Origin: an uncultured Pseudomonadota bacterium | GTDB lineage: Bacteria; Vulcanimicrobiota; Vulcanimicrobiia; Eremiobacterales; Eremiobacteraceae | Assembly (NCBI GenBank): GCA_963736005.1 | Contig: CAVTNB010000003.1 | Coordinates: forward strand, 224,001 to 288,000 | DNA length: 64,000 bases | Direction: 5' to 3' | Part shown: positions 1 through 64,000 of the stretch, in pieces | Layout of the letters: every line of letters starts with the position of its first letter | How positions within the stretch are numbered: position 1 is the stretch's first letter | Made by a program: the position numbers and the translations under genes | The notes under the pieces: model-generated | What the model was told of the DNA's origin: nothing | What the model saw: the letters and a program-made list of their open reading frames with translations, nothing else | The model's database searches: none

Positions 1-1030
1 ACGTCGCGGTGGTTTTTATGCCAACGGCCGGATCGCGGATGAGGCGGACGAGGACGGTCGCTGCAACACTCACGGCGCTTGCAGCTGCCAGCATGCGCAT
101 CTGTCGGGAGAGCGGCCCGCGCGCTCGTGCGACCGCCGCGCCCACAAGCGTCGGGATCGGCAGCACGAGCATCGCAAGATAACCTAAGACAGCGATGCCA
201 GCACCAAAGCGATTGCGCCGCACGCCCTCGTAAAAATTCTTGCGCCAGCCTCTCCACATTTCGCCAAAGCCCCGATACATGCGCACTCGTATGAGCTCGC
301 TGCCGTCGAGCATGCGTATCCGGTAACCGAAGCCTTTGAATCGCTCGGCAAGGTCGCGATCTTCGGCGATGGACGCTCGAACCGCGGCATGGCCTCCAAC
401 AAGCCAATACGCCGGCGCACGGACCAGCATGAAGCCTCCGGCTAAGAGCGCCGTTGGCAAGCGCTCGTCGTGGATGGCAAAGACCGGCATGGCCGAGAAG
501 ATGACTGACGCAATCACCGGCATAATCTGGCGCTCCCAAAAGGTTCCACACACAAGCGTCGAGGTGGCGGAGAGAGCATCCGCGTCAAGCACACGGGCGG
601 CCTGCAGCGCGCTCGGCAACGCCTCCGGCTGCATGCGCATGTCAGCGTCGCTAAAGAGCAGCCACGTGCCCCGGGCTCGTCGAGCTCCGAGGTATGCCGC
701 CCATGGCTTGCCGACCCAACCCGCTGGCGGCGGCGAGCCTTGCACTACCTCGACGCGCCGATCTTCCCCCGCGGCGCTAACAGCTGCCGCGAAGGTCTCG
801 TCCTGCGAATCGTCGTCGACCACAATGATCTGCAGATCGCGCACCCGCTGGCGTCTTGCATCAAAGACCCAGTCGGCAATATTGTTTGCCTCGTTTCTCG
901 CCGGCACAATGATTGACACCGCGTCGAGCTCTTCGAAGCTGCGCCTGCGGCGTATCGGGCGCAAGGCTCGCCGGTCTGCAATCGTCACGCCCGCAACGAC
1001 AAGCCAGGCGGCAGCGGCAACCAGGTGCAC
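1..1030 (-). CDS. Glycosyltransferase family 2 with N- and C-terminal TM segments (HpnB/CrtQ-like), 3' end truncated by window edge
   Basis: Manual minus-strand translation (absent from the ORF track because there is no stop in the window): VSIIVPARNE, IIVVDDDSQD, GWVGKPWA, LLFSDAD, SIAEDRDLA, RMYRG. Start is GTG 1030 or ATT 1054, uncertain. Confidence 0.85.
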   Translation of the reverse strand, partial: MHLVAAAAWLVVAGVTIADRRALRPIRRRRSFEELDAVSIIVPARNEANNIADWVFDARRQRVRDLQIIVVDDDSQDETFAAAVSAAGEDRRVEVVQGSPPPAGWVGKPWAAYLGARRARGTWLLFSDADMRMQPEALPSALQAARVLDADALSATSTLVCGTFWERQIMPVIASVIFSAMPVFAIHDERLPTALLAGGFMLVRAPAYWLVGGHAAVRASIAEDRDLAERFKGFGYRIRMLDGSELIRVRMYRGFGEMWRGWRKNFYEGVRRNRFGAGIAVLGYLAMLVLPIPTLVGAAVARARGPLSRQMRMLAAASAVSVAATVLVRLIRDPAVGIKTTAT

Positions 1031-1100
1031 AGCAAGAAACGAGGCTGGGCCAATCGCCCCGCCTCGTTTGCGCGCTCTGGGTCGCTCGCTTGACTGCGAG

Positions 1101-1487
1101 CTAGAATCCCTCGTCCGAATCGTCCGAGTACTCGTCTTCTTCTTCAGTAAACGGCTCTTCGAAATCTTCGCTCTCGTCGTAGCCGCCAATCGTGACCGAT
1201 TCTTCCTCTTCGATGTGCGTTTGCTCGAGCAACGGTTCTTCTTCGCTGCGGTGGGTACCATGCTTCGGTGCGGCACCATTGGCGCGCGCGGCCGAGTGCG
1301 GACCGCGCTTACCCAGCGTCCGCTTGGGCTTGGCGCTCTTGCTTGGCGCTTTCGCGCGAGTGCGGCTTTTCGGTTTGGGGCGTGGTGCGGGCTTGCGCGC
1401 GGCCGACTTGCGAGCCGCGCGTCGAACTGCCTTCTTTACCTTCTTGCTCGGCTTCGACGCCGAACGCTTCTTGCGGGTGGGGCTCAT
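1101..1487 (-). CDS. Small disordered protein with basic histone-H1-like N-half and acidic C-tail
   Basis: 128 aa ORF, strong AAGGAGG RBS, fills the gap between co-oriented genes. Confidence 0.75.
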   Translation of the reverse strand: MSPTRKKRSASKPSKKVKKAVRRAARKSAARKPAPRPKPKSRTRAKAPSKSAKPKRTLGKRGPHSAARANGAAPKHGTHRSEEEPLLEQTHIEEEESVTIGGYDESEDFEEPFTEEEDEYSDDSDEGF

Positions 1488-1553
1488 GTGCGCCTCCTTG
1501 AGCTCGTTCGGCCGGCCGGATTGTTTGGCCGGCCTGTAGTCTCCTGCAAAGCG

Positions 1554-2003
1554 CTAGGAATTCATCTCGCGCACGACCTCGAGCACGTGCGCCGCATGCC
1601 CCGGCACTTTGACGGCCTCGAAAACATACCTGACGTTGCCGTCCTTATCTATGACGAAGGTTGTGCGCCTCGCGTTGCTCGTGGGTTCGGTCAGCACGCC
1701 GAGCACAGTGCAGATGGAACCAGTTGGATCCGCCAACAGCGGTGGCTCGATCCCTTGAGCCTTTGCGAACGCGATATGCGACTCAACGGCGTCGCGGGAA
1801 ACCCCGACGAGTGCGGTGTTCAATGCGGCGAAGTCAGCGGACCGCTGACTGAAGTCTTGCGCCTCGACCGTTCAGCCGGACGTGGCGTCCTTGGGATACG
1901 CCCACAACACGACCGATTTCGACCCGCGGAAGTCGGCCAGGTCAAGGGTTCCGTATTGGGTTTGCCCCTTGATGGGAGGCAGTAGTTTACCAATTGTAAC
2001 CAT
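1554..2003 (-). CDS. bcp: Peroxiredoxin Bcp/PrxQ, probable selenocysteine at codon 44 (in-frame TGA 1872-1874)
   Basis: ORFs 1872..2120 and 1554..1823 share one frame. The joined product reads VVLWAYPKDATSG-U-TVEAQDF...VGVSRD...LLADP...RRTTFVIDKDG. GGAG RBS precedes ATG 2003. Confidence 0.88.
1827..1863 (-). promoter_or_regulatory. Putative bacterial SECIS element
   Basis: mRNA after UGA: GGCG...AGUCAGCG-GUC-CGCUGACU-U-CGCC. Perfect 8-bp upper stem; the apical loop starts with GU and lies 29 nt from UGA. Confidence 0.75.
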
Positions 2004-2014
2004 GGCATTCTCCA

Positions 2015-2347
2015 TTAGTGTTTGATCGGAACCAAGGGGCGCACTTCGAGGATTTGGTCGCCGACCCAGATGAGGGTGGGCGTACCTTTCACGGGCACGA
2101 ACCGGGCGCGGAGCCGGCACGCGCCGATGTCAACTTCCCAGATGTAGACCTGGCCCTCATAGAGCGTGTTCGAGCTTTTCGCAAAGGTCGTCGCACGGAA
2201 GGCAGCTTCTTCGGGATGCTCGCGCGGCACGAGTCCGACTTCGAGCTGCCCAACAAACGGCGCATGAAGATACACGGAGATGTTGATCACATCACCTGGG
2301 TTGTACACCTCTTTGTTCGCCGTGAGAACCACGCGTTCGATCTGCAT
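2015..2347 (-). CDS. Hypothetical protein, beta-rich (Ig-like?)
   Basis: Start trimmed to MQIERVVLTANKEVYNPGD to avoid overlap with glcD; ends 11 nt before the bcp start. Confidence 0.55.
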   Translation of the reverse strand: MQIERVVLTANKEVYNPGDVINISVYLHAPFVGQLEVGLVPREHPEEAAFRATTFAKSSNTLYEGQVYIWEVDIGACRLRARFVPVKGTPTLIWVGDQILEVRPLVPIKH

Positions 2348-2405
2348 CCGGCGCTCGTCGTTCGAGCCGGGGGCGCTTCGACCTTGCGACGAATGAGTGT
2401 TTTCC

Positions 2406-3863
2406 ATGAATGACGCCATCTTCGAACGGCTGGCTGCCATCGTTGGTCGCGACCACGCGACGATCCAGCCCGGCGATCTCTCGAACTATCAATACGATGG
2501 TTCTGCGGATCACGCCCTGCCGGAGGCCGTGGTCTCGCCGGGCAGCGCCCAGGAAGTTGCGGCGCTCGTCGCCCTGTGCAATGAATATGACTGCCCATAT
2601 CTCGCTCGCGGTGCGGGCACGGGACTCTCCGGCGGAGCCATCCCCGAGAGCGGTGGTGTCGTTCTCTCCATGGCGCGCCTGTGCCGGATCTTGGAGATCG
2701 ATCCTGTCAATCGGCTGGCAGTTGTCGAACCTGGCGTCGTCAATGCAAACATCAGCAGCGCGGTGAAACACCTCGGCTTGCAGTTCGTTCCCGATCCGTC
2801 CAGCCAAGGCGTATGCACGATCGGCGGCAACGTTGCCGAGAATTCGGGCGGCCTGCACTGCTTGGCGTATGGGGTGACCTCGCATCACGTGCTTGGCTGC
2901 GAAGTCGTGACGCCGCAGGGTGATATCGTGTGGTTCGGCGGAAAAACGGCTGACGCGCCAGGCTACGATCTGTTAGGAGTCTTTATCGGTTCCGAGGGCA
3001 CGCTCGGGATCGCGACCAAGATCGTCGTAAAGCTGACGCCCGTACGTCAAAGCTCCCGCACGTTGCTTGCGGTGTACGATGCAATTGACGATGCATCGCG
3101 GACCGTTTCGGACATCATCGCGGGTGGCATCATTCCGGCCGCACTGGAAATGATGGATCAGCTTTCGACTGCAACCATCGAAGCGTTCGTGCACGCTGGG
3201 TTTCCGACAGATGCGGGAGCCGTCCTTATCGTTGAGGTTGAGGGACTACCCGACAGTGCCGCCGAGTCAGCCGAGGCGGTTCGCGGCATTTGCACTCGCA
3301 ATGGCGCCCGTGAGGTGCGCGAAGCTCGCGATGCGGCAGAACGCGAGCGCATTTGGCTCGGGCGCAAGAGCGCCTTCGGGGCCATGGGAAGGCTCAGCAA
3401 GAGCTACTATGTTGCCGACGGGGTGATTCCGCGAACTAAGCTGCCGCAGGTGCTAGCTCAGGTCGCCGAGATCGGCGCGCGCTATGGCCTGCGGATCGCC
3501 AATGTCTTTCACGCCGGCGATGGCAATTTGCATCCGCTGATTGCCTTCGACGATCGAAAGCCGGGGGACTACGAGCGGACGGTCGCCGCGGCGGCTGACA
3601 TTCTTCGCGCCTGCGTGGAGGCGGGCGGCAGCATCTCGGGCGAGCATGGCATTGGTATCGAAAAACGTGACTGTATGACGCTGCAGTACGGCGCTGCGGA
3701 CCTTGCGCTGATGGCAAAACTCAAGTCGGCTTTTAATCCGCGCGGTCTCTGCAATCCAGCCAAAATGTTCCCCACTTCGCGCCGCTGTGGCGAGAGCTCG
3801 CGAATTCACGCAAGCGGCAAGCTGTCCGCCGACGTCGAGCGCTCCATCGGGCCGGCATTCTGA
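2406..3863 (+). CDS. glcD: Glycolate oxidase subunit GlcD (FAD-linked oxidase)
   Basis: RGAGTGLSGG, PDPSSQ, CTIGGNVAENSGG, HAGDGNLHP, GEHGIGIEK. Confidence 0.92.
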   Translation: MNDAIFERLAAIVGRDHATIQPGDLSNYQYDGSADHALPEAVVSPGSAQEVAALVALCNEYDCPYLARGAGTGLSGGAIPESGGVVLSMARLCRILEIDPVNRLAVVEPGVVNANISSAVKHLGLQFVPDPSSQGVCTIGGNVAENSGGLHCLAYGVTSHHVLGCEVVTPQGDIVWFGGKTADAPGYDLLGVFIGSEGTLGIATKIVVKLTPVRQSSRTLLAVYDAIDDASRTVSDIIAGGIIPAALEMMDQLSTATIEAFVHAGFPTDAGAVLIVEVEGLPDSAAESAEAVRGICTRNGAREVREARDAAERERIWLGRKSAFGAMGRLSKSYYVADGVIPRTKLPQVLAQVAEIGARYGLRIANVFHAGDGNLHPLIAFDDRKPGDYERTVAAAADILRACVEAGGSISGEHGIGIEKRDCMTLQYGAADLALMAKLKSAFNPRGLCNPAKMFPTSRRCGESSRIHASGKLSADVERSIGPAF

Positions 3864-5212
3864 TGCCTCGCAACGAGCTGCGAACGCTGAACCTTCCGAT
3901 CGCCGAGGAACTCGGACGGCGCGCCGGCATCCGGCCTCGCGTCCGTCCGGAGGAGTGTGCATCCTATGCGATCGCAGGTAAAGTCCCTAAGCTCGTCTTT
4001 TCGCCGCGCACGCTCTCAGAGGCATCCAAGACGATCCAGACGCTGACAGCCGAGGGTGCAAGCGTCATCGTACGTGGCGCCGGCACGAAGCAATTCCAGC
4101 CACCCTCGCCTGTGGACGTCGACGTCGTCTTGGATGCAACCCGGTGCAGTGGCGTGATCGACTACGTCCCAGCCGATCTCACGGTGACGGTTTTCGCCGG
4201 CACGACCTTTGTCGAGCTTGCGGAGGTTTTGCGAGCGCAACAACAATTTTTTGCGGCTGATCCTCCGTTTGCAAGCGATGCGACCATCGGCGGAATTTTG
4301 TCAGCCCGCAGCTCGGGAGCGCTGCGCCAGCAGTATGGGACTCCTCGCGACAACGTGCTCGGCATGCGCGTGTGCCTATCGGACGGAAGCATCGCGTTCA
4401 CCGGATCGAAAGTGGTCAAGAGCGTGGCCGGCTACGACATCGCCAAGCTCTTTGTGGGAGCGCGAGGTACGCTGGGCTTTATCGGCGAGGTGACGCTCAA
4501 GGTTGCGCCGCTTCCCGCGGAGCAACGTGGCGTCGTCGCGACGTTTTCCAGTGCGAGCCAAGCCTGTGCGGCGGTGGCGCAGATGAGTTCCCATGCGCTT
4601 TTCCCCATGGCGACAACGATGCACGACGCCGCTTCGACCCGGCACATTCGAGCGCTCGGACACGTGGGTGATGGCGACTGGACGCTTGTGGTGCGCTGCG
4701 GCGGATCGCGAGCGGGCGCAGGTACGCTTGCCGACGCCCTGAGCAAAGTCTGCATGCAAAGCGGGGCGCGTTCGACCTTGTTGCTCGATCACGATAGAAT
4801 CTTGTTTGGGTGGTCGGACATAGCCGAACTTGCGGGGGGCGCCATGTATGCCGCCGATCGATTCTTGAATTGCGAAATTACGTGCTTACCTTCAGAAGTG
4901 CCGGCTGTGTGCGCCATGGGCCAAACGCATGGCGGGAACGCGGAGGTCAGTGCACATCCGCACGCTGGCATCGTCTTCATGCATATTGATGCCACGCGGC
5001 ATGACGACCTCACAGGCGCATTGCATCTCATACAGGCCGAGGCGGAAGCAAACGGTTGGAGCATCGCGTATTTGCGGGCGCCACTCCCGTTGGGCGCAAA
5101 GCTGCGACAACCCGTGCCGCCGAGTTCACCAATCTTTCTCATGCGGCGCGTCAAGGCCGCCCTCGATCCAACTGGTACCTTCGATCCCGGCCGTTTTCTG
5201 GGTGGAATCTAA
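3863..5212 (+). CDS. glcE: Glycolate oxidase FAD-binding subunit GlcE
   Basis: ATIGG, KVVKSVAGYD, GTLG, C-terminal KAALDP; lies between glcD and glcF. Confidence 0.88.
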   Translation: MPRNELRTLNLPIAEELGRRAGIRPRVRPEECASYAIAGKVPKLVFSPRTLSEASKTIQTLTAEGASVIVRGAGTKQFQPPSPVDVDVVLDATRCSGVIDYVPADLTVTVFAGTTFVELAEVLRAQQQFFAADPPFASDATIGGILSARSSGALRQQYGTPRDNVLGMRVCLSDGSIAFTGSKVVKSVAGYDIAKLFVGARGTLGFIGEVTLKVAPLPAEQRGVVATFSSASQACAAVAQMSSHALFPMATTMHDAASTRHIRALGHVGDGDWTLVVRCGGSRAGAGTLADALSKVCMQSGARSTLLLDHDRILFGWSDIAELAGGAMYAADRFLNCEITCLPSEVPAVCAMGQTHGGNAEVSAHPHAGIVFMHIDATRHDDLTGALHLIQAEAEANGWSIAYLRAPLPLGAKLRQPVPPSSPIFLMRRVKAALDPTGTFDPGRFLGGI

Positions 5213-5219
5213 ATCGCTC

Positions 5220-6515
5220 ATGGACAGCGCAACCGGTTACTCGGGCGAACCTCGGCCTGAGCTTGCGGATCTCGACCTGTGCACCCGCTGCGGCTTGTGC
5301 GAGCAAGCATGCCCGACGTATCGCGTCTTGCATTTCGAACCCGACTCGCCGCGAGGCCGAGTCTTCCTTATGAAGCAGGTCGCGGAAGGCTCGGCTGCTA
5401 TCGATGCGAACCTCGCCGACCATCTCTATCAGTGTCTGGGATGTCGAGCCTGCGAGACCGTTTGCCCGGCGGGCGTTCCCTTCGGCAAACTGCTCGAGCG
5501 CGGACGTTATCAAATTGAGCAGCAAGGCGAACTCTCGCCGCACAGGAGAGGATGGAGACGTTTCCGCGCGCTCGCATTCGAGCATGTGTTGCCATCCCCG
5601 TGGCTCTTTCAGACGGCGATGCTTCCGGTGAGCGCCTTGCAGCAAGTTCCACCGTTCTTGCGCTTTGTTCAATCCCTGCCGTTGCCGAGACGACTTGCTC
5701 AGCTCGTGCGGATGATTCCCCGAAACCAAACCACAACCGGCTCTGTACGGGGCGATTGGAAAATCGCCCCCGCTATTGGCAAACACCGCGCTCGCGTTGG
5801 GTTGTTCCTTGGTTGCGTCATGCGCTCGCTCTTTGGCAACGTTCACCAAGCGACTGTGCGCGTCTTGACGCATAACGGCTGCGAAGTCGTCATTCCGAAG
5901 GGCCAATGGTGCTGTGGGGCGCTCAACGTCCACGCGGGCGAGCGCGACTTTGCCGCTAAGATGGCAGCGCGAAACGTTCGAGCATTTTCAAACTTGGGGC
6001 TAGACGCCATCATCGTGAACTCAGCTGGTTGCGGGGCGACCATGAAAGAGTACGCAGAATTGTTGCCTGGCGATGGTTCGGCAGAGGACTTTGCCGCAAA
6101 GGTGCGCGATGTCAACGAATTTGTCGGTGAGGTTGCCTTGCGACCGACACTTCATACGCTTCGTGGCCGGGTGACGTATCAGGACGCTTGTCACCTCGCG
6201 CACGGACAGCGAGTGCGCGGGCAACCGCGTGATCTACTTCGGCAGATCCCCGGCCTCAAGTACGTCGAGCTACGCGGTGCCGACGAGTGTTGTGGTGCTG
6301 CCGGCGTCTACAGTGTGACCCACCCCGACCTTGCGTCGTCAATCCTGGAGAGAAAACTTGACGATATCAAAGCTAGCGGGGCAGACATCGTCGCCACGGC
6401 GAATCCGGGGTGCGCTATGCAGCTGCAGGCAGGTCTGCTAAGCTGGAAAGTGGACGCAAGGGTCTGCCACGTGATCGAGCTCGTGGCTGAGTCTTACGCG
6501 GCGGGACATATGTAG
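5220..6515 (+). CDS. glcF: Glycolate oxidase iron-sulfur subunit GlcF
   Basis: Two CxxCxxCxxxCP motifs, CCG domains, YQDACHLAHGQ, TANPGC. Start set at ATG 5220. Confidence 0.92.
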   Translation: MDSATGYSGEPRPELADLDLCTRCGLCEQACPTYRVLHFEPDSPRGRVFLMKQVAEGSAAIDANLADHLYQCLGCRACETVCPAGVPFGKLLERGRYQIEQQGELSPHRRGWRRFRALAFEHVLPSPWLFQTAMLPVSALQQVPPFLRFVQSLPLPRRLAQLVRMIPRNQTTTGSVRGDWKIAPAIGKHRARVGLFLGCVMRSLFGNVHQATVRVLTHNGCEVVIPKGQWCCGALNVHAGERDFAAKMAARNVRAFSNLGLDAIIVNSAGCGATMKEYAELLPGDGSAEDFAAKVRDVNEFVGEVALRPTLHTLRGRVTYQDACHLAHGQRVRGQPRDLLRQIPGLKYVELRGADECCGAAGVYSVTHPDLASSILERKLDDIKASGADIVATANPGCAMQLQAGLLSWKVDARVCHVIELVAESYAAGHM

Positions 6516-6536
6516 CGGGCGATTGGAAAATCGCCT
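6512..6536 (+). repeat. GTAG-REP type A overlapping the glcF stop codon
   Basis: GTAGC-GGGCGATT-GGAA-AATCGCCT; TAG 6513-6515 is the glcF stop. Confidence 0.85.
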
Positions 6537-6551
6537 GATTGGCCCTGGGCA

Positions 6552-6662
6552 GTCCGCCCAAGAATGTAGCGGCGGACCTTTAGGTCCGCCCAAGAATGTA
6601 GCGGCGGACCTTTAGGTCCGCCAAAAGCGTGACTGGGACCGGACCTGAAGGTCCGCTGCTAC
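6552..6662. repeat. GTAG-REP type B cluster: two tandem copies (32-nt period) plus one inverted copy
   Basis: GTAGC-GGCGGACC-TTTA-GGTCCGCC at 6566-6590 and 6598-6622; inverted CGGACC-TGAA-GGTCCG-CTGCTAC at 6640-6662. Confidence 0.88.
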
Positions 6663-6752
6663 ACGGGCGGTGGGCTCGGGCGCACAGCGGAGGTGGAGCT
6701 GTCACAATGCCCGTAGGACGCCAGTCACATATACAGGGACACTAATATATAC

Positions 6753-9437
6753 ATGGCCTCTTCGCCGTCTTTTCCCGGAGGCTCGCAACCGCTGCACGAC
6801 GGGCGTGATTCAAGCTCGCCGCCGAGTGCGGCTACTCCCGCTTTAGGCCCGTCGTCGGACCAGCAACCGTTCTATGGACGCCTCCTCGGACTTTCGTCCG
6901 GCTCTGAGGATCACTTCTTTGCGAACCTTCATGGCGTGCTTCGCGATTTCGTCGACGCGCCGATCCTCGTCGCTGCAACTGCTGACGCGACAACCCCTGA
7001 CGGCTATCGTTTGCAGTACCAACGTAATGTCGACGAACGCGACGCCCTCCCAATCATCGACAGAAAGTTTATCAGCCAAGCGCTGCGCAGCGGCCGTACG
7101 ATGCTCTTTGGCCGCTTGCCGAAACTTCCAACCGGTGGCTACCTGCAATCCACGGGAGACGGCGCAGGCTCGATCTTAGTGGCGCCCATGCGGCACGATG
7201 GGAAAATGCTCGGCTACATCGGTGTGCGCACGCGGCGCGAAGGCATGTACGGCGATCGCGAACTCGAGTTCGTCAGCGCGGCGGCCGACCTCGCCGCAGT
7301 AACCGTTCGCAGTAAACTCGTTGGCGAGGAAGCTCGCGCCCGCAGCACCGAGCTGCGGCTCATGCTCGAAGCCGCACGCGCGCTCTCGGCGGAACGAGAT
7401 TTGCGCCGTCTGTTCTCGCGTCTGCATCGACTCGTTGGGAACGTGATGGATGCAGGAACGTTCTATGTGGCGCTTGGCTCGTGGGAGCAACGCGTCATGA
7501 CGCTCCCCTACTGCGTCGATCATTACAAGCTCGTCGATCCCGGCGGACCAATTCCCCTTGAGGGGTCCCTTTCAGGGCACGTCTTCCGTGAGGGTACACC
7601 CATCATCGTGCGAACTGCAGAAGATTGGCGCCGCTATCCTTGGATCGAGCGCGGCGACGACAATGACTCCCCGATCTCCGCTCTGGCCGTCCCCATGCGC
7701 ATCGGGGCGCGAACGATCGGCGTCATTTGCGCTCAAAGCTCTCGGTCGCACGCGTATACCGAGCGCGATCGTGACGTCATGGTCGCCATCGCCGAGCAGG
7801 CGGCGATCGCTGTCGAAAATTCTCAACACCTCAGCCGCGCCGACCAGCGCGCGAGAGAACTCCAACTGCTCGCCGAAGTCTCGCGCGCGCTCTCGTCGCA
7901 ACTCTCTATTCGCGCCCTCTGCCAGACGGTGTGCAACGAAGTGCGTCGCGTCATGGACGCGAAGGTCTTCTTTGTTGCGCTCGCCGCCGAGCGAGGCAAC
8001 GCCATGCAACTCGAATTTGCGATCGAGGGTGAGGAAGTACTCGAAAACGAACCCGTGCCGCTCGAAAATTCATTTGCCAAGCGCGTAATGGAAACGCGCC
8101 AACCCATCGTGCTCCAGACTGGCGAAGAGATCAACCAGCAACCGCATCGCACGATTCATCGCAACGAGCACGGATCGGTCCGATCACTGGCCATGGCGCC
8201 GTTGCGCTTGGGCGACCGCTGCATCGGCGTGATGTCTGCTCAGTCATATAACGAACGCGCCTTCGATGACACGAGCGTCCGCTTGCTCACCGCCATTGGC
8301 GAACAGCTCGCGCTTGCGGTGCAAAATGCTCAACTCTTCGGCGATGCGAAGAGCCGTGCGGATCGAGATCCGCTGACAAATCTCTTCCACCATCGCTATC
8401 TCAAGACACGCCTCGAGGAAGAGATCTCTCGCTCGCGCTTCACCAATCTGCCGCTCGTCGTTTTGATGATGGATATCGACAACTTCAAGCTGGTCAACGA
8501 CACGTACGGCCATCCAGCTGGCGACGATGCGCTACGCATGCTGACAGCCGTTTTGCTTGCCACCTGCCGGGGATCGGACGTCATCGGACGCTATGGTGGC
8601 GACGAGTTCATGATCATCTTGCCCGATACGGATGTGGAAGCAGGCTTGCGCATCGCCGAGCGCATCGAAGCTGAAGTTGCGGGCCGCGAGCTGCATCTCA
8701 ATCAGAGCACCTCGATTCCGCTTCGCTGCTCGATCGGTCTCGCGTCCGTACCCGCAGACGGCCGCACGCCGTCGGATATCATCGCAAAGGCGGATGCTGC
8801 GCTCTACCAGAGCAAGCGTCAAGGCCGCCCCATGGCGCGCCTGCAGAGAGTCGGCACGACGCAACTTCGTCTCGAGGGCAACTTCGAACCCGTCTCCGAG
8901 CTCTTGGCCGCGCTTTTGGCGCGTGATCCCGCGACGCGAAGCCACCTAGAACACGTCAACCGCTTAGGAAAAGAGTTTGCCGAGTTGCTGCGCTTGTCCA
9001 AAGCCGACACGCAATCGCTGCTGCTCGCGAGCGTCCTGCACGACATCGGCAAGATTGCAATTCCGGACCAAGTGCTTCGAAAGCCAGGTCGGCTGACCCG
9101 CGATGAGTACGATCTCATTCGGCGCCACCCCCAGATTGGGGCCATGCTCATCGAACACATACCGGGATTTAAAGACGCCGCGAATGCCGTACTGCACCAT
9201 CACGAACGATTCGACGGCCGCGGCTACCCATTCAAACTCGCTGGCGAGGATATTCCCATCTTGGCGCGCATCGTGACGCTCATCGATGCCTTCTCCGCGA
9301 TGGTCATGGATCGTCCGTACCATAAAGGCATGGACGAGAGCGAGTCGCTCGCCGAATTGGAAAAAGGCGCAGGTACGCAGTTTGACCCGAAGTTGGTCTC
9401 GACATTCGCCAAGATGATCGAACCGAAGCCTCACTAG
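6753..9437 (+). CDS. GAF(x3)-GGDEF-HD-GYP c-di-GMP cyclase/phosphodiesterase
   Basis: DPLTNL, DIDNFKLVNDTYGH, RGSD-x5-GGDEF, LHDIGK, HHERFDGRGYP, RPY. Confidence 0.92.
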   Translation: MASSPSFPGGSQPLHDGRDSSSPPSAATPALGPSSDQQPFYGRLLGLSSGSEDHFFANLHGVLRDFVDAPILVAATADATTPDGYRLQYQRNVDERDALPIIDRKFISQALRSGRTMLFGRLPKLPTGGYLQSTGDGAGSILVAPMRHDGKMLGYIGVRTRREGMYGDRELEFVSAAADLAAVTVRSKLVGEEARARSTELRLMLEAARALSAERDLRRLFSRLHRLVGNVMDAGTFYVALGSWEQRVMTLPYCVDHYKLVDPGGPIPLEGSLSGHVFREGTPIIVRTAEDWRRYPWIERGDDNDSPISALAVPMRIGARTIGVICAQSSRSHAYTERDRDVMVAIAEQAAIAVENSQHLSRADQRARELQLLAEVSRALSSQLSIRALCQTVCNEVRRVMDAKVFFVALAAERGNAMQLEFAIEGEEVLENEPVPLENSFAKRVMETRQPIVLQTGEEINQQPHRTIHRNEHGSVRSLAMAPLRLGDRCIGVMSAQSYNERAFDDTSVRLLTAIGEQLALAVQNAQLFGDAKSRADRDPLTNLFHHRYLKTRLEEEISRSRFTNLPLVVLMMDIDNFKLVNDTYGHPAGDDALRMLTAVLLATCRGSDVIGRYGGDEFMIILPDTDVEAGLRIAERIEAEVAGRELHLNQSTSIPLRCSIGLASVPADGRTPSDIIAKADAALYQSKRQGRPMARLQRVGTTQLRLEGNFEPVSELLAALLARDPATRSHLEHVNRLGKEFAELLRLSKADTQSLLLASVLHDIGKIAIPDQVLRKPGRLTRDEYDLIRRHPQIGAMLIEHIPGFKDAANAVLHHHERFDGRGYPFKLAGEDIPILARIVTLIDAFSAMVMDRPYHKGMDESESLAELEKGAGTQFDPKLVSTFAKMIEPKPH

Positions 9438-9470
9438 GTACAGCGCCACTTTGTCCTGAAGCGTTCGCCC

Positions 9471-10103
9471 GTGAACGCGCATTTCGCAGTGACTGCTTTC
9501 GCAACGGCCTTTACCATTTTGGATCCGGTCGGTATGGTGCCGGCGACGCTTGCCATGACCGCCCACGCAACGTCCGATCAGCGGCGGCGCATTACCAACC
9601 GCGCAGTCCTTGTCGCCGCAGCCATTATCGTCTTTATGGCTGTGGTCGGCCGCTACTTACTTTTGTATCTGGGCATTACGCTTCCCGCGTTTGCCATCGC
9701 GGGTGGCATCTTGTTGCTGTTGATCGCCGTCGACATGCTTTTCGGCCGCCCCTCTCGGGCCAAAGGCGATCCCGAAGATCAGCGCGAGAGCATCGACGTG
9801 GACAGCGTGGCGGTCTTTCCCCTTGCGATTCCGTTTATCGCTGGGCCAGGGACGATCGCAACGGTGCTGCTGTTAGTCAACTTGAGTGGTGCGAACCGCG
9901 GGCGGCTCATCATTGTGTACGCTGCCTATGCGGTGGGACTGCTCGCGACCTGGCTTTGCATGCGCGCTGCCGACATCATGATGCGGGTGCTAGGGAAGAC
10001 TGGTGTCGGGGTGCTGACGCGACTGCTCGGCATTATCATGGCGGCCCTTGCGGTGCAGTTCATTCTCAATGGCCTGCACCAGGCCGGCTTCGGCCGCGCC
10101 TAA
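9471..10103 (+). CDS. marC: MarC family membrane protein
   Basis: ILDPVG, IAGGILL, VFPLAIPFIAGPG, TRLLGI. Confidence 0.9.
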   Translation: MNAHFAVTAFATAFTILDPVGMVPATLAMTAHATSDQRRRITNRAVLVAAAIIVFMAVVGRYLLLYLGITLPAFAIAGGILLLLIAVDMLFGRPSRAKGDPEDQRESIDVDSVAVFPLAIPFIAGPGTIATVLLLVNLSGANRGRLIIVYAAYAVGLLATWLCMRAADIMMRVLGKTGVGVLTRLLGIIMAALAVQFILNGLHQAGFGRA

Positions 10104-10112
10104 TCACGACAC

Positions 10113-10436
10113 ATGGACCTCGCAGAAAAATCTTGCGTTGCTTGCCACGGTGGCGTTCCCCCACTCCCCTCGGACGAGGCGGCCACACTGCTGGCCCAAG
10201 TCAACGGGTGGGAGATTGTGAACAATCACCACTTGGTCAAATCGCTTCGCTTCAAGAATTTTGCAGAAGCGCTCGCCTTCGTTAATCAAGTCGGGGCCAT
10301 TGCCGAAGAACAAAACCATCACCCCGACATCTCCTTGGCCTGGGGTAAGGTCGTCATAGAAATCTGGACGCACAAGATCAATGGATTGACCGAAAGCGAT
10401 TTTATTTTTGCCGCAAAGGTCGACCGGCTTGCTTAA
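10113..10436 (+). CDS. phhB: Pterin-4a-carbinolamine dehydratase
   Basis: CVACHGG, AEEQNHHPDI, WTHKINGLTESDFIFAAK. Confidence 0.92.
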   Translation: MDLAEKSCVACHGGVPPLPSDEAATLLAQVNGWEIVNNHHLVKSLRFKNFAEALAFVNQVGAIAEEQNHHPDISLAWGKVVIEIWTHKINGLTESDFIFAAKVDRLA

Positions 10437-11071
10437 CCGCCACCGGGAATGACGGGCATATAGGGATGGTAGATCGTTCCTGTTGGACCGGGCGTCGGTT
10501 GCTCGATCGTCGGTTCACTGCCTTGTCCTGAACCAGCTGCGGGTGCGTTGTTTTGCGGTCCCACCGGCACGCCACCAACTGGCTGCACCGATTGGCCAAC
10601 ACCGCAGATGGAGAGCAGTGAGGCTCGGGCCACAGTGCTCGGCTTGTGGTTCTCGGGTCGCGTGTAGGTCACGGCGTAGCCGTCTTGCCCCCACAACGCA
10701 AGCATTTGCTCCCAAATAGTCGTGTGACCGCCGCCTGACGCAGTCCAAATGACATAGCGTCCAGTGTGACGGCCACACACAAGATAATTCTTATTTGTCC
10801 ACACATGCTCCGTGGGATATTGAGTCTTCTCTTTCTTCAACATCGCGTTGACAAAAGAGTTCAGGTCACCGTAAAAGCTGGTTGGATGGAGGACGACGTA
10901 CTCCTTACCCGATGAGTCGACCCATTTCATGTTCGTTCCGCTCGCGAGTTTCGTCCAACCAATCGGCGGCGAGAACGCGTAATCCCCAGCACCAAAAGCC
11001 GCAAGGCCCATGAGGAATAGGCCCGCTGTCATAGCGATCGCGGGCAGCAATCGAAACAATCGTGCAGTCAT
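10433..11071 (-). CDS. Hypothetical exported protein
   Basis: N-terminal signal-like segment, Pro/Gly-rich tail. Confidence 0.65.
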   Translation of the reverse strand: MTARLFRLLPAIAMTAGLFLMGLAAFGAGDYAFSPPIGWTKLASGTNMKWVDSSGKEYVVLHPTSFYGDLNSFVNAMLKKEKTQYPTEHVWTNKNYLVCGRHTGRYVIWTASGGGHTTIWEQMLALWGQDGYAVTYTRPENHKPSTVARASLLSICGVGQSVQPVGGVPVGPQNNAPAAGSGQGSEPTIEQPTPGPTGTIYHPYMPVIPGGG

Positions 11072-11090
11072 GGACGTATGATTTCGCAGC

Positions 11091-12443
11091 TTAAGGAGCT
11101 AGTCCCTCGATTTGTCTTCGATTGGTCAACGGCCCAAACACCGCAACAATAGTGGCGGCGATCACCATCGCGAGCGCGATCGTTTCGAACGCCGCCGCAG
11201 TGCCTGACTCGCGCAGTATGAACGCATACAAGAAGCCGACAAAGATCGAACTCAGACGGCTCCAACTATACACAAAGCCCACGGCGCGGGCGCGAATCGG
11301 CGTTGGATAGAGCTCGCTTTGGTAGGCGTGGAATGCGCACGAGAACCAGGTGTTCGCAAGCGTGACGAACGTGCCGCAGATGATGATGGCCCAGGGCACG
11401 CGAGCCGCGGCAAGCAGCAACCCAAAAAGGCTGCTGGTTGCAGCCAGCACGACGATCTGCCACTTGCGCTCGAAGGCATCGGCAAAGCGCACGGCAAGCA
11501 GCGGACCAAGCGGCGTCACAAGCGCAATGATGAACGTGTACTCGAGCGAACGGACGAAGGTGATGCCGCCCTTGAAGAGCAGCAGCGGTATCCACGATGC
11601 AAAGCCGTAAAATCCGATTGTCTGGACAATATTGAAGGCGACGAGCGTGAGGGTTCGCGAGCGGTAGACGCCGCTCCAGATGCTCGGTGAGACCGCGGCG
11701 GAGGGAGCGGCCCCGCCATCGGGCGCTGACGCTGCTACCTTGGACACGCCGACCTGCCGCTCGATCTGCTCGAGGGCTTCGTCTGCCTCACGCTGACGCC
11801 CACGACTGGCAAGCCAGCGCGGTGATTCCACGAGGCGAGTGGCGAGCGGCCAGACAAATACCGCGCCGAGAGCACCCAAGAGCGCGACCCAACGCCAACC
11901 ATCAAGGCCGCCGATTGTCTTCGGAACGAGAAGATACGAGATGCATGCGACGATCGGTACGGCAGTGTAGGTGATTGCTTGGCTGAAGGCTATGAGCCGA
12001 CCGCGAGACCCCTTCGGTGCGATTTCAGAGATGTAGGCGTCGATGGTAACGATCTGCACGCCAATGCCAATGCCTGCGGCCAGGCGCAATACGTCGATCG
12101 CAAGAGCGCTTGGACTCAGGGCCATTGCCGCGGTCAAGAGCGAGTAGCCTAAGAGCGACCATACAAACGTTGCCTTGCGTCCGAAGCGATCGGAAACCCA
12201 GCCGAACAGCAACGTTCCGACGAACATGCCTGCAAAACCGGCAGCGGTGAAGCCCGCGACGCTCGCCAGGTCGCTCCCCGTTGCGCTAAATAGGCCATGC
12301 CGGATGAGTCCAAGCGCGATGTACGCGCTCATGAAGAGATCGTAAAATTCAAACCAGCCCGCCGCCGAAATTCGGGCGACGAGTTTACGCATGCCCGCAT
12401 TCACGGGGAGCGCTTCGAGTCGCTCTGCGACCGCAGACGCCAT
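11091..12443 (-). CDS. MFS transporter (sugar/aromatic-acid porter-like)
   Basis: GWVSDRFGRK motif A, YISEIAP, ESPRWL, ELYPTPIRA. Start trimmed to MASAVAERL. Confidence 0.9.
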   Translation of the reverse strand: MASAVAERLEALPVNAGMRKLVARISAAGWFEFYDLFMSAYIALGLIRHGLFSATGSDLASVAGFTAAGFAGMFVGTLLFGWVSDRFGRKATFVWSLLGYSLLTAAMALSPSALAIDVLRLAAGIGIGVQIVTIDAYISEIAPKGSRGRLIAFSQAITYTAVPIVACISYLLVPKTIGGLDGWRWVALLGALGAVFVWPLATRLVESPRWLASRGRQREADEALEQIERQVGVSKVAASAPDGGAAPSAAVSPSIWSGVYRSRTLTLVAFNIVQTIGFYGFASWIPLLLFKGGITFVRSLEYTFIIALVTPLGPLLAVRFADAFERKWQIVVLAATSSLFGLLLAAARVPWAIIICGTFVTLANTWFSCAFHAYQSELYPTPIRARAVGFVYSWSRLSSIFVGFLYAFILRESGTAAAFETIALAMVIAATIVAVFGPLTNRRQIEGLAP

Positions 12444-12450
12444 GCTCGCG

Positions 12451-13683
12451 CTAACGCTTATCACGCCGCACCGCTGGAACGGCGATCGCCCCGAGCGCAA
12501 GCACGAGATATCCGAAGGTCGCGACAATGACCGGCAGCCGTGCTCCGTGCGCCTCCGCGAGGTAACCGCCGAAGATGGAGCCGGGAACGATGCCGATGAG
12601 CACGACAAGCCGCACCGCGCCAAAGACCCGGCCCACGCTTTCTTGAGGGATGATCCGCATGCGCCATGAGACGATCTGGGCAGTTTCGAATCCGGCGCCC
12701 GCGTTGGCTATTGCCCAAAAGAGAGTCACGAGCCACAAGTTGTGCAAGAAGATAACCGGCACGAATACCAAGGCATCGATCGCGTACGCGATGCACAGCG
12801 CTTTTCCAAAAGGCCATCTCCCCGCAAACGCTCCCGCGAGCAGAGAGCCGAGCATGCTGCCAACCGCCCCGATGCCAAGGGTGAGGCCAACTTGGGCATC
12901 GCTCGCGCCAAGAGTGGTCTTGTAAAATGGGATGTAGATCGCGCCCGCCATCATGCCGAACAGGTTGAGTCCGAGCGACAAGAGCGTAATGGCGCGCATC
13001 GCGCTGTCGGCCCAAAGAAAGCCAAAGCCGATGCGAATATCGGCCCAAAGCTCGTGCAGGGTGGGTAGCTTCCCCGGTGCTTGCGGCCCGAGCGTTCGAA
13101 TCCTTGAAATCGCCCCGAACGAAACCAAGTAGGTTAAGGCGTTGACCGCGAGCGCCGGCAGGGCGCCCCCCAGCGAGAAAAGTGCACCCCCAATTGGCGG
13201 CGCGATCAGGTTTGCTCCCTGCTCGGCTGCGATCAGCGTCGACACCGCCTGCGTGGCACGATCTTTGCCCAGGACAAAAGGGATGGAGGATGCCTCGCCA
13301 CCCAAGAAAATTGCCGCGCAGATCGAGATGATGACGATGGAGGAGTAAATCAGCAACAACGAGAGAGACCCGCGGACAAGTCCCACGATCAGCACGATCA
13401 GGATCGCGAACCTGACCACGTCACAGACGAGCATCAGCCGGCGGCGGTCGAGCCTGTCCGCAAGCGAGCCACCCACAAGCCCAGCCAGGGCGAAGGGTAG
13501 GAACTGCAACGCGTAGGTGATGCCGAGCGTCAGCGCCGAGCCGGTCAGGTGGAAAACAAGTAGCGGCAAGGCGAGCGTGCGCAGGCCGTCGCCAATAAAA
13601 CTCGCTGCTTGCCCAGCGAAGAACAGTCGGAACGACCGATTGGCAAAAATGCTCGCCGGACGCTCGACCCTCAAAGTGTCCAA
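12451..13683 (-). CDS. MFS transporter (DHA3/macrolide-efflux-like)
   Basis: FRLFFAGQ, GSLADRLDRRRLM, GRVFG; multiple TM segments. Confidence 0.9.
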   Translation of the reverse strand: MDTLRVERPASIFANRSFRLFFAGQAASFIGDGLRTLALPLLVFHLTGSALTLGITYALQFLPFALAGLVGGSLADRLDRRRLMLVCDVVRFAILIVLIVGLVRGSLSLLLIYSSIVIISICAAIFLGGEASSIPFVLGKDRATQAVSTLIAAEQGANLIAPPIGGALFSLGGALPALAVNALTYLVSFGAISRIRTLGPQAPGKLPTLHELWADIRIGFGFLWADSAMRAITLLSLGLNLFGMMAGAIYIPFYKTTLGASDAQVGLTLGIGAVGSMLGSLLAGAFAGRWPFGKALCIAYAIDALVFVPVIFLHNLWLVTLFWAIANAGAGFETAQIVSWRMRIIPQESVGRVFGAVRLVVLIGIVPGSIFGGYLAEAHGARLPVIVATFGYLVLALGAIAVPAVRRDKR

Positions 13684-13734
13684 AACGTGAGACCTTTTTT
13701 AGAGCGCCGTCGCGCGAACCTCTTCGAGCTCCAT

Positions 13735-13760
13735 TGAACCGTGCCGCCAAACCGCACGTA
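13735..13760 (+). promoter_or_regulatory. Putative ECF-sigma promoter
   Basis: TGAACC-N16-CGTA about 70 nt upstream of the DUF4349 gene. Confidence 0.45.
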
Positions 13761-13829
13761 TACACAAACAAGATCAAGCCGATGAACGCGCAGCGAACGC
13801 CGACCAGCTGCGCGACAGGAGGTACGTCA

Positions 13830-14726
13830 ATGCTCGCCCGATTGCGCGACAAGCGCCTTGTGCTCGTCACGATCCTCGTCATCATCTTTGGGATCGCACT
13901 CAACCTTATGCATCATCGCACCGTCAGCGGTCCGCCACAATTCTCGCCTGTCATGTCCTTCTTGGCAAGATCGCGGGCGGCTAGCGAAGCAAGCGTCGTA
14001 GATTCATCGCAACCCGCACCCGCTTTGAAACCACTCGAGACGAGACGGTCACCATCCCAACTCATTCGAACCGCGACCATTAGCATTCAGGTCAAAGACG
14101 TGTCCAAAGCGCTGCAGACCGCAACCCAGATCGCCGTCGACCAAGTCGGCGATGTTGTCAACCTGAACGACGATACGCCGGAATCCCCATCCGACGCGCA
14201 CTCTGCAACCATGGAGATTCGCGTTCCTGTGGACAACTTCGATCGAACCCTAGGGGCGCTCGGCAAGCTCGGGAAGGTGAAGGCGCGGTCGGTGAGCGCA
14301 CAAGACGCCTCCGATCAGATCGTCGACATGTCGGCCCGCCTGCGGAATCTGCGACGCACGGAGCGCGACATGCTCAACATTATGGATCGCTCCGGCTCGA
14401 TCGACCAGGTGCTCGAAGTGACGCAGCAGTTGAGTTCAGTGCGCGAACAGATCGAGCAGCTCGACGCACAGCTGCAGAGCACAAAATACCAGGTCGCCTA
14501 TTCGACGATCGACATCACGTTGAGTAGCCCGGCGGTGATCGTCGGCCCGACCTCGCAGAAGCTGCTTGGCGACGCGTGGCTGGCTGCCGTCGCTTCGCTC
14601 CGCAGCTTTACGATTAGTCTGTTGAGCCTTGGGTTGTGGTTGGTTGCCTTCAGCCCGTACCTCGCGGTCGTTGCCCTGGTTGCCGTCTTGGCGCTTCGCC
14701 GACGGCGTCGCGGGTTGGCAACCTAA
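13830..14726 (+). CDS. DUF4349 domain membrane protein
   Basis: LIRTATISI, IRVP, D..ARL.NL, REQIEQL, QVAYSTI; AGGAGG RBS before ATG 13830. Confidence 0.85.
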   Translation: MLARLRDKRLVLVTILVIIFGIALNLMHHRTVSGPPQFSPVMSFLARSRAASEASVVDSSQPAPALKPLETRRSPSQLIRTATISIQVKDVSKALQTATQIAVDQVGDVVNLNDDTPESPSDAHSATMEIRVPVDNFDRTLGALGKLGKVKARSVSAQDASDQIVDMSARLRNLRRTERDMLNIMDRSGSIDQVLEVTQQLSSVREQIEQLDAQLQSTKYQVAYSTIDITLSSPAVIVGPTSQKLLGDAWLAAVASLRSFTISLLSLGLWLVAFSPYLAVVALVAVLALRRRRRGLAT

Positions 14727-15205
14727 TGGTGGAACGCTGGTAAGTCGGGCTTCAGCACCATGAGGGCGAGCGCAATTAGCGGCGCCAGAAGGGCGATGCC
14801 GCCAAAGCGATCCCAGACGTGCGAGCAGCGAACATACCGCGCTCTCTCCTCGGCGCTACGCAGTCCGGCTTGCGCAAGCTCGTGCAGCGCGACTTGCGCT
14901 CGCGCGACCGGGATGAATGCAAGCCCCGAAACGACAAGCAACGCGATCGCCCAAAGTATCCACCCGGTACCGAGCAGTGGAATCCCAGCGATCATGGTTA
15001 AAGCAATGCCGGCGAGCACGATCACAATGATGCTCGGGATTGTGATGAGCCGGTCTGCGGCGATGATGCCGGCCATGGTGTAGGCTACGATCGCTGCATC
15101 ACCAGTACGATCAGCGAAGCGCTTCCAGAAAAGGCCGACGGAAATGTTGCCGAGGAAGGCCACGACCGCGAGAATATGAACGGCTTTCAACCCAAGATAT
15201 GCCAT
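14723..15205 (-). CDS. DUF2269 family membrane protein
   Basis: KAVHIL, four TM segments, C-terminal LMVLKP. Confidence 0.8.
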   Translation of the reverse strand: MAYLGLKAVHILAVVAFLGNISVGLFWKRFADRTGDAAIVAYTMAGIIAADRLITIPSIIVIVLAGIALTMIAGIPLLGTGWILWAIALLVVSGLAFIPVARAQVALHELAQAGLRSAEERARYVRCSHVWDRFGGIALLAPLIALALMVLKPDLPAFHH

Positions 15206-15263
15206 GAGCCCGCATTCGGCAAGCGCCGCGAGTTTCTCTTCGCGGTGTCACCCAGCTTAAATG

Positions 15264-15680
15264 TTAGGTTTTGAGTTGGGACTGAAGGGCGCTGAATTTC
15301 GGAGCGAGTGCGTTGTACAGATCTTCGTACCCGCCCTCCTTGTGAAGCATGTCGAGCACGGTCATGCCCATCTGCGCCGCTTGGCTTGCTTTCGCGTCTT
15401 CACCCAGTCCATGGAGCGCCATGGCGCCGATGTACGCGCTATGCACGACCGAGGGAAAGCCCACCTTTGGGTCGTTGCAGTTCTTCGCATACAGCGCGAG
15501 CTGGCCGGCGGACTGTCTCGCGTCTGTCCAGCGTTGTTGATCGAGAAACGCGTAGCCCTGACGAGCCAAGACCTGGGCGTCCGACGAATTGCATTCGTCG
15601 GCGCGCACGGCCAGCGGCACCGTCAACACTGCGGTGACAAAAAGAACGCACAAAGCTCGCTGCAGAAGAAATGTCCTCAT
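15264..15680 (-). CDS. Hypothetical exported helical protein
   Basis: Signal peptide ending VRA-DEC. Confidence 0.6.
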   Translation of the reverse strand: MRTFLLQRALCVLFVTAVLTVPLAVRADECNSSDAQVLARQGYAFLDQQRWTDARQSAGQLALYAKNCNDPKVGFPSVVHSAYIGAMALHGLGEDAKASQAAQMGMTVLDMLHKEGGYEDLYNALAPKFSALQSQLKT

Positions 15681-15761
15681 GCTTTGGATATCGTGCCGAG
15701 TGAATCGAAAAGTAAGGGACGGCACTACGCCGCCCCTTTGGATGTGTCCGCGGCCACGATT

Positions 15762-16595
15762 TTATTCCGCGGTGAATTTGGCCATTCGCTTGTTGACGTA
15801 GGCGTCGAGCCCTTCCTTGGCATCCTTGCTTTGGAAGAGCAGCTGTTGGAGTTCGCGCTCGATTGCAAGCGACTCGGAGAAGGGCACCTCGCCGCCCGAA
15901 ACAACCGCACGCTTGATATTTCCAACCGCTTTTGCCGCCTTGTTCGGTGTGGTGAATTGTTTGGCATACGAGAGCACTTCATCGAGGAACGCCTCGCCGT
16001 GGCCATCATAAATGTCATTCACCAAACCAAGTTCTTGCGCTTCCTCAAACGAGAAGGTGCGGCCCGTAACCATGAGTTCGATCGCCTTCGCGCGACCGAT
16101 GAGCCTGGTGATGCGCTGGGTGCCGCCCGTGCCCGGCAAAACGCCTAACGCAACCTCGGGTAGCCCGATTTTCCCAGCGTTTCGACGCGCTAAGCGAATG
16201 TCGGCCGCCATGGCAATTTCCAGACCGCCGCCGACCGTGTGACCGTTGAGCGCGGCAATGACGAGTTTGGGCGTTTGTTCGAGGCGGGTCAGCGTCTCGT
16301 TGGCATGAAGGCAAAAGAAATACTTGAACGTGGGATCGACTCGCTGCAACATCCCAATGTTCGCGCCGGCGCAGAAAAACTTCTCGCCCTCGCCCGTGAG
16401 AACGATCACTTGCACGTCCTTGTCGAAGCGCGCCTTCAGAATCGCGTCATCGAGCTCGCGCATCATTTCATGCGTGTAGGTATTTGCCGGCGGGTCGTCG
16501 AGCGTGATGATCGCGACATGCTCGCCTTCCTTGCGGTATTTCACGAGCGCCTTGGCGCTCGCGGGTTTGTTCTCACTGTCAACTTTAATGGCCAT
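15762..16595 (-). CDS. Enoyl-CoA hydratase/isomerase (crotonase) family
   Basis: FCAGANI, GGGLEIAMAAD, GLPEVALGVLPGTGGTQR; GGAGAGG RBS before ATG 16595. Confidence 0.92.
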   Translation of the reverse strand: MAIKVDSENKPASAKALVKYRKEGEHVAIITLDDPPANTYTHEMMRELDDAILKARFDKDVQVIVLTGEGEKFFCAGANIGMLQRVDPTFKYFFCLHANETLTRLEQTPKLVIAALNGHTVGGGLEIAMAADIRLARRNAGKIGLPEVALGVLPGTGGTQRITRLIGRAKAIELMVTGRTFSFEEAQELGLVNDIYDGHGEAFLDEVLSYAKQFTTPNKAAKAVGNIKRAVVSGGEVPFSESLAIERELQQLLFQSKDAKEGLDAYVNKRMAKFTAE

Positions 16596-16620
16596 TTGTT
16601 TCCTCTCCGGTTGGGCGAAT

Positions 16621-16675
16621 GGGGCGATTTTCAATCGCCCCCTACATTTGGGGCGACTTGACAGTCGCCCGCTAC
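16621..16675 (-). repeat. Two tandem GTAG-REP type A variants inside the boxB-like/crotonase operon
   Basis: Minus strand: GTAGC-GGGCGACT-GTCA-AGTCGCCC and GTAG-GGGGCGATT-GAA-AATCGCCCC, 30-nt period. Confidence 0.85.
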
Positions 16676-16688
16676 GTTTGGGCGGCGA

Positions 16689-17801
16689 TTAGGCGGCGCG
16701 GGCTTCTACCCAGTCCTCGCGCTTGAAGAGCTCGGCCAGGAGCTTCTCGTCTTCTTCGCTGGGCAAGACTTCGCGCAAATGCTCCTCGTACTGGTCGCTA
16801 TCCAAGATTCGGCCATCGACCGAGTATCGCTTGCCTGCGAACTCGCCAATCTGCCGGTTAAAGCGGATATCGGCCACATAGAGCTTTTCGTCGCCGGAAA
16901 TCGAGGAGTTGACTTGGGCGACGAGCTTCGAACATTCGTCATAGTACTGCCGGCGGGCGTAATCGTTGAGCAGCTCCTTATCCGCTGCTCCCTCTTCTTT
17001 GTCTTCTTCGGGGCGGCCCTTGATGCCCCAAATGTATGCCCACACGGCACTCGAGGAATGATCGTTGCCAAACAGATCCAGCGAACCTGATAGCCACTTG
17101 TTGTGATATTTCTGCTGCACGCTGACTGGCACCACGTTTGCTTTCGCCACCCGTTTCAAGCCCGTCAGACCGGTTCCCAGGTGGAACGATTCTTCTTTAA
17201 GCATCGGCCCCATGCTGCGCGAGAGCGGTGCGAACCCGCAGTGCGAGAGCATCTGCAACTGGAACTTGCCATCGCGGTCCATGTAATTTTGGTAGGCGAA
17301 GAGATCGAGCCAATGCTTGACTGGGTTGTTGAACGCGTTGAGTAAGCGCGTGCCCTGATCTGCGCGCCGCGTGAGCATCTTCTCCGCCTCGATCCGCCCA
17401 TCGTTGCCAAAGTGATTGACGAGCAGGTGGCACATCTGGTAGCCGTGTCGCGTCTCCTCAATAAACACGCGCGCAATGGAGTATAGGTCGTACTCGGAAG
17501 GCGCGATGCGCAACAGGAGACGTTGCTGTTCGTTGGAGGCAAACTCGGTGTCGCCCTGATAGATGATCATGTTGAGGACCGCGTCACGCATGCGCTGGTC
17601 CGGAATCTGCATGACCTTATCCCACTTGCGTTGACCAGCGAATTCGCCGAACTCTATTTCATCGCTGCGGAGATCGCCGTATTTTGCTTCGAGGTTGTAC
17701 ACCCCAAGGACGCGGGTGAAAATTTCCGGGTCAACGTCCAGGTCTTTTTGCCACATCCGCATGATTTCGACCCAGTCGTCAAAGGTCTTGATGCGTGCCA
17801 T
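16689..17801 (-). CDS. boxB: BoxB-like/PaaA-family di-iron aryl-CoA epoxidase (short, 370 aa)
   Basis: QGDTEFASNEQQR, EETRH, DRDGKFQL, APLSRSM, EESFH, LDLFG resemble BoxB di-iron motifs; GGAGG RBS. Confidence 0.75.
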   Translation of the reverse strand: MARIKTFDDWVEIMRMWQKDLDVDPEIFTRVLGVYNLEAKYGDLRSDEIEFGEFAGQRKWDKVMQIPDQRMRDAVLNMIIYQGDTEFASNEQQRLLLRIAPSEYDLYSIARVFIEETRHGYQMCHLLVNHFGNDGRIEAEKMLTRRADQGTRLLNAFNNPVKHWLDLFAYQNYMDRDGKFQLQMLSHCGFAPLSRSMGPMLKEESFHLGTGLTGLKRVAKANVVPVSVQQKYHNKWLSGSLDLFGNDHSSSAVWAYIWGIKGRPEEDKEEGAADKELLNDYARRQYYDECSKLVAQVNSSISGDEKLYVADIRFNRQIGEFAGKRYSVDGRILDSDQYEEHLREVLPSEEDEKLLAELFKREDWVEARAA

Positions 17802-17814
17802 CCAGGAGCCTCCG

Positions 17815-17864
17815 AAATAATGTGGTATTTTTACCACGGTCGCGATAAATTCGCCACATAATTT
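17815..17864. promoter_or_regulatory. Divergent promoter region with inverted repeats (candidate PaaX operator)
   Basis: AAATAATGTGG-N28-CCACATAATTT (10/11 inverted match) and an internal GTGGTA-N4-TACCAC palindrome. Confidence 0.5.
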
Positions 17865-17883
17865 TAACAGGTTCTGGAGGACC

Positions 17884-18756
17884 ATGCAACTGCCCAAATC
17901 CGCACGCCTGACGCCACCGGGTCTTGCTCGCCTCCGGCCACGCTCGATGCTCTTCACTTTGTTCGGAGATTACGTCTATCCAGAAGGTGGGGAGATTCGC
18001 CTGGGCGCCCTCGTGACACTCGGGAAGGTCTTAGGGATGTCCGAAACGGCGGTGCGATCGGCCGTCGCGCGGCTGGCACGTGAGCGGTGGATTCGCGCGC
18101 GACGGCGCGGCCGCAGATCGTTCTATCGTTTGTCGCCCGCAGGTCGCGCGCTCATAGAGGAAGGAACACGGCGCATCTACCGAGCGAATGGGCGCACCTG
18201 GAATCAGCGCTGGTGCCTGCTCACCTATTCCATTCCGGAAAGCAAGCGAGCGCTGCGCGACCGGATGCGCAAGCAGCTCGCCTGGCTCGGCTTTGGGGCG
18301 CTTGGCTCCGGCATTTACCTGGCCGCGCGCGACCGAAGCGATGACGTCCGCCGACTCGCACGCAGAGTCGGCACCGTCAATTTCGCCCGCACCTTTTTAG
18401 CCAAAGGCGTCGGAGACACGCGCGACGCGCAGCTCGTGAACCAGTGTTGGGATCTTCAAGCGATCGGGCGCGCCTACGAAGCCTTCATCCGTACCTACGA
18501 TCCGCGCTTCGCCAAAGACAAAATGCTCCGTCATCGCGGAAAACTTGACGATGCCGATGCATTCGTCGCGCGCTTCATGCTCACGCACGACTTCCGAAGA
18601 TTCCCGTTTATCGATCCGGATCTACCCGACCAGCTCTTGCCTGCGAACTGGGGTGGCAAGCGTGCACGGAAACTCTTTGCGCGATATCACACCTTGTTGA
18701 CCGAGGGGGCGTTGCGCTTCTTTGAATCTTGTACTTGGGCAAGTTCATCAGGATAA
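17884..18756 (+). CDS. paaX: PaaX family transcriptional regulator
   Basis: RSMLFTLFGDY, AVRSAVARL, EEGTRRIY, LAWLGFG, CWDL, DPDLPDQLLPANWGG. Confidence 0.92.
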   Translation: MQLPKSARLTPPGLARLRPRSMLFTLFGDYVYPEGGEIRLGALVTLGKVLGMSETAVRSAVARLARERWIRARRRGRRSFYRLSPAGRALIEEGTRRIYRANGRTWNQRWCLLTYSIPESKRALRDRMRKQLAWLGFGALGSGIYLAARDRSDDVRRLARRVGTVNFARTFLAKGVGDTRDAQLVNQCWDLQAIGRAYEAFIRTYDPRFAKDKMLRHRGKLDDADAFVARFMLTHDFRRFPFIDPDLPDQLLPANWGGKRARKLFARYHTLLTEGALRFFESCTWASSSG

Positions 18757-19595
18757 TCGTACACGCCCCGGCCCACTTTTCTCCCAAGACGGCCGGCCTT
18801 GACATACTTGACAAGCAAAGGGCAGGGCCGAAACTTTTCGCCGAGCGTCGCGTGCAGGTACTCGAGCACCCGCAGCCTCGTGTCGAGGCCGACGAGGTCG
18901 ATCATCTCAAATGGACCCATGGGATGGTTGAGCCCAAGCTTCATCGCTTTATCGATATCCCGGGCCGTTGCGACGCCTTCCATGAGCATGTAGAAAGCCT
19001 CGTTGCCGATCATCGCATTGATCCGACTCGTCGCAAAGCCCGGCGCCTCGTTGACGAGCACCGTTTCCTTCCCGCTTTGCGCGGCAACGGCTTGTGCGAC
19101 CTCGACTGCCCGAACGCCAGTTTCGAGGCCTCGCACAATTTCAATTAATTTCATGATGTGCGCAGGGTTGAAGTAATGCATGCCGATCACGCGGGAGGGA
19201 TCCTTCACCGCGGCGGCAATTTCGGTGATCGAGAGCGCGGAGGTATTGGTGGCGAAAATTGTTTGTGGCGGACAGAGTGCATCCAGTTGCGCGAACACGC
19301 TATGCTTGAGCGACATTTCTTCTGGTACGGCTTCGATCGCGAGATCCGCCTTTGATGCGGCGGCAAGCGCGGTTGAGGATGACAGTCTTGCCCGAGTTGC
19401 CTGCGCTTGCTCCGGCGTTACCTTGCCTCGCTCGACGCCGGCTAGAAGATTCTTCTCGATGGTTGCCATGCCGCGCTCGAGGGCTTGGCGCACCGTGTCC
19501 ACAAGCACGACCTCAAAGCCGCCTGCCGCTAGGCTATGAGCGATGCCGTTGCCCATGACGCCCGCGCCGACGACCACGACCGACCCTGTGGTCAA
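18687..19595 (-). CDS. 3-hydroxyacyl-CoA dehydrogenase (Hbd/PaaH-like)
   Basis: GAGVMGNGIA, EAVPE, TNTSAL, GMHYFNP, HPMGPFE, GRKVGRGVYDY. Confidence 0.92.
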   Translation of the reverse strand: MTTGSVVVVGAGVMGNGIAHSLAAGGFEVVLVDTVRQALERGMATIEKNLLAGVERGKVTPEQAQATRARLSSSTALAAASKADLAIEAVPEEMSLKHSVFAQLDALCPPQTIFATNTSALSITEIAAAVKDPSRVIGMHYFNPAHIMKLIEIVRGLETGVRAVEVAQAVAAQSGKETVLVNEAPGFATSRINAMIGNEAFYMLMEGVATARDIDKAMKLGLNHPMGPFEMIDLVGLDTRLRVLEYLHATLGEKFRPCPLLVKYVKAGRLGRKVGRGVYDYPDELAQVQDSKKRNAPSVNKV

Positions 19596-19600
19596 ACGTG

Positions 19601-19939
19601 CTATCCGATGCCGCCCGCTCGACGATGCATGGTTTCCATGTTCCAGGCGAGCATGCCGACGTGCCGGATCGCTTTGACCAATCGGTCGAAGACAGGCTCT
19701 CGATCGAGCGCAGCGTTTGCCGTGCGCATGTCATCGATGTATCTGCTCAGCGTGGCGACCCGCTTCATCGTGCCCGCCCACGCCCCGATGGGCTGCGAGG
19801 CGGTGACACCGCCGATCCTTTGCAGCACGGGAGGCTGTGGGGCATCGGGATACGCAATCGTGAATTCAAGCCGGGCGAGCGAATAGTCAGCGATGGCTCG
19901 ATTGAGTCGGGAAATGCCGATGTGCAAATGTCGTGCCAC
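19601..19939 (-). CDS. Hypothetical protein
   Basis: GTG start after GAGGGGG; ends 5 nt before the dehydrogenase start. Confidence 0.5.
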   Translation of the reverse strand: MARHLHIGISRLNRAIADYSLARLEFTIAYPDAPQPPVLQRIGGVTASQPIGAWAGTMKRVATLSRYIDDMRTANAALDREPVFDRLVKAIRHVGMLAWNMETMHRRAGGIG

Positions 19940-19969
19940 TCGTCCCCCTCGTCGCGTTGCGGTAGCGCG

Positions 19970-20446
19970 ATGAGCGCCCCTTCGCGCGAGGGGCAGCCGC
20001 CTCATCCTCGCGCTTCAGTGAAAATTAAGCGCTTGCGGCCTGGCGCTGCATCGCAACTTTTTCAGTACCTGCACGATAAGGACATTTGGCCCGTGCCGCG
20101 CGAGGCCGATCTTGCTTCGTTCTTAGGGCAAAAAGACGCGGTAGTATTCTGCGCCCTCGCAGACGGCCAGATTGCCAGCGTGCTGAGCGGGGTCATCGAC
20201 CAGACGACGGTTCGATTGGTTCACGTTCTTATCGAAGCAGGCAGCAGGGAGCGAGCGCGGCTTCTGCTGTCTTGTTTTGAAACGTTTGCCAGAGAAGCCA
20301 ACGCACGCGTCGTTTTTGCTCAAGTGGTGCGCGATTCGCACGCTCATCGAGCGCTTTTGGAGAACAACTACACGCAAGATTTTACGGAGACAGACGTCGT
20401 CGCCGGCCGAATCGTTTCCATGGTCGATTTGACCAAAATTCTCTAG
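19970..20446 (+). CDS. Hypothetical GNAT-like protein
   Basis: C-terminal part of ORF 19598..20446 has a GNAT-like pattern (VFCALADGQIA...LLLSCFETFARE...); acetyl-CoA motif is degenerate. Confidence 0.5.
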   Translation: MSAPSREGQPPHPRASVKIKRLRPGAASQLFQYLHDKDIWPVPREADLASFLGQKDAVVFCALADGQIASVLSGVIDQTTVRLVHVLIEAGSRERARLLLSCFETFAREANARVVFAQVVRDSHAHRALLENNYTQDFTETDVVAGRIVSMVDLTKIL

Positions 20447-20507
20447 CTTCGTTCCCGGATAGACTCGTCTTTCTCTCGCGTGATATACTAAGCGTGAGGA
20501 GCGTTGT

Positions 20508-21041
20508 ATGCCCGAAATCATCCTGCCGGACGCTAAGCCCGCGTTCGAATGGGTCAACGGTCGTTTTCTACAAAAAGTGAGCCCGCAGCGCAAACATGCG
20601 CTTGCGCAGACACGTTTCGCCGTGGCCCTGGATGCCTGGTCAGCTGCGCTCGACAACGGCATGGTGGGCACCGAATGGCGCTTTGCGCTCCAGCCACCCG
20701 GCGAGGAACGACGCACCCTCGTGCCGGATATCGCATTCCTTTCCTACGAGCGGATGCCGAGCGAGGAGCAAGAGATGACTGACGTGCCGTGCATCGCTCC
20801 AGATGCGGTCGTCGAAATACTGTCTCCCGACGATCGAAGGGAGGACGTCAAAGAAAAATCGCGCGTCTATCTTGCCGCTGGGACGAGAGTCATCTTTATC
20901 GTTGACCCTGACCAGAGAACCGTCATTGCGCGCGATGCGAGCGGGTCGCGTATCGCGCGCGATTCAGAAATGCTCGAACACTCCGCCCTGCCTGGCTTTT
21001 GCATGCCAGTGCGCACGCTGTTTCAACTCCGCCGCAAATAA
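20508..21041 (+). CDS. Uma2 family (DUF820) PD-(D/E)xK endonuclease-like protein
   Basis: EWVNG, VPDIAF, APDAVVEILSP, YLAAG, VDP. Confidence 0.9.
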   Translation: MPEIILPDAKPAFEWVNGRFLQKVSPQRKHALAQTRFAVALDAWSAALDNGMVGTEWRFALQPPGEERRTLVPDIAFLSYERMPSEEQEMTDVPCIAPDAVVEILSPDDRREDVKEKSRVYLAAGTRVIFIVDPDQRTVIARDASGSRIARDSEMLEHSALPGFCMPVRTLFQLRRK

Positions 21042-21049
21042 TTCGAGAT

Positions 21050-21544
21050 TCAGGCCTTGGGATGGAAGGTGAGCGCTACACCGTTCATGCAGTAGCGCAA
21101 CCCCGTGGGCTTTGGCCCATCGTCAAACACATGACCCAAATGGCTGCCGCAGCGGCTGCAATGCACTTCAGTGCGAGTCTCGATCCACGAATTGTCGACC
21201 GAAGTTTCGACCGCATTTGGCAACGGAGCCCAAAAACTCGGCCAACCGGTACCGCTGTCGAACTTGGTTGCGGATGAGAATAGCGCGAGATCGCAGCCGG
21301 CGCACGAGAACGTACCTTCCCGATGCTCCTTCTCGAGCGGGCTACTAAAAGCAGGCTCGGTTCCCGCCTGTCTTAGGACCGCGTACTGTTCGGGGGTGAG
21401 CCGGGCGCGCCACTGCGCGTCGGTCAATTCGAATTCATAATGTTTCGTCTGAGCCAAAGCGATGGATCTCCTTCCCATGACTCGTTCGGCGATAAAAGCG
21501 ACCCCGATCGCGAGGCCCGCTCGTAGCAATGTCTGTCGGGTCAT
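21050..21544 (-). CDS. msrB: Peptide-methionine (R)-S-oxide reductase MsrB with export-signal-like N-terminus
   Basis: GTEPAFS, KFDSGTGWPSF, HLGHVFDDGP, RYCMNG. Confidence 0.95.
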   Translation of the reverse strand: MTRQTLLRAGLAIGVAFIAERVMGRRSIALAQTKHYEFELTDAQWRARLTPEQYAVLRQAGTEPAFSSPLEKEHREGTFSCAGCDLALFSSATKFDSGTGWPSFWAPLPNAVETSVDNSWIETRTEVHCSRCGSHLGHVFDDGPKPTGLRYCMNGVALTFHPKA

Positions 21545-21627
21545 AGGTTCTTTATTGCCTCCTGGGGCGATTTCGACACATTGATCCCTTCACTCATTAT
21601 ACGCGCCAGCGGGCCAAATGGTTTACT

Positions 21628-22191
21628 TTACGTGTCGTGATCCACATAATATGCCCCCCGAATCTTCTGGATGAGTCCGATGGCCACTTGGGCGCCATGC
21701 CCGGCTGAAATGATCGCCTGACTCGGCAAGCCTGTGATCCGACCGACCGCCAAGCAGCCCGCCACGCGAGTTTGGCCGACCGCATCAACGCTGACGAATT
21801 TGTTGCCGAAACCCCCAAGCGTCAACCCAAGTTGCAGGGCCAGGTCCGTCCGCTTGTTCGAGGCGATGATAAAATGAGTGCAGGTGCATGAGCGCCCGCT
21901 TGCATCGATCTCAAATCCATCGCTTGTCTTTCGTACCGCGGTGATTTGGTCATCGAAGCAACGCACGCCGAAGCGCTCCACTTGCCGGCGGCCCAGATCC
22001 AACAGCTCCGCGCCGCCGACGCCTTCCGGAAACCCAAGATAGTTATATACCTTTGCGACGCGTCGCAAGCTCGACTGCGCGCCATCGAAAACGGCAACGT
22101 TGACGCCCGCTCGCGCCAAGAACAAAGCGCATGACAAGCCGGCTGCTCCGCCGCCGGCAATGATGACATCAAAACGCTCCCGAGCGATCAT
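21628..22191 (-). CDS. Short thioredoxin-reductase-like FAD-dependent oxidoreductase
   Basis: IIAGGGAAGLS, NYLGFPEG, QAIISAGHGA; 187 aa with no NADPH domain or CxxC. Confidence 0.8.
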   Translation of the reverse strand: MIARERFDVIIAGGGAAGLSCALFLARAGVNVAVFDGAQSSLRRVAKVYNYLGFPEGVGGAELLDLGRRQVERFGVRCFDDQITAVRKTSDGFEIDASGRSCTCTHFIIASNKRTDLALQLGLTLGGFGNKFVSVDAVGQTRVAGCLAVGRITGLPSQAIISAGHGAQVAIGLIQKIRGAYYVDHDT

Positions 22192-23006
22192 AGCAAGCGC
22201 AGCTCGCCCGTCTCTTTTGGCGCGGGTTCGCCCAAGCGGACAATCATGCTGCGCACCGTGGCCGGAGCGTACCCCTCGTAGTCGTTGCTCGCGTAGGCGT
22301 AAATATCGGTGCACGTGGCTCGCAGCGAGCGGATCAAACGCTCCCAGACATCCAGCGACCCGCTGCGGTCAAGCTGTACGCAATCGTATTTTGGAAAACT
22401 CTGGTCGCCTAACCAGCGAATGTAGGCGTACGGAACGGCCGGTTGACGCACCAGCTCTTCGACGATTCTCGACGCCAGTGTGGTATCGCCGTGCGATCCG
22501 TCCGTCACCGCGAGCGTGAACTTCACGGCGCGGGCAAAATCAAAGAGCGTGCTATCGTACCAGCGCGGATCGCGAAGCTCGAGCGCGACCGGGAGATCTC
22601 CGGGCAGTTCCGTTTCCAAAAATGAAAAGAGCGCGGCGCGGGCATCTCGTGTCGGCGCAAAGTCAGGTGGGCACTGAATGAGGATGGCGCCCGCTTTGTC
22701 GCCCATCGCTCTGACGCGGGTGAGAAAGGCGGCAAAGTACGTGTCCGCGTTGACGAAGCGGCGCTCGTGCGTCACGGTCGAGGGCGTCTTGAAGGAAAAA
22801 GTAAAACCATCGCAACTGCGCTGGCGCCATAATTGGACCGTGGTCGCGCGCGGAATGCCATAGTACGACGAGTCGACCTCGACCGACGAAAAGATGCCAG
22901 AGTAAAACGCAAGCATGTCGGGCGCCTTGGTGCCAGGCGGGTAAAACGGTCCGACCCAGTCCTTATAATTCCAACTCGAGGTGCCGAAGTGGAGCCGAGC
23001 GCTCAC
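22188..23006 (-). CDS. DUF72 (YecE-like) protein
   Basis: GTSSWNYKDWVGPFYP, VEVDSSYY, F.FK, ELRDPRW, YIRW, NDYEG.A. Confidence 0.9.
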   Translation of the reverse strand: MSARLHFGTSSWNYKDWVGPFYPPGTKAPDMLAFYSGIFSSVEVDSSYYGIPRATTVQLWRQRSCDGFTFSFKTPSTVTHERRFVNADTYFAAFLTRVRAMGDKAGAILIQCPPDFAPTRDARAALFSFLETELPGDLPVALELRDPRWYDSTLFDFARAVKFTLAVTDGSHGDTTLASRIVEELVRQPAVPYAYIRWLGDQSFPKYDCVQLDRSGSLDVWERLIRSLRATCTDIYAYASNDYEGYAPATVRSMIVRLGEPAPKETGELRLL

Positions 23007-23698
23007 GCAAGGCTAAGCACGCCATCGATGGCAAGGCGCAGGTCGTCCGCAACCTCATCGGCTGGCCGATCGGCATCGATCACCTGAAAGCCATATTCGC
23101 TCGTCATGCTCTCGAATTGGTGCAGCACGCGAGCCTGGTATTCTTTAAACGAATCGAACATGTCGTTGCCCAAGCGCAAATCCATGCCCGATTCCCAATA
23201 ATTAAATCCCTTGCTTGAATTGATCGTTCGTTCGATCAGTTCGTTGACGCCCAACTTGAGGTACAGCACTTTGTCCGGTATCGGCGCGAAACCGTAGACT
23301 TCTCGAATCCACTGCGGATCCGCGCCTCGCACCACAGCTCGGGCGATGGCCGAGTAAATGTAGCGGTCGGCCAAGATGATGTAGCCGGAGCGCAAGCCAG
23401 GGATGATTTGGCCTTCGACGATATCGGCAAAGTCGGTCGCATAGTAAAGGAAGAGCGTGATGGAGCCCAGCGTGTGTCCTTGCTTGGCCTGCTTGATACC
23501 CTTGCCTGCGAGCTCGGAGCGCGTGAAGCCCGTTTCAATGACCGCGCTGCCGCGACCCTCGAGCCAGCGGCGCAGCTCGGCAATTTGCGTGGAGCGCCCG
23601 ACGCCATCGGGTCCTTCGACGACGATCAGCTTGCCGCGAATTTCTCCGACGCTCTCGAGATTGGTGGGAGCGTCGCCATAAAAACGAAGCTTCCTCAC
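23003..23698 (-). CDS. Thymidylate-kinase-like protein, second paralog (Walker A K->R)
   Basis: VEGPDGVGRSTQ, ADRY. Confidence 0.85.
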   Translation of the reverse strand: MRKLRFYGDAPTNLESVGEIRGKLIVVEGPDGVGRSTQIAELRRWLEGRGSAVIETGFTRSELAGKGIKQAKQGHTLGSITLFLYYATDFADIVEGQIIPGLRSGYIILADRYIYSAIARAVVRGADPQWIREVYGFAPIPDKVLYLKLGVNELIERTINSSKGFNYWESGMDLRLGNDMFDSFKEYQARVLHQFESMTSEYGFQVIDADRPADEVADDLRLAIDGVLSLA

Positions 23699-24405
23699 GC
23701 TGATTTCGATTCCGGTTTGCCCTGCGCGCCAAGCCGGCTCTTCCGCGGCATATGCTTCTTGACGATATTTCGCATCTGCCGCTGTTGATCTTCGATGGTC
23801 TTCGTTGCATCCATGACGGTGAAGTTGAATTCATCCGTCATCTTTTCATACTCGCTGACGATGCGCGCCTGAAAGAGCCGAAACGATTCCATGGGATCCT
23901 GGGAGAGCCCGATATCGAGGCCGGCTTCGTAGTACTTGAGGTCAGGCCGGCCCATGACGATGCGGTCAAGCGCGACGTCCAAGGGCACGCGGAAGTAGAA
24001 CGCAACCGTTGGCGCTGCCGCGAAGCGATAGAGGTGACGCACCCAGCGTGGTGAGACTCCGCGCGCGACATCGCGGGCGAACGCCGTGAAGCAATAGCGG
24101 TCGCACAGCACGACTGCGCCCGCTTTGAGATACGGAATGATCTCGTGTTCAGTGCGGTCGGCGAAGTCGGTGGCGTGAATGAGGCTAAAGGTTGTGGGCG
24201 TGAGCAGTTGCTTCTTTTTTCCGCGCGAGGTCGTGTTCTTCACGAGCGGTGACGAATTCCACTCGGAGAACTTTACCGCATAGCCTTCGCTCTTGAGCCA
24301 CTCGTGCAGGAGGACGATCTGCGTGCTCTTGCCCGACCCGTCGATCCCTTCGACACAAAAAAGTCGGCCGGGATAGCGTTGGTCTGAAAGGCCGTTCAAA
24401 GACAT
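23695..24405 (-). CDS. tmk: Thymidylate-kinase-like protein, first paralog
   Basis: VEGIDGSGKSTQ, CDRY. Confidence 0.8.
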   Translation of the reverse strand: MSLNGLSDQRYPGRLFCVEGIDGSGKSTQIVLLHEWLKSEGYAVKFSEWNSSPLVKNTTSRGKKKQLLTPTTFSLIHATDFADRTEHEIIPYLKAGAVVLCDRYCFTAFARDVARGVSPRWVRHLYRFAAAPTVAFYFRVPLDVALDRIVMGRPDLKYYEAGLDIGLSQDPMESFRLFQARIVSEYEKMTDEFNFTVMDATKTIEDQQRQMRNIVKKHMPRKSRLGAQGKPESKSA

Positions 24406-24451
24406 AACTATGGGTAATTCGCAAGACGGCGTGGGGTCTCCTTAGCGGCAC

Positions 24452-24521
24452 GTGAAGGGGCGATTGGAAAATCGCCCCGCGTAGTCCCGGTACATCTAGC
24501 GGGCGACGGTAAAGTCGCCCG
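24452..24521 (+). repeat. Two REP type A variants between tmk-like operon and mutY
   Basis: GGGGCGATT-GGAA-AATCGCCCC (24457-24478) and CTAG-CGGGCGAC-GGTAAA-GTCGCCCG (24496-24521). Confidence 0.8.
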
Positions 24522-24564
24522 TCACCCGAGCAGGAGGCAGCCCTCCGCCGTTGCACAGGCGTTC

Positions 24565-25461
24565 ATGGCTCGAACACCTGCCCGTCCCGATCCTATCAGG
24601 CTTAAGAAACTGCAGCGCAGTGTTCTCGAGTTCTACGCAACGCGACGGCGCGACCTTCCCTGGCGCCACACACGCGATCCGTACCGAATCCTCGTGTCGG
24701 AAATCATGCTGCAACAGACGCAGGTCGATCGCGTCATACCGAAATATCGCAAGTTTCTTGCGATATTTCCGACCATGCGTTCCTTGGCGAAGGCGCGGTT
24801 CGGACGAGTGCTTCGCATCTGGCTCGGTCTTGGTTACAACAGCCGCGCACTGCGGTTATGGAAATGCGCTCGTGCCGTTGTTCGTGATGGCGGCGGGCGT
24901 CTTCCCCGCGACCAGCACGAACTGCAACAACTACCGGGCCTAGGCCCCTACACCGCATCCGCGCTTTTGAGTTTTGCATTTGGCGCTCAAGTGCCGGTCG
25001 TGGACACGAACGTCCGTCGTGTTCTCGTACGGACGCTCACCGGCCGCGATCACGCAGCGCCGGCGCGAGTCGCCGCGCTTGCCCGCGCAGCGCTTCCTCG
25101 GGGTCAAAGCTCGCAATGGGCGCAGGCGCTGATGGATGTGGGCGCGCTCTTTTGCAAATCCACTCCGAAGTGCACGCTGTGCCCCGCACGTTTGGGCTGC
25201 GCCTACGCGAAGCGGGTTTCGATCAAACGCGCTTCGCCGCATTCGCGCACGCCTTTCGTCGGATCGAATCGCTTTTATCGCGGGCGCATCATGCGCGAGC
25301 TGTGCACCCGCCGGAGCGCCGACCTTGCCGCGATCGGACGGCAGGTGAAGGAAAATTTTGAGGCAAGAGACGCCGCGTGGCTCGACGACATTCTCCAGGG
25401 CTTGCAGCGCGACGGTCTCGTCGTGGTCGATCGCTCTCGACAGCGGGTTCGTCTCGCCTAA
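24565..25461 (+). CDS. mutY: A/G-specific adenine glycosylase MutY (short C-terminus type)
   Basis: RDLPWR, VSEIMLQQTQV, WLGLGYNSRA, LPGLGPYTA, VDTNVRR, Fe-S Cys motif. Confidence 0.92.
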   Translation: MARTPARPDPIRLKKLQRSVLEFYATRRRDLPWRHTRDPYRILVSEIMLQQTQVDRVIPKYRKFLAIFPTMRSLAKARFGRVLRIWLGLGYNSRALRLWKCARAVVRDGGGRLPRDQHELQQLPGLGPYTASALLSFAFGAQVPVVDTNVRRVLVRTLTGRDHAAPARVAALARAALPRGQSSQWAQALMDVGALFCKSTPKCTLCPARLGCAYAKRVSIKRASPHSRTPFVGSNRFYRGRIMRELCTRRSADLAAIGRQVKENFEARDAAWLDDILQGLQRDGLVVVDRSRQRVRLA

Positions 25462-26129
25462 CTCCTGCTCGGCGCAGAGCCGAGATCCTTGCGCGACTTG
25501 CTCGGACGTACCCGCACGCCACGACCGCCCTGCATCACGTCAATACTTTCCAGCTGCTCATCGCAGTGATCTTGTCAGCGCAATGCACCGATGCGCGCGT
25601 CAACATGGTGACGCCCGCGCTTTTCAAAGCGTTTGCGACGCCGCAAGCCATGGCGAAGGCGCCGCTGCGAACGCTCGAACGGTATATTCGAAGTTGCGGA
25701 TTCTTCCGCGTCAAAGCAAAAAACATCAGAGGCGCTGCCCGCACGCTTGTCGAGCGCTTTCATGGGCGCGTGCCTCACACGATGGAGGAGCTGCTCGCAC
25801 TTCCCGGCGTCGGCCGCAAAACCGCAAATGTGATTCTGGCAACCGCCTATCACCAAGGCGCCATTGCCGTTGACACCCACGTTTTTCGCGTTGCGAACCG
25901 ACTCGGGCTCGTGCACGCGACCACACCGGCAAAAACGGAAACGCAGCTCTTGAAAGTCGTTCCAAAGACAGATTGGCCTCATGTCTCCCACTGGCTCATT
26001 TTCCATGGCCGGCAAATCTGTCACGCGCGCAATCCTGAGTGTGCGCGCTGCCCGGTGGTCGACCTGTGCCCCAGCGCCAAGCGATTCTTGAAACAAGAAG
26101 AGCGCGTCAGCGAAAAAACGATGGGTTGA
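25377..26129 (+). CDS. nth: Endonuclease III
   Basis: LIAVILSAQCTDARVN, LPGVGRKTANV, VDTHVFRV, HGRQIC..RNPECARC...CP. Start uncertain. Confidence 0.92.
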   Translation: MARRHSPGLAARRSRRGRSLSTAGSSRLTPARRRAEILARLARTYPHATTALHHVNTFQLLIAVILSAQCTDARVNMVTPALFKAFATPQAMAKAPLRTLERYIRSCGFFRVKAKNIRGAARTLVERFHGRVPHTMEELLALPGVGRKTANVILATAYHQGAIAVDTHVFRVANRLGLVHATTPAKTETQLLKVVPKTDWPHVSHWLIFHGRQICHARNPECARCPVVDLCPSAKRFLKQEERVSEKTMG

Positions 26130-27339
26130 CGATGGCTTTGAGCACGATCGAACGCAGAGCGCGCCGGCGGTCAAGCGTTCCTAAACCGTACCCGATTGCT
26201 CGACTCGCGTAGTACGAACTCTCCCGCGCGCGCCGCACGATGAGATTCATGAGAGTCGCGCTCTTTGCGAGGTTTTTGAGCAGCCGGCCCGAGGAGAGAT
26301 ACCCTCCGGCTTCTGCTATCCATTCACGTTGGTGCCTCGCCAGAACGTGACGCGAAGCATCGTTTGTCGCGAGCGCAGCCAGTGCCGCTCGCGCAGCCGA
26401 TCTGCCCGATACCAATGCCGTCCAAATGCCCTCGCCCGTCAGCGGGTCGACGAGCGAAGCGGCATCGCCGCACAGCAAGGCGCCGTCGAAGACCGTCCGA
26501 CGATGCGCGCTTGAAACCGGGAGCGGCCAGCCGATCGCGCGGCCGATCGGCTTTGCGTTGTCGAAGCGGCCGCGCAGGTTAGGCTCGGTGGCGATGAAGT
26601 CGTCCAGGATGTTGCGCAGCTTGCGCGCCGATCGATCGAGCTCGCCCGAATAGATTCCAATCCCAACGTTGGCCGTTGTCGGCCCTGTTGGGAAGACCCA
26701 GCCGTAGCCGGGCAAGAGCTGCTTGTCGAAATAATAGATTTCAAGATCTTGATTCAGTCCCGTGACTCCGGAATAGTAGCCGCGCAGTGCGTACCCGAGG
26801 TCGCGGGGAGATGCTGCGCGCACCCCTAGCAATTTGGCAACAGTTGAATGCGCACCGTCGGCGCCGATAACGACTTTCGCTGCGAGCTTTCGCACGCCGC
26901 CACCATCATCATACTCCACGCCGGTGGTCGCCCCGTTGCTGCGCATCAAGGTCGTCACGTTCGCGCTCTGTACAAGCGTAGCGCCCGCCCGAACTGCAGA
27001 GTTTGCTACGCATTCGTCGAGCACCATCCGAGGCACGACCCAGCACTCCACAGGCCGACCATCTTTCGCCGGCGGAGCGGCCGCAAAAGTGTTCCCGTCG
27101 GGTCCGCCGATACGTCCCCCCAACGTGCGAACGGCGCGATCGCCGAAGGATGCGAACGTTACGCCCATCTCTTCGAGAATGTCCACCGCATGCGCGGTCA
27201 CGCCATCTCCGCAGCTCTTGTCTCGCGGAAAACGGGCGCGCTCGAGCATGATAACTTCCGCGCCGGCGGATGCAAGCACAGATGCTGCCGCCGCGCCTCC
27301 CGGACCGGCTCCAACGATGACGACGTCAGCGGCCTTCAA
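26107..27339 (-). CDS. Geranylgeranyl reductase family FAD oxidoreductase
   Basis: VVIVGAGPGG, FPRDKSCGDG, GADGAHS, GYGWVFP, GDAASLVDPLTGEGI; TTG start 27339. Confidence 0.88.
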   Translation of the reverse strand: MKAADVVIVGAGPGGAAAASVLASAGAEVIMLERARFPRDKSCGDGVTAHAVDILEEMGVTFASFGDRAVRTLGGRIGGPDGNTFAAAPPAKDGRPVECWVVPRMVLDECVANSAVRAGATLVQSANVTTLMRSNGATTGVEYDDGGGVRKLAAKVVIGADGAHSTVAKLLGVRAASPRDLGYALRGYYSGVTGLNQDLEIYYFDKQLLPGYGWVFPTGPTTANVGIGIYSGELDRSARKLRNILDDFIATEPNLRGRFDNAKPIGRAIGWPLPVSSAHRRTVFDGALLCGDAASLVDPLTGEGIWTALVSGRSAARAALAALATNDASRHVLARHQREWIAEAGGYLSSGRLLKNLAKSATLMNLIVRRARESSYYASRAIGYGLGTLDRRRALRSIVLKAIVNPSFFR

Positions 27340-28483
27340 TGATCGAGCGGACCTCGGCAAAAGCGGCGTCGACTTCATCGACGGTGTTGTAAAAATGCGG
27401 AGCGATGCGGATACCGGCGTTGGGCCGATAGTCAATGAAGACACGTCGCCGTATCAGCTCGTCGCTCGCCTCACGGGCGCTCGGGAAGTCGATGGTCACG
27501 TGACCGCCCCGATGCGACGTTTCCAAAGGTGAGTTGATGTGCACGCCCAGATCGCGAGCGCAGCGTATCGCGCGCTCAGTCAGCTCGACGCTGCGGCGGC
27601 GAACCCGATCGACGCCGATTTCGTTCACGATGTCCAGGCCCGCGACTGCGGCGTGCAAGCTCGTGGGATTCGCCGTGCCGCCTGCATAGCGCCATACGCT
27701 GGCGGCCGGTTCGAAGTGATCCATCGAAAAATCAAAGGGTCGCTGATGGGAAAACCAGCCGACGCTTGTGGGCACAAGGGTATCGTACAGATCCGGCCGC
27801 ACGTAGAGGAACGAGGCGCCGGGGCCGCCGCACAGCCACTTGAGAGAGCCCCCAACGAGCGCGTCGACTTCGAGCGCCTGGACGTCGATCGGAACGGTGC
27901 CAATCGATTGATAAACGTCAAGGAACACCATCGCGCCCATGCGGTGCGCCTTTTCGACGATTGGTTTGACGTCGGTGATGTAGCTTGACCGGAAGATGAC
28001 GTGCGAGATTGGAACGGCGAGCGTCGTTTCATCGATAGCATCGATCATGGCCTGCGTGTCGACGGTAACTCGGTCGCGGCTGGACACCATGTGAATCCGC
28101 GCGCCGCGGCGCTCTTGAGCCTGCCACGCGTAGTGCACGGTAGGAAACTCTAGATCTGAGTAGACGACCTTATTGCGCTTCCCGGAAAAATCCAGGCAGG
28201 ATATAAGAATCCACTCTGCCGTCGAAACGTTGGGCTGCATGATAACTTCGCCTGGCTTCGCGTTGATGAGCGAGGCAACGAGGTCTCCGGCACGATCGAC
28301 AAGCGGCAGCCACTTCTCCCAAGCGACCACGCCCAGTTCGGCCCAATCGTTGGCGTACTGCGCGAGACCGTCGCGTGCCCGCGCGGGCATGGCGCCAAGC
28401 GAATTGCTGATTAAGTAGTTGCAGGTGGACAAGATAGGGAACTCGCTGCGCCACTGAAGCAGCGAATCGGTCTGGGTCAGCAT
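27326..28483 (-). CDS. Kynureninase-like aminotransferase class V (PLP)
   Basis: YLISNSLGAMP, DVYQSIG, GGSLKWLCGGPG, RGGHV, DYRP. Confidence 0.85.
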   Translation of the reverse strand: MLTQTDSLLQWRSEFPILSTCNYLISNSLGAMPARARDGLAQYANDWAELGVVAWEKWLPLVDRAGDLVASLINAKPGEVIMQPNVSTAEWILISCLDFSGKRNKVVYSDLEFPTVHYAWQAQERRGARIHMVSSRDRVTVDTQAMIDAIDETTLAVPISHVIFRSSYITDVKPIVEKAHRMGAMVFLDVYQSIGTVPIDVQALEVDALVGGSLKWLCGGPGASFLYVRPDLYDTLVPTSVGWFSHQRPFDFSMDHFEPAASVWRYAGGTANPTSLHAAVAGLDIVNEIGVDRVRRRSVELTERAIRCARDLGVHINSPLETSHRGGHVTIDFPSAREASDELIRRRVFIDYRPNAGIRIAPHFYNTVDEVDAAFAEVRSIIEGR

Positions 28484-28535
28484 GAACTCGACTTCGGCTC
28501 CGCGTTAGCGCTTCCCCCGCCAGCTTACCCGGACT

Positions 28536-28582
28536 GTCGTGTCGCGAATTTATTCGCGACTTTTCATGGTCGCCGCGACGAC
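28536..28582. repeat. REP type C copy
   Basis: GTCGT-GTCGCGAAT-TT-ATTCGCGAC, with an inverted remnant CGCGACGAC at 28574-28582. Confidence 0.75.
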
Positions 28583-31500
28583 TATCCAGCGAAGCGCGGC
28601 AGCGTGTCGAGACGCGGATAGACCGTGTTTCTGCCGGCTTGTTTCGCGCGATACAGCGCCGCATCGGCCGCCTTGAGAAGCATTTGCATCTGGGTTCCCG
28701 CTTCTGGATATGCTGCGACACCCAGACTCGCCGTGATCGTGAGTTCGTCGTCTTTGGCTGGCCAATCAGCCTCCGCGATTTTTGCGGCCATGCGCTCGGC
28801 CAGCATCACTGCGTCACTGAGTTGCGTTTCGGGAAGCAAGACAATAAATTCGTCGCCGCCGTAGCGCGCGACGATGTCCGAGATGCGGACCGATGAAAGC
28901 AGCACGCTGCCAAAATGGCGGAGCACGAGGTCCCCAAACTCTCGACCGAAACGTTCGTTGACATTTTGCAAGCTGTCGACGTCCACCATCACGATCGACA
29001 GAGGCCGCTTGCGGCGACGCGCTTCCGATAAGCGCTTGCGAAGAACGTCTTGAGTAAAACGATAGTTGTACAAGCCGGTCAACGGATCGGTAATAGCCAT
29101 GCGCGAACTCTCTTCAAGCATGCGCGCATGGCGGAGCGCCACGGCAAGTTCGTCTCCAACTGCGTGGAAGATGCTTTGATCGTCCGCCGAGAAACGGCGC
29201 CCGTCAAACCCAAAGACTTGCACGGCTCCGATGATTTGGTCACCGAGCGTTAGCGGTTTGGTCAAAACCAACGAGAGGTCAGCAATGGAATGGTTCGCAA
29301 AGTGTGCGTGCTCGAGGTGCACGTCTGCGCCGTCCCCGGTCAACATTGTCTGCCGGTAGGCGACAGCCGCGGCAAGCGGCCCTTCCTCGCCGGATCCGTT
29401 GGGGCGCACGCTCACCGCGTCTGTGCCCTCCGGTAGGAACCCCCGTTGCGCGACGTTCTGCAAGACGCCCTCAGTCGGGTCGTACACGTACAATCGCCCG
29501 ACGTCCACGTTGAGCACTTCGAGCAGCTTTTCCAATCCTTTGCTGGCAATAGCGCCGAAGCCGACCTCGCGGCTGAGCGACCGAATAACGTCGCGCATCA
29601 CCACGAGATTGCGGTTTTGCCGTTGGAGTTGCTCCGCTTGCTTCTTCTGTTCGGAAATATCTTTGCTAAATGCTACCAGCCCGACGATCTTTCCGTGCTG
29701 ATCTCGCGCTGGCGATGCGGAGAGCAGCACTTCCATATTGCCCCCTTCGCGATTGCGGCATTCGACCTCAAAGACATGCACGTGCTCGCCGCGGCTCACG
29801 CGTGAGAGCAGCTCCCGAATGTCCTCGCGGCGGTCCGGTGGAATGATCGGCAGTTCGAAGAAGAGTTTGCCCAGCGCCTCGTTTCGCGTCATGCGGAAGA
29901 TGCGCTCGGCACCTTTGTTCCACGAAACAACGGTACCATGCAGGTCGAATTGAACGATTGCATCGTTCGATTCTTCCAAAATGCGGTCGAGGAAATTGCG
30001 AGCGGATTTTGCCTGGTCGTACTTCCGGGCTGCTTCGATAGCCTCGCCTCCTTGGATCCCAAGCTGCCGAACGATCTCTTCTTCTGATTCGAGCGACGGA
30101 GCGCGCTCGGAAAAAAAGAGTGCAACGGCGCCAAGCGGTTTGCCAGAGGCCAAGAGCGGGAAGGCACTGACGGCATTGAATCCGTGCTCGCGAGCAAGTT
30201 GTTCCCAACCAAGGCGGATCCAGGCGCTGTCATTTGTCACGTTACTGCGCACCGCATATCGTCCCTCGCGGACCGCCTGCACGGGCGGATACGCTGCGTA
30301 CGCTGGATCAGCTGCGCTCACGCTCAACTTCGCTGAAAGTTCCGCAGGTGCGTTCCACCCGCCAGCCACGCTCAGCGAGCTGCCGGTCCCCGTATAGGCG
30401 ATGGCGAACGCTGCACCCATCGCCTCGACCGCAGCGCGCGCGATGCTGCGCACCACTTCTGCCTCCTCCAGCGATCGAGAAATGCCAGATGCCGCAGAAA
30501 CCGCGAGTGCGCGATCTCGCGCAAGCAAACGCAAGGCATCCGCAGCGAGCGCATTACGCAACGCGTTCTGCGCGTGAGGAAGAAACGCAAGTGAAGCGGC
30601 GATGCCACCCTCGGAGAACGCGTCGACCTCGCGCGCATACAATTCGAGTATGATGGTGGCTCGCGGCTCAACGAGAAGCGGCAACGCCAACACAGATCGA
30701 ATATCGTGCGTTTGTGCAACGTGCACCCAGGGAGCGAAGGTCCGATCTGCAAGCGCGTCTTTGACGTGCGACATTTCCCCACTGCGGGCGGCTCGACCCA
30801 AGGGTCCTTGGCCGACAGGCATGTTGGCATCTGCGTTTGCCACAAACGTCTTCGCGAAACCCGCGGCAGACTCGTCGCCGAAGATGGAGCGCGCAACAAA
30901 GCGGTTTCCTTCGAGTCGCCACACGATTGCGACGGCCGCGGAGGTAATCAACAAGAAGTAGTCGGCTGTTTTCGCAATGACGGCCCGCTCGCTGAGATCC
31001 GCGTTGAGATCCGCGACGCGAGCGAACAGCTTGCCTTCTTGTTCTTGTCGAGCGGAAATCTCGGCCTGCTGTTTGCGCTCTTCTAAATCCGACGCGATGA
31101 TCGACGCAACATGCAAGACTGCATCCATGTGCCGTGCAGTAAACGCCGTTTCGCGTAACGCGTACATGACGAACGCGCCCAGCGTGCCTTGGGAAGCCAC
31201 CAGTGGAACCGCGGCGGTGGCTGAAAAGGACTCGTGTTCTGGATGAGCTGCGAGGAGCTCCGAACGAAGCTCGTCGCTGCCATCTCGCTGCACGACCCAC
31301 GTGGCGCCCATGATGGCAGCCAACAACAGCTGATCCGACGAGAGAGGAATTCTCCGCGCGTCGACAACCTCGGCAAAGCCCTCGTCGCCCTCGGACCATC
31401 CTGCCACGGACAAAGTCCCATCGACTGGGGAAATGGCAACCGCCAAGCAGCCCACATCGAGAATGCTTGCAATGCCGCGCGTCGCTTCCCGCAAAACGTC

Positions 31501-31602
31501 GCGCTCCGCGCGCGCGTTGACGCATTCGGCCGCAAGCTTGAGCAGGCGTGCCTCGACCTCAGAGCGATCGTCACCCGGCCCATTGCCGGGAATCACACGC
31601 AT
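28582..31602 (-). CDS. Multi-GAF/PAS diguanylate cyclase
   Basis: Several GAF repeats, PAS (SWNKGAERIF), DPLTGLYN, RISD-x5-GGDEF, ADAALYRAKQAGRN. Confidence 0.92.
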   Translation of the reverse strand: MRVIPGNGPGDDRSEVEARLLKLAAECVNARAERDVLREATRGIASILDVGCLAVAISPVDGTLSVAGWSEGDEGFAEVVDARRIPLSSDQLLLAAIMGATWVVQRDGSDELRSELLAAHPEHESFSATAAVPLVASQGTLGAFVMYALRETAFTARHMDAVLHVASIIASDLEERKQQAEISARQEQEGKLFARVADLNADLSERAVIAKTADYFLLITSAAVAIVWRLEGNRFVARSIFGDESAAGFAKTFVANADANMPVGQGPLGRAARSGEMSHVKDALADRTFAPWVHVAQTHDIRSVLALPLLVEPRATIILELYAREVDAFSEGGIAASLAFLPHAQNALRNALAADALRLLARDRALAVSAASGISRSLEEAEVVRSIARAAVEAMGAAFAIAYTGTGSSLSVAGGWNAPAELSAKLSVSAADPAYAAYPPVQAVREGRYAVRSNVTNDSAWIRLGWEQLAREHGFNAVSAFPLLASGKPLGAVALFFSERAPSLESEEEIVRQLGIQGGEAIEAARKYDQAKSARNFLDRILEESNDAIVQFDLHGTVVSWNKGAERIFRMTRNEALGKLFFELPIIPPDRREDIRELLSRVSRGEHVHVFEVECRNREGGNMEVLLSASPARDQHGKIVGLVAFSKDISEQKKQAEQLQRQNRNLVVMRDVIRSLSREVGFGAIASKGLEKLLEVLNVDVGRLYVYDPTEGVLQNVAQRGFLPEGTDAVSVRPNGSGEEGPLAAAVAYRQTMLTGDGADVHLEHAHFANHSIADLSLVLTKPLTLGDQIIGAVQVFGFDGRRFSADDQSIFHAVGDELAVALRHARMLEESSRMAITDPLTGLYNYRFTQDVLRKRLSEARRRKRPLSIVMVDVDSLQNVNERFGREFGDLVLRHFGSVLLSSVRISDIVARYGGDEFIVLLPETQLSDAVMLAERMAAKIAEADWPAKDDELTITASLGVAAYPEAGTQMQMLLKAADAALYRAKQAGRNTVYPRLDTLPRFAG

Positions 31603-31670
31603 ACCGTCAGTCCTCTACGCCACAGCGCGGGTCGAGGTGTCGCGAGATGTGAGCAAGAACCCCGGCATCC

Positions 31671-32507
31671 ATGGAAAGCCACGCCGCGATCGCGTCCTTG
31701 CGCGAGCTTGTCGCTGAATGCGACAAGCGCACGTGTGAGCTTCCATTAGACAAAGCCTGTCTGCTCATTTCTGCGGTTTACGATTCTTCCGTCGACGTCG
31801 ACAAATATCTGGTGCAGCTGGATACTTTCGCCGGCCGAGCCGCCGCCACCGCTGGCGGAGCTGGTTCATATGCAATGATCGCCGCGGTCTTGCGAACTCT
31901 TTTCGCAATTGGCAAATTTCGCGGCAACGAGCGCGCATACAACGAGCCGGCCAATAGCTTGTTGTCATCGGTCATTGACCGGCGCGTTGGCATCCCGATA
32001 ACCCTATCTGTTCTTCTCATGGAAGTGAGCCGGCGGATAGGTCTTCCGTTGGAAGGCGTAGGGCTTCCTGGGCATTTTGTCGTGAGGTTTCCGGACCCAA
32101 CAAGCCGGCTCTACATTGACCCGTTTCACGAGGGCGCTATCATGGACGTGTCGCAATGCGTCGCGCTAGTGGAGCGAATTTACCACGGTCGCGTCGCGTG
32201 GCGGGATGACTTCCTTGCGCCGCTCGACCACCGCTCGATCGTCAAGCGAGTGCTGTTGAATCTCAAGAACACCTTCAGTCAAGCGCAAGATTATTCCGGA
32301 GGTCTGAGCGCCATCCAATTGCGCATGCTGCTTGACCCAACCGATGTCGCCGAGCTCCGCGACCGCGGCATCCTTTTTGCCCGCTTGCGACGCTACGATC
32401 GAGCGATCGAAGACCTTGAAGCGTATTTACGGCGCTCGCCGGATGCCGGCGACAGCCAGCACATTCGGAATACGGTCCAGTACCTGCGTCAGGAGCGCAA
32501 TCAATAA
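31671..32507 (+). CDS. SirB1 family protein (transglutaminase-like + TPR)
   Basis: FRGN...Y, RRVGIPITLS, GLPGHF, IDPF, ELRDRG. Confidence 0.88.
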   Translation: MESHAAIASLRELVAECDKRTCELPLDKACLLISAVYDSSVDVDKYLVQLDTFAGRAAATAGGAGSYAMIAAVLRTLFAIGKFRGNERAYNEPANSLLSSVIDRRVGIPITLSVLLMEVSRRIGLPLEGVGLPGHFVVRFPDPTSRLYIDPFHEGAIMDVSQCVALVERIYHGRVAWRDDFLAPLDHRSIVKRVLLNLKNTFSQAQDYSGGLSAIQLRMLLDPTDVAELRDRGILFARLRRYDRAIEDLEAYLRRSPDAGDSQHIRNTVQYLRQERNQ

Positions 32508-32510
32508 GCT

Positions 32511-33839
32511 ATGAACGAATTCTTGCGCCGCCGCGAGCGGTTCGTCAAGGCAATGGGCGATGCCGTCGCCATTTTTCCAAGCGCGCCGGAGGTAACTCGC
32601 AGCAACGACACGGACTTTGACTTTCGTCAAGATTCGGACTTCTACTACCTCACGGGATTCGAAGAGCCCAATGCCATTTTGGTGCTCGCGCCCAATCATC
32701 CAACGATCAAATCCGCGCTCTTCGTCATGCCGAGCGACAAGGAGAAGGAGACTTGGAACGGACGGCGCGCCGGCCTCGAGGGCGCAAAGACTCTCGTTGG
32801 AGTTGATGCGACGTATCCGACGAGCGAGTTTGAAACTCGTCTCGGGGAATTCTTGGAGACCTCTGGACGCTTGTACTACTCTTTTGCCGGCGCTCGGGCG
32901 CTGAACGAGCAGATCGAGAGCCGCTTACGTCATTATCGGCGAGCGCGAGCGCGAGCCGACGGGGGGCCGTTTGAAGTCATCGACCCGAGCGTGCTCGTGC
33001 ACGAACTGCGCGTCATTAAATCGGCTTTTGACATCGCGGGAATGCGGCGCGCGGTTGAAGTTTCAGGTTTAGGGCACGTTGCGGCCATGCGCTACTCGCG
33101 ACCCGGCATGCACGAGTACGAAGTCGAAGCGATCGTCGAGTACGTGTTTGCCAGTCACGGCGCTCAGGCGCCCGCGTATCCAAGCATCGTGACGAGCGGT
33201 AAGAACCTTGCAATCATTCATTATCGAACCAACCGCGATCTGATTCCGGACGGTTCGCTTGTCCTCGTCGACGCCGGCGCCGAAGTTGACTATTATTGCG
33301 GCGATATCACGCGCACGTGGCCGATTTCCGGGAAGTTTTCAAGCGAGCAGCGCGTGGTCTATGAAATCGTACTTGCAGCAAACATGCGCGCGCTCGAATT
33401 GTGCAGGCCTGGTAAGAAAATCGGGTCGGACGTCAACGATGCGGCAGCGCGCGTGCTCGTGGAAGGCCTGATCGATCTCGGCTTGTTGCAAGGCAGCGCC
33501 GACGAGCATTTGGAGAAAGGGACGCACAAACGGTTCACGCTCCATCGCATTGGACATTGGCTTGGTCTAGATACACACGACGTCGGATCGTACCGCCATG
33601 GTGGTGACTGGCGGGCCTTTGAGCCGGGCATGATTGTGACGATCGAGCCTGGCTTGTACGTCGCCGATGATCCAGACGTGCCACAGCGTTTCCGCGGTAT
33701 TTCCGTGCGTGTTGAGGATGACGTCCTGATCACAAGTTCTGATCCCGATGTGCTCTCGAGCGGGGTGCCCAAGAGCATCAAAGCGATCGAACAGGTAATG
33801 GCCGAAGGTCGTAGCACAGCGCAAGCACTTATCGCATGA
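32511..33839 (+). CDS. pepP: Xaa-Pro aminopeptidase
   Basis: FRQDSDFYYLTG, DAG, DITRT, GHWLGLDTHD, TIEPG, RVEDD. Confidence 0.93.
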   Translation: MNEFLRRRERFVKAMGDAVAIFPSAPEVTRSNDTDFDFRQDSDFYYLTGFEEPNAILVLAPNHPTIKSALFVMPSDKEKETWNGRRAGLEGAKTLVGVDATYPTSEFETRLGEFLETSGRLYYSFAGARALNEQIESRLRHYRRARARADGGPFEVIDPSVLVHELRVIKSAFDIAGMRRAVEVSGLGHVAAMRYSRPGMHEYEVEAIVEYVFASHGAQAPAYPSIVTSGKNLAIIHYRTNRDLIPDGSLVLVDAGAEVDYYCGDITRTWPISGKFSSEQRVVYEIVLAANMRALELCRPGKKIGSDVNDAAARVLVEGLIDLGLLQGSADEHLEKGTHKRFTLHRIGHWLGLDTHDVGSYRHGGDWRAFEPGMIVTIEPGLYVADDPDVPQRFRGISVRVEDDVLITSSDPDVLSSGVPKSIKAIEQVMAEGRSTAQALIA

Positions 33840-35008
33840 CCGCGCCTGATCTGGCGCACCTGGACGACCGCGTCATCGAGTGGCGGCGTGAGATTCACCG
33901 CCATCCAGAGCTCGGATTCCTCGAACAGCGGACGAGTGCGTTGGTCGAGCGCGAGCTCACCCGGGCTGGGATTCCTCACCGGCGAGTGGCGCAAACTGGC
34001 GTCGTCGGTCTCCTCGAGGGCCGCAAGCCGGGAAAGACCCTGCTCTTGCGCGCCGACATGGACGCATTGCCCGTTCCCGAGCGCAGCGGCGAGCCATTTG
34101 CTTCTGACATTCCCGGCGTCATGCACGCCTGCGGGCACGATGCGCACACAGCGATGCTGCTTGGTGCCGCGGTGTGGCTCGCCTCGCAGCGCGACCGCAT
34201 CGAGGGTGCGATTAAATTTGTCTTTCAACCCGCTGAAGAAGGACCGGGTGGTGCAAAACCAATGATCGCTGCGGGCGTTCTCGAATCGCCCGCAGTCAGC
34301 GCAGCGGTCATGATCCACGTCTTGCCGCTGCTGCCCGCGGGCGTCATTGGCTGGCGGGTGGGACCAATTCAGGCCTCGGCCGACGATTTCATCATTTCGA
34401 TCAGCGGTCGTGGTGGTCACGCCGCCTCTCCGCATCTCGGTGTCGACACGATCCCCATAGCGGCCGAAGTCGTCAGTTCTTTGCAGCGCATTGCTAGCCG
34501 CGAAGTCGATCCTTTGGAGGGCGTTGTTGTCTCCATCGGAACGATCAATGGAGGGTATCGTCGCAACGTCATCGCCGATCGAACCGAGCTGGCTGGCACC
34601 GTGCGCTGCTTTTCCGAGGAGCTACGCACGACGATGCCACAGCGGCTGGAGAGAATCGCCGCTGGCATAAGCCAGGCGCACGGTGCTCAGTGCAAGGTTG
34701 AGTACGAATGGGGATATCCACCGGTCATCAACGATGCGCGATTGACGAAGCTGGTGGCGGCAATAGCGCAGAGCACGCCGGACGTTCCCGCTGTCGTCGA
34801 ACTCCCCGCCCCGCGTATGGGTGCCGAAGACTTCGCGTATTTCGCACAGGCAGTCCCTGGCTGCATGCTTCGTTTGGGCTCCGCCCCAGAGGGAGCAGGT
34901 CCCCATGCCATGCTTCATTCGCCGGAGTTTCGTCTCAACGAAGAAGCCTTGCGCAGCGGCGTGAGAATTTTTTGCGAACTCGCATTGCGTTTGCCGCAAA
35001 ATTTGTGA
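33836..35008 (+). CDS. M20 family amidohydrolase
   Basis: HRHPELG, RADMDALP, MHACGHD, FQPAEEG, GGHAASPH, EDF, HSP.F. Confidence 0.92.
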   Translation: MTAPDLAHLDDRVIEWRREIHRHPELGFLEQRTSALVERELTRAGIPHRRVAQTGVVGLLEGRKPGKTLLLRADMDALPVPERSGEPFASDIPGVMHACGHDAHTAMLLGAAVWLASQRDRIEGAIKFVFQPAEEGPGGAKPMIAAGVLESPAVSAAVMIHVLPLLPAGVIGWRVGPIQASADDFIISISGRGGHAASPHLGVDTIPIAAEVVSSLQRIASREVDPLEGVVVSIGTINGGYRRNVIADRTELAGTVRCFSEELRTTMPQRLERIAAGISQAHGAQCKVEYEWGYPPVINDARLTKLVAAIAQSTPDVPAVVELPAPRMGAEDFAYFAQAVPGCMLRLGSAPEGAGPHAMLHSPEFRLNEEALRSGVRIFCELALRLPQNL

Positions 35009-35111
35009 CAGCCATCACAGGCGCAATCGGACTACTCTAAGTCGAACTTCTCCCTGCGTCGATACTATCTTTAACACCGCAGTCGCGAGTGTCGAAAGCG
35101 TAGGGAGCAGC

Positions 35112-35984
35112 GTGGAGAACAAGCAGGACCATTTTCGGTTTCGGCGTCGGGCTATTCCAACGCCGGGCGCGGAACAGCCCCGCAACAAGTTTGGAATCAT
35201 TTTGATGGTCGCCACGGCGGCGATCATCTTGCCCGCAATGATCTACGGGATCATGCACCCGTCCAACATCTCCTCGACCGTGAAACAGATCGCTCGACAC
35301 ATACCAATGCAAGTGAAAGATTTGCGAGTGGCGATCGTTGCGTCGCGATCAACGCCCACGCCGCAACCGAGTGCGACGCCAACACCGGCACCCACGCCAA
35401 CCGCGGGCGGGCAGTCGTCAAAGGCGCACAATGCAGCACTTGCGGCACACGAGCTTCATCTAAAGCATCTGCGAGAGCTCGCTCTGGCATCTGCACACGC
35501 CAGGAAACTTGCCTCGACCGGTCAGACCTCGGACGTTGCAGGGACTGGCCCAACGACACCTGCCAATACGCCCGCGAACCAGGGGTCCTCTGCTTTGACC
35601 GGCACAAGTACAGCCGCGATGAGGACGAACGCGGTAGCGGCAACACCAACACCAGCTGCTCTCGCCATGGCGCAGGCGCCGGAAGCGGACGCAACACCTG
35701 TGTACGCACCGGATGTCGTCGTTGACGCGCGCTTTACGCACCAGGTGCAACCCGATTATCCGGAAATGGCAAAGACCCAAGGCGCGGAAGGGACGGCGGT
35801 TGTGCTTGCGACGATCGGGCCGAGCGGCACCGTCGTGTCCGCCCGTATCGATCAGTCAACTGGAAATAAGATGCTCGACGAGGCAGCACTCACTGCTGCC
35901 AAAGATAGCGGATTCCAGCCGCCGATTATCAACGGCAAGCCGGCTACGGAAACCTACAGGCTCGTTTACACCTTCGCGCTGTAA
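35112..35984 (+). CDS. tonB: Energy transducer TonB family protein
   Basis: N-terminal TM, Pro/Thr linker, C-terminal PDYPEMAK...EGTA...STGNKMLDEAA...FQP...NGKP. Confidence 0.85.
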   Translation: MENKQDHFRFRRRAIPTPGAEQPRNKFGIILMVATAAIILPAMIYGIMHPSNISSTVKQIARHIPMQVKDLRVAIVASRSTPTPQPSATPTPAPTPTAGGQSSKAHNAALAAHELHLKHLRELALASAHARKLASTGQTSDVAGTGPTTPANTPANQGSSALTGTSTAAMRTNAVAATPTPAALAMAQAPEADATPVYAPDVVVDARFTHQVQPDYPEMAKTQGAEGTAVVLATIGPSGTVVSARIDQSTGNKMLDEAALTAAKDSGFQPPIINGKPATETYRLVYTFAL

Positions 35985-36002
35985 CCTCCCCACGCGTTCT
36001 CC

Positions 36003-36192
36003 GTAGGGGGCGATTGGAAAATCGCCCCTCTTGTTCTAGCGTAGTCGCGCGAATTTATTCGCGCGTGTAAGGGCGATTGGAAAATCGCCCCTCTTGTTCT
36101 AGCGTAGTCGCGCGAATTTATTCGCGCGTGTAAGGGCGATTGGAAAATCGCCCCTCTTGTTCTAGCGTAGTCGCGCGAATTTATTCGCGCGT
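36003..36192 (+). repeat. BIME-like tandem array: 3 x 63 nt, alternating REP type A and type C
   Basis: Unit GGGCGATTGGAAAATCGCCCCTCTTGTTCTAGCGTAGTCGCGCGAATTTATTCGCGCGTGTAA starts at 36008, 36071 and 36134 (last copy lacks the final 4 nt). Confidence 0.95.
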
Positions 36193-36300
36193 CGTCGGCG
36201 ACTGTGTAGTCACCCTCTTTCACAAAGTCTCGGCCGGATCGCGCAGGACGCGGGGCGATGCGCGCTAGAAATGCGTCCCCCCCGAACTCAGTAAGGAGGA

Positions 36301-36684
36301 ATGACGGTGAGTCAACGTTCTTTTCATATCACCGGGCTTGACTTAAGCGGTTACATGGTCAAAGACGCATCCCGCGCGATCGCTTTCTATCGCGACGTGC
36401 TCGGCATCGAACCGATCATGGTCTATCCCGACAACAGGGGAGCGGAATACGAATTTGCGGATGGCACGACCTTTGGTCTATGGGGCGGGGGCGGTGCCGT
36501 GATGCCGTTCCAACCAAGTAATGGCATTCTGTTTGCTGTTGACGATCTTGATGCCGCCGTTTCCGCGCTCAAGGCGCGCAACATTCCCGTCCTTATGCAA
36601 CACGAAACCCCTAACTGCTTCTTGGCGATGATCCACGACACCGAGGGCAACATCGTAACGTTGCACAAGCGCAAGGCGTCGTAG
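36301..36684 (+). CDS. VOC/glyoxalase family protein
   Basis: VKD..RAIAFYRDVLG, FAVDDLDAA, DTEGN; AAGGAGG RBS. Confidence 0.88.
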   Translation: MTVSQRSFHITGLDLSGYMVKDASRAIAFYRDVLGIEPIMVYPDNRGAEYEFADGTTFGLWGGGGAVMPFQPSNGILFAVDDLDAAVSALKARNIPVLMQHETPNCFLAMIHDTEGNIVTLHKRKAS

Positions 36685-36710
36685 CACGGCCTGATCAAGA
36701 GATTTTGCGG

Positions 36711-36756
36711 ACGCGCGAATAAATTCGAAAGGGGCGATTTTCCAATCGCCCCCTAC
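36711..36756 (-). repeat. Inverted REP type A plus partial type C
   Basis: Minus strand: GTAG-GGGGCGATT-GGAA-AATCGCCCC-TTT-CGAATTTATTCGCGCGT. Confidence 0.85.
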
Positions 36757-36764
36757 ATTTGCGA

Positions 36765-38228
36765 TTAGGTTTGGGAGGCGGCGAGAAGTTCCGAGTGCCG
36801 CTGCTCAACCGCGGGATCTGTCGTGTGCTCTAAGATTAACGCAAGCGTCGAGACGGCTTGCTCCAGTTCACCCGCGTCAGCTTGGCGGTCTGCCAACTGC
36901 AAGCCGAGGGCGGCAGCATCATCAAATCGCTCCAGCCCCAAATAGCATTCCAAGAGCGGGGTCGCAACGTCAGGATCAAACCCTGCTTTGATCAGTCGCT
37001 CGTAGCTGGACGCTGCTGAGGCAAAATCACCCGCGTTAAACGCGGTATCGCCTTTTCTCCGCGTAAATGCCGCAAGCCCAGGCGGCAGTCCACCAGCGGT
37101 CGTGGGTTGCGTGCTCCCAATGCTGACCGACGGGGTGTAGCCCTGGGGAGCCGCCGGGCGCGCGGTATCACGCGTGCTTGATTGAGCGCCATTGGATGCG
37201 CTCTGGCTTACGACCCCTTCGGGCTCTTCGCTTGCCGCGGAACCAAACAGGATACGTATCTCGTCATCACTCGCAGGCTCGACGTTCGACACGTCATCCC
37301 ATGCCGAACTCGCCTCGATCTCGCTTGGATGGCCGGCCCACGACGGTGCTGCTTCCGAGGGCTCCTGTGCAGCCTCGTCGGGCTGCTCAGACGCTTGCTG
37401 TTCGGATTCGTCGGCGAATTCTTCAACGGGCGTTTCGGCTTGAGATGCAACCGGTTGCTCCGCAGCCGCCTTCGCAACAGAGTCAGACGCCGGAAGCACC
37501 GACAATCGTCTCTCGATTCCGGCCCATCGCGCGTCATCCAGTCCTGCGTCACGCGCAGTTTCTACCACGCGCGCGATTTGATCGCGCTTTTGGCTAAACG
37601 CATCGTCCGAGAACGACTCGAGCCACCGCAAGACGTCGCTCGCCGACTGAGGCGAGACTTCGAGTAGTTTTTGAGCGAAGACAGGAACCGACTCAAAATG
37701 TTGGGCCTGCATGAGCTCGCCAATCCCGCGCCGCAAATAGTCCACCGCTTCGCTGTTACGGCTCATGATCGCGTAGAGCTCGCCAAGACGCGCCTGGATG
37801 GCGCCGTCATCGGGTATGAGCTTTTCGCAGTAGCGATATTCATCGATGGCGTCGGCCATGTACGACCCGCGATACAAACCTTCGGCATTTGCAAGGCGGA
37901 TAACCGGATCATCAGGATTTTCGGTTGCAAGAGCGCTGAGCAATTCCAGAATCGAATCGTTCACCTGCGCCTGGCGTGTGAGTTTCGCAAACTGCTTGCC
38001 AAGCACAGCGCGGTCGGCTCCCAGGGGGTTGACCTCCTTGGAACCGAACAGACCGCGCTTCTTCTCACGCGTATTGAGAACTTCAGCGAGAATGAGGACC
38101 GCAGCATCCCAGCGCCGCTCGTTTGCCATAGCGTCGGTAGCTTCGACGTACAAAGGGACCGCCGCCCTAAGTCCCTTGAGGGCGGCGACCTCTTGAGCCT
38201 TCGCGAGTTTACTAGAACCTTGCGTCAC
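36765..38228 (-). CDS. TPR protein with acidic low-complexity linker
   Basis: Helical TPR-like N- and C-regions separated by an E/A/S/P/Q-rich segment. Confidence 0.75.
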   Translation of the reverse strand: MTQGSSKLAKAQEVAALKGLRAAVPLYVEATDAMANERRWDAAVLILAEVLNTREKKRGLFGSKEVNPLGADRAVLGKQFAKLTRQAQVNDSILELLSALATENPDDPVIRLANAEGLYRGSYMADAIDEYRYCEKLIPDDGAIQARLGELYAIMSRNSEAVDYLRRGIGELMQAQHFESVPVFAQKLLEVSPQSASDVLRWLESFSDDAFSQKRDQIARVVETARDAGLDDARWAGIERRLSVLPASDSVAKAAAEQPVASQAETPVEEFADESEQQASEQPDEAAQEPSEAAPSWAGHPSEIEASSAWDDVSNVEPASDDEIRILFGSAASEEPEGVVSQSASNGAQSSTRDTARPAAPQGYTPSVSIGSTQPTTAGGLPPGLAAFTRRKGDTAFNAGDFASAASSYERLIKAGFDPDVATPLLECYLGLERFDDAAALGLQLADRQADAGELEQAVSTLALILEHTTDPAVEQRHSELLAASQT

Positions 38229-40845
38229 GTCCGCCTCGCCCGTCGCGGGTCAACACGGGGTTCGGCTCAGGCACCTCGATCTTTGCGAGCTGGTCTTTGA
38301 GTGCGGTGATCCGATCGCCAACGTCTCGGTAATCTGGCGCACCAGCTTGAATTTCCTCAAACGACCAGAGCGCAAGATTGAGCGATTCCTGATCGCCTCT
38401 GCTTTCGTACAGGTCCGCGAGGTTGTAGAGAACGTCTCGATACTGAGCATCTGGTTGGCCCGGAATTTCGAGCGCCTTTGAAAAGTGCTGCGCAGCCTCG
38501 TCCGTGCGGCCGAGTCCCCGCAAGCACAACCCGATACCGTTCTCTCGAAGGACGCCATAGTCGCCATCCGACAAGGCCTCGAAAATGGACAACGCTTCTT
38601 TGAAACGCTTGAGGTCAACATACGAGAGGGCGAGGCAGTAGCGACCTGCGATACTCGTGCTTCCACCGCTGACGAGCTTCTCGCATGCCTTTACCGCCGC
38701 GGCAGCGTTGCCGCTTTCGCGCAAGCGCTGCGCCGCTTCAACGTATCGTACATCTGGATCGGCGGCGCCGTTGGCGCCATCGCGAGCGGCGCGGAGCGCC
38801 TCGTCAAGTCGTCCGGCAACGACGAGCGCATCAACATCAATTTTCCCGCCATCTGCCTTCTTCGCAGAAGCGGCGGCCGCGCTCGCTGGTGCGGCGGCTG
38901 GCTTGGCTGCCGGCGCCGGTGCCGCAGCCGCAGGTGCGGCGGCCGCAGGTGCTGGCGCCTTCGGTGCCGCTGGAGCTGCGCCATTGACCTGGGATGAGGC
39001 AGCTTGGAATTGACTGTCGCGCTGAGCACGCTTTTGATCTAACTGGCCAATTGCAGCCGCGGCCTGTGACTTCTTTGCTTCGATTGCAGGAGACAGCGTG
39101 CTCAGGTCGTTGCGCGCCGCATCGACTTGCGCTTTGAGCTGTTGGAGCGTTGCAACGGTTGCTTTGAGTTGGGCAATGCTCGCTGCCGCAGAAGTGGCGT
39201 CTGCTTTGGCTGACTTCGATTCCGCCAGCACGCTTTGCAGTTGACCCTGGACATCGTCTGCTTGCGCTCGCGCAGCGGTGATCCGGTTCATGAGATCGGT
39301 CGCGGTCTTCTCAACTGCGCCCGCATTAGTAGCAGCTTCGGCGACCCGCTTTTGTGCCGACTCGAGCGTGCTGGCTGCATTCGTGATGAGCGTGGCGACG
39401 CCAGAGGACTTCGCTTCCACATCGCTGATGAATTGCGGCAGCGCCGCAAGTTTCTCCAAATTCGCTCGCGTGGCTTCGAGTTTCGCCCGCAGATCATCAA
39501 GCGCTTTATCCTCAGCAGCTTTCGCCTGGCTTACCGTGTCAAGCTGGGCCTTGAGGGATGCAATGCTTGATTCGACGCTGCCTCGTTGTGCGTTGAGCGC
39601 CTCGAGCGATGCTTGGGCGGCCTTGATATCTCGCTCGATGGCAACGCGCTTCTTGTATGCCTCGGCAACCTCGGCCGTAATTGCAGCCAGTTTCGAAGTA
39701 ACTTCCGACTGCTGCTCGAGCAGTGTCACTTCTTCTGGAAGATCGTTATCCATGGCGCTCCCTGTGGCAACCGGCTCGGCCGGCGAGGATTTGGGTGCAT
39801 CTAACATCGAGCTCGTACCGTTTACAATCGGCGCCGAGGGCGCAGCTTGCTTCGCGGTTTGGGCGGCGACTGCGGGAGCAGGCGCTGCCTTTGGAGGCGG
39901 CGGTGGCGTTGCGGCGACGCGCGCCGCCGCTGGAGCCAGCTTGGCTGGCGCCGAAGCGAATACAGGCGGCGTGGGTTTCGCCGCGGGCGCAGCGCTCGCG
40001 GCGGCTGGTCTCGCTGGTGCCGCGGGCGCTACCACCGTCTTGGCGGGCTGTGCGGGTGCGGCAGCGGGCTTTAGTATCTGCTTTTGGGCAGGCTCTTGTG
40101 TCTTGGCCGGCTCGACCTTTGAGAGCTCGGATTCCAAACGGCGCGCTTCCCAGTTGTCATCTTCGATTTGCAGCGCACTATCGACGAGCCGTCGCGCTTC
40201 TTTGTATTGCATGGCAGCCATCGCTGCGCGAGCGCCTTGCAAATAGAATCCTAGCGCATCGCCGAGCATGCTCTTCTTGCGATAGAGATCTGCCAAGCGC
40301 GTCAGCGTAGGGACGTGATGGCGGTCGCGCTCCGCAATCTTTTTGTACGCCGCGATTGCTTGATCGGTTTGACCATCACCCTCGTACAGAACCGCGGCTT
40401 CGTAGAGCGCGGGCAAATGCCGCAGATTTGACTTGCGCAGTACTTCGACAAATTTTTCCAGCGCTTGTTCGCGCTTGTTCTCAGCCAGGTCGACGCGACC
40501 AAGCTCAAACAACGCGTCATAACTTTTTTGGTCGAGTGTATGGGCCGACGCGAAGCTCGATCGCGCAATGGCCAAATCACCGGCATCGAGTGCTTTGCGC
40601 CCGCAGTCGAGGAAGGTGGTGATTGCATCCGACGTTGCGCCCGCAGTCCCAAGTGCTTTGGCGGCATCCATCCGCGTACTTAATGATAGATCAGACTGCT
40701 TGAGAAGTTGACGTAGTGTGACTGCCGCCCCATCCATGTCGCCTCGGGCCAACTGATCGCGCGCCTTGACGACAGCAGGATTGGTCGGCTCGGCTGGCTG
40801 GCCGGCGGCTGCATCGTTGCGCCGATTTTTTCCGAGATTGGACAT
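38212..40845 (-). CDS. Large TPR - Ala/Pro linker - coiled coil - TPR protein
   Basis: N-terminal TPRs, PAA repeats, long heptad region, C-terminal TPRs ending YRDVGDRI. Confidence 0.8.
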   Translation of the reverse strand: MSNLGKNRRNDAAAGQPAEPTNPAVVKARDQLARGDMDGAAVTLRQLLKQSDLSLSTRMDAAKALGTAGATSDAITTFLDCGRKALDAGDLAIARSSFASAHTLDQKSYDALFELGRVDLAENKREQALEKFVEVLRKSNLRHLPALYEAAVLYEGDGQTDQAIAAYKKIAERDRHHVPTLTRLADLYRKKSMLGDALGFYLQGARAAMAAMQYKEARRLVDSALQIEDDNWEARRLESELSKVEPAKTQEPAQKQILKPAAAPAQPAKTVVAPAAPARPAAASAAPAAKPTPPVFASAPAKLAPAAARVAATPPPPPKAAPAPAVAAQTAKQAAPSAPIVNGTSSMLDAPKSSPAEPVATGSAMDNDLPEEVTLLEQQSEVTSKLAAITAEVAEAYKKRVAIERDIKAAQASLEALNAQRGSVESSIASLKAQLDTVSQAKAAEDKALDDLRAKLEATRANLEKLAALPQFISDVEAKSSGVATLITNAASTLESAQKRVAEAATNAGAVEKTATDLMNRITAARAQADDVQGQLQSVLAESKSAKADATSAAASIAQLKATVATLQQLKAQVDAARNDLSTLSPAIEAKKSQAAAAIGQLDQKRAQRDSQFQAASSQVNGAAPAAPKAPAPAAAAPAAAAPAPAAKPAAAPASAAAASAKKADGGKIDVDALVVAGRLDEALRAARDGANGAADPDVRYVEAAQRLRESGNAAAAVKACEKLVSGGSTSIAGRYCLALSYVDLKRFKEALSIFEALSDGDYGVLRENGIGLCLRGLGRTDEAAQHFSKALEIPGQPDAQYRDVLYNLADLYESRGDQESLNLALWSFEEIQAGAPDYRDVGDRITALKDQLAKIEVPEPNPVLTRDGRGGRDARF

Positions 40846-41009
40846 CGCGTACTACCCTTAACCGGGCCGCTTTTTTTGGGTCGAACAAGCCGGATGGGAG
40901 CTCGCCGCACCTATGGAGCGCGCCGTCTTTCTCATAATAGAATCGGCCAGTTGCGCCCAAGCCGTTAAGGGCCGAGGCGAATCGAACGCTCGTTCGAGGC
41001 ATCGTGCAG

Positions 41010-41034
41010 AGCGGACCTAAAGGTTCGCTGCTAC
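41010..41034 (-). repeat. GTAG-REP type B overlapping the trxB stop codon
   Basis: Minus strand GTAGC-AGCGAACC-TTTA-GGTCCGCT; TAG 41031-41033 is the trxB stop. Confidence 0.85.
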
Positions 41035-41978
41035 GTTATCGCAGCTTCGCGAGCGTGTTCTGCCTCCAAGTACCGTTCGGCTTCCAGTGCCGCGCGGCAC
41101 CCCATGCCGGCCGCCGTCACCGCTTGGCGATAGCGAAAATCGAAGACATCACCGGCAACAAAAACGCCATCCGCCGCCGTGTGCACGCCGTCGCTCGACG
41201 CAATGTAGCCCCGGGCGTCCAGGTCGAGTTGACCCGCGAAAAGCTCAGTGTTCGGCTTATGGCCGATGGCAACGAAGACGGCAGCGCAGGTGCGCTCCGA
41301 CTGCTCGCCGGTCTTGACATTGCGCAAGCGGACGCCGCTCACACGTCCGTCCCCCAGGATGTCTTCAACCGTGGTATCCCAGATGAACCGTATCTTCGGA
41401 TGGTTCATAGCTCGCTGCTGCATGATCTTAGAGGCTCGCAGTTGATCGCGCCTGTGGACGATGGTCACGCTGCGGCCAAAACGCGTGAGAAAAAGCGCCT
41501 CCTCCAATGCAGTGTCACCGCCACCAACCACGAGAATCTCCTTATCTTTAAAGAAGGCCCCGTCGCAAGTGGCACAACTCGATACTCCTCTTCCCCTCAA
41601 TGCGGTCTCGCTGTCTAGGCCCAACCATATGGCCGACGCCCCCGTCGCCACGATCACAGCGTGTGCGCGATATTCGTGCTCGTCCACCCAAACCCGATGC
41701 ACCGTTCCCGAGAAGTCGACGCGCGTGACGTCAACGTTGTGAATGATCGCGCCGAACCGTTCGGCTTGCGCACGAAACTTTTCCATGATCTCGGGACCCA
41801 AAATTCCCTCTGGAAAACCCGGATAGTTTTCGACATCCGTGGTGAGCATCAACTGGCCGCCGTACTGACCGCCCGCAAAAATGAGCGGTTCCAGATTGGC
41901 CCGCGCTGCATACACGCCTGCCGTTAAGCCTGCTGGCCCCGAGCCGATGATAATGAGCTTGTGCACCTCGTCCTTCAT
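41031..41978 (-). CDS. trxB: Thioredoxin-disulfide reductase
   Basis: IIGSGPAG, GGQLMLTTDVENYPGF, SCATCDG, GGGDTA, HRRD, YRQAVTAAG. Confidence 0.96.
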   Translation of the reverse strand: MKDEVHKLIIIGSGPAGLTAGVYAARANLEPLIFAGGQYGGQLMLTTDVENYPGFPEGILGPEIMEKFRAQAERFGAIIHNVDVTRVDFSGTVHRVWVDEHEYRAHAVIVATGASAIWLGLDSETALRGRGVSSCATCDGAFFKDKEILVVGGGDTALEEALFLTRFGRSVTIVHRRDQLRASKIMQQRAMNHPKIRFIWDTTVEDILGDGRVSGVRLRNVKTGEQSERTCAAVFVAIGHKPNTELFAGQLDLDARGYIASSDGVHTAADGVFVAGDVFDFRYRQAVTAAGMGCRAALEAERYLEAEHAREAAIT

Positions 41979-42063
41979 GGACACTATCCATTCTGTCAAT
42001 TTTCTAGAGATGCCCCTGTGCGGTTGCAAGAACGTTACCTCCTTCCTCGAACCACGCAACTCG

Positions 42064-43068
42064 ATGAAAACCTTCCCCTCAAGCCCTGACCTCTTTGACG
42101 CGATCGGCAACACGCCGCTCATCAGGTTGGCCAACCTGTCGGCTGCAATCGATCGAACGATTCTGGGCAAAGCCGAGTTCCTCAATCCAGGTGGATCGGT
42201 AAAAGACCGGGCGGCGAAGTTTATTATCGAGGATGCGGAGCGCGCTGGTCGTCTGCGCCCTGGCGGCACTATCGTTGAAGGCACGGCCGGCAACACCGGC
42301 ATAGCGCTCACCATGCTCGGCAACGCTCGAGGATACAAGTCCATCATCGTCACGCCGGACGATCAATCCGCCGAGAAGATCGAACTGCTTCGCGTCCTTG
42401 GTGCGGATGTGCGGCTCGTGCCGGCCACCCCTTTCACGAATCCCGAGAACTACTATCACGTTGCGCAGCGCACTGCACAGTCTTTACCCGGCGCCGTTTG
42501 GGCCGACCAGTTCAACAATCTTGCGAACGCGCGCGGCCATTACGAGACGACCGGCCCGGAGATCTGGTCTGCCTGCGGCGAGCAGCTCGACGCCTTTGTG
42601 ACGTCAGCGGGAACCGGTGGAACGTTTGCAGGCGTCTCGGTGGCGCTCAAGGAGCGCAAGCCAAAACTCTTGACTGTGGTTGCGGATCCTATGGGTTCCG
42701 CCATGTACTCGTACGTGAAGAACGGCACGCTCGATGTTGAAGGGGACTCAGTTGCCGAAGGTATCGGCATTAAACGCGTGACCGAAAACTTTCGCACCGC
42801 GGTGGCTGACGACGCAATCCGAATCGACGACATCACGATGGTTGAGATGGCCTACTACCTCTTGCGCGAGGAAGGCCTGCTGCTTGGGGGCTCAGCCGCC
42901 TTGAACGTCGCCGCGGCAGCACGCATCGCCCTGCGGCTTCCACCCAAAAGCGTGGTTGCCACCGTCTTGTGCGATGGCGGCAGCCGTTATCTTTCTCGCT
43001 TGTACAACGCGCAATGGCTTGCGGAGAACGGACTCGTACCGCAGCAGCGCGGGTTGACTTTCCTCTAA
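42064..43068 (+). CDS. cysK: Cysteine synthase (PLP)
   Basis: IGNTPL, KAEFLNPGGSVKDR, EGTAGNTGI, GTGGT, EGIG, LCDGGSRY. Confidence 0.88.
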   Translation: MKTFPSSPDLFDAIGNTPLIRLANLSAAIDRTILGKAEFLNPGGSVKDRAAKFIIEDAERAGRLRPGGTIVEGTAGNTGIALTMLGNARGYKSIIVTPDDQSAEKIELLRVLGADVRLVPATPFTNPENYYHVAQRTAQSLPGAVWADQFNNLANARGHYETTGPEIWSACGEQLDAFVTSAGTGGTFAGVSVALKERKPKLLTVVADPMGSAMYSYVKNGTLDVEGDSVAEGIGIKRVTENFRTAVADDAIRIDDITMVEMAYYLLREEGLLLGGSAALNVAAAARIALRLPPKSVVATVLCDGGSRYLSRLYNAQWLAENGLVPQQRGLTFL

Positions 43069-43120
43069 GACCGAAGCGGCGCAAACGTAGGTTTTGCAGA
43101 GGCTGCCGCCAAACCGAACC

Positions 43121-43138
43121 TTGGGATAAATTTCACAA
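43121..43138. promoter_or_regulatory. Putative Rex operator upstream of nuoA
   Basis: TTGGGAT-AAAT-TTCACAA matches 12/14 positions of TTGTGAA-N4-TTCACAA, 44 nt before the nuoA ATG. Confidence 0.55.
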
Positions 43139-43182
43139 AGTCTCTGTCTACCGGCTCGCTGATCGCCCGCCCGAGGATACGG

Positions 43183-43542
43183 ATGCAACCTTCGCCCTGG
43201 ACCACCATTGCCGTTTTTTTCATCGTGGCGCTCGTTGTCGCAGGCGTGATTTCGATCGTTCCGGGCATTTTTACCCGGAAGCGCCCCACCAAAGAAAAAC
43301 TTGAAGCGTATGAATGCGGCGTGCCGCCGACTTCGGAACTCACCGGTCGTTTCCCAATTCGCTTTTATCTCGTGGCCATGCTGTTTGTGATCTTCGACGT
43401 TGAAACGGCCTCGTTTTATCCATGGGCGGTCAAGCTCAAGTCGCTAGGATTTTTTGGTTTCACCGAGATGTTGACGTTCATCATCGTGCTGGGCATCGGA
43501 TACGCCTATGTCTGGAAGAAGGGCGGATTCTCATGGCGCTAG
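43183..43542 (+). CDS. nuoA: NADH-quinone oxidoreductase subunit A
   Basis: [22 protein letters not shown]. Confidence 0.96.
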
Positions 43543-44015
43543 ACGAAAATCAGCCCTTCGTTGTCACCAAGCTAGACGATTTTCTCAAGTGGGCACAGTC
43601 GTCAGCCATCTGGCCGATGACCATGGGGCTCGCATGCTGCGCGATCGAGATGATGAGCATGGTGTCACCCAAGTATGACACCGCCCGTTTCGGTGCAGAA
43701 GTCTTTCGTTCGTCGCCGCGTCAAGCCGACCTGATGATCGTGTCCGGCCGCGTTTCAAACAAGATGGCGCCGGTGCTGCGTCAGCTCTACGAGCAGATGC
43801 CCGATCCAAAGTGGGTCATCTCAATGGGCGCTTGCGCTTCCAGCGGTGGTATCTTTGACAACTATGCCATCACGCCGGCCGACACGTTCCTGCCCATTGA
43901 CATCTACGTCCCAGGTTGCCCGCCGAGCCCGGACGCGCTCATTTACGCGCTCATGCAACTGCGGCGCGAGATTCGCGCGGGCAGCAAGGCCAAGGTGCTC
44001 TCATCGAATGCCTGA
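43533..44015 (+). CDS. nuoB: NADH-quinone oxidoreductase subunit B
   Basis: [25 protein letters not shown]. Confidence 0.96.
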
Positions 44016-44580
44016 GAGCATCAAACCCCATCCCGAGCGCGCGGCGCTTGCACCCCTGATCGAAGCACTCACGCAAGCTGCCGGTGAACATCTTCTCGAA
44101 GCTGTGGCCGCGGAGGACATGGACGAGATCGCGTTGCGCCCGGGTGGCTTGCTGGCCGTTATCGATCGTCTGCGAGCACACGGGTTCAACCATCTGCTCG
44201 ATATCGGGGGCACCGACCACCATCCGCTGACCCCGCGATATGAGATCTCCTATCATTTAATAGCGATACCACTCGGTGACGACCTTCGCAATCCCGGCAG
44301 GCTGATGAACCTCCCGCGCATTCGACTGCGGGTCTTTCCGCAGGATCTCGATCCGGTCGTTCCATCGCTTGCGGGCATTTGGCCCAGCGCGAACTGGCCC
44401 GAGCGGGAGATCTTCGATCTGTTTGGCGTTCGATTTGAAGGGCATCCGGATCTCCGTCGGCTGCTGAATCCGGATGATTTTGTGGGCTATCCGCTGCGCA
44501 AAGACTTTCCGTTGCGCGGCCTCGAGCGGCGCTTTGTCCCCGGCGGGCGCCTGGGCGCAGTTCCTCCGGTGAAAGAATGA
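44008..44580 (+). CDS. nuoC: NADH-quinone oxidoreductase subunit C
   Basis: [27 protein letters not shown]. Confidence 0.95.
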
Positions 44581-45809
44581 GCTCGCTCGACCTGGCCGCG
44601 TTCCGCGACAATCCCGACATCGGGCTCGAACGCGGAGACGAGCGCGACACGCTCGTGCTTTCCATGGGCCCGCAACATCCAAGCACTCACGGCGTACTTC
44701 GCGTCATGCTGCGGCTTGACGGAGAAACAGTTGTCACCGCTGAGCCCGAGATCGGATTTCTGCATACGGGCATCGAAAAGCAAGCCGAGAACCTGTTTTG
44801 GCAGCAGGCTATCACGGTCGTCGACCGCGCCGACTATCTCGCGCCGCTCTCCAACAGCTTGTGTTACGTACTCGCCGCCGAGCAGCTCTTGGGGATTGAC
44901 AACATCCCGCCGCGCGCCCGCGTGCTACGCGTCATGTTCACAGAGCTCACGCGCCTCGCTAGTCACCTCGTATGGCTTGGCACGCACTGTTTGGATCTCG
45001 GTGCGCAATCAATCTTCTTCTACGCGTTCGAGATGCGCGAGCGCATTCTCTCGATCATGGAATTCGTCACTGGTGCTCGCATGCACCAATCGTGGTTTCG
45101 CATCGGCGGCCTCGCCATCGACGTTCCAGTCGGCTTTCTCGACACTATCGATGACTTCATCGCGCGCTTTCCGGAGCGTTTGGCCGACATGCGAGCCATT
45201 GTTGAAAAGAACGTGATCATTGTCGACCGGCTGGTCGGCATCGGCAAGGTAACGCAGCAAGAGGCGATCGACTGGGGGCTCACCGGTCCGCCGCTGCGGG
45301 CAACGGGCATCGCCTATGACATCCGTCGCGCTCGTCCGTACTGCGATTACGACACCTACGATTTTGAGGTGCCCACGCAGACTGCCGGCGATTGTTATGC
45401 GCGCTTCGTCGTTCGGCTCAACGAGATGCACGAGTCGTGGCGCATCATCAAGCAGGCGCGCGAGCGTTTCCCGGGAGGACCTGTCGTCATCGACGACCGC
45501 AAAATCGTGCCACCGCCAAAAACCGAAATCCAGCATTCGATGGAAGCGCTCATCCATCACTTCAAACTCGTTTCGTCCGGCTTCAACGTGCCGGAGGGTC
45601 ACGTGTACCAGGCTGTGGAGAGCCCGCGCGGCGAGATGGGCATGTATGTGACGAGCGCCGGAGGCAACAAGCCATGGCGCGTGCGCTGGCGCCCACCGTC
45701 CTTTTACCATACGCAGGCACTCAAACGCCTTGCGCCGGGCAATCTCATCGCAGACGTCGTCGCGATCATCGGCAGCCTGGACCCCGTCTTTGGAGACGTC
45801 GATCGATGA
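44577..45809 (+). CDS. nuoD: NADH-quinone oxidoreductase subunit D
   Basis: [32 protein letters not shown]. Confidence 0.96.
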
Positions 45810-46300
45810 CGCCCGAACGAGAACGCCGGGCGGCGGAGCTTGCCGCAAAGTATCCGCAAACCCAATCGGCGCTGATCCCATTCCTGCAGTTCTGCCAGCA
45901 GCAGGATGGCTTCGTGACCGAGCAGGCGATTTTGGACGCCGCCGAAATGGCCGGCATCACCCCGAGCGAAGTCGAGTCGATTGCGACTTTTTATAGCTTG
46001 CTCTTCAAAGAGCCCGCGGGCAAACACGTCATCCAAATCTGCCGCACGCTGTCCTGCATGCTCCGCGGCGCGGACGAGTTGCAACAGCACGCGCGCCGGC
46101 GACTCGGCCTGGCCAATGGCGAAACAAGTTCTGACGGCAAGTTCACCTACGAGGAAGTCGAGTGTCTGGCAGCCTGCGATCGCGCACCGTGTCTCCAACA
46201 CAATCTTGAGTTCCACTACGACGTGACGCCGGCGGATTTCGACCGCTTGCTCGAAACGTGGCGAGCGCAGGACCCGGTCACGAGCTTGCCGGCGGAATAA
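45806..46300 (+). CDS. nuoE: NADH-quinone oxidoreductase subunit E
   Basis: ATFY, CRTLSC, ECLAACDRAP. Confidence 0.95.
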   Translation: MTPERERRAAELAAKYPQTQSALIPFLQFCQQQDGFVTEQAILDAAEMAGITPSEVESIATFYSLLFKEPAGKHVIQICRTLSCMLRGADELQQHARRRLGLANGETSSDGKFTYEEVECLAACDRAPCLQHNLEFHYDVTPADFDRLLETWRAQDPVTSLPAE

Positions 46301-46303
46301 ACG

Positions 46304-47596
46304 ATGGCACAATTCGAACGCGTTCTCACCCGCGGGATCGGTGAGCTGGATCTCACCGATATCGAAAGCTACAAGCGGCTAGGCGGTTTCGCGAGCTTGG
46401 AAAAGACGCTGCGTCAGATGACGCCGGCGGCGGTCGTGGGCGAGGTAAGCGCATCGAACCTTCGTGGCCGAGGCGGAGCGGGCTTCCCCACGGGCAAGAA
46501 GTGGAGTTTTCTGCCAAACGACGGCCGGCCGCGTTACCTCGTGTGCAACTGCGATGAAGCAGAACCCGGTACGTTCAAAGACCACATGCTCTTAGAGTTC
46601 TCACCGTTTCAGATCATCGAGGGTTTGCTTATCTCTGCCTACGCCATTGGCGCCGCCAAAATTTTTATGTATATCCGCGGCGAGTTTCTTGAGGGCTACC
46701 GCATCTTCAAACGCGCGGTCGAACAGGCAGCGCTGCAAGGCTATCTCGGCCGGCGGATTTTGGGAACCGATTTCTCGATGGACATAACCCTGCACCGCGG
46801 TGCGGGCGCGTACATCTGCGGCGAAGAAACTGCTATGCTCGAATCGCTCGAAGGCAAACGGGGCGAGCCGCGGCTCAAGCCCCCATTTCCGGCCAACGCG
46901 GGCCTGTACGACATGCCCACTGTGGTCAACAACGTGGAAACGGTTTGCTGCGTGCCACACATCATCGAGCGCGGAGCGAAGTGGTTCGCGTCCATAGGAC
47001 CGGAAAAATGTCCAGGACCAAAGATCATCAGCGTGAGCGGCCATGTCCGCAAGCCCGGCAACTACGAAGTACCTATGGGGATTCCAGCGCGCGAACTCAT
47101 CGAAGAGTATGCCGGCGGTCTTTTCCCTGGCCGCCAGCTCAAGGCCATCCAACCAGGGGGCGGATCCTCGGCGGCCATCTTCGAGGAGGACCTCGATACC
47201 GGCATCGACTTCGACTCGCTAGCGGCCAAGAAAACCATGTTGGGCTCGGGCGGTTTTGTCGTTATGGATGACACCACGTGCATGGTGCGCGCGTCACAAA
47301 CTTTGGTGCGCTTTTTCGAGCACGAATCGTGCGGCCAATGTACGCCGTGCCGGGAAGGCGGACAATGGGTGGCGAGGATGGTCACGCGACTGGAGGCCGG
47401 TGAGGGTTCGCAAAACGACTTGCGCGTGCTCAACACGATCAATGATACGATCACCGGCACGAATCTCTGCCCGCTGGGCGATTCGATCATGCCCTTTTTG
47501 TCGTCCGTTCTACGCCGATTTCCCGAAGAATTTGCAGCCCACGTGCGGCTTGCCGGCTGTCCGCTTCGGGCAACGGCCGTGGAAGCTGCAAGCTGA
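46304..47596 (+). CDS. nuoF: NADH-quinone oxidoreductase subunit F
   Basis: LRGRGGAGFPTG.KW, DEAEPGTFKD, GAGAYICGEET, ESCGQCTPCREG. Confidence 0.96.
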   Translation: MAQFERVLTRGIGELDLTDIESYKRLGGFASLEKTLRQMTPAAVVGEVSASNLRGRGGAGFPTGKKWSFLPNDGRPRYLVCNCDEAEPGTFKDHMLLEFSPFQIIEGLLISAYAIGAAKIFMYIRGEFLEGYRIFKRAVEQAALQGYLGRRILGTDFSMDITLHRGAGAYICGEETAMLESLEGKRGEPRLKPPFPANAGLYDMPTVVNNVETVCCVPHIIERGAKWFASIGPEKCPGPKIISVSGHVRKPGNYEVPMGIPARELIEEYAGGLFPGRQLKAIQPGGGSSAAIFEEDLDTGIDFDSLAAKKTMLGSGGFVVMDDTTCMVRASQTLVRFFEHESCGQCTPCREGGQWVARMVTRLEAGEGSQNDLRVLNTINDTITGTNLCPLGDSIMPFLSSVLRRFPEEFAAHVRLAGCPLRATAVEAAS

Positions 47597-47599
47597 CCC

Positions 47600-50020
47600 A
47601 TGAGCAAACAAACACCGCGGCGCCTGGTCAACCTGATCATCGATGGCAATCCGCTTTCCGTGCCCGAAGGAACCCTCGTCGTTGAAGCCGCTAAGCTGCT
47701 CGGCACGCATGTGCCCGTGTATTGCTATCACCCGAAGATGGACCCCGCCGGATTGTGCCGCATTTGTCTCGTTGAAATCGAGAAGATGCCAAAGCTGCAG
47801 ATTGCGTGCAATACGCAGGTGGCTGAGGGCATGGTCGTGCACACCACGTCTGCGCGCGTGGCGGAAGGTCGCCGCGGCGTGCTCGAGTTCTTGCTCCTCA
47901 ATCATCCGCTCGACTGCCCCATCTGCGACAAGGGCGGCGAGTGCGATCTTCAGGATTTCACGATGAGTTATGGCCCCGGCGCCAGCCGTCTGACCGAGCC
48001 GAAACTGCACAAACCCAAGGTGGTCGATCTCGGTCCGACGATCGTGCTCGATGAGGAGCGCTGCATTCTGTGCCGGCGCTGTACGCGCTTTGACGATGAG
48101 ATCGCGCAAGAGCGCAACTTGGTTGTCGTCGAGCGCGGGCAGCGCTCGCTGATTGGCACCGCACGCGGTGATGATTACGCTTCGTACTTCTCAGGCAATA
48201 CAACCGAGATTTGTCCGGTTGGCGCGTTGACCAGCAAAGCATATCGCTTCCGCTCGCGCCCTTGGGACCTCAGCCATGCAGACTCCGTCTGCACCCAGTG
48301 CTCGGTTGGGTGCAACTATCGTATCGACTCACGCTTCGGGCGCATCATGCGCACGTTCACCCGGGAGAATACTGCCATCGACGATGGCTGGATTTGCGAC
48401 CGGGGCCGCTACACGTTTAACTATTTGTATGAGCCCACGCGACTGCGCCAGCCGCTGCTGCGGCGCGATGGAGAACTCAAAGCCGCGACGTTTGATGAGG
48501 CAATTGCGCTCACTGCCGAAAAGTTGGCAGCAGCAGCTCGCCACGGGCGCGTTGGCATCATCGGCGGCGGTCGTTTGTCGGATGAAGAGGCCTTTGCGCT
48601 GCAGCGATTTGCTCGAGAGGTTTTGGGCACGAACAATATCGATTACCGAACCTCGCTGCAGAAGTTTGCGTCGCCACCGCGCTTTGGAGCGCGCCTCGAA
48701 GACCTTGACGATGCATCGTTGATCTTGGTCTTCGGGGCGATCACATCCGAGCAGGCGCCTATCCTTGACTTGCGTTTGCGGCGCGCGGTCGCGCGGCATC
48801 ATGCAAAGCTCCTGTTCGTCGGCCCCTACAAACCTGATTTCGAGGTGCCGTGCCGCTACGTTGAGTACGCGCCTGGCGCCATCGGAACATTGATGGAGAA
48901 GTTAGCCGACGTCGTGCATCACGGCAAGGAAGAATCAGGCGAAGGCTTCGTTGCCGAGATCGCAACGGAGCTGGCCGGCGCTGAGAAGATCATCGCGATC
49001 CACAATGGCCGTGACCCCGACGCAATTATCTCGCTCGATCGTCTCATGGAGCGGCTGCACCAGTACGATCATCCGGTTGGCATCCTGGTCGTCGGCGCTG
49101 TGGGCAACGCGCGCGGCGCCGAAGCGGCCGGTTGCGTGCCCAACCTCGGTCCGGGCTACGCGCCCATCGAGCCGCCGGGAATGACCACCGGTGAAATGCT
49201 CGTGGCGGCTGCGGATGGGCAGCTCGATGCGCTCTTCATTGCGGGAGCGAATCCTGCGCTCACGTATCCCGATGGTGCGCTTGCTCGCCGTGCGTTGAGC
49301 CGCGTCGGGTTCCTTGCCGTGGCGGAGCAAGTGATGACCGAAACGGCGTCGCATGCAGATGCGGTGTTCGCGGCCGCATCGTTTGCCGAGAAGAGCGGCC
49401 ACGTGACCAATCTTGAGGGAACGCAGCAAGCCTTCGCCCAGGCGGTCGAGCCGCCAGTTCATGTGGCTAGCGATGCGCAAATCCTGGCGGCGCTCGCACG
49501 CACAATGGGAAAAGCGACGGATCTTCCTGATGACGTCGGCGCGCTTTTCGTACAACTGAACAGCGCGCTCGCGGCGGCGCGTGCGCGCAGCCCCAAGGAT
49601 TCACTGCCTCGCCCGAAAGTCGAAGCCCCTCGTAGCAGCGGACCTTCAGGTCCGCTCCAGGCGGAGAGCGCACCTCAAGGTGCGCTGCTACAGTTAACCA
49701 TCATTCCCATTCCAAAACTGTATGCCGGCGGCGGTCCGTCTGCACACGACCCCGGAATGGCCGCAATGCGCCCTCGGCCTTTTGCGATCTTCTCCCCAGA
49801 TGACGCAGCGCGCCTTGGCTTCGCACCAGGCGACATCGTGCGACTCACCGGTGCCGCGGGCGACATTGACGTGGAAGCAAAAGTCGGACCGCAAGCACCC
49901 GCTGGCGTGGCGCTCGTGCTCGCCGATATGCCTGAAGCGCCGGTCAACCGATTGCTTGATGCTACCGGTTTCGGCACTGCCTCTGCCAGCGTCGTCGCCA
50001 CGTCGGAGATGCGCGCATGA
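47600..50020 (+). CDS. nuoG: NADH-quinone oxidoreductase subunit G
   Basis: CYH, CRICLVE, HPLDCPICDKGGEC.LQD, CILCRRC, ICPVGAL, N7 motif CTQCSVGC...ICDRGR. Confidence 0.96.
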   Translation: MSKQTPRRLVNLIIDGNPLSVPEGTLVVEAAKLLGTHVPVYCYHPKMDPAGLCRICLVEIEKMPKLQIACNTQVAEGMVVHTTSARVAEGRRGVLEFLLLNHPLDCPICDKGGECDLQDFTMSYGPGASRLTEPKLHKPKVVDLGPTIVLDEERCILCRRCTRFDDEIAQERNLVVVERGQRSLIGTARGDDYASYFSGNTTEICPVGALTSKAYRFRSRPWDLSHADSVCTQCSVGCNYRIDSRFGRIMRTFTRENTAIDDGWICDRGRYTFNYLYEPTRLRQPLLRRDGELKAATFDEAIALTAEKLAAAARHGRVGIIGGGRLSDEEAFALQRFAREVLGTNNIDYRTSLQKFASPPRFGARLEDLDDASLILVFGAITSEQAPILDLRLRRAVARHHAKLLFVGPYKPDFEVPCRYVEYAPGAIGTLMEKLADVVHHGKEESGEGFVAEIATELAGAEKIIAIHNGRDPDAIISLDRLMERLHQYDHPVGILVVGAVGNARGAEAAGCVPNLGPGYAPIEPPGMTTGEMLVAAADGQLDALFIAGANPALTYPDGALARRALSRVGFLAVAEQVMTETASHADAVFAAASFAEKSGHVTNLEGTQQAFAQAVEPPVHVASDAQILAALARTMGKATDLPDDVGALFVQLNSALAAARARSPKDSLPRPKVEAPRSSGPSGPLQAESAPQGALLQLTIIPIPKLYAGGGPSAHDPGMAAMRPRPFAIFSPDDAARLGFAPGDIVRLTGAAGDIDVEAKVGPQAPAGVALVLADMPEAPVNRLLDATGFGTASASVVATSEMRA
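49632..49691. repeat. Inverted REP type B doublet (REPIN-like), in frame inside nuoG
   Basis: GTAGC-AGCGGACC-TTCA-GGTCCGCT, 10-nt spacer, AGCGCACC-TCAA-GGTGCGCT-GCTAC; 60 nt in total. Confidence 0.9.
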
Positions 50021-51024
50021 CGCACGTGCCTTTGTGGGTGCTGACCGTCGCCATCAAATCCGGCGTGCTTATCTTCATCGTGGTCACGTCGTTCGCGTAT
50101 CTGATGTTGACCGAACGCAAGATGCTTGGCTGGTTCCAGCTGCGCCTCGGGCCCACGTGGTGCGGCCCGTGGGGTCTCATGCAGCCGGCGGCGGATGCGG
50201 TCAAGTTGGTTTTCAAAGAAGACCTCACTCCGGGCGGTGCGGATCGCTTCATTTATAAAGTCGCGCCGGCAATCGCCGTGCTGACGGCGCTGCTTGCGTA
50301 CGCGGTCATTCCTTTTGGTTGGTATCCAAACGGCGACCCGATCGCGATCGCTTCGCCCAATGTCGGCATCCTCTATTTGCTCGCGGTAGCCTCGGTAGGC
50401 GTTTACGGCATCGCGCTCGGCGGCTGGGCTTCGCAATCAAAATGGTCGCTGTTGGGCGCTATTCGCTCGACAGCACAGATGATCTCGTACGAGCTTGCCA
50501 TGGGCTTGGCTATCGTGCCTGTCGTCATGCTCGCGGGAACGACAAGCCTGGGCGGCATCGTTGCGGCACAATCCGCACACCACCTTTGGTACGCCATCCC
50601 GCTGTTCATACCGTTCCTCATCTTTGGCGTCACCGCCATGGCAGAAACCAATCGCGCTCCGTTCGATTTGCCCGAAGCCGAAACAGAACTCGTCGCGGGA
50701 TTTCACACCGAGTATTCGAGCTTGCGGTTCGGCACGTTCTTCGTCGCCGAGTACGTCAACATGATCACCGTGTGCTCCATCCGGACCCTGCTCTTTTTGG
50801 GTGGCGGGGACGGACCGTTGGTGTCGCAGCTGCCCTATCTCTCCGTCGTCTGGTTCGTGGTCAAAGTGGGCCTGTTGCTGTTTATGATGATCTGGTGGCG
50901 CGCGACGCTCCCGCGTCTGCGCTACGACCGTCTCATGGCATTCGGCTGGAAGTTTTTGCTGCCGACGGCGGTGGCTAATCTCTTGATCGTCGCGGGCATC
51001 GTCGCGGCGATCGGCAATCGTTGA
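50017..51024 (+). CDS. nuoH: NADH-quinone oxidoreductase subunit H
   Basis: ERK, Q.RLGP, QPAADAVKL..KE, AQMISYE, NRAPFDLPEAETELVAG, PRLRYD. Confidence 0.96.
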   Translation: MTHVPLWVLTVAIKSGVLIFIVVTSFAYLMLTERKMLGWFQLRLGPTWCGPWGLMQPAADAVKLVFKEDLTPGGADRFIYKVAPAIAVLTALLAYAVIPFGWYPNGDPIAIASPNVGILYLLAVASVGVYGIALGGWASQSKWSLLGAIRSTAQMISYELAMGLAIVPVVMLAGTTSLGGIVAAQSAHHLWYAIPLFIPFLIFGVTAMAETNRAPFDLPEAETELVAGFHTEYSSLRFGTFFVAEYVNMITVCSIRTLLFLGGGDGPLVSQLPYLSVVWFVVKVGLLLFMMIWWRATLPRLRYDRLMAFGWKFLLPTAVANLLIVAGIVAAIGNR

Positions 51025-51536
51025 GGCGTGACGTGAAGTATTTCTTGCAAGCCGCCAGCGGCCTCGTGATTGGGATGATGACCACGCTGAAGTATCTCTT
51101 CAAGAAGAAAGCGACCATCGACTATCCGAACAAGCCATTTCGCCATGCCGAGCGTTTCCGCGGCGTCCACGAACTACGCAAATATGATGACGGCTTAGAA
51201 CGCTGCATCGGCTGCGAGTTGTGCGCGGTGGCGTGTCCGGCAAACGCGATCACGGTCATTGGAGCGGAAAACGATCCACAACATCCGGTCTCTCCCGGCG
51301 AGCGTTACGGATACCGCTACGAGATCGACATGCTGCGCTGCATCTTCTGCGGCTGGTGCGAGGAAGCGTGCCCAACTGACGCAATCGTGCTCACGCCGCG
51401 CTTTGACATCGCAGATTTTACGAGGGACCGCCTCGTTTACGGCAAGGATAAGTTGCTCGTGAAAGACCCATTCACGCAGCACATGGCCAACACAGAGTCC
51501 TCAATGGACACAGACCCAGGCGTGAGCGTACCGTGA
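51021..51536 (+). CDS. nuoI: NADH-quinone oxidoreductase subunit I
   Basis: RFRG, CIGCELCAVACP, CIFCGWCEEACP. Confidence 0.96.
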   Translation: MRRDVKYFLQAASGLVIGMMTTLKYLFKKKATIDYPNKPFRHAERFRGVHELRKYDDGLERCIGCELCAVACPANAITVIGAENDPQHPVSPGERYGYRYEIDMLRCIFCGWCEEACPTDAIVLTPRFDIADFTRDRLVYGKDKLLVKDPFTQHMANTESSMDTDPGVSVP

Positions 51537-52039
51537 TCGCGCTTTTTTGGATCTGTGCTGTTGTCCTTGTCGTCACCGGCATCGCTGTGATTTCGAGCAA
51601 GCATCCGGTGCATTCGGTCATCGCTCTCATCGTCAACTTCAGCGCTCTGGCCGTGCTGTTCTTGACGCTCAATGCTGAGTTCTTGGCCATGATTCAAATC
51701 ATCATTTACGCTGGCGCCATCTTGGTGCTCTTCTTGTTTGTCATCGCGCTTTTGACCATCGGGAATCAGGCCATCGAACTCGCTCCCGGCAGGTTGAGCT
51801 TTCAGGCGGTGCCGTCAATTGTGGCCGGGATTGCGGCGCTTGCTCTCCTGTTCGCCGGCGTTCGGGGGGCGCAGGTTGGGGCGTATCAACCGACGCCGAG
51901 CGACTTCGGACTCGTCGCGACATTCGGCACCGCGCTTCTGACGACGCACCTGTTTGCCTTCGAAGTGACGGGGTTCGTGCTGCTCATCGCGGTCATCGGC
52001 GTTGTGGTCATGGCTGGTAGAAAGGAGGTTCGCTTCTAG
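51533..52039 (+). CDS. nuoJ: NADH-quinone oxidoreductase subunit J
   Basis: PVHS, AEFLA.IQIIIYAGAILVLFLFV, FE. Confidence 0.95.
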   Translation: MIALFWICAVVLVVTGIAVISSKHPVHSVIALIVNFSALAVLFLTLNAEFLAMIQIIIYAGAILVLFLFVIALLTIGNQAIELAPGRLSFQAVPSIVAGIAALALLFAGVRGAQVGAYQPTPSDFGLVATFGTALLTTHLFAFEVTGFVLLIAVIGVVVMAGRKEVRF

Positions 52040-52354
52040 GTGGGCATCGCGCAGGTTCCACTTGCGGACTATCTGACGGTTTCTGCCGCGATCTTTGTCA
52101 TCGGTGTCATCGGCTTTTTGCTGCGGCGCAACCCGATCATCATGCTCATGGCCATCGAACTTATGTGGAACGCCGGCAATCTTGCTTTCGCCGCGTTTGC
52201 GCGGCATTTCATCGACATGTCAGGCCAGGTGTTCGTTTTTATCGTCATCACCGTCGCGGCGGCGGAGGCGGCGATTGCGCTCGCCATCGTGGTCATGGTA
52301 TTCCGGCGCCGACCTGACGCCGACGTTGATGAGATTTCCGTGATGAGGGGTTGA
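52040..52354 (+). CDS. nuoK: NADH-quinone oxidoreductase subunit K
   Basis: RRN, IELM.NA, GQVF, VAAAEAAI.LA. Confidence 0.95.
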   Translation: MGIAQVPLADYLTVSAAIFVIGVIGFLLRRNPIIMLMAIELMWNAGNLAFAAFARHFIDMSGQVFVFIVITVAAAEAAIALAIVVMVFRRRPDADVDEISVMRG

Positions 52355-54297
52355 TGGAAGGATACCTTCGCACCGCACCCTTCACCATTTTGTTCTTGCC
52401 GCTGTTCGGTATGATGGTCATCGCGCTCGTTGGCCCGCGCGTGCATCGAATCGGTGCCGCGGTTATCGGAAACCTCTCGATTCTCGGGGCGTTCGTTTTG
52501 ACGGCCGTGCTCGCATGGACCGTTTGGCGGCTGCCACCTGATACACAAGTGCTCACCGTGAAGTATCCACCCGCGTGGGCCGCGCACCCGCAGTTTTGGG
52601 CTCATATTCCACCGCTGACCATTTCGTTCGAGCTGCGCATTGATTCTCTAGCCCTCGTGTGGATGCTCATCATCACGGGCGTCGGTTTTCTCATTCATCT
52701 GTATTCGGTTGGTTACATGGCAGACGCAAAGGGGTATCGCACCTTCTTTGCCTACATGAACCTGTTCGTTTTTACCATGCTGCTGCTCGTGATGGCGGGC
52801 AATTTTTTGTGGCTGCTCGTCGGCTGGGGCGGCGTCGGGTTGGCCTCGTACCTGCTGATCGGGTTTGATGCCGATCGCCCAGCAGCGGTCCTCGCCGCCC
52901 GCAAAGCGCTCATCATGAACGTCATCGGCGACGTCGGCATCATGATCGCTCTCTTTCTTCTCTATGCGCATTTCGGCAGTTTATCGTACAAGGAAGTCTT
53001 CGGCAACGTGACAAGCGCAAGTCAAAGCGCGCTCAACTGGATCGGGATCTGGCTGCTCTTAGGCGCGGTCGCTAAATCGGCCCAACTGCCGCTGCAAACT
53101 TGGCTGCCAGATGCAATGGAGGGCCCCACGCCGGTCAGCGCCTTGATCCACGCCGCGACGATGGTCACGGCCGGCGTCTATTTAATAGCGCGCGCGCATC
53201 CCATTTACGATCATGCGCCGATTGCCGCCACGACGGTGGCGGTGATCGGTTGCGCCACTGCCTTCTTTGCAGCCACCATCGGCACGGTGCAGTACGATAT
53301 CAAACGCGTGCTGGCGTACTCGACGATGAGCCAGATCGGCTATATGGTGCTCGCGGTTGGCGTGGGCGCCTATGCGGCCGGAACCTTTCATTTCATCACC
53401 CACGCGTTTTTCAAGGCGCTGCTTTTTATGGCCGCCGGCATCATCATTCACAACCTTGGCGGCGAGCAAGATATCCGAAAGATGGGAGGCCTGGCTCGAC
53501 GCATGCCGCTTGCTTTCTGGACCTTCCTTATCGGCACGCTTGCCATCTCTGGCATCTATCCGTTCGCCGGTTTCTTTTCTAAAGATGCCATCTTCGATCA
53601 ACTCCTCGCTTCGCATCACCCCGTCCTCTGGGCGTTCGCGGTTGCGACTGCGCTCTTAACAGCGTATTACATGCTCCGGTTGCTCTTCTTGACGTTTTTT
53701 ACCGGGGAGTACCGCGGCGAACACGAGCCTCACGCTGACCGGTCCTTTACGATGATGATCCCGACAGTTATTCTCGCGTTGCTCTCCGTTGTCGGGGGTT
53801 GGCTTGTCTTGCCTGGACACGACGCCATTTCAAGCACGCTCGCCCCTGCATTCGCCGATAGTGGAAAGCTTCCGCGCATGGGCCAGATCAATTGGTTCGT
53901 CACTTCCATTGCCACGCTGGTGGCGGTCCTGGGCTTTGGCGCCGCATATGTCCTGTACCAACGAGGGGCGGAGATTCGCGTGAGACTCAGCACGGCGTTG
54001 CGTCCGTTGCGCGCGCTGTTGTTCAATGCCTATTATATCGACACGATCTATCACTGGCTGTTTGAGGTGCCGGCCTTGACGCTTGCTTCGGACGTGGCAC
54101 GCTACATCGACCCTGAAGGCGTAGGGGGTGTCACCGCCGGCGTTGCCCGCGCCGCAACCGGAGTTGGCGATGCCATGCGCGGTTGGGAGACTGGCTATCT
54201 GCGCCGCTACGGGCTCAGCATGGTCATCGGTATGGTGCTCGTGCTTGCTTTCTATTTGTATCTCGCGCACGGCGGCATCGCAGCGGGAATGAAGTGA
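52354..54297 (+). CDS. nuoL: NADH-quinone oxidoreductase subunit L
   Basis: IHLYSVGYM, KSAQLPL.TWLPDAMEGPTPVSALIHAATMVTAG, THAFFKALLF. Confidence 0.96.
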   Translation: MEGYLRTAPFTILFLPLFGMMVIALVGPRVHRIGAAVIGNLSILGAFVLTAVLAWTVWRLPPDTQVLTVKYPPAWAAHPQFWAHIPPLTISFELRIDSLALVWMLIITGVGFLIHLYSVGYMADAKGYRTFFAYMNLFVFTMLLLVMAGNFLWLLVGWGGVGLASYLLIGFDADRPAAVLAARKALIMNVIGDVGIMIALFLLYAHFGSLSYKEVFGNVTSASQSALNWIGIWLLLGAVAKSAQLPLQTWLPDAMEGPTPVSALIHAATMVTAGVYLIARAHPIYDHAPIAATTVAVIGCATAFFAATIGTVQYDIKRVLAYSTMSQIGYMVLAVGVGAYAAGTFHFITHAFFKALLFMAAGIIIHNLGGEQDIRKMGGLARRMPLAFWTFLIGTLAISGIYPFAGFFSKDAIFDQLLASHHPVLWAFAVATALLTAYYMLRLLFLTFFTGEYRGEHEPHADRSFTMMIPTVILALLSVVGGWLVLPGHDAISSTLAPAFADSGKLPRMGQINWFVTSIATLVAVLGFGAAYVLYQRGAEIRVRLSTALRPLRALLFNAYYIDTIYHWLFEVPALTLASDVARYIDPEGVGGVTAGVARAATGVGDAMRGWETGYLRRYGLSMVIGMVLVLAFYLYLAHGGIAAGMK

Positions 54298-54298
54298 C

Positions 54299-55843
54299 AT
54301 GCTGATCGATACCGTCATTTTCTTGCCCTTGGCCACTGCGCTTGTCCTCATGCTTGTGCCTCGCCAAGCCACCGCAGCGCAAAAAGGCATCGCGTTTGCG
54401 GGCGCACTCGCAACATTTTTCTTGTCGCTTACTTTTCTCACGCTCGGCGTCGGGACTGCAGCCGATCAGTCGGTGCCATGGATTTCGGGCACGTGGGTCG
54501 CCGCCTACCACGTGCGCGTCGACGCGCTCCGCCTGTTCTTCGTGCTTCTCACCACGCTCGTCGGCGTTGCGTGCGTGTGGGCGGCATTTTCGTATGCCCA
54601 GCAGCCCCGGCTGCGCGGCTATCTGTGTCTGATCTTGGCGTTTGAAACCACGCTACTCGGATTGTTCACCGCCGCAGATTTGCTGCTCTTTTACATCTAT
54701 TGGGACTTGATGCTCATTCCCGTCTTCTTGCTCCTTACCGGCTTTTCTGGCACGCAAGCGGCGCGACGAGCAGCCTGGAGCTACCTCATTTACAATGGCG
54801 CGGGCGGGCTCGTGCTGTTGCTTGGGATCATTGCGCTGGTCACGCAAACGCACACCTTCGAACTGGGTGGGAGCGCGCTAAACCTGAGCCCTCAATTGGA
54901 GTGGTGGATCTTCGCAGCCTTTGCGATTGCGTTCCTCATCAAGACACCGGCCTTCCCCTTCCACAGCTGGATGCCGCCGACGTACACGCACGCACCCCCG
55001 CCAGTGGTTGCGATGGTGTCAGGCGTGCAAAGCAAAGCAGGGCTTTTCGGCCTGCTCGCCTTCGCGCTTCCGCTTTTTCCGCACGCAGCCCAAGCCTGGG
55101 CGCCACTGCTGCTCGTGCTCGGGGTAGCGAGCATCTTGTACGGGGCGCTTGCCGCCATGGGCGAACAAGACGCAAAGACGCTGGTAGCGTTCTCGTCGCT
55201 GTCGCATCTTGGTCTCGTGTGGCTCGCGCTCTTCGCGTTTGACATCACCTCGATTTCGGCTGGTATTTTGATGATCGTCAGCCACGGCTTGATCGCCGCC
55301 GCACTCTTTCTGTTGCTTGGCTTCATTGAAGAACGGGTCGGCACGCGCGATCTGGCGCGATTCGGAGGGATGAGCCACCGAGCGCCGCGTTTGGCCGTGA
55401 TGATGCTCATCGCCGCAATGGCTGCGCTGGGATTGCCCGGGCTTTCCGGCTTTGCGGGTGAGTTTCTGATCCTCATCGGAAGTTGGCAGACTCAGCCTCT
55501 CGCTACAAGTTTTGCCCTCATTTCAGTCGTGCTTGCGTGCGTGTACATGCTCAAGCTTTTTCAAAGCACCATGCACGGTCCCGAGCGAGTGCCGCACCCC
55601 GGTGCCGCGCTCGAACTGCGCGCGAGGGAAGCGTGGCTCGTGGCGCCGCTGCTCGCCGCGATCGTTTTCCTGGGCGTGTGGCCTGGCTGGCTCAACGACC
55701 GAACCCCCAATGTCGTCGCGCGCATCCATTCGCGAGTGAATGTAGCAGCGGACCTTCAGGTCCGCTTGGCGCGAATTCATTTAGTTCCCAATGTCGTCGC
55801 GCGAATTTATTCGCGCGCGCACGACGTAGGACACGAACTATGA
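54299..55843 (+). CDS. nuoM: NADH-quinone oxidoreductase subunit M (REP-derived C-terminal tail)
   Basis: DLLLFYIYW, IKTPAFPFHSW, FSSLSHLG, SHGL, GLPGLSGFAGEF. Confidence 0.95.
   Translation: MLIDTVIFLPLATALVLMLVPRQATAAQKGIAFAGALATFFLSLTFLTLGVGTAADQSVPWISGTWVAAYHVRVDALRLFFVLLTTLVGVACVWAAFSYAQQPRLRGYLCLILAFETTLLGLFTAADLLLFYIYWDLMLIPVFLLLTGFSGTQAARRAAWSYLIYNGAGGLVLLLGIIALVTQTHTFELGGSALNLSPQLEWWIFAAFAIAFLIKTPAFPFHSWMPPTYTHAPPPVVAMVSGVQSKAGLFGLLAFALPLFPHAAQAWAPLLLVLGVASILYGALAAMGEQDAKTLVAFSSLSHLGLVWLALFAFDITSISAGILMIVSHGLIAAALFLLLGFIEERVGTRDLARFGGMSHRAPRLAVMMLIAAMAALGLPGLSGFAGEFLILIGSWQTQPLATSFALISVVLACVYMLKLFQSTMHGPERVPHPGAALELRAREAWLVAPLLAAIVFLGVWPGWLNDRTPNVVARIHSRVNVAADLQVRLARIHLVPNVVARIYSRAHDVGHEL
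55706..55817 (+). repeat. REP cluster (C-B-partial C-C) in frame in the nuoM 3' end
   Basis: CCCAATGTCGTCGCGCG at 55706 and 55787 (81-nt period); GTAGCAGCGGACCTTCAGGTCCGCT at 55742-55766; CGCGCGAATTTATTCGCGCG at 55798-55817. Confidence 0.9.
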
Positions 55844-57267
55844 CCAGCGTCGCCGGCGTGAGCATCTCCTGGCCCGTGCTTGCACCCATCGTCGTGCTGA
55901 CCGTCGGCGGGTTGCTCATCATGATCGTCGATCTTCTGAGCCGATCGGCATCCAAGGCTTTGCTGTACGGGATTGGCATCTTGAGTTGCATCGGCGCCTT
56001 TGTCATGCTGCTACCGCTTCAAGGACAATCGACAACAACGCTTGCAGGAGCGTTCGCCAGCGATCGATTCTCGTGGCTTTTCGATATCGTCTTGCTGCTG
56101 ACACTCGCCATCACGTTCTTGCTCTCTTCGCTACAGAAGTCGGAAGATGGGGGCAGCCCCGGATCTTATGCTGCTCTGTTGGTCTTTTGCACGATCGGTG
56201 GCATGGTCATGGCTGGCGCAAATAACCTCATCATCATTTTCTTGGGGATCGAACAGCTTTCGTTGGCCCTCTACGTGCTCGCAGGCACGGGTTTTCCGCG
56301 TGAAGCATCGCAGGAAGCGGCGCTCAAATACGTTTTGCTTGGATCGCTCGCCTCAGGCTTCCTTATTTTTGGCTCAGCGCTTCTGTACGGATCCGCGGGT
56401 GGAGTTGGTCTCGCGGCGCTACGTACGGCGGCGGTGAATCCCAGCGGATTGTTCTTCATCGGCTTTGCGCTCTTTCTCGTGGGGCTCGCGTTCAAGCTCG
56501 CCCTCGCACCCTTTCATACGTGGGTGCCTGACGTCTACGAAGGCTCGCCACTCGCGATCACCGGCTTCATGGCGGTCGCGGTCAAGGCGGCCGCGTTTGC
56601 CGTGCTAGCCCGAATCGTGTATGTCGTTGTTGGCCATGACTCGGTCGCGCTCGTGCCGCTGTGGACCATCGCGATTCTGTCGATGCTCGTTGGCAATCTC
56701 GGCGCAATCCGCCAGCGCAATCTCAAGCGACTCTTAGGCTACTCGAGCATCGCGCAAGCCGGCTATCTTGTCGTCGCTTTCGCGGGCGTCAGTCGCGATG
56801 GGCTGAACGCCCTGTTGTTTTACCTCGTGGCATACGCCCTGACCACGCTCGGAGCATTCGCGGTGATGGCGTTGTTGGGCGATGGCTCCGATTCATACGC
56901 AAACCTCGAAGCGTACCGTGGCTTGCATTTTCGTCGACCCTGGCCGGCTGCGGCCATGGCGCTTTTCTTTTTCTCGCTCGCCGGGATACCAGCAACGGCT
57001 GGGTTCTATGGCAAGATCTTGCTGTTGGAACAAGGGCTGAGTGCGGGACCATGGGGTTTCGCGATGGCGATCGCGCTCGTTTTCGGCACGCTCGTGTCAT
57101 TCTATGTTTATGGCAAGGTTGTCTGGGACATGTACTCGTACGTCGAAGACGAAGCTGCGCAGCCCACTGGCAATTCGCTGGCACCGTGGGTGGCGGTAGC
57201 CGCGGGTGCGTTGGGCACGATCATGTTTGGCGTCTTGCCCCAGGCATTTCATATCCTACAAATGTAG
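55840..57267 (+). CDS. nuoN: NADH-quinone oxidoreductase subunit N
   Basis: EAALKY, FKLALAPFHTWVPDVYEGSP, KRLLGYSSIAQAGY, SLAGIPATAGF.GK. Confidence 0.95.
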   Translation: MTSVAGVSISWPVLAPIVVLTVGGLLIMIVDLLSRSASKALLYGIGILSCIGAFVMLLPLQGQSTTTLAGAFASDRFSWLFDIVLLLTLAITFLLSSLQKSEDGGSPGSYAALLVFCTIGGMVMAGANNLIIIFLGIEQLSLALYVLAGTGFPREASQEAALKYVLLGSLASGFLIFGSALLYGSAGGVGLAALRTAAVNPSGLFFIGFALFLVGLAFKLALAPFHTWVPDVYEGSPLAITGFMAVAVKAAAFAVLARIVYVVVGHDSVALVPLWTIAILSMLVGNLGAIRQRNLKRLLGYSSIAQAGYLVVAFAGVSRDGLNALLFYLVAYALTTLGAFAVMALLGDGSDSYANLEAYRGLHFRRPWPAAAMALFFFSLAGIPATAGFYGKILLLEQGLSAGPWGFAMAIALVFGTLVSFYVYGKVVWDMYSYVEDEAAQPTGNSLAPWVAVAAGALGTIMFGVLPQAFHILQM

Positions 57268-57323
57268 GGCGGATAATTCGTCGTCGCTTTCGCTGGCTGT
57301 TTTGCCGCTCATGAGGTCACGTT

Positions 57324-57701
57324 TTGAGACTGCGTCCGCTGGTTGCCTTGCTCGCCATGCTGGCAATCGGCGCGTGTTCATCGCTCGTCAGGCACGCTGC
57401 GCAAGAGCTTGCACCGACTCCGCTCCCCATTGCAACCGGGGACTACCCGATGCTCGGCCATGCTGCAGATTTCTCGTGGATTGCCGGCAGGCTGGAGCGC
57501 AGTCTTTCCTGTACGTATCTGCGTTTTGGTTCGCCAAAGCGTGCGCCATGGGGCGGACGGATCGCGCTCGGGGCTACGCCAGATCAAGTCGGCCGATTAC
57601 CCGATGGCGACACCGTCGTAGTGAAAGGCGACCTCACACCCATCGCGTACGGCACGTGCGGGTCACCATCGTATCTTATGCGCTCGATCGAGGAGCATTA
57701 G
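57324..57701 (+). CDS. Hypothetical lipoprotein
   Basis: Lipobox IGAC after a hydrophobic signal. Confidence 0.6.
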   Translation: MRLRPLVALLAMLAIGACSSLVRHAAQELAPTPLPIATGDYPMLGHAADFSWIAGRLERSLSCTYLRFGSPKRAPWGGRIALGATPDQVGRLPDGDTVVVKGDLTPIAYGTCGSPSYLMRSIEEH

Positions 57702-57709
57702 AGAGGCCC

Positions 57710-58156
57710 TTACGTGCTGGTCGGGGCTGGCACGTTGCGGTGATGGTGGTGCGTGCCTGTCATCGTCCCTGACGAGTTGCTCATCGAGTTTGTCATGCTC
57801 CCACCGTTGCCACCGCCGGCGAGGTGATAGCCGTGTGCGTTCGCCGCTGCCATGCACATATATTGACCGTTCTTGGTGCGCCCGTACCAAGGATCGCCTT
57901 GCTCGTGGTACACATGGGTATTGAGATTGACCCACACAATTTGACTCTTGCAATCAAGATTTGCGGGAATGGGCGCCGCTTGCCCCGCAGCTCCGTTCAT
58001 GGCTTGGCCAGCTGCGTTCGCAGCTTGGCCAGTCGCCGTCGCGGTGCTGTTGGCTGCGTTTTGTCCGCTGCCTCCACCACCGCAACCGCTCGCCACCACT
58101 CCCACACAGAGGAGCACGACGGTGAGAAGCGGAGCGGAAAACTTGCGCTGAAACAT
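57710..58156 (-). CDS. Lipoprotein with small VWVN...YH...WYG.TK.G.YMC domain
   Basis: Lipobox ASGC, Ala/Gly/Asn linker, compact aromatic-rich domain, His-rich tail. Confidence 0.7.
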   Translation of the reverse strand: MFQRKFSAPLLTVVLLCVGVVASGCGGGGSGQNAANSTATATGQAANAAGQAMNGAAGQAAPIPANLDCKSQIVWVNLNTHVYHEQGDPWYGRTKNGQYMCMAAANAHGYHLAGGGNGGSMTNSMSNSSGTMTGTHHHHRNVPAPTST

Positions 58157-58314
58157 CGAGTTTCCTTTCCATGGGGGATGAAACGAAAAGTCTTCGCGAT
58201 AGGGAATCGCGAGTGCTCGGTGGTTTGCGCCGGCAACGTCAATCCCCTGGCCAGCGACCGAGGTGCAAACGCCCTCGGGGAAAAATACGAGCGGACTAAA
58301 AGGAGGGTTCCTTA

Positions 58315-58554
58315 ATGGTTAATCGCGCACAATTTCTCGCCACGATGATCGCGCTTGCGAGCGCAGCGTTCGGCGTTATCGCAGCGCTTGCATGGAACAC
58401 CGCTATCTCCGATCTTATCAAGCAGCTGCTTCCAGGCGGCAAAGGAATCGGCCCGGAGTTCATTTACGCCGCGATTGTCACGGTGATTGGCGTCCTCGTC
58501 ATGGTCAGTCTTGGCAAACTCGCGGAGAAAACCGGCGAAAAAAGCGCCATATAG
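58315..58554 (+). CDS. DUF5654 family small membrane protein
   Basis: AFG..AALAWN.AI, F.YA.IVT; AGGAGG RBS. Confidence 0.8.
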   Translation: MVNRAQFLATMIALASAAFGVIAALAWNTAISDLIKQLLPGGKGIGPEFIYAAIVTVIGVLVMVSLGKLAEKTGEKSAI

Positions 58555-58648
58555 AATTCCCATGTCCCTGTGTTTGCTGCTACATTTGCATGTCCCGAAG
58601 GGGCGTCAAACAGGTGGCGCTTCCTTCGCGACCTAATCTGAAACGTGA

Positions 58649-59506
58649 ATGTTAGTGCTGGCACTAATCGCCGCCGTTTTACTGGCGATGCCTTCTGCTG
58701 TGGCAGACCTACCGCAAGCCTCTCCATCGCCCGCCTCACCCGTCCGCAGGGTCGGCGAGAAACTCGACTACAGTTTGCACGCGGTGCTCTCTCAGTCGAT
58801 CGCGGGGAAAGACGCATTCGGGAAAGCGATCAACCAATCGTTGTCTCCCACGAACGTCAAAGGCTTCGAAAGTATCGTCGTCACGAAGATCAACGCCGAG
58901 GGCGTAACGCTCCATCGGCTCGGCACGATCACCGCCACGGTTGATGATGCGAAAGCGGTAACGAAGCCCGGACAGGGTTGGTCGCTCGTCGATGCGCAAG
59001 GCAGAGTCGTGCGCGATTCTGGCAAACTCGGCGGTCTGTTTCTCTTACCGCTTCCCTTCCTCGGTGAGTTAGCTGTCAAAGCTGGTAACGATTTGGCAAT
59101 CGGCGACCAGTGGTCTGGCAAGCTGGGCACAAAACTCTATGGCATGACCTCCCAGCCAGAGCTGCATTTTATCGTTAGCGGCACCCGTTCGGTTCTGGGC
59201 GTTCACGTCTTCACGATCGCGGCAACCGGTACGGTCACGATGAAAGAGCCTGTCATGACCGCGTCCGGCGAAGCCCTCGGCTATGCAGCCGGCACCGCAC
59301 ACATCAGCGCAGAACTCGACTACGATCGAGACAACCGCCGGCTTGTTTCCATGCAGGCCGTCGTGCAAGATACAATGCATTACAGCGGATTCTCAAAGCA
59401 CGCCGGCGGCACCGTTCATGACAACCAAAATTGCTCGGTGGCGCTCGACCCCGCGTCGATGACCCGGACGCTCGGAGGCGCCGACCCACCCGGCCCACCG
59501 CGTTAG
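58649..59506 (+). CDS. Hypothetical exported protein
   Basis: Signal peptide ending AVA-D; beta-rich mature part. Confidence 0.65.
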   Translation: MLVLALIAAVLLAMPSAVADLPQASPSPASPVRRVGEKLDYSLHAVLSQSIAGKDAFGKAINQSLSPTNVKGFESIVVTKINAEGVTLHRLGTITATVDDAKAVTKPGQGWSLVDAQGRVVRDSGKLGGLFLLPLPFLGELAVKAGNDLAIGDQWSGKLGTKLYGMTSQPELHFIVSGTRSVLGVHVFTIAATGTVTMKEPVMTASGEALGYAAGTAHISAELDYDRDNRRLVSMQAVVQDTMHYSGFSKHAGGTVHDNQNCSVALDPASMTRTLGGADPPGPPR

Positions 59507-59546
59507 CGCCCAGACTGGTCTTGGCGGCCTCACGGCCGCGCTGAAA

Positions 59547-61019
59547 TTACGGCTTGGCTATACCCGTCTGTTGGGCCGCCTTGCGTTCCTCGCTGTTGCG
59601 GAAACCATACAGGAAGTACACGGCAAGCCCCACCAGCATCCAAATGCCAAAAACTTCACGCGTCAGTGGCTGCGATCCCAAAAATGCCAGCAACACAGCC
59701 GACGCGACGGCCAGTATGGGCACGAGCGGCACAAACGGCGTGCGGAAGGTGCGCGGCCGGTTGGGTTGTGTTTTGCGCAGCACGAGCAATCCGATCGCGA
59801 CGAAGATGAATGCGCTGAGCGTTCCAAGATTCACGAGATCCAGCTCCCACGTGAGCGGAACGAATCCTGCCACCAAACCAACAATGAGTCCGGTGATCAT
59901 GGTCATTCGAGCGGGCGTGCGAAAGCGCGGGTGAATGACGGCCACGCTCTTCGGCAAGAGACCGTCTCGTGCCATCACAAAGAAGATGCGGCTTTGGCCC
60001 AACAAGCCGGTCAGAATGACCGATGACGTGCCGATCACCGCGCCCGCGATCGTTAACCACGCCCAGCCGCCTTTTCCGACGAACTCCAAAGCGCTCGCAA
60101 GCGGCGTCGCCACATTGATCGCCTGCGAGGGTTGCATGCCCGTAAGCACAATGGCGATGGAGACGTAGAAGAGCGTTCCCAAAGCCAACGAACCCATGAC
60201 GCCCTTAGGCACGTCGCGTTGTGGATCTTTTGCTTCTTCTGCGGCCGTGGTCACCGCGTCGAAGCCGATAAACGCGAAGAAGACGATGAACGCACCGGGG
60301 ATGACGCCAATCGTTCCGATGGCTGAGTGCGTGAGCCACCCGTGCGGCAAGAACGGATGCCAATTCATTGCGTGCACGAAGGGCAGTCCGATGATGATAA
60401 ACGCCACAAGCACGCCCATCTTGAGCACGACCAAGATCGAGTTTGTTCCGGCAGATTCTTTAATGCCGATCGCAAGCAAGACCGAGAACGCGATGACCGA
60501 GAGAAAGGCGATGACGTCGAAGTACGTGTGAGCCCCGGTATCATAAGCACCGGTCGCCCACAAGGGAAGATGTAATCCAACCGAGGCGAGAAAGTTTTGA
60601 ATGTTAGCTGAGAAGGTACTCGCAACCGGCGCCGATGCCATGCCATACTCCCAAATCAGGTTCCATCCAATGATCCAAGCCATGAGCTCGCCGACCGTTG
60701 CATACGTGTAGGTATACGCACTGCCGGCGACTCGCACCATTGAGGCAATTTCCGCGTAGCACAGAGCAGCAAACGCGCTGATCACAGCGGCGATCAAGAA
60801 CGATATGATGACGGCGGGACCCGCCTTGTTGTGCGCCCCATCGCCAATCGTAGCAAAGATGCCCGCGCCAACCATATTGCCGAGGCCGATGGCGATCAGC
60901 GCCCACGGACCTAACGCGCGCCGCAGCGTGAGCCCTGGCGCGTCGTGTTCTTCTTGCGCCAGTGCGCTCATCGAACGCGTGATGAACAATCCCGTACCTT
61001 TTTGCTGTGCAGCGTCCAT
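59547..61019 (-). CDS. APC family amino acid permease
   Basis: GNMVGAGIF, AGPA, CYAEIAS, GSAYTY, FFAFIGFD, MARDGLLP; AAGGAAG RBS before ATG 61019. Confidence 0.93.
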   Translation of the reverse strand: MDAAQQKGTGLFITRSMSALAQEEHDAPGLTLRRALGPWALIAIGLGNMVGAGIFATIGDGAHNKAGPAVIISFLIAAVISAFAALCYAEIASMVRVAGSAYTYTYATVGELMAWIIGWNLIWEYGMASAPVASTFSANIQNFLASVGLHLPLWATGAYDTGAHTYFDVIAFLSVIAFSVLLAIGIKESAGTNSILVVLKMGVLVAFIIIGLPFVHAMNWHPFLPHGWLTHSAIGTIGVIPGAFIVFFAFIGFDAVTTAAEEAKDPQRDVPKGVMGSLALGTLFYVSIAIVLTGMQPSQAINVATPLASALEFVGKGGWAWLTIAGAVIGTSSVILTGLLGQSRIFFVMARDGLLPKSVAVIHPRFRTPARMTMITGLIVGLVAGFVPLTWELDLVNLGTLSAFIFVAIGLLVLRKTQPNRPRTFRTPFVPLVPILAVASAVLLAFLGSQPLTREVFGIWMLVGLAVYFLYGFRNSEERKAAQQTGIAKP

Positions 61020-61030
61020 CGATCTTCCTT

Positions 61031-61540
61031 CTATGCGGCAGCGTCTTTGGGCGAAAGAATCGGCTCGCCTTCTAGCGGCCAGATGATGCCGACCTGCGGA
61101 TCGCGCCAACTCAAGACGCGCTCGGTTGTCGGGTCGTACAGAGCGTTCATTTTATAGTGAACGATCGTCTCTTCGCTCTGCGCCAGAAAGCCGTGCGCAA
61201 AACCGCGAGGGACGTAGAGTTGGTGGTGGTTGTCCGCCGTCAGTTCGAACCCTTGCCAGCGCCGGTAGGTGGGTGAGTCCTCACGCACGTCCACGATGAC
61301 GTCGAAAATACGGCCCAGCAAGACCTGGACGAATTTGGCCATTCGCATATCGTAGTGCATGCCGCGTAGAACGTTACGTTTGGAATGAGAAACGCTATCC
61401 TGCACCCAGAGATCGTGCAAGCCCAGCGCGGCGTATTTCTCCGTGGAGAAGCTTTCTTTGAAGTAACCCCGCGCATCGTGGTAAACGTCGGGAATGAAAA
61501 GCTTCGCCTCGGCAAAATCTGTGTCGCGGACCTGAATCAT
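61031..61540 (-). CDS. rfbC: dTDP-4-dehydrorhamnose 3,5-epimerase
   Basis: DARGYF.E, VLRGMHY, DVIVDVREDSPT, YVPRGFAHGF, LSPKD. Confidence 0.93.
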   Translation of the reverse strand: MIQVRDTDFAEAKLFIPDVYHDARGYFKESFSTEKYAALGLHDLWVQDSVSHSKRNVLRGMHYDMRMAKFVQVLLGRIFDVIVDVREDSPTYRRWQGFELTADNHHQLYVPRGFAHGFLAQSEETIVHYKMNALYDPTTERVLSWRDPQVGIIWPLEGEPILSPKDAAA

Positions 61541-61613
61541 TTCGCGCCAAATTCGCACAAGATGCTCGCTTTCCCGCATGGAGATTTGCCGGTCGGCTCG
61601 AACTCGAACCCAA

Positions 61614-63185
61614 ATGACAGCCGTGCCTTTTGGCCGTGCGCGCGAGAGGCGACTATCGGATCCGCTTCGCGCCGCCTTGCTGGCCTCAACTCTTGCTTTT
61701 CTCATCTCTGGATGCGGAGGCGGGGCCGGTATTGCTCCCTTCCCCAAAGGTCCAAGTAACTTCCCGAGTCCCCAAGCTTCCGACGTCTTGCGGTTATCGA
61801 CGGACATTTTTTCGAACGGTTCAAGCCAACACGCAACGGAGGTTGAGCCCTCCGCGGTTTCGTTTGGTTCGACGATCGTCGCTGCATTTCAATCGGGCCG
61901 TTTCTTTAATGCGGGCTCGTCGGATATCGCGTTTGCAACTTCTCACGATGGCGGCATGACCTGGTTGGACGGCGTGCTCCCGGGAACGACAAATATCGTG
62001 CAGCCGGGCAGCGCCTTTGACAGCATCAGTGATCCCTCGGTGGCGTACGACGCGCTGCACGGAGTGTGGTTGATTGCGGGGCTACCCGTTATTTTTAGCG
62101 GGGCACCCGCTCCTGCCGCCGTTGTCAGCCGTTCGAGCGACGGGTTCAGCTGGAGCAATCCGATCAGCATCGCGCCTAATCAAACCTCGAGCGACAAGGA
62201 TTGGATCGCTTGCGATGATTCGCCCGGAAGCCCATACTACGGACATTGCTACGTCGAATGGGATAACTCAGCCACGAACGGCACGATCCTCATGAGCACG
62301 TCGGTCGACGGGGGACTGACTTGGGGCCCACCCTTAGCCACGGCGAACAACGCGACTGGCATCGGCGGACAGCCCGTGGTGCTACCGAACGGTCGCGTCG
62401 TCGTTCCCGTTGATGACTATAACGAGTTTAACGTGCTCTCGTTCGTGTCGACCAACGGTGGGGCGAGTTGGAATGCCGCGATCGTTGCAGCATCCATCTC
62501 CGACCACTTCGAAGCCGCCAATCTGCGCAGCGCTCCATTACCTTCTGCAGCGGTTGACGCCGGCGGAACCGTCTACCTCGTTTGGCAAGACTGCCGCTTT
62601 CGAAACCAATGCGCGGAAAATGACATCGTGCTGAGCACCTCGAGCGATGGCGGCAGCTGGACTGCGCCCACGCGCGTACCGATTGACGCGCAAACGAGCG
62701 CTGTCGATCACTTTCTCCCAGGCATTCGAGTGGCGCCTCTCACCGCGGGTCCGAGCGCGCACCTCGGCATCACCTATTACTATTACCCCAACACCGCATG
62801 CGCGCCGGCGAATTGCGCGCTCGATGTGGGGTATATTTCGTCTTTGGATGGTGGATCAACGTGGAGCAATCCGGTTTTTTTGAGTGGCCCCATGAGCGTG
62901 CAATGGCTCGCGCAAACCAACATTGGAGCGATGGTGGGCGACTATACGACGACCGTGTTCGCGGGAAATCAACCCTACGGCATCTTCGCTCTTGCGCACC
63001 AGCCATCGGGCGAACTCAACGAGGCGATGTACATCACTAAGGCCGGGACGATTGCCCTCGCTACCGGCCGGCGAAGTTCATTTGGTGAGCGAGCTATCCC
63101 GGGAGCGCACTCGGATCACCCGCCGAGGAAGCCGCCGCCCCCCGAATCGATGAATGTTCTCGCCAATCCATTGGGCGGCGATTAG
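61614..63185 (+). CDS. BNR/Asp-box (sialidase-like) lipoprotein
   Basis: Repeated S.DGG.TW boxes, SDPSVAYD, DKDWI, GDY; lipobox ISGC. Confidence 0.85.
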   Translation: MTAVPFGRARERRLSDPLRAALLASTLAFLISGCGGGAGIAPFPKGPSNFPSPQASDVLRLSTDIFSNGSSQHATEVEPSAVSFGSTIVAAFQSGRFFNAGSSDIAFATSHDGGMTWLDGVLPGTTNIVQPGSAFDSISDPSVAYDALHGVWLIAGLPVIFSGAPAPAAVVSRSSDGFSWSNPISIAPNQTSSDKDWIACDDSPGSPYYGHCYVEWDNSATNGTILMSTSVDGGLTWGPPLATANNATGIGGQPVVLPNGRVVVPVDDYNEFNVLSFVSTNGGASWNAAIVAASISDHFEAANLRSAPLPSAAVDAGGTVYLVWQDCRFRNQCAENDIVLSTSSDGGSWTAPTRVPIDAQTSAVDHFLPGIRVAPLTAGPSAHLGITYYYYPNTACAPANCALDVGYISSLDGGSTWSNPVFLSGPMSVQWLAQTNIGAMVGDYTTTVFAGNQPYGIFALAHQPSGELNEAMYITKAGTIALATGRRSSFGERAIPGAHSDHPPRKPPPPESMNVLANPLGGD

Positions 63186-63186
63186 T

Positions 63187-64000
63187 CTATGGGGCGCTCA
63201 TCGTGTACGACGGTCCGCTCGTGTAAGGACTTGTGAACGGGGAGCCGGTAAACGGGTTGGCTGCATAGGGTGAACCAGAAAATGGGCTGGCGTTGAACGG
63301 GCTCGAATAGGGCAAGCTGCCATACGGTGAGGCGCTCGGGAGCGCAGCGTACGGCAAGGCGGTGTACGGCGTGCCCGAATACGGAGAACCGGTAAATGGG
63401 TTCACATATTGGAGTCCGTTGCTGAAGTGATCCATGTAAAAACGGCCGTTACTGAAGGGCGTGTTGGTGAAACCGCCAGTATAGAAACTATCGAACGAAA
63501 ATCGCGAGCTCGGTTCGTAGCCCACAGACGTCGGCAATGAGCCGGTATACGGAGTGCCGTACGTGGCCAAGTTGCGCGACCGATAGGCTTGCACGTAGAG
63601 CACGTGCTGAATTTGGGTGGCGTCGAGCAACAGGCGTTGCGCGCGTGGATCGGTCACACAGCTCAGCGCCGGCGAGCTCTGTCCCTTCCAACTGATGGTG
63701 ATCGATGCGTTCACTTCGACCGTCGTGGGCGCATTCTCATCGGCACTGCTCGTGCATGGTCTGCCAGAAAGTTGCCCGAGGGGACCAACCGATGCGAGAT
63801 CGTCAAAAAACTTTTCCACGACGTCGGATTGCAATTGCGCGGATGAGTGGCCGGCACCATCGATTGAAATCGCGCGACCATCTGGATTCACAACGATGCG
63901 AAACCCTGCATAGTCACCGGACCCAGGATTGTAGATCATCGCCGCGTTCGCGGGCATCGGCAGGGTGGGGACGTTTGAAGCCCCTAAGAACGCGATCGCC
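63187..64000 (-). CDS. Hypothetical exported protein with S/T-P-F/Y low-complexity tail; 5' end beyond the window
   Basis: Frame stays open upstream of 63957 (AIAFLGASNVPTLP); C-terminal xP[FY]xx repeats. Confidence 0.65.
   Translation of the reverse strand, partial: AIAFLGASNVPTLPMPANAAMIYNPGSGDYAGFRIVVNPDGRAISIDGAGHSSAQLQSDVVEKFFDDLASVGPLGQLSGRPCTSSADENAPTTVEVNASITISWKGQSSPALSCVTDPRAQRLLLDATQIQHVLYVQAYRSRNLATYGTPYTGSLPTSVGYEPSSRFSFDSFYTGGFTNTPFSNGRFYMDHFSNGLQYVNPFTGSPYSGTPYTALPYAALPSASPYGSLPYSSPFNASPFSGSPYAANPFTGSPFTSPYTSGPSYTMSAP

Follow-up and report, generated by a model that had tools for sequence, protein, structure and literature searches.

A translated REP doublet in a NuoG linker that probably replaced an older REP of another family in an Eremiobacterota lineage

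Introduction

How does an inverted pair of GTAG-headed REPs come to be translated inside the complex I subunit NuoG, and what stood at the site before it? The locus that raises this question lies in the window, by which we mean the whole stretch of 64,000 nucleotides analysed here, from genome G000. As a mere case of a repeat translated in a protein it would be ordinary, and how REPs spread is described as still unresolved in the available part of PMC8266576. The alleles found at this site in close relatives, the RAYT genes of the same genome and the REPs at orthologous sites elsewhere are considered together here.

The nuoG doublet and its reading frame

The features at the locus are as follows.

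47600..50020, plus strand: nuoG, 806 aa, identified by Pfam, phmmer and Foldseek
49632..49656, plus strand: left arm, a family-A GTAG REP with a TTCA loop
49657..49666, plus strand: 10-nt spacer of the doublet
49667..49691, minus strand: right arm, a REP of subtype A' with a TTGA loop

NuoG was also identified by its sequence similarity to the mycobacterial subunit 8e9g_G and by its fold. The 60-nt inverted doublet (49632-49691) is translated in frame as codons 678-698, which fall between the domains Molybdopterin (281-634) and Molydop_binding (721-787); the sequence, coordinates and frame given in an earlier note on this DNA were thus borne out. In the element a short palindrome follows a 5' GTAG tetranucleotide, the arrangement that defines GTAG-type REPs, and its two inverted REPs and spacer are able to form a hairpin, as in the structural definition of a REPIN. 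Within the window the family-A 25-mer is found 7 times when up to 3 mismatches are allowed, compared with 0 in 100 shuffles. The whole genome has 23 exact copies and, with up to 4 mismatches allowed, 191 matches, which shows the motif to be repeated throughout the genome (197 family-A copies in all). A' REPs with a TTGA loop account for 2 of these 197 copies, one of them being the nuoG right arm. An Rfam search of window 40000-60000 returned no match.

The doublet is also present in a second assembly, from run X2, in which a 151-nt short-read contig reproduces window 49553-49703 with 0 differences. This contig covers the whole doublet with 79 nt of left and 12 nt of right flank, at a depth of about 3 and with the right junction bridged by fewer than 31 nt, and X2 could be the source sample. 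Runs X3-X6 gave no contig over the nuoG site with flank.

Alleles of the NuoG linker among relatives

When the linker is measured from the conserved RP to the residue preceding PxLYxGG, the window NuoG has the longest of 60 measured (34 aa), while 49 of the 59 anchored homologues have 27 aa (range 23-30; 9 of 68 homologues were not anchored and fall outside this count). In both closest relatives, L038 and G002, the linker is 24 aa long. L038, which is 97.6% identical to the window at the nucleotide level over 14.6 kb, carries a perfect single family-C REP at the nuoG site, and G002, at approximately 90% identity, carries a family-C variant at the same position and with the same length of 24 aa. 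Both family-C REPs have the orientation of the window left arm, which takes their position. The doublet therefore represents a net change of +7 aa relative to the family norm and +10 aa relative to the closest relatives, and the clean indel of about 20 aa that had been anticipated gave way in the homologue alignment to this smaller gain at a site where relatives have a C REP. A classical IS or MITE insertion was rejected on similar grounds, namely an occupied site, a net +30 nt for a 60-nt element and a duplication of at most 2 nt.

Because L038 and G002 agree in position and length, the C allele is ancestral by parsimony and the doublet recent. A contig from run X7 is identical to the window over 49693-49801 and then continues into the C allele, which in X7 rests on one 151-nt contig at depth 2, and run X1, possibly the same data as L038, has an allele 30 nt shorter at this site. 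It is likely that the nuoG site is polymorphic among very close strains. Among 27 linkers compared with the REP families, a clear match was found solely in G000, L038 and G002; G003 matched marginally (p 0.04) and G001 did not match. A whole genus with REP-derived linkers was considered and set aside, as only these 3 of the 27 match clearly. In a quick tree from which linker and tail columns had been removed, the motif DQVDATH was kept in 0 of 9 rows of the window clade versus 14 of 14 of the sister clade; a link between its loss and REPs in the window clade is only suggestive, given that other clades vary without REPs.

Elsewhere in NuoG, other relatives have C-termini extended by A-like REP peptides (L003:3902-3926 in G004, and proteins P0009, P0024 and P0025), and the C-terminus is a second REP landing place within nuoG.

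REP families and RAYT genes of the genome

Word counts in G000 revealed three GTAG REP families, with 197 copies of A, 276 of B and 258 of C (731 in total, at up to 4 mismatches; reversed-pattern controls gave 0). These REPs group into 489 clusters, 323 of which are single REPs. The genome contains three Y1_Tnp genes, corresponding to one intact RAYT per REP family; each is flanked solely by REPs of its own family, and all three proteins score above the cut-off of the RAYT model NF047646. The REP-flanked RAYT sought for family A was found here:

G000:C3:137816-138274, outside the window: RAYT-A gene (NF047646 104.6 bits, cut-off 80)

Eight A copies lie on one side of this gene and 2 inverted A copies on the other. 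All three RAYT proteins have HIH or HLH, the Y and NPVRA, and in the RAYT-C protein the Gly of the RAYT motif NP(L/V)(R/K)xG, taken from the available part of PMC2817692, is Asn. Judged by sequence, the nuoG doublet is a GTAG REP pair of this RAYT system, whose role in cleavage and transfer is predicted.

The stem of the right arm had been read earlier as keeping its hairpin by a compensatory G:C to C:G swap. It belongs instead to the genome-wide subtype A', of which 12 of 15 copies lie in inverted doublets, compared with 16 of the 182 other A copies. Inverted A doublets number 14 among the 197 A copies and have spacers of 7-36 nt; family A thus lacks the over-represented doublets with conserved spacing by which REPINs are defined. 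The REPs are mostly extragenic, with 22 or 26 internal coding clusters of approximately 490. The family-A pattern was found in 6 of the 41 genomes searched, from 2 genera, and is lineage-restricted, while family C was found in 4 of 25 genomes from one genus.

Several further observations concern the genome rather than the nuoG site. A family-A REP with a GAAG head instead of GTAG occurs in 20 copies in G013 and 2 copies in G004, and in G013 two inverted GAAG-headed copies flank a RAYT homologue; this changed guide tetranucleotide could show how a RAYT reads the head. The variant rests on G013 together with G004. The unpublished genomes G008, G011 and G013 supply rows of the linker and pattern tables, and the main conclusions are independent of them. 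Between G000:C1:400000 and 1400000, far more REPs lie on the minus strand (218) than on the plus strand (58), a strong bias to which GC skew shows no clear parallel. In window 36003-36189, C and B REPs alternate in a tandem array of three units that repeats every 63 nt. Near the RAYT-A locus, an ORF that we take from its motif to be topoisomerase I-like (L033:12-863, minus strand) ends after 283 codons, which suggests a frameshift or an assembly indel.

Family swaps at orthologous sites

The genome-wide comparison used G002 only (2.757 of ~2.94 Mb, indel-rich, 83% complete), with alignments to G000 longer than 1 kb amounting to 2.31 Mb at 89.5% identity. Of the 489 clusters in G000, 430 could be mapped to G002, where 152 were the same, 114 shared a family, 102 were absent and 62 were of a different family. 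The absent class is an overcount, because a loose re-examination of its 102 sites found no REP at 62, the same family at 33 and another family at 7. As a control, a REP was present in G002 at 22 of 774 mapped intergenic sites that are REP-free in G000, a set that includes gaps possibly unsuited to REPs. Orientation was kept in 48 of the 50 uniform swaps (12 mixed ones were set aside), significantly more than the 0.62 agreement of neighbouring clusters would give (p 2e-8).

The family differences mostly agree with the RAYTs that each of the two genomes retains. One RAYT was found in G002, of C type; its RAYT-A locus is empty, its RAYT-B region gave no match, and its family A and B copies are more decayed. 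In 49 of the 62 swaps, A and/or B in G000 faces C in G002, and 12 run against RAYT content, the G002 side being B in 10 (one with A too) and A in 2. With two genomes compared, most swaps could have run in either direction.

The junctions are often ragged, the GTAG-side offset being zero in 6 of 33 single-to-single swaps, and the 5' junction at nuoG is itself inexact, with 4 extra nt. Since junctions are seldom exact, insertion beside an old REP followed by deletion fits just as well as direct overwriting does. Mixed-family pairs, possible intermediates, make up 67 tandem and 8 tail-to-tail inverted cases among 242 adjacent pairs, and C/A mixed pairs are present in both G000 and G002. In addition, a REP remnant lies within 35 nt of 81 of the 323 single REPs, compared with 128 of 2000 controls. 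Such mixed neighbours and remnants suggest that new REPs arrive at old REPs.

REP sites are likely overwritten by RAYTs, with frame-preserving results tolerated in loops. At nuoG, the explanation that we consider probable is that an in-frame family-A pair in a length-variable NuoG linker replaced an older C REP by way of RAYT-A and was kept neutrally. A RAYT, as an HUH single-strand nuclease, would act at or beside resident GTAG hairpins and write its own REP there; this enzymatic step is drawn from the HUH chemistry of other TnpA-REP proteins (PMC8266576, in the part available) and from the correlation between RAYTs and REPs. An inverted A' arm would have been placed approximately 10 nt downstream of the resident C hairpin, trapping host sequence as the spacer, and the C arm would have been overwritten by A, in either order. 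Selection would remove frameshifting outcomes and the REP peptide would be neutral, so that the doublet probably survived only because its net change of 30 nt keeps the frame and the loop tolerates it.

The spacer and a sister doublet

The sequence CAGGCG is common to the nuoG spacer and to the host DNA that immediately follows the C REP on its 3' side in L038 and X7, which suggests that the nuoG doublet was assembled in place. The same six nucleotides also occur in the spacer of a sister doublet at G000:C1:1357529, which has the same TTCA arm and A'-TTGA arm as the nuoG doublet and whose spacer opens with the same 8 nt that immediately follow the C REP on its 3' side in X7. The spacers of the other 12 of the 14 A doublets are unrelated, and because 6 nt are shared by 3 of 91 spacer pairs, the spacer match by itself is weak. 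The sister doublet thus weakens the spacer as sole proof of assembly in place, and this use of it was given up; its spacer match would also allow import of the doublet as a unit. The two doublets are probably related by copying, and nuoG is slightly favoured as the source because the host flank is old there. For movement as one unit, one sister pair suggests one copying event, while the other 12 doublets look unrelated. An extended form of the explanation is possible and is put forward tentatively: a tolerant protein loop in which a REP has landed would become a slot rewritten by any RAYT present in the cell, two separate single-REP events would build a doublet on the spot with captured host DNA as its spacer, and the nuoG doublet would then have given rise to a copy at a second locus.

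The opposite course, in which a ready-made REPIN was copied from C1:1357529 and short homology (GTAG on one side, CAGGCGTG on the other) guided it onto the C REP, appears unlikely, even though it would account for several of these facts: the TTCA arm is common to both doublets, which also have the only 2 A'-TTGA arms among 197 A copies, the C1 spacer matches the X7 flank better (8 nt) than the nuoG spacer does, and the frequency of this 8-mer is 2.2e-5 per position. The flank is old host sequence at nuoG, being homologous in G002, L038 and X7, whereas the C1 site is without the doublet in G002, which favours nuoG as the source; moreover, the other 12 doublets have unrelated spacers of 7-36 nt, and the spacer match by itself is weak.

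The translated peptide and the hairpin

An AlphaFold model of NuoG, built from 56 sequences with a mean pLDDT of 69.8, shows helix 646-661 and strand 698-704 connected by a coil that contains the REP peptide, where pLDDT is below 50 at residues 679-694. This result fits a flexible linker and falls short of proving disorder, as pLDDT is also low at 96-276 and the REP residues are present in the query alone. The natural linker range of 23-34 aa is better evidence of tolerance than the model.

If the peptide or the mRNA hairpin were adaptive, tuning NuoG folding or the expression of the nuo operon under selection, the persistence of a REP at the nuoG site in G002, L038 and G000 would be expected, and so might the single long RNA hairpin into which the doublet folds (-39.2 kcal/mol, a value with no shuffle control) and the preference for sense-strand REPs between co-directional genes (120 versus 55). 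We regard this explanation as improbable: the peptides are unrelated between alleles at the site, G001, G003 and 22 further linkers have no clear REP match, and persistence is also predicted by re-use of the site by RAYTs without any benefit. Replacement followed by neutral retention remains the preferred reading.

Other REPs in coding sequences

The window contains further REPs that touch reading frames.

5745..5769, plus strand: family-C REP, in frame in a CCG-domain Fe-S protein (ORF 4929-6515)
6512..6662, unstranded: intergenic cluster of a C REP, two tandem A and one inverted A
41010..41034, minus strand: family-A copy whose GTAG is the stop codon of ORF 41031-42353
55712..55815, plus strand: NuoM C-terminal tail, a REP cluster of a decayed B, an A and a B, in that order

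The left arm had been said to match copies in nuoM, at 6566-6662 and at 41010. The nuoM copy (55742-55766) is indeed identical to it and the match at 6566-6662 holds, but the copy at 41010 is not purely intergenic, given its stop codon. Similarly, the family-C REP of the 6512-6662 cluster provides the TAG stop (6513-6515) of ORF 4929-6515. The NuoM tail after LGVWP is 57 aa long versus 32 aa in L043; its cluster is common to L038, and nuoM still ends in a stop that overlaps with the start of nuoN. A 1-nt indel in G002, perhaps an assembly error, places a stop ahead of the cluster.

Across the genome, a home-made gene model yielded 22 internal coding clusters under one filter and 26 under another, with at least one (window 5745) being missed. 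G002 counterparts were mapped for 23 of the 26; the length difference is a multiple of 3 at 20 of these sites and is not at the other 3. Family swaps in coding sequence number three (nuoG, mfd and rsmB), all in frame (+30, -6 and -21 nt, respectively). Host proteins were identified from 200-codon pieces of 18 sites in the list of 22, with seven further sites, found solely in the list of 26, standing outside this identification. Among the hosts are ValRS, LeuRS, a GluRS-type ligase, DnaE2, SMC, a DEAD-type helicase, TrmFO, ThiL and a 2-oxoacid dehydrogenase. Complex I is represented among the 26 clusters, which derive from one filter, by nuoG alone. The proposal that REPs add peptides to core respiratory proteins therefore stands insofar as REPs are translated in several core proteins, while its respiratory emphasis does not (1 of 26 in complex I).

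Individual sites illustrate the range of alleles. In Mfd (G000:C1:1451289-1451358; L198), an A doublet in G000 corresponds to two tandem B REPs in G002, both alleles being in frame; RsmB (G000:C3:118226; L204) has A in G000 and half an A followed by C in G002; and TrmFO (G000:C3:134322; L205) has a C REP in opposite orientations in the two genomes within the same loop. At G000:C3:83522-85039, a B REP appears to fuse two reading frames into a 506-codon ORF, and G002 has a stop there.

A clean insertion of about 20 residues into a REP-free gene, as part of a bias towards respiratory proteins, is highly improbable in view of these data. Three facts could be read in its favour: none of the other linkers among the 60 measured is as long as that of nuoG, the tail of NuoM is likewise derived from REPs, and the NuoG proteins P0009 and P0024 terminate in similar peptides. 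Against it, the net gain is only 7 or 10 aa, the site already held another REP, and coding REPs are spread across unrelated proteins. Finally, a repeat misjoined into nuoG during assembly has hardly any probability, for although the assembly appears to hold some frameshifts (the truncated topA-like ORF) and relatives carry the other allele, the frame is intact, the spacer is unique and a separate short-read contig equals 49553-49703 exactly.

Relation to known systems and significance

The translation of such elements is not novel, in-frame GTAG doublets and REPs in subunits of complex I having been published already. The available passages of PMC3733652 (Di Nocera et al. 2013, on GTAG/CGTC REPs) describe GTAG-headed hairpins in frame in ORFs, more than half of the inserts being dimers or groups of 20-30 aa, with targets that include DnaE2, helicases, tRNA synthetases and complex I subunits (O. 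terrae Oter_2467; R. conorii NuoC and NuoL). They also report different REPs at approximately the same recB site in two Xanthomonas species and GTAG supplying stop codons. No NuoG case was present in the searched rows of its supplement, and its available passages, on another phylum, give no before-and-after alleles at base level. Beyond the recB remark, no literature on in-frame family swaps was found, in a search that covered few subscription journals.

Overwriting of extragenic sites is likewise known. In 42 P. chlororaphis genomes, REPORTH found that 13 of 20 always-occupied positions have mixed REPIN types following RAYT content, and its authors suggest that RAYTs modify or replace REPINs (bioRxiv 10.1101/2024.10.14.618302, in the part available). 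As described there, REPORTH addresses extragenic spaces and only doublets longer than 50 bp, with flanks offset by 250 bp, whereas here the REPs are mostly single or tandem, orientation and junctions are resolved and swaps are found inside reading frames.

The present system resembles REPtrons, as portrayed in the available parts of PMC2817692 (Nunvar 2010), PMC3686654 (Nunvar 2013), PMC8266576 (Corneloup 2021) and PMC6006769 (Quentin 2018), in its single-copy HUH Y1 protein of ~150 aa with inward-facing GTAG REPs, in the occurrence of several per genome with REP abundance following RAYT presence, and in short near-perfect stems as in group 3. It differs in its host, an Eremiobacterota lineage according to the names of the homologues, for which no literature on RAYTs or REPs was found, and in being known here from sequence alone. 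REPINs, as defined by Bertels and Rainey in 2011 (PMC3116915, in part), have a fixed spacing that is not seen here; in Pseudomonas fluorescens SBW25 doublets dominate, whereas here 323 of 489 clusters consist of one REP, tandem pairs are commoner than inverted pairs and the spacers of the A doublets range over 7-36 nt. Rickettsia palindromic elements are similar in placing repeat DNA in frame inside conserved proteins, but in the available parts of PMC3733652 and PMC3184786 the RPE-1 types are ~105-146 bp long, and the short types have a CGTC head and lack a known transposase. Such an element was ruled out at nuoG, where the units are 25-nt GTAG REPs and a RAYT is present.

What the literature searched did not yield is base-resolved, orientation-preserving swapping of REP families in reading frames, with alleles in near-identical strains. 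The nuoG locus offers defined substrate and product alleles from such strains, and one genome provides three short RAYTs with three cognate REPs; together, these make the overwriting idea proposed for extragenic REPINs directly testable in vitro. Replacement of REPs within loops would be a route for core proteins to gain hypervariable loops without net growth. If the tentative extended form of the explanation is true, loop slots would provide essential proteins with peptide alleles that differ within a single species, and these alleles would be a before-and-after record of a REP dissemination reaction that targets GTAG hairpins of any family and preserves the strand, rather than striking at random.
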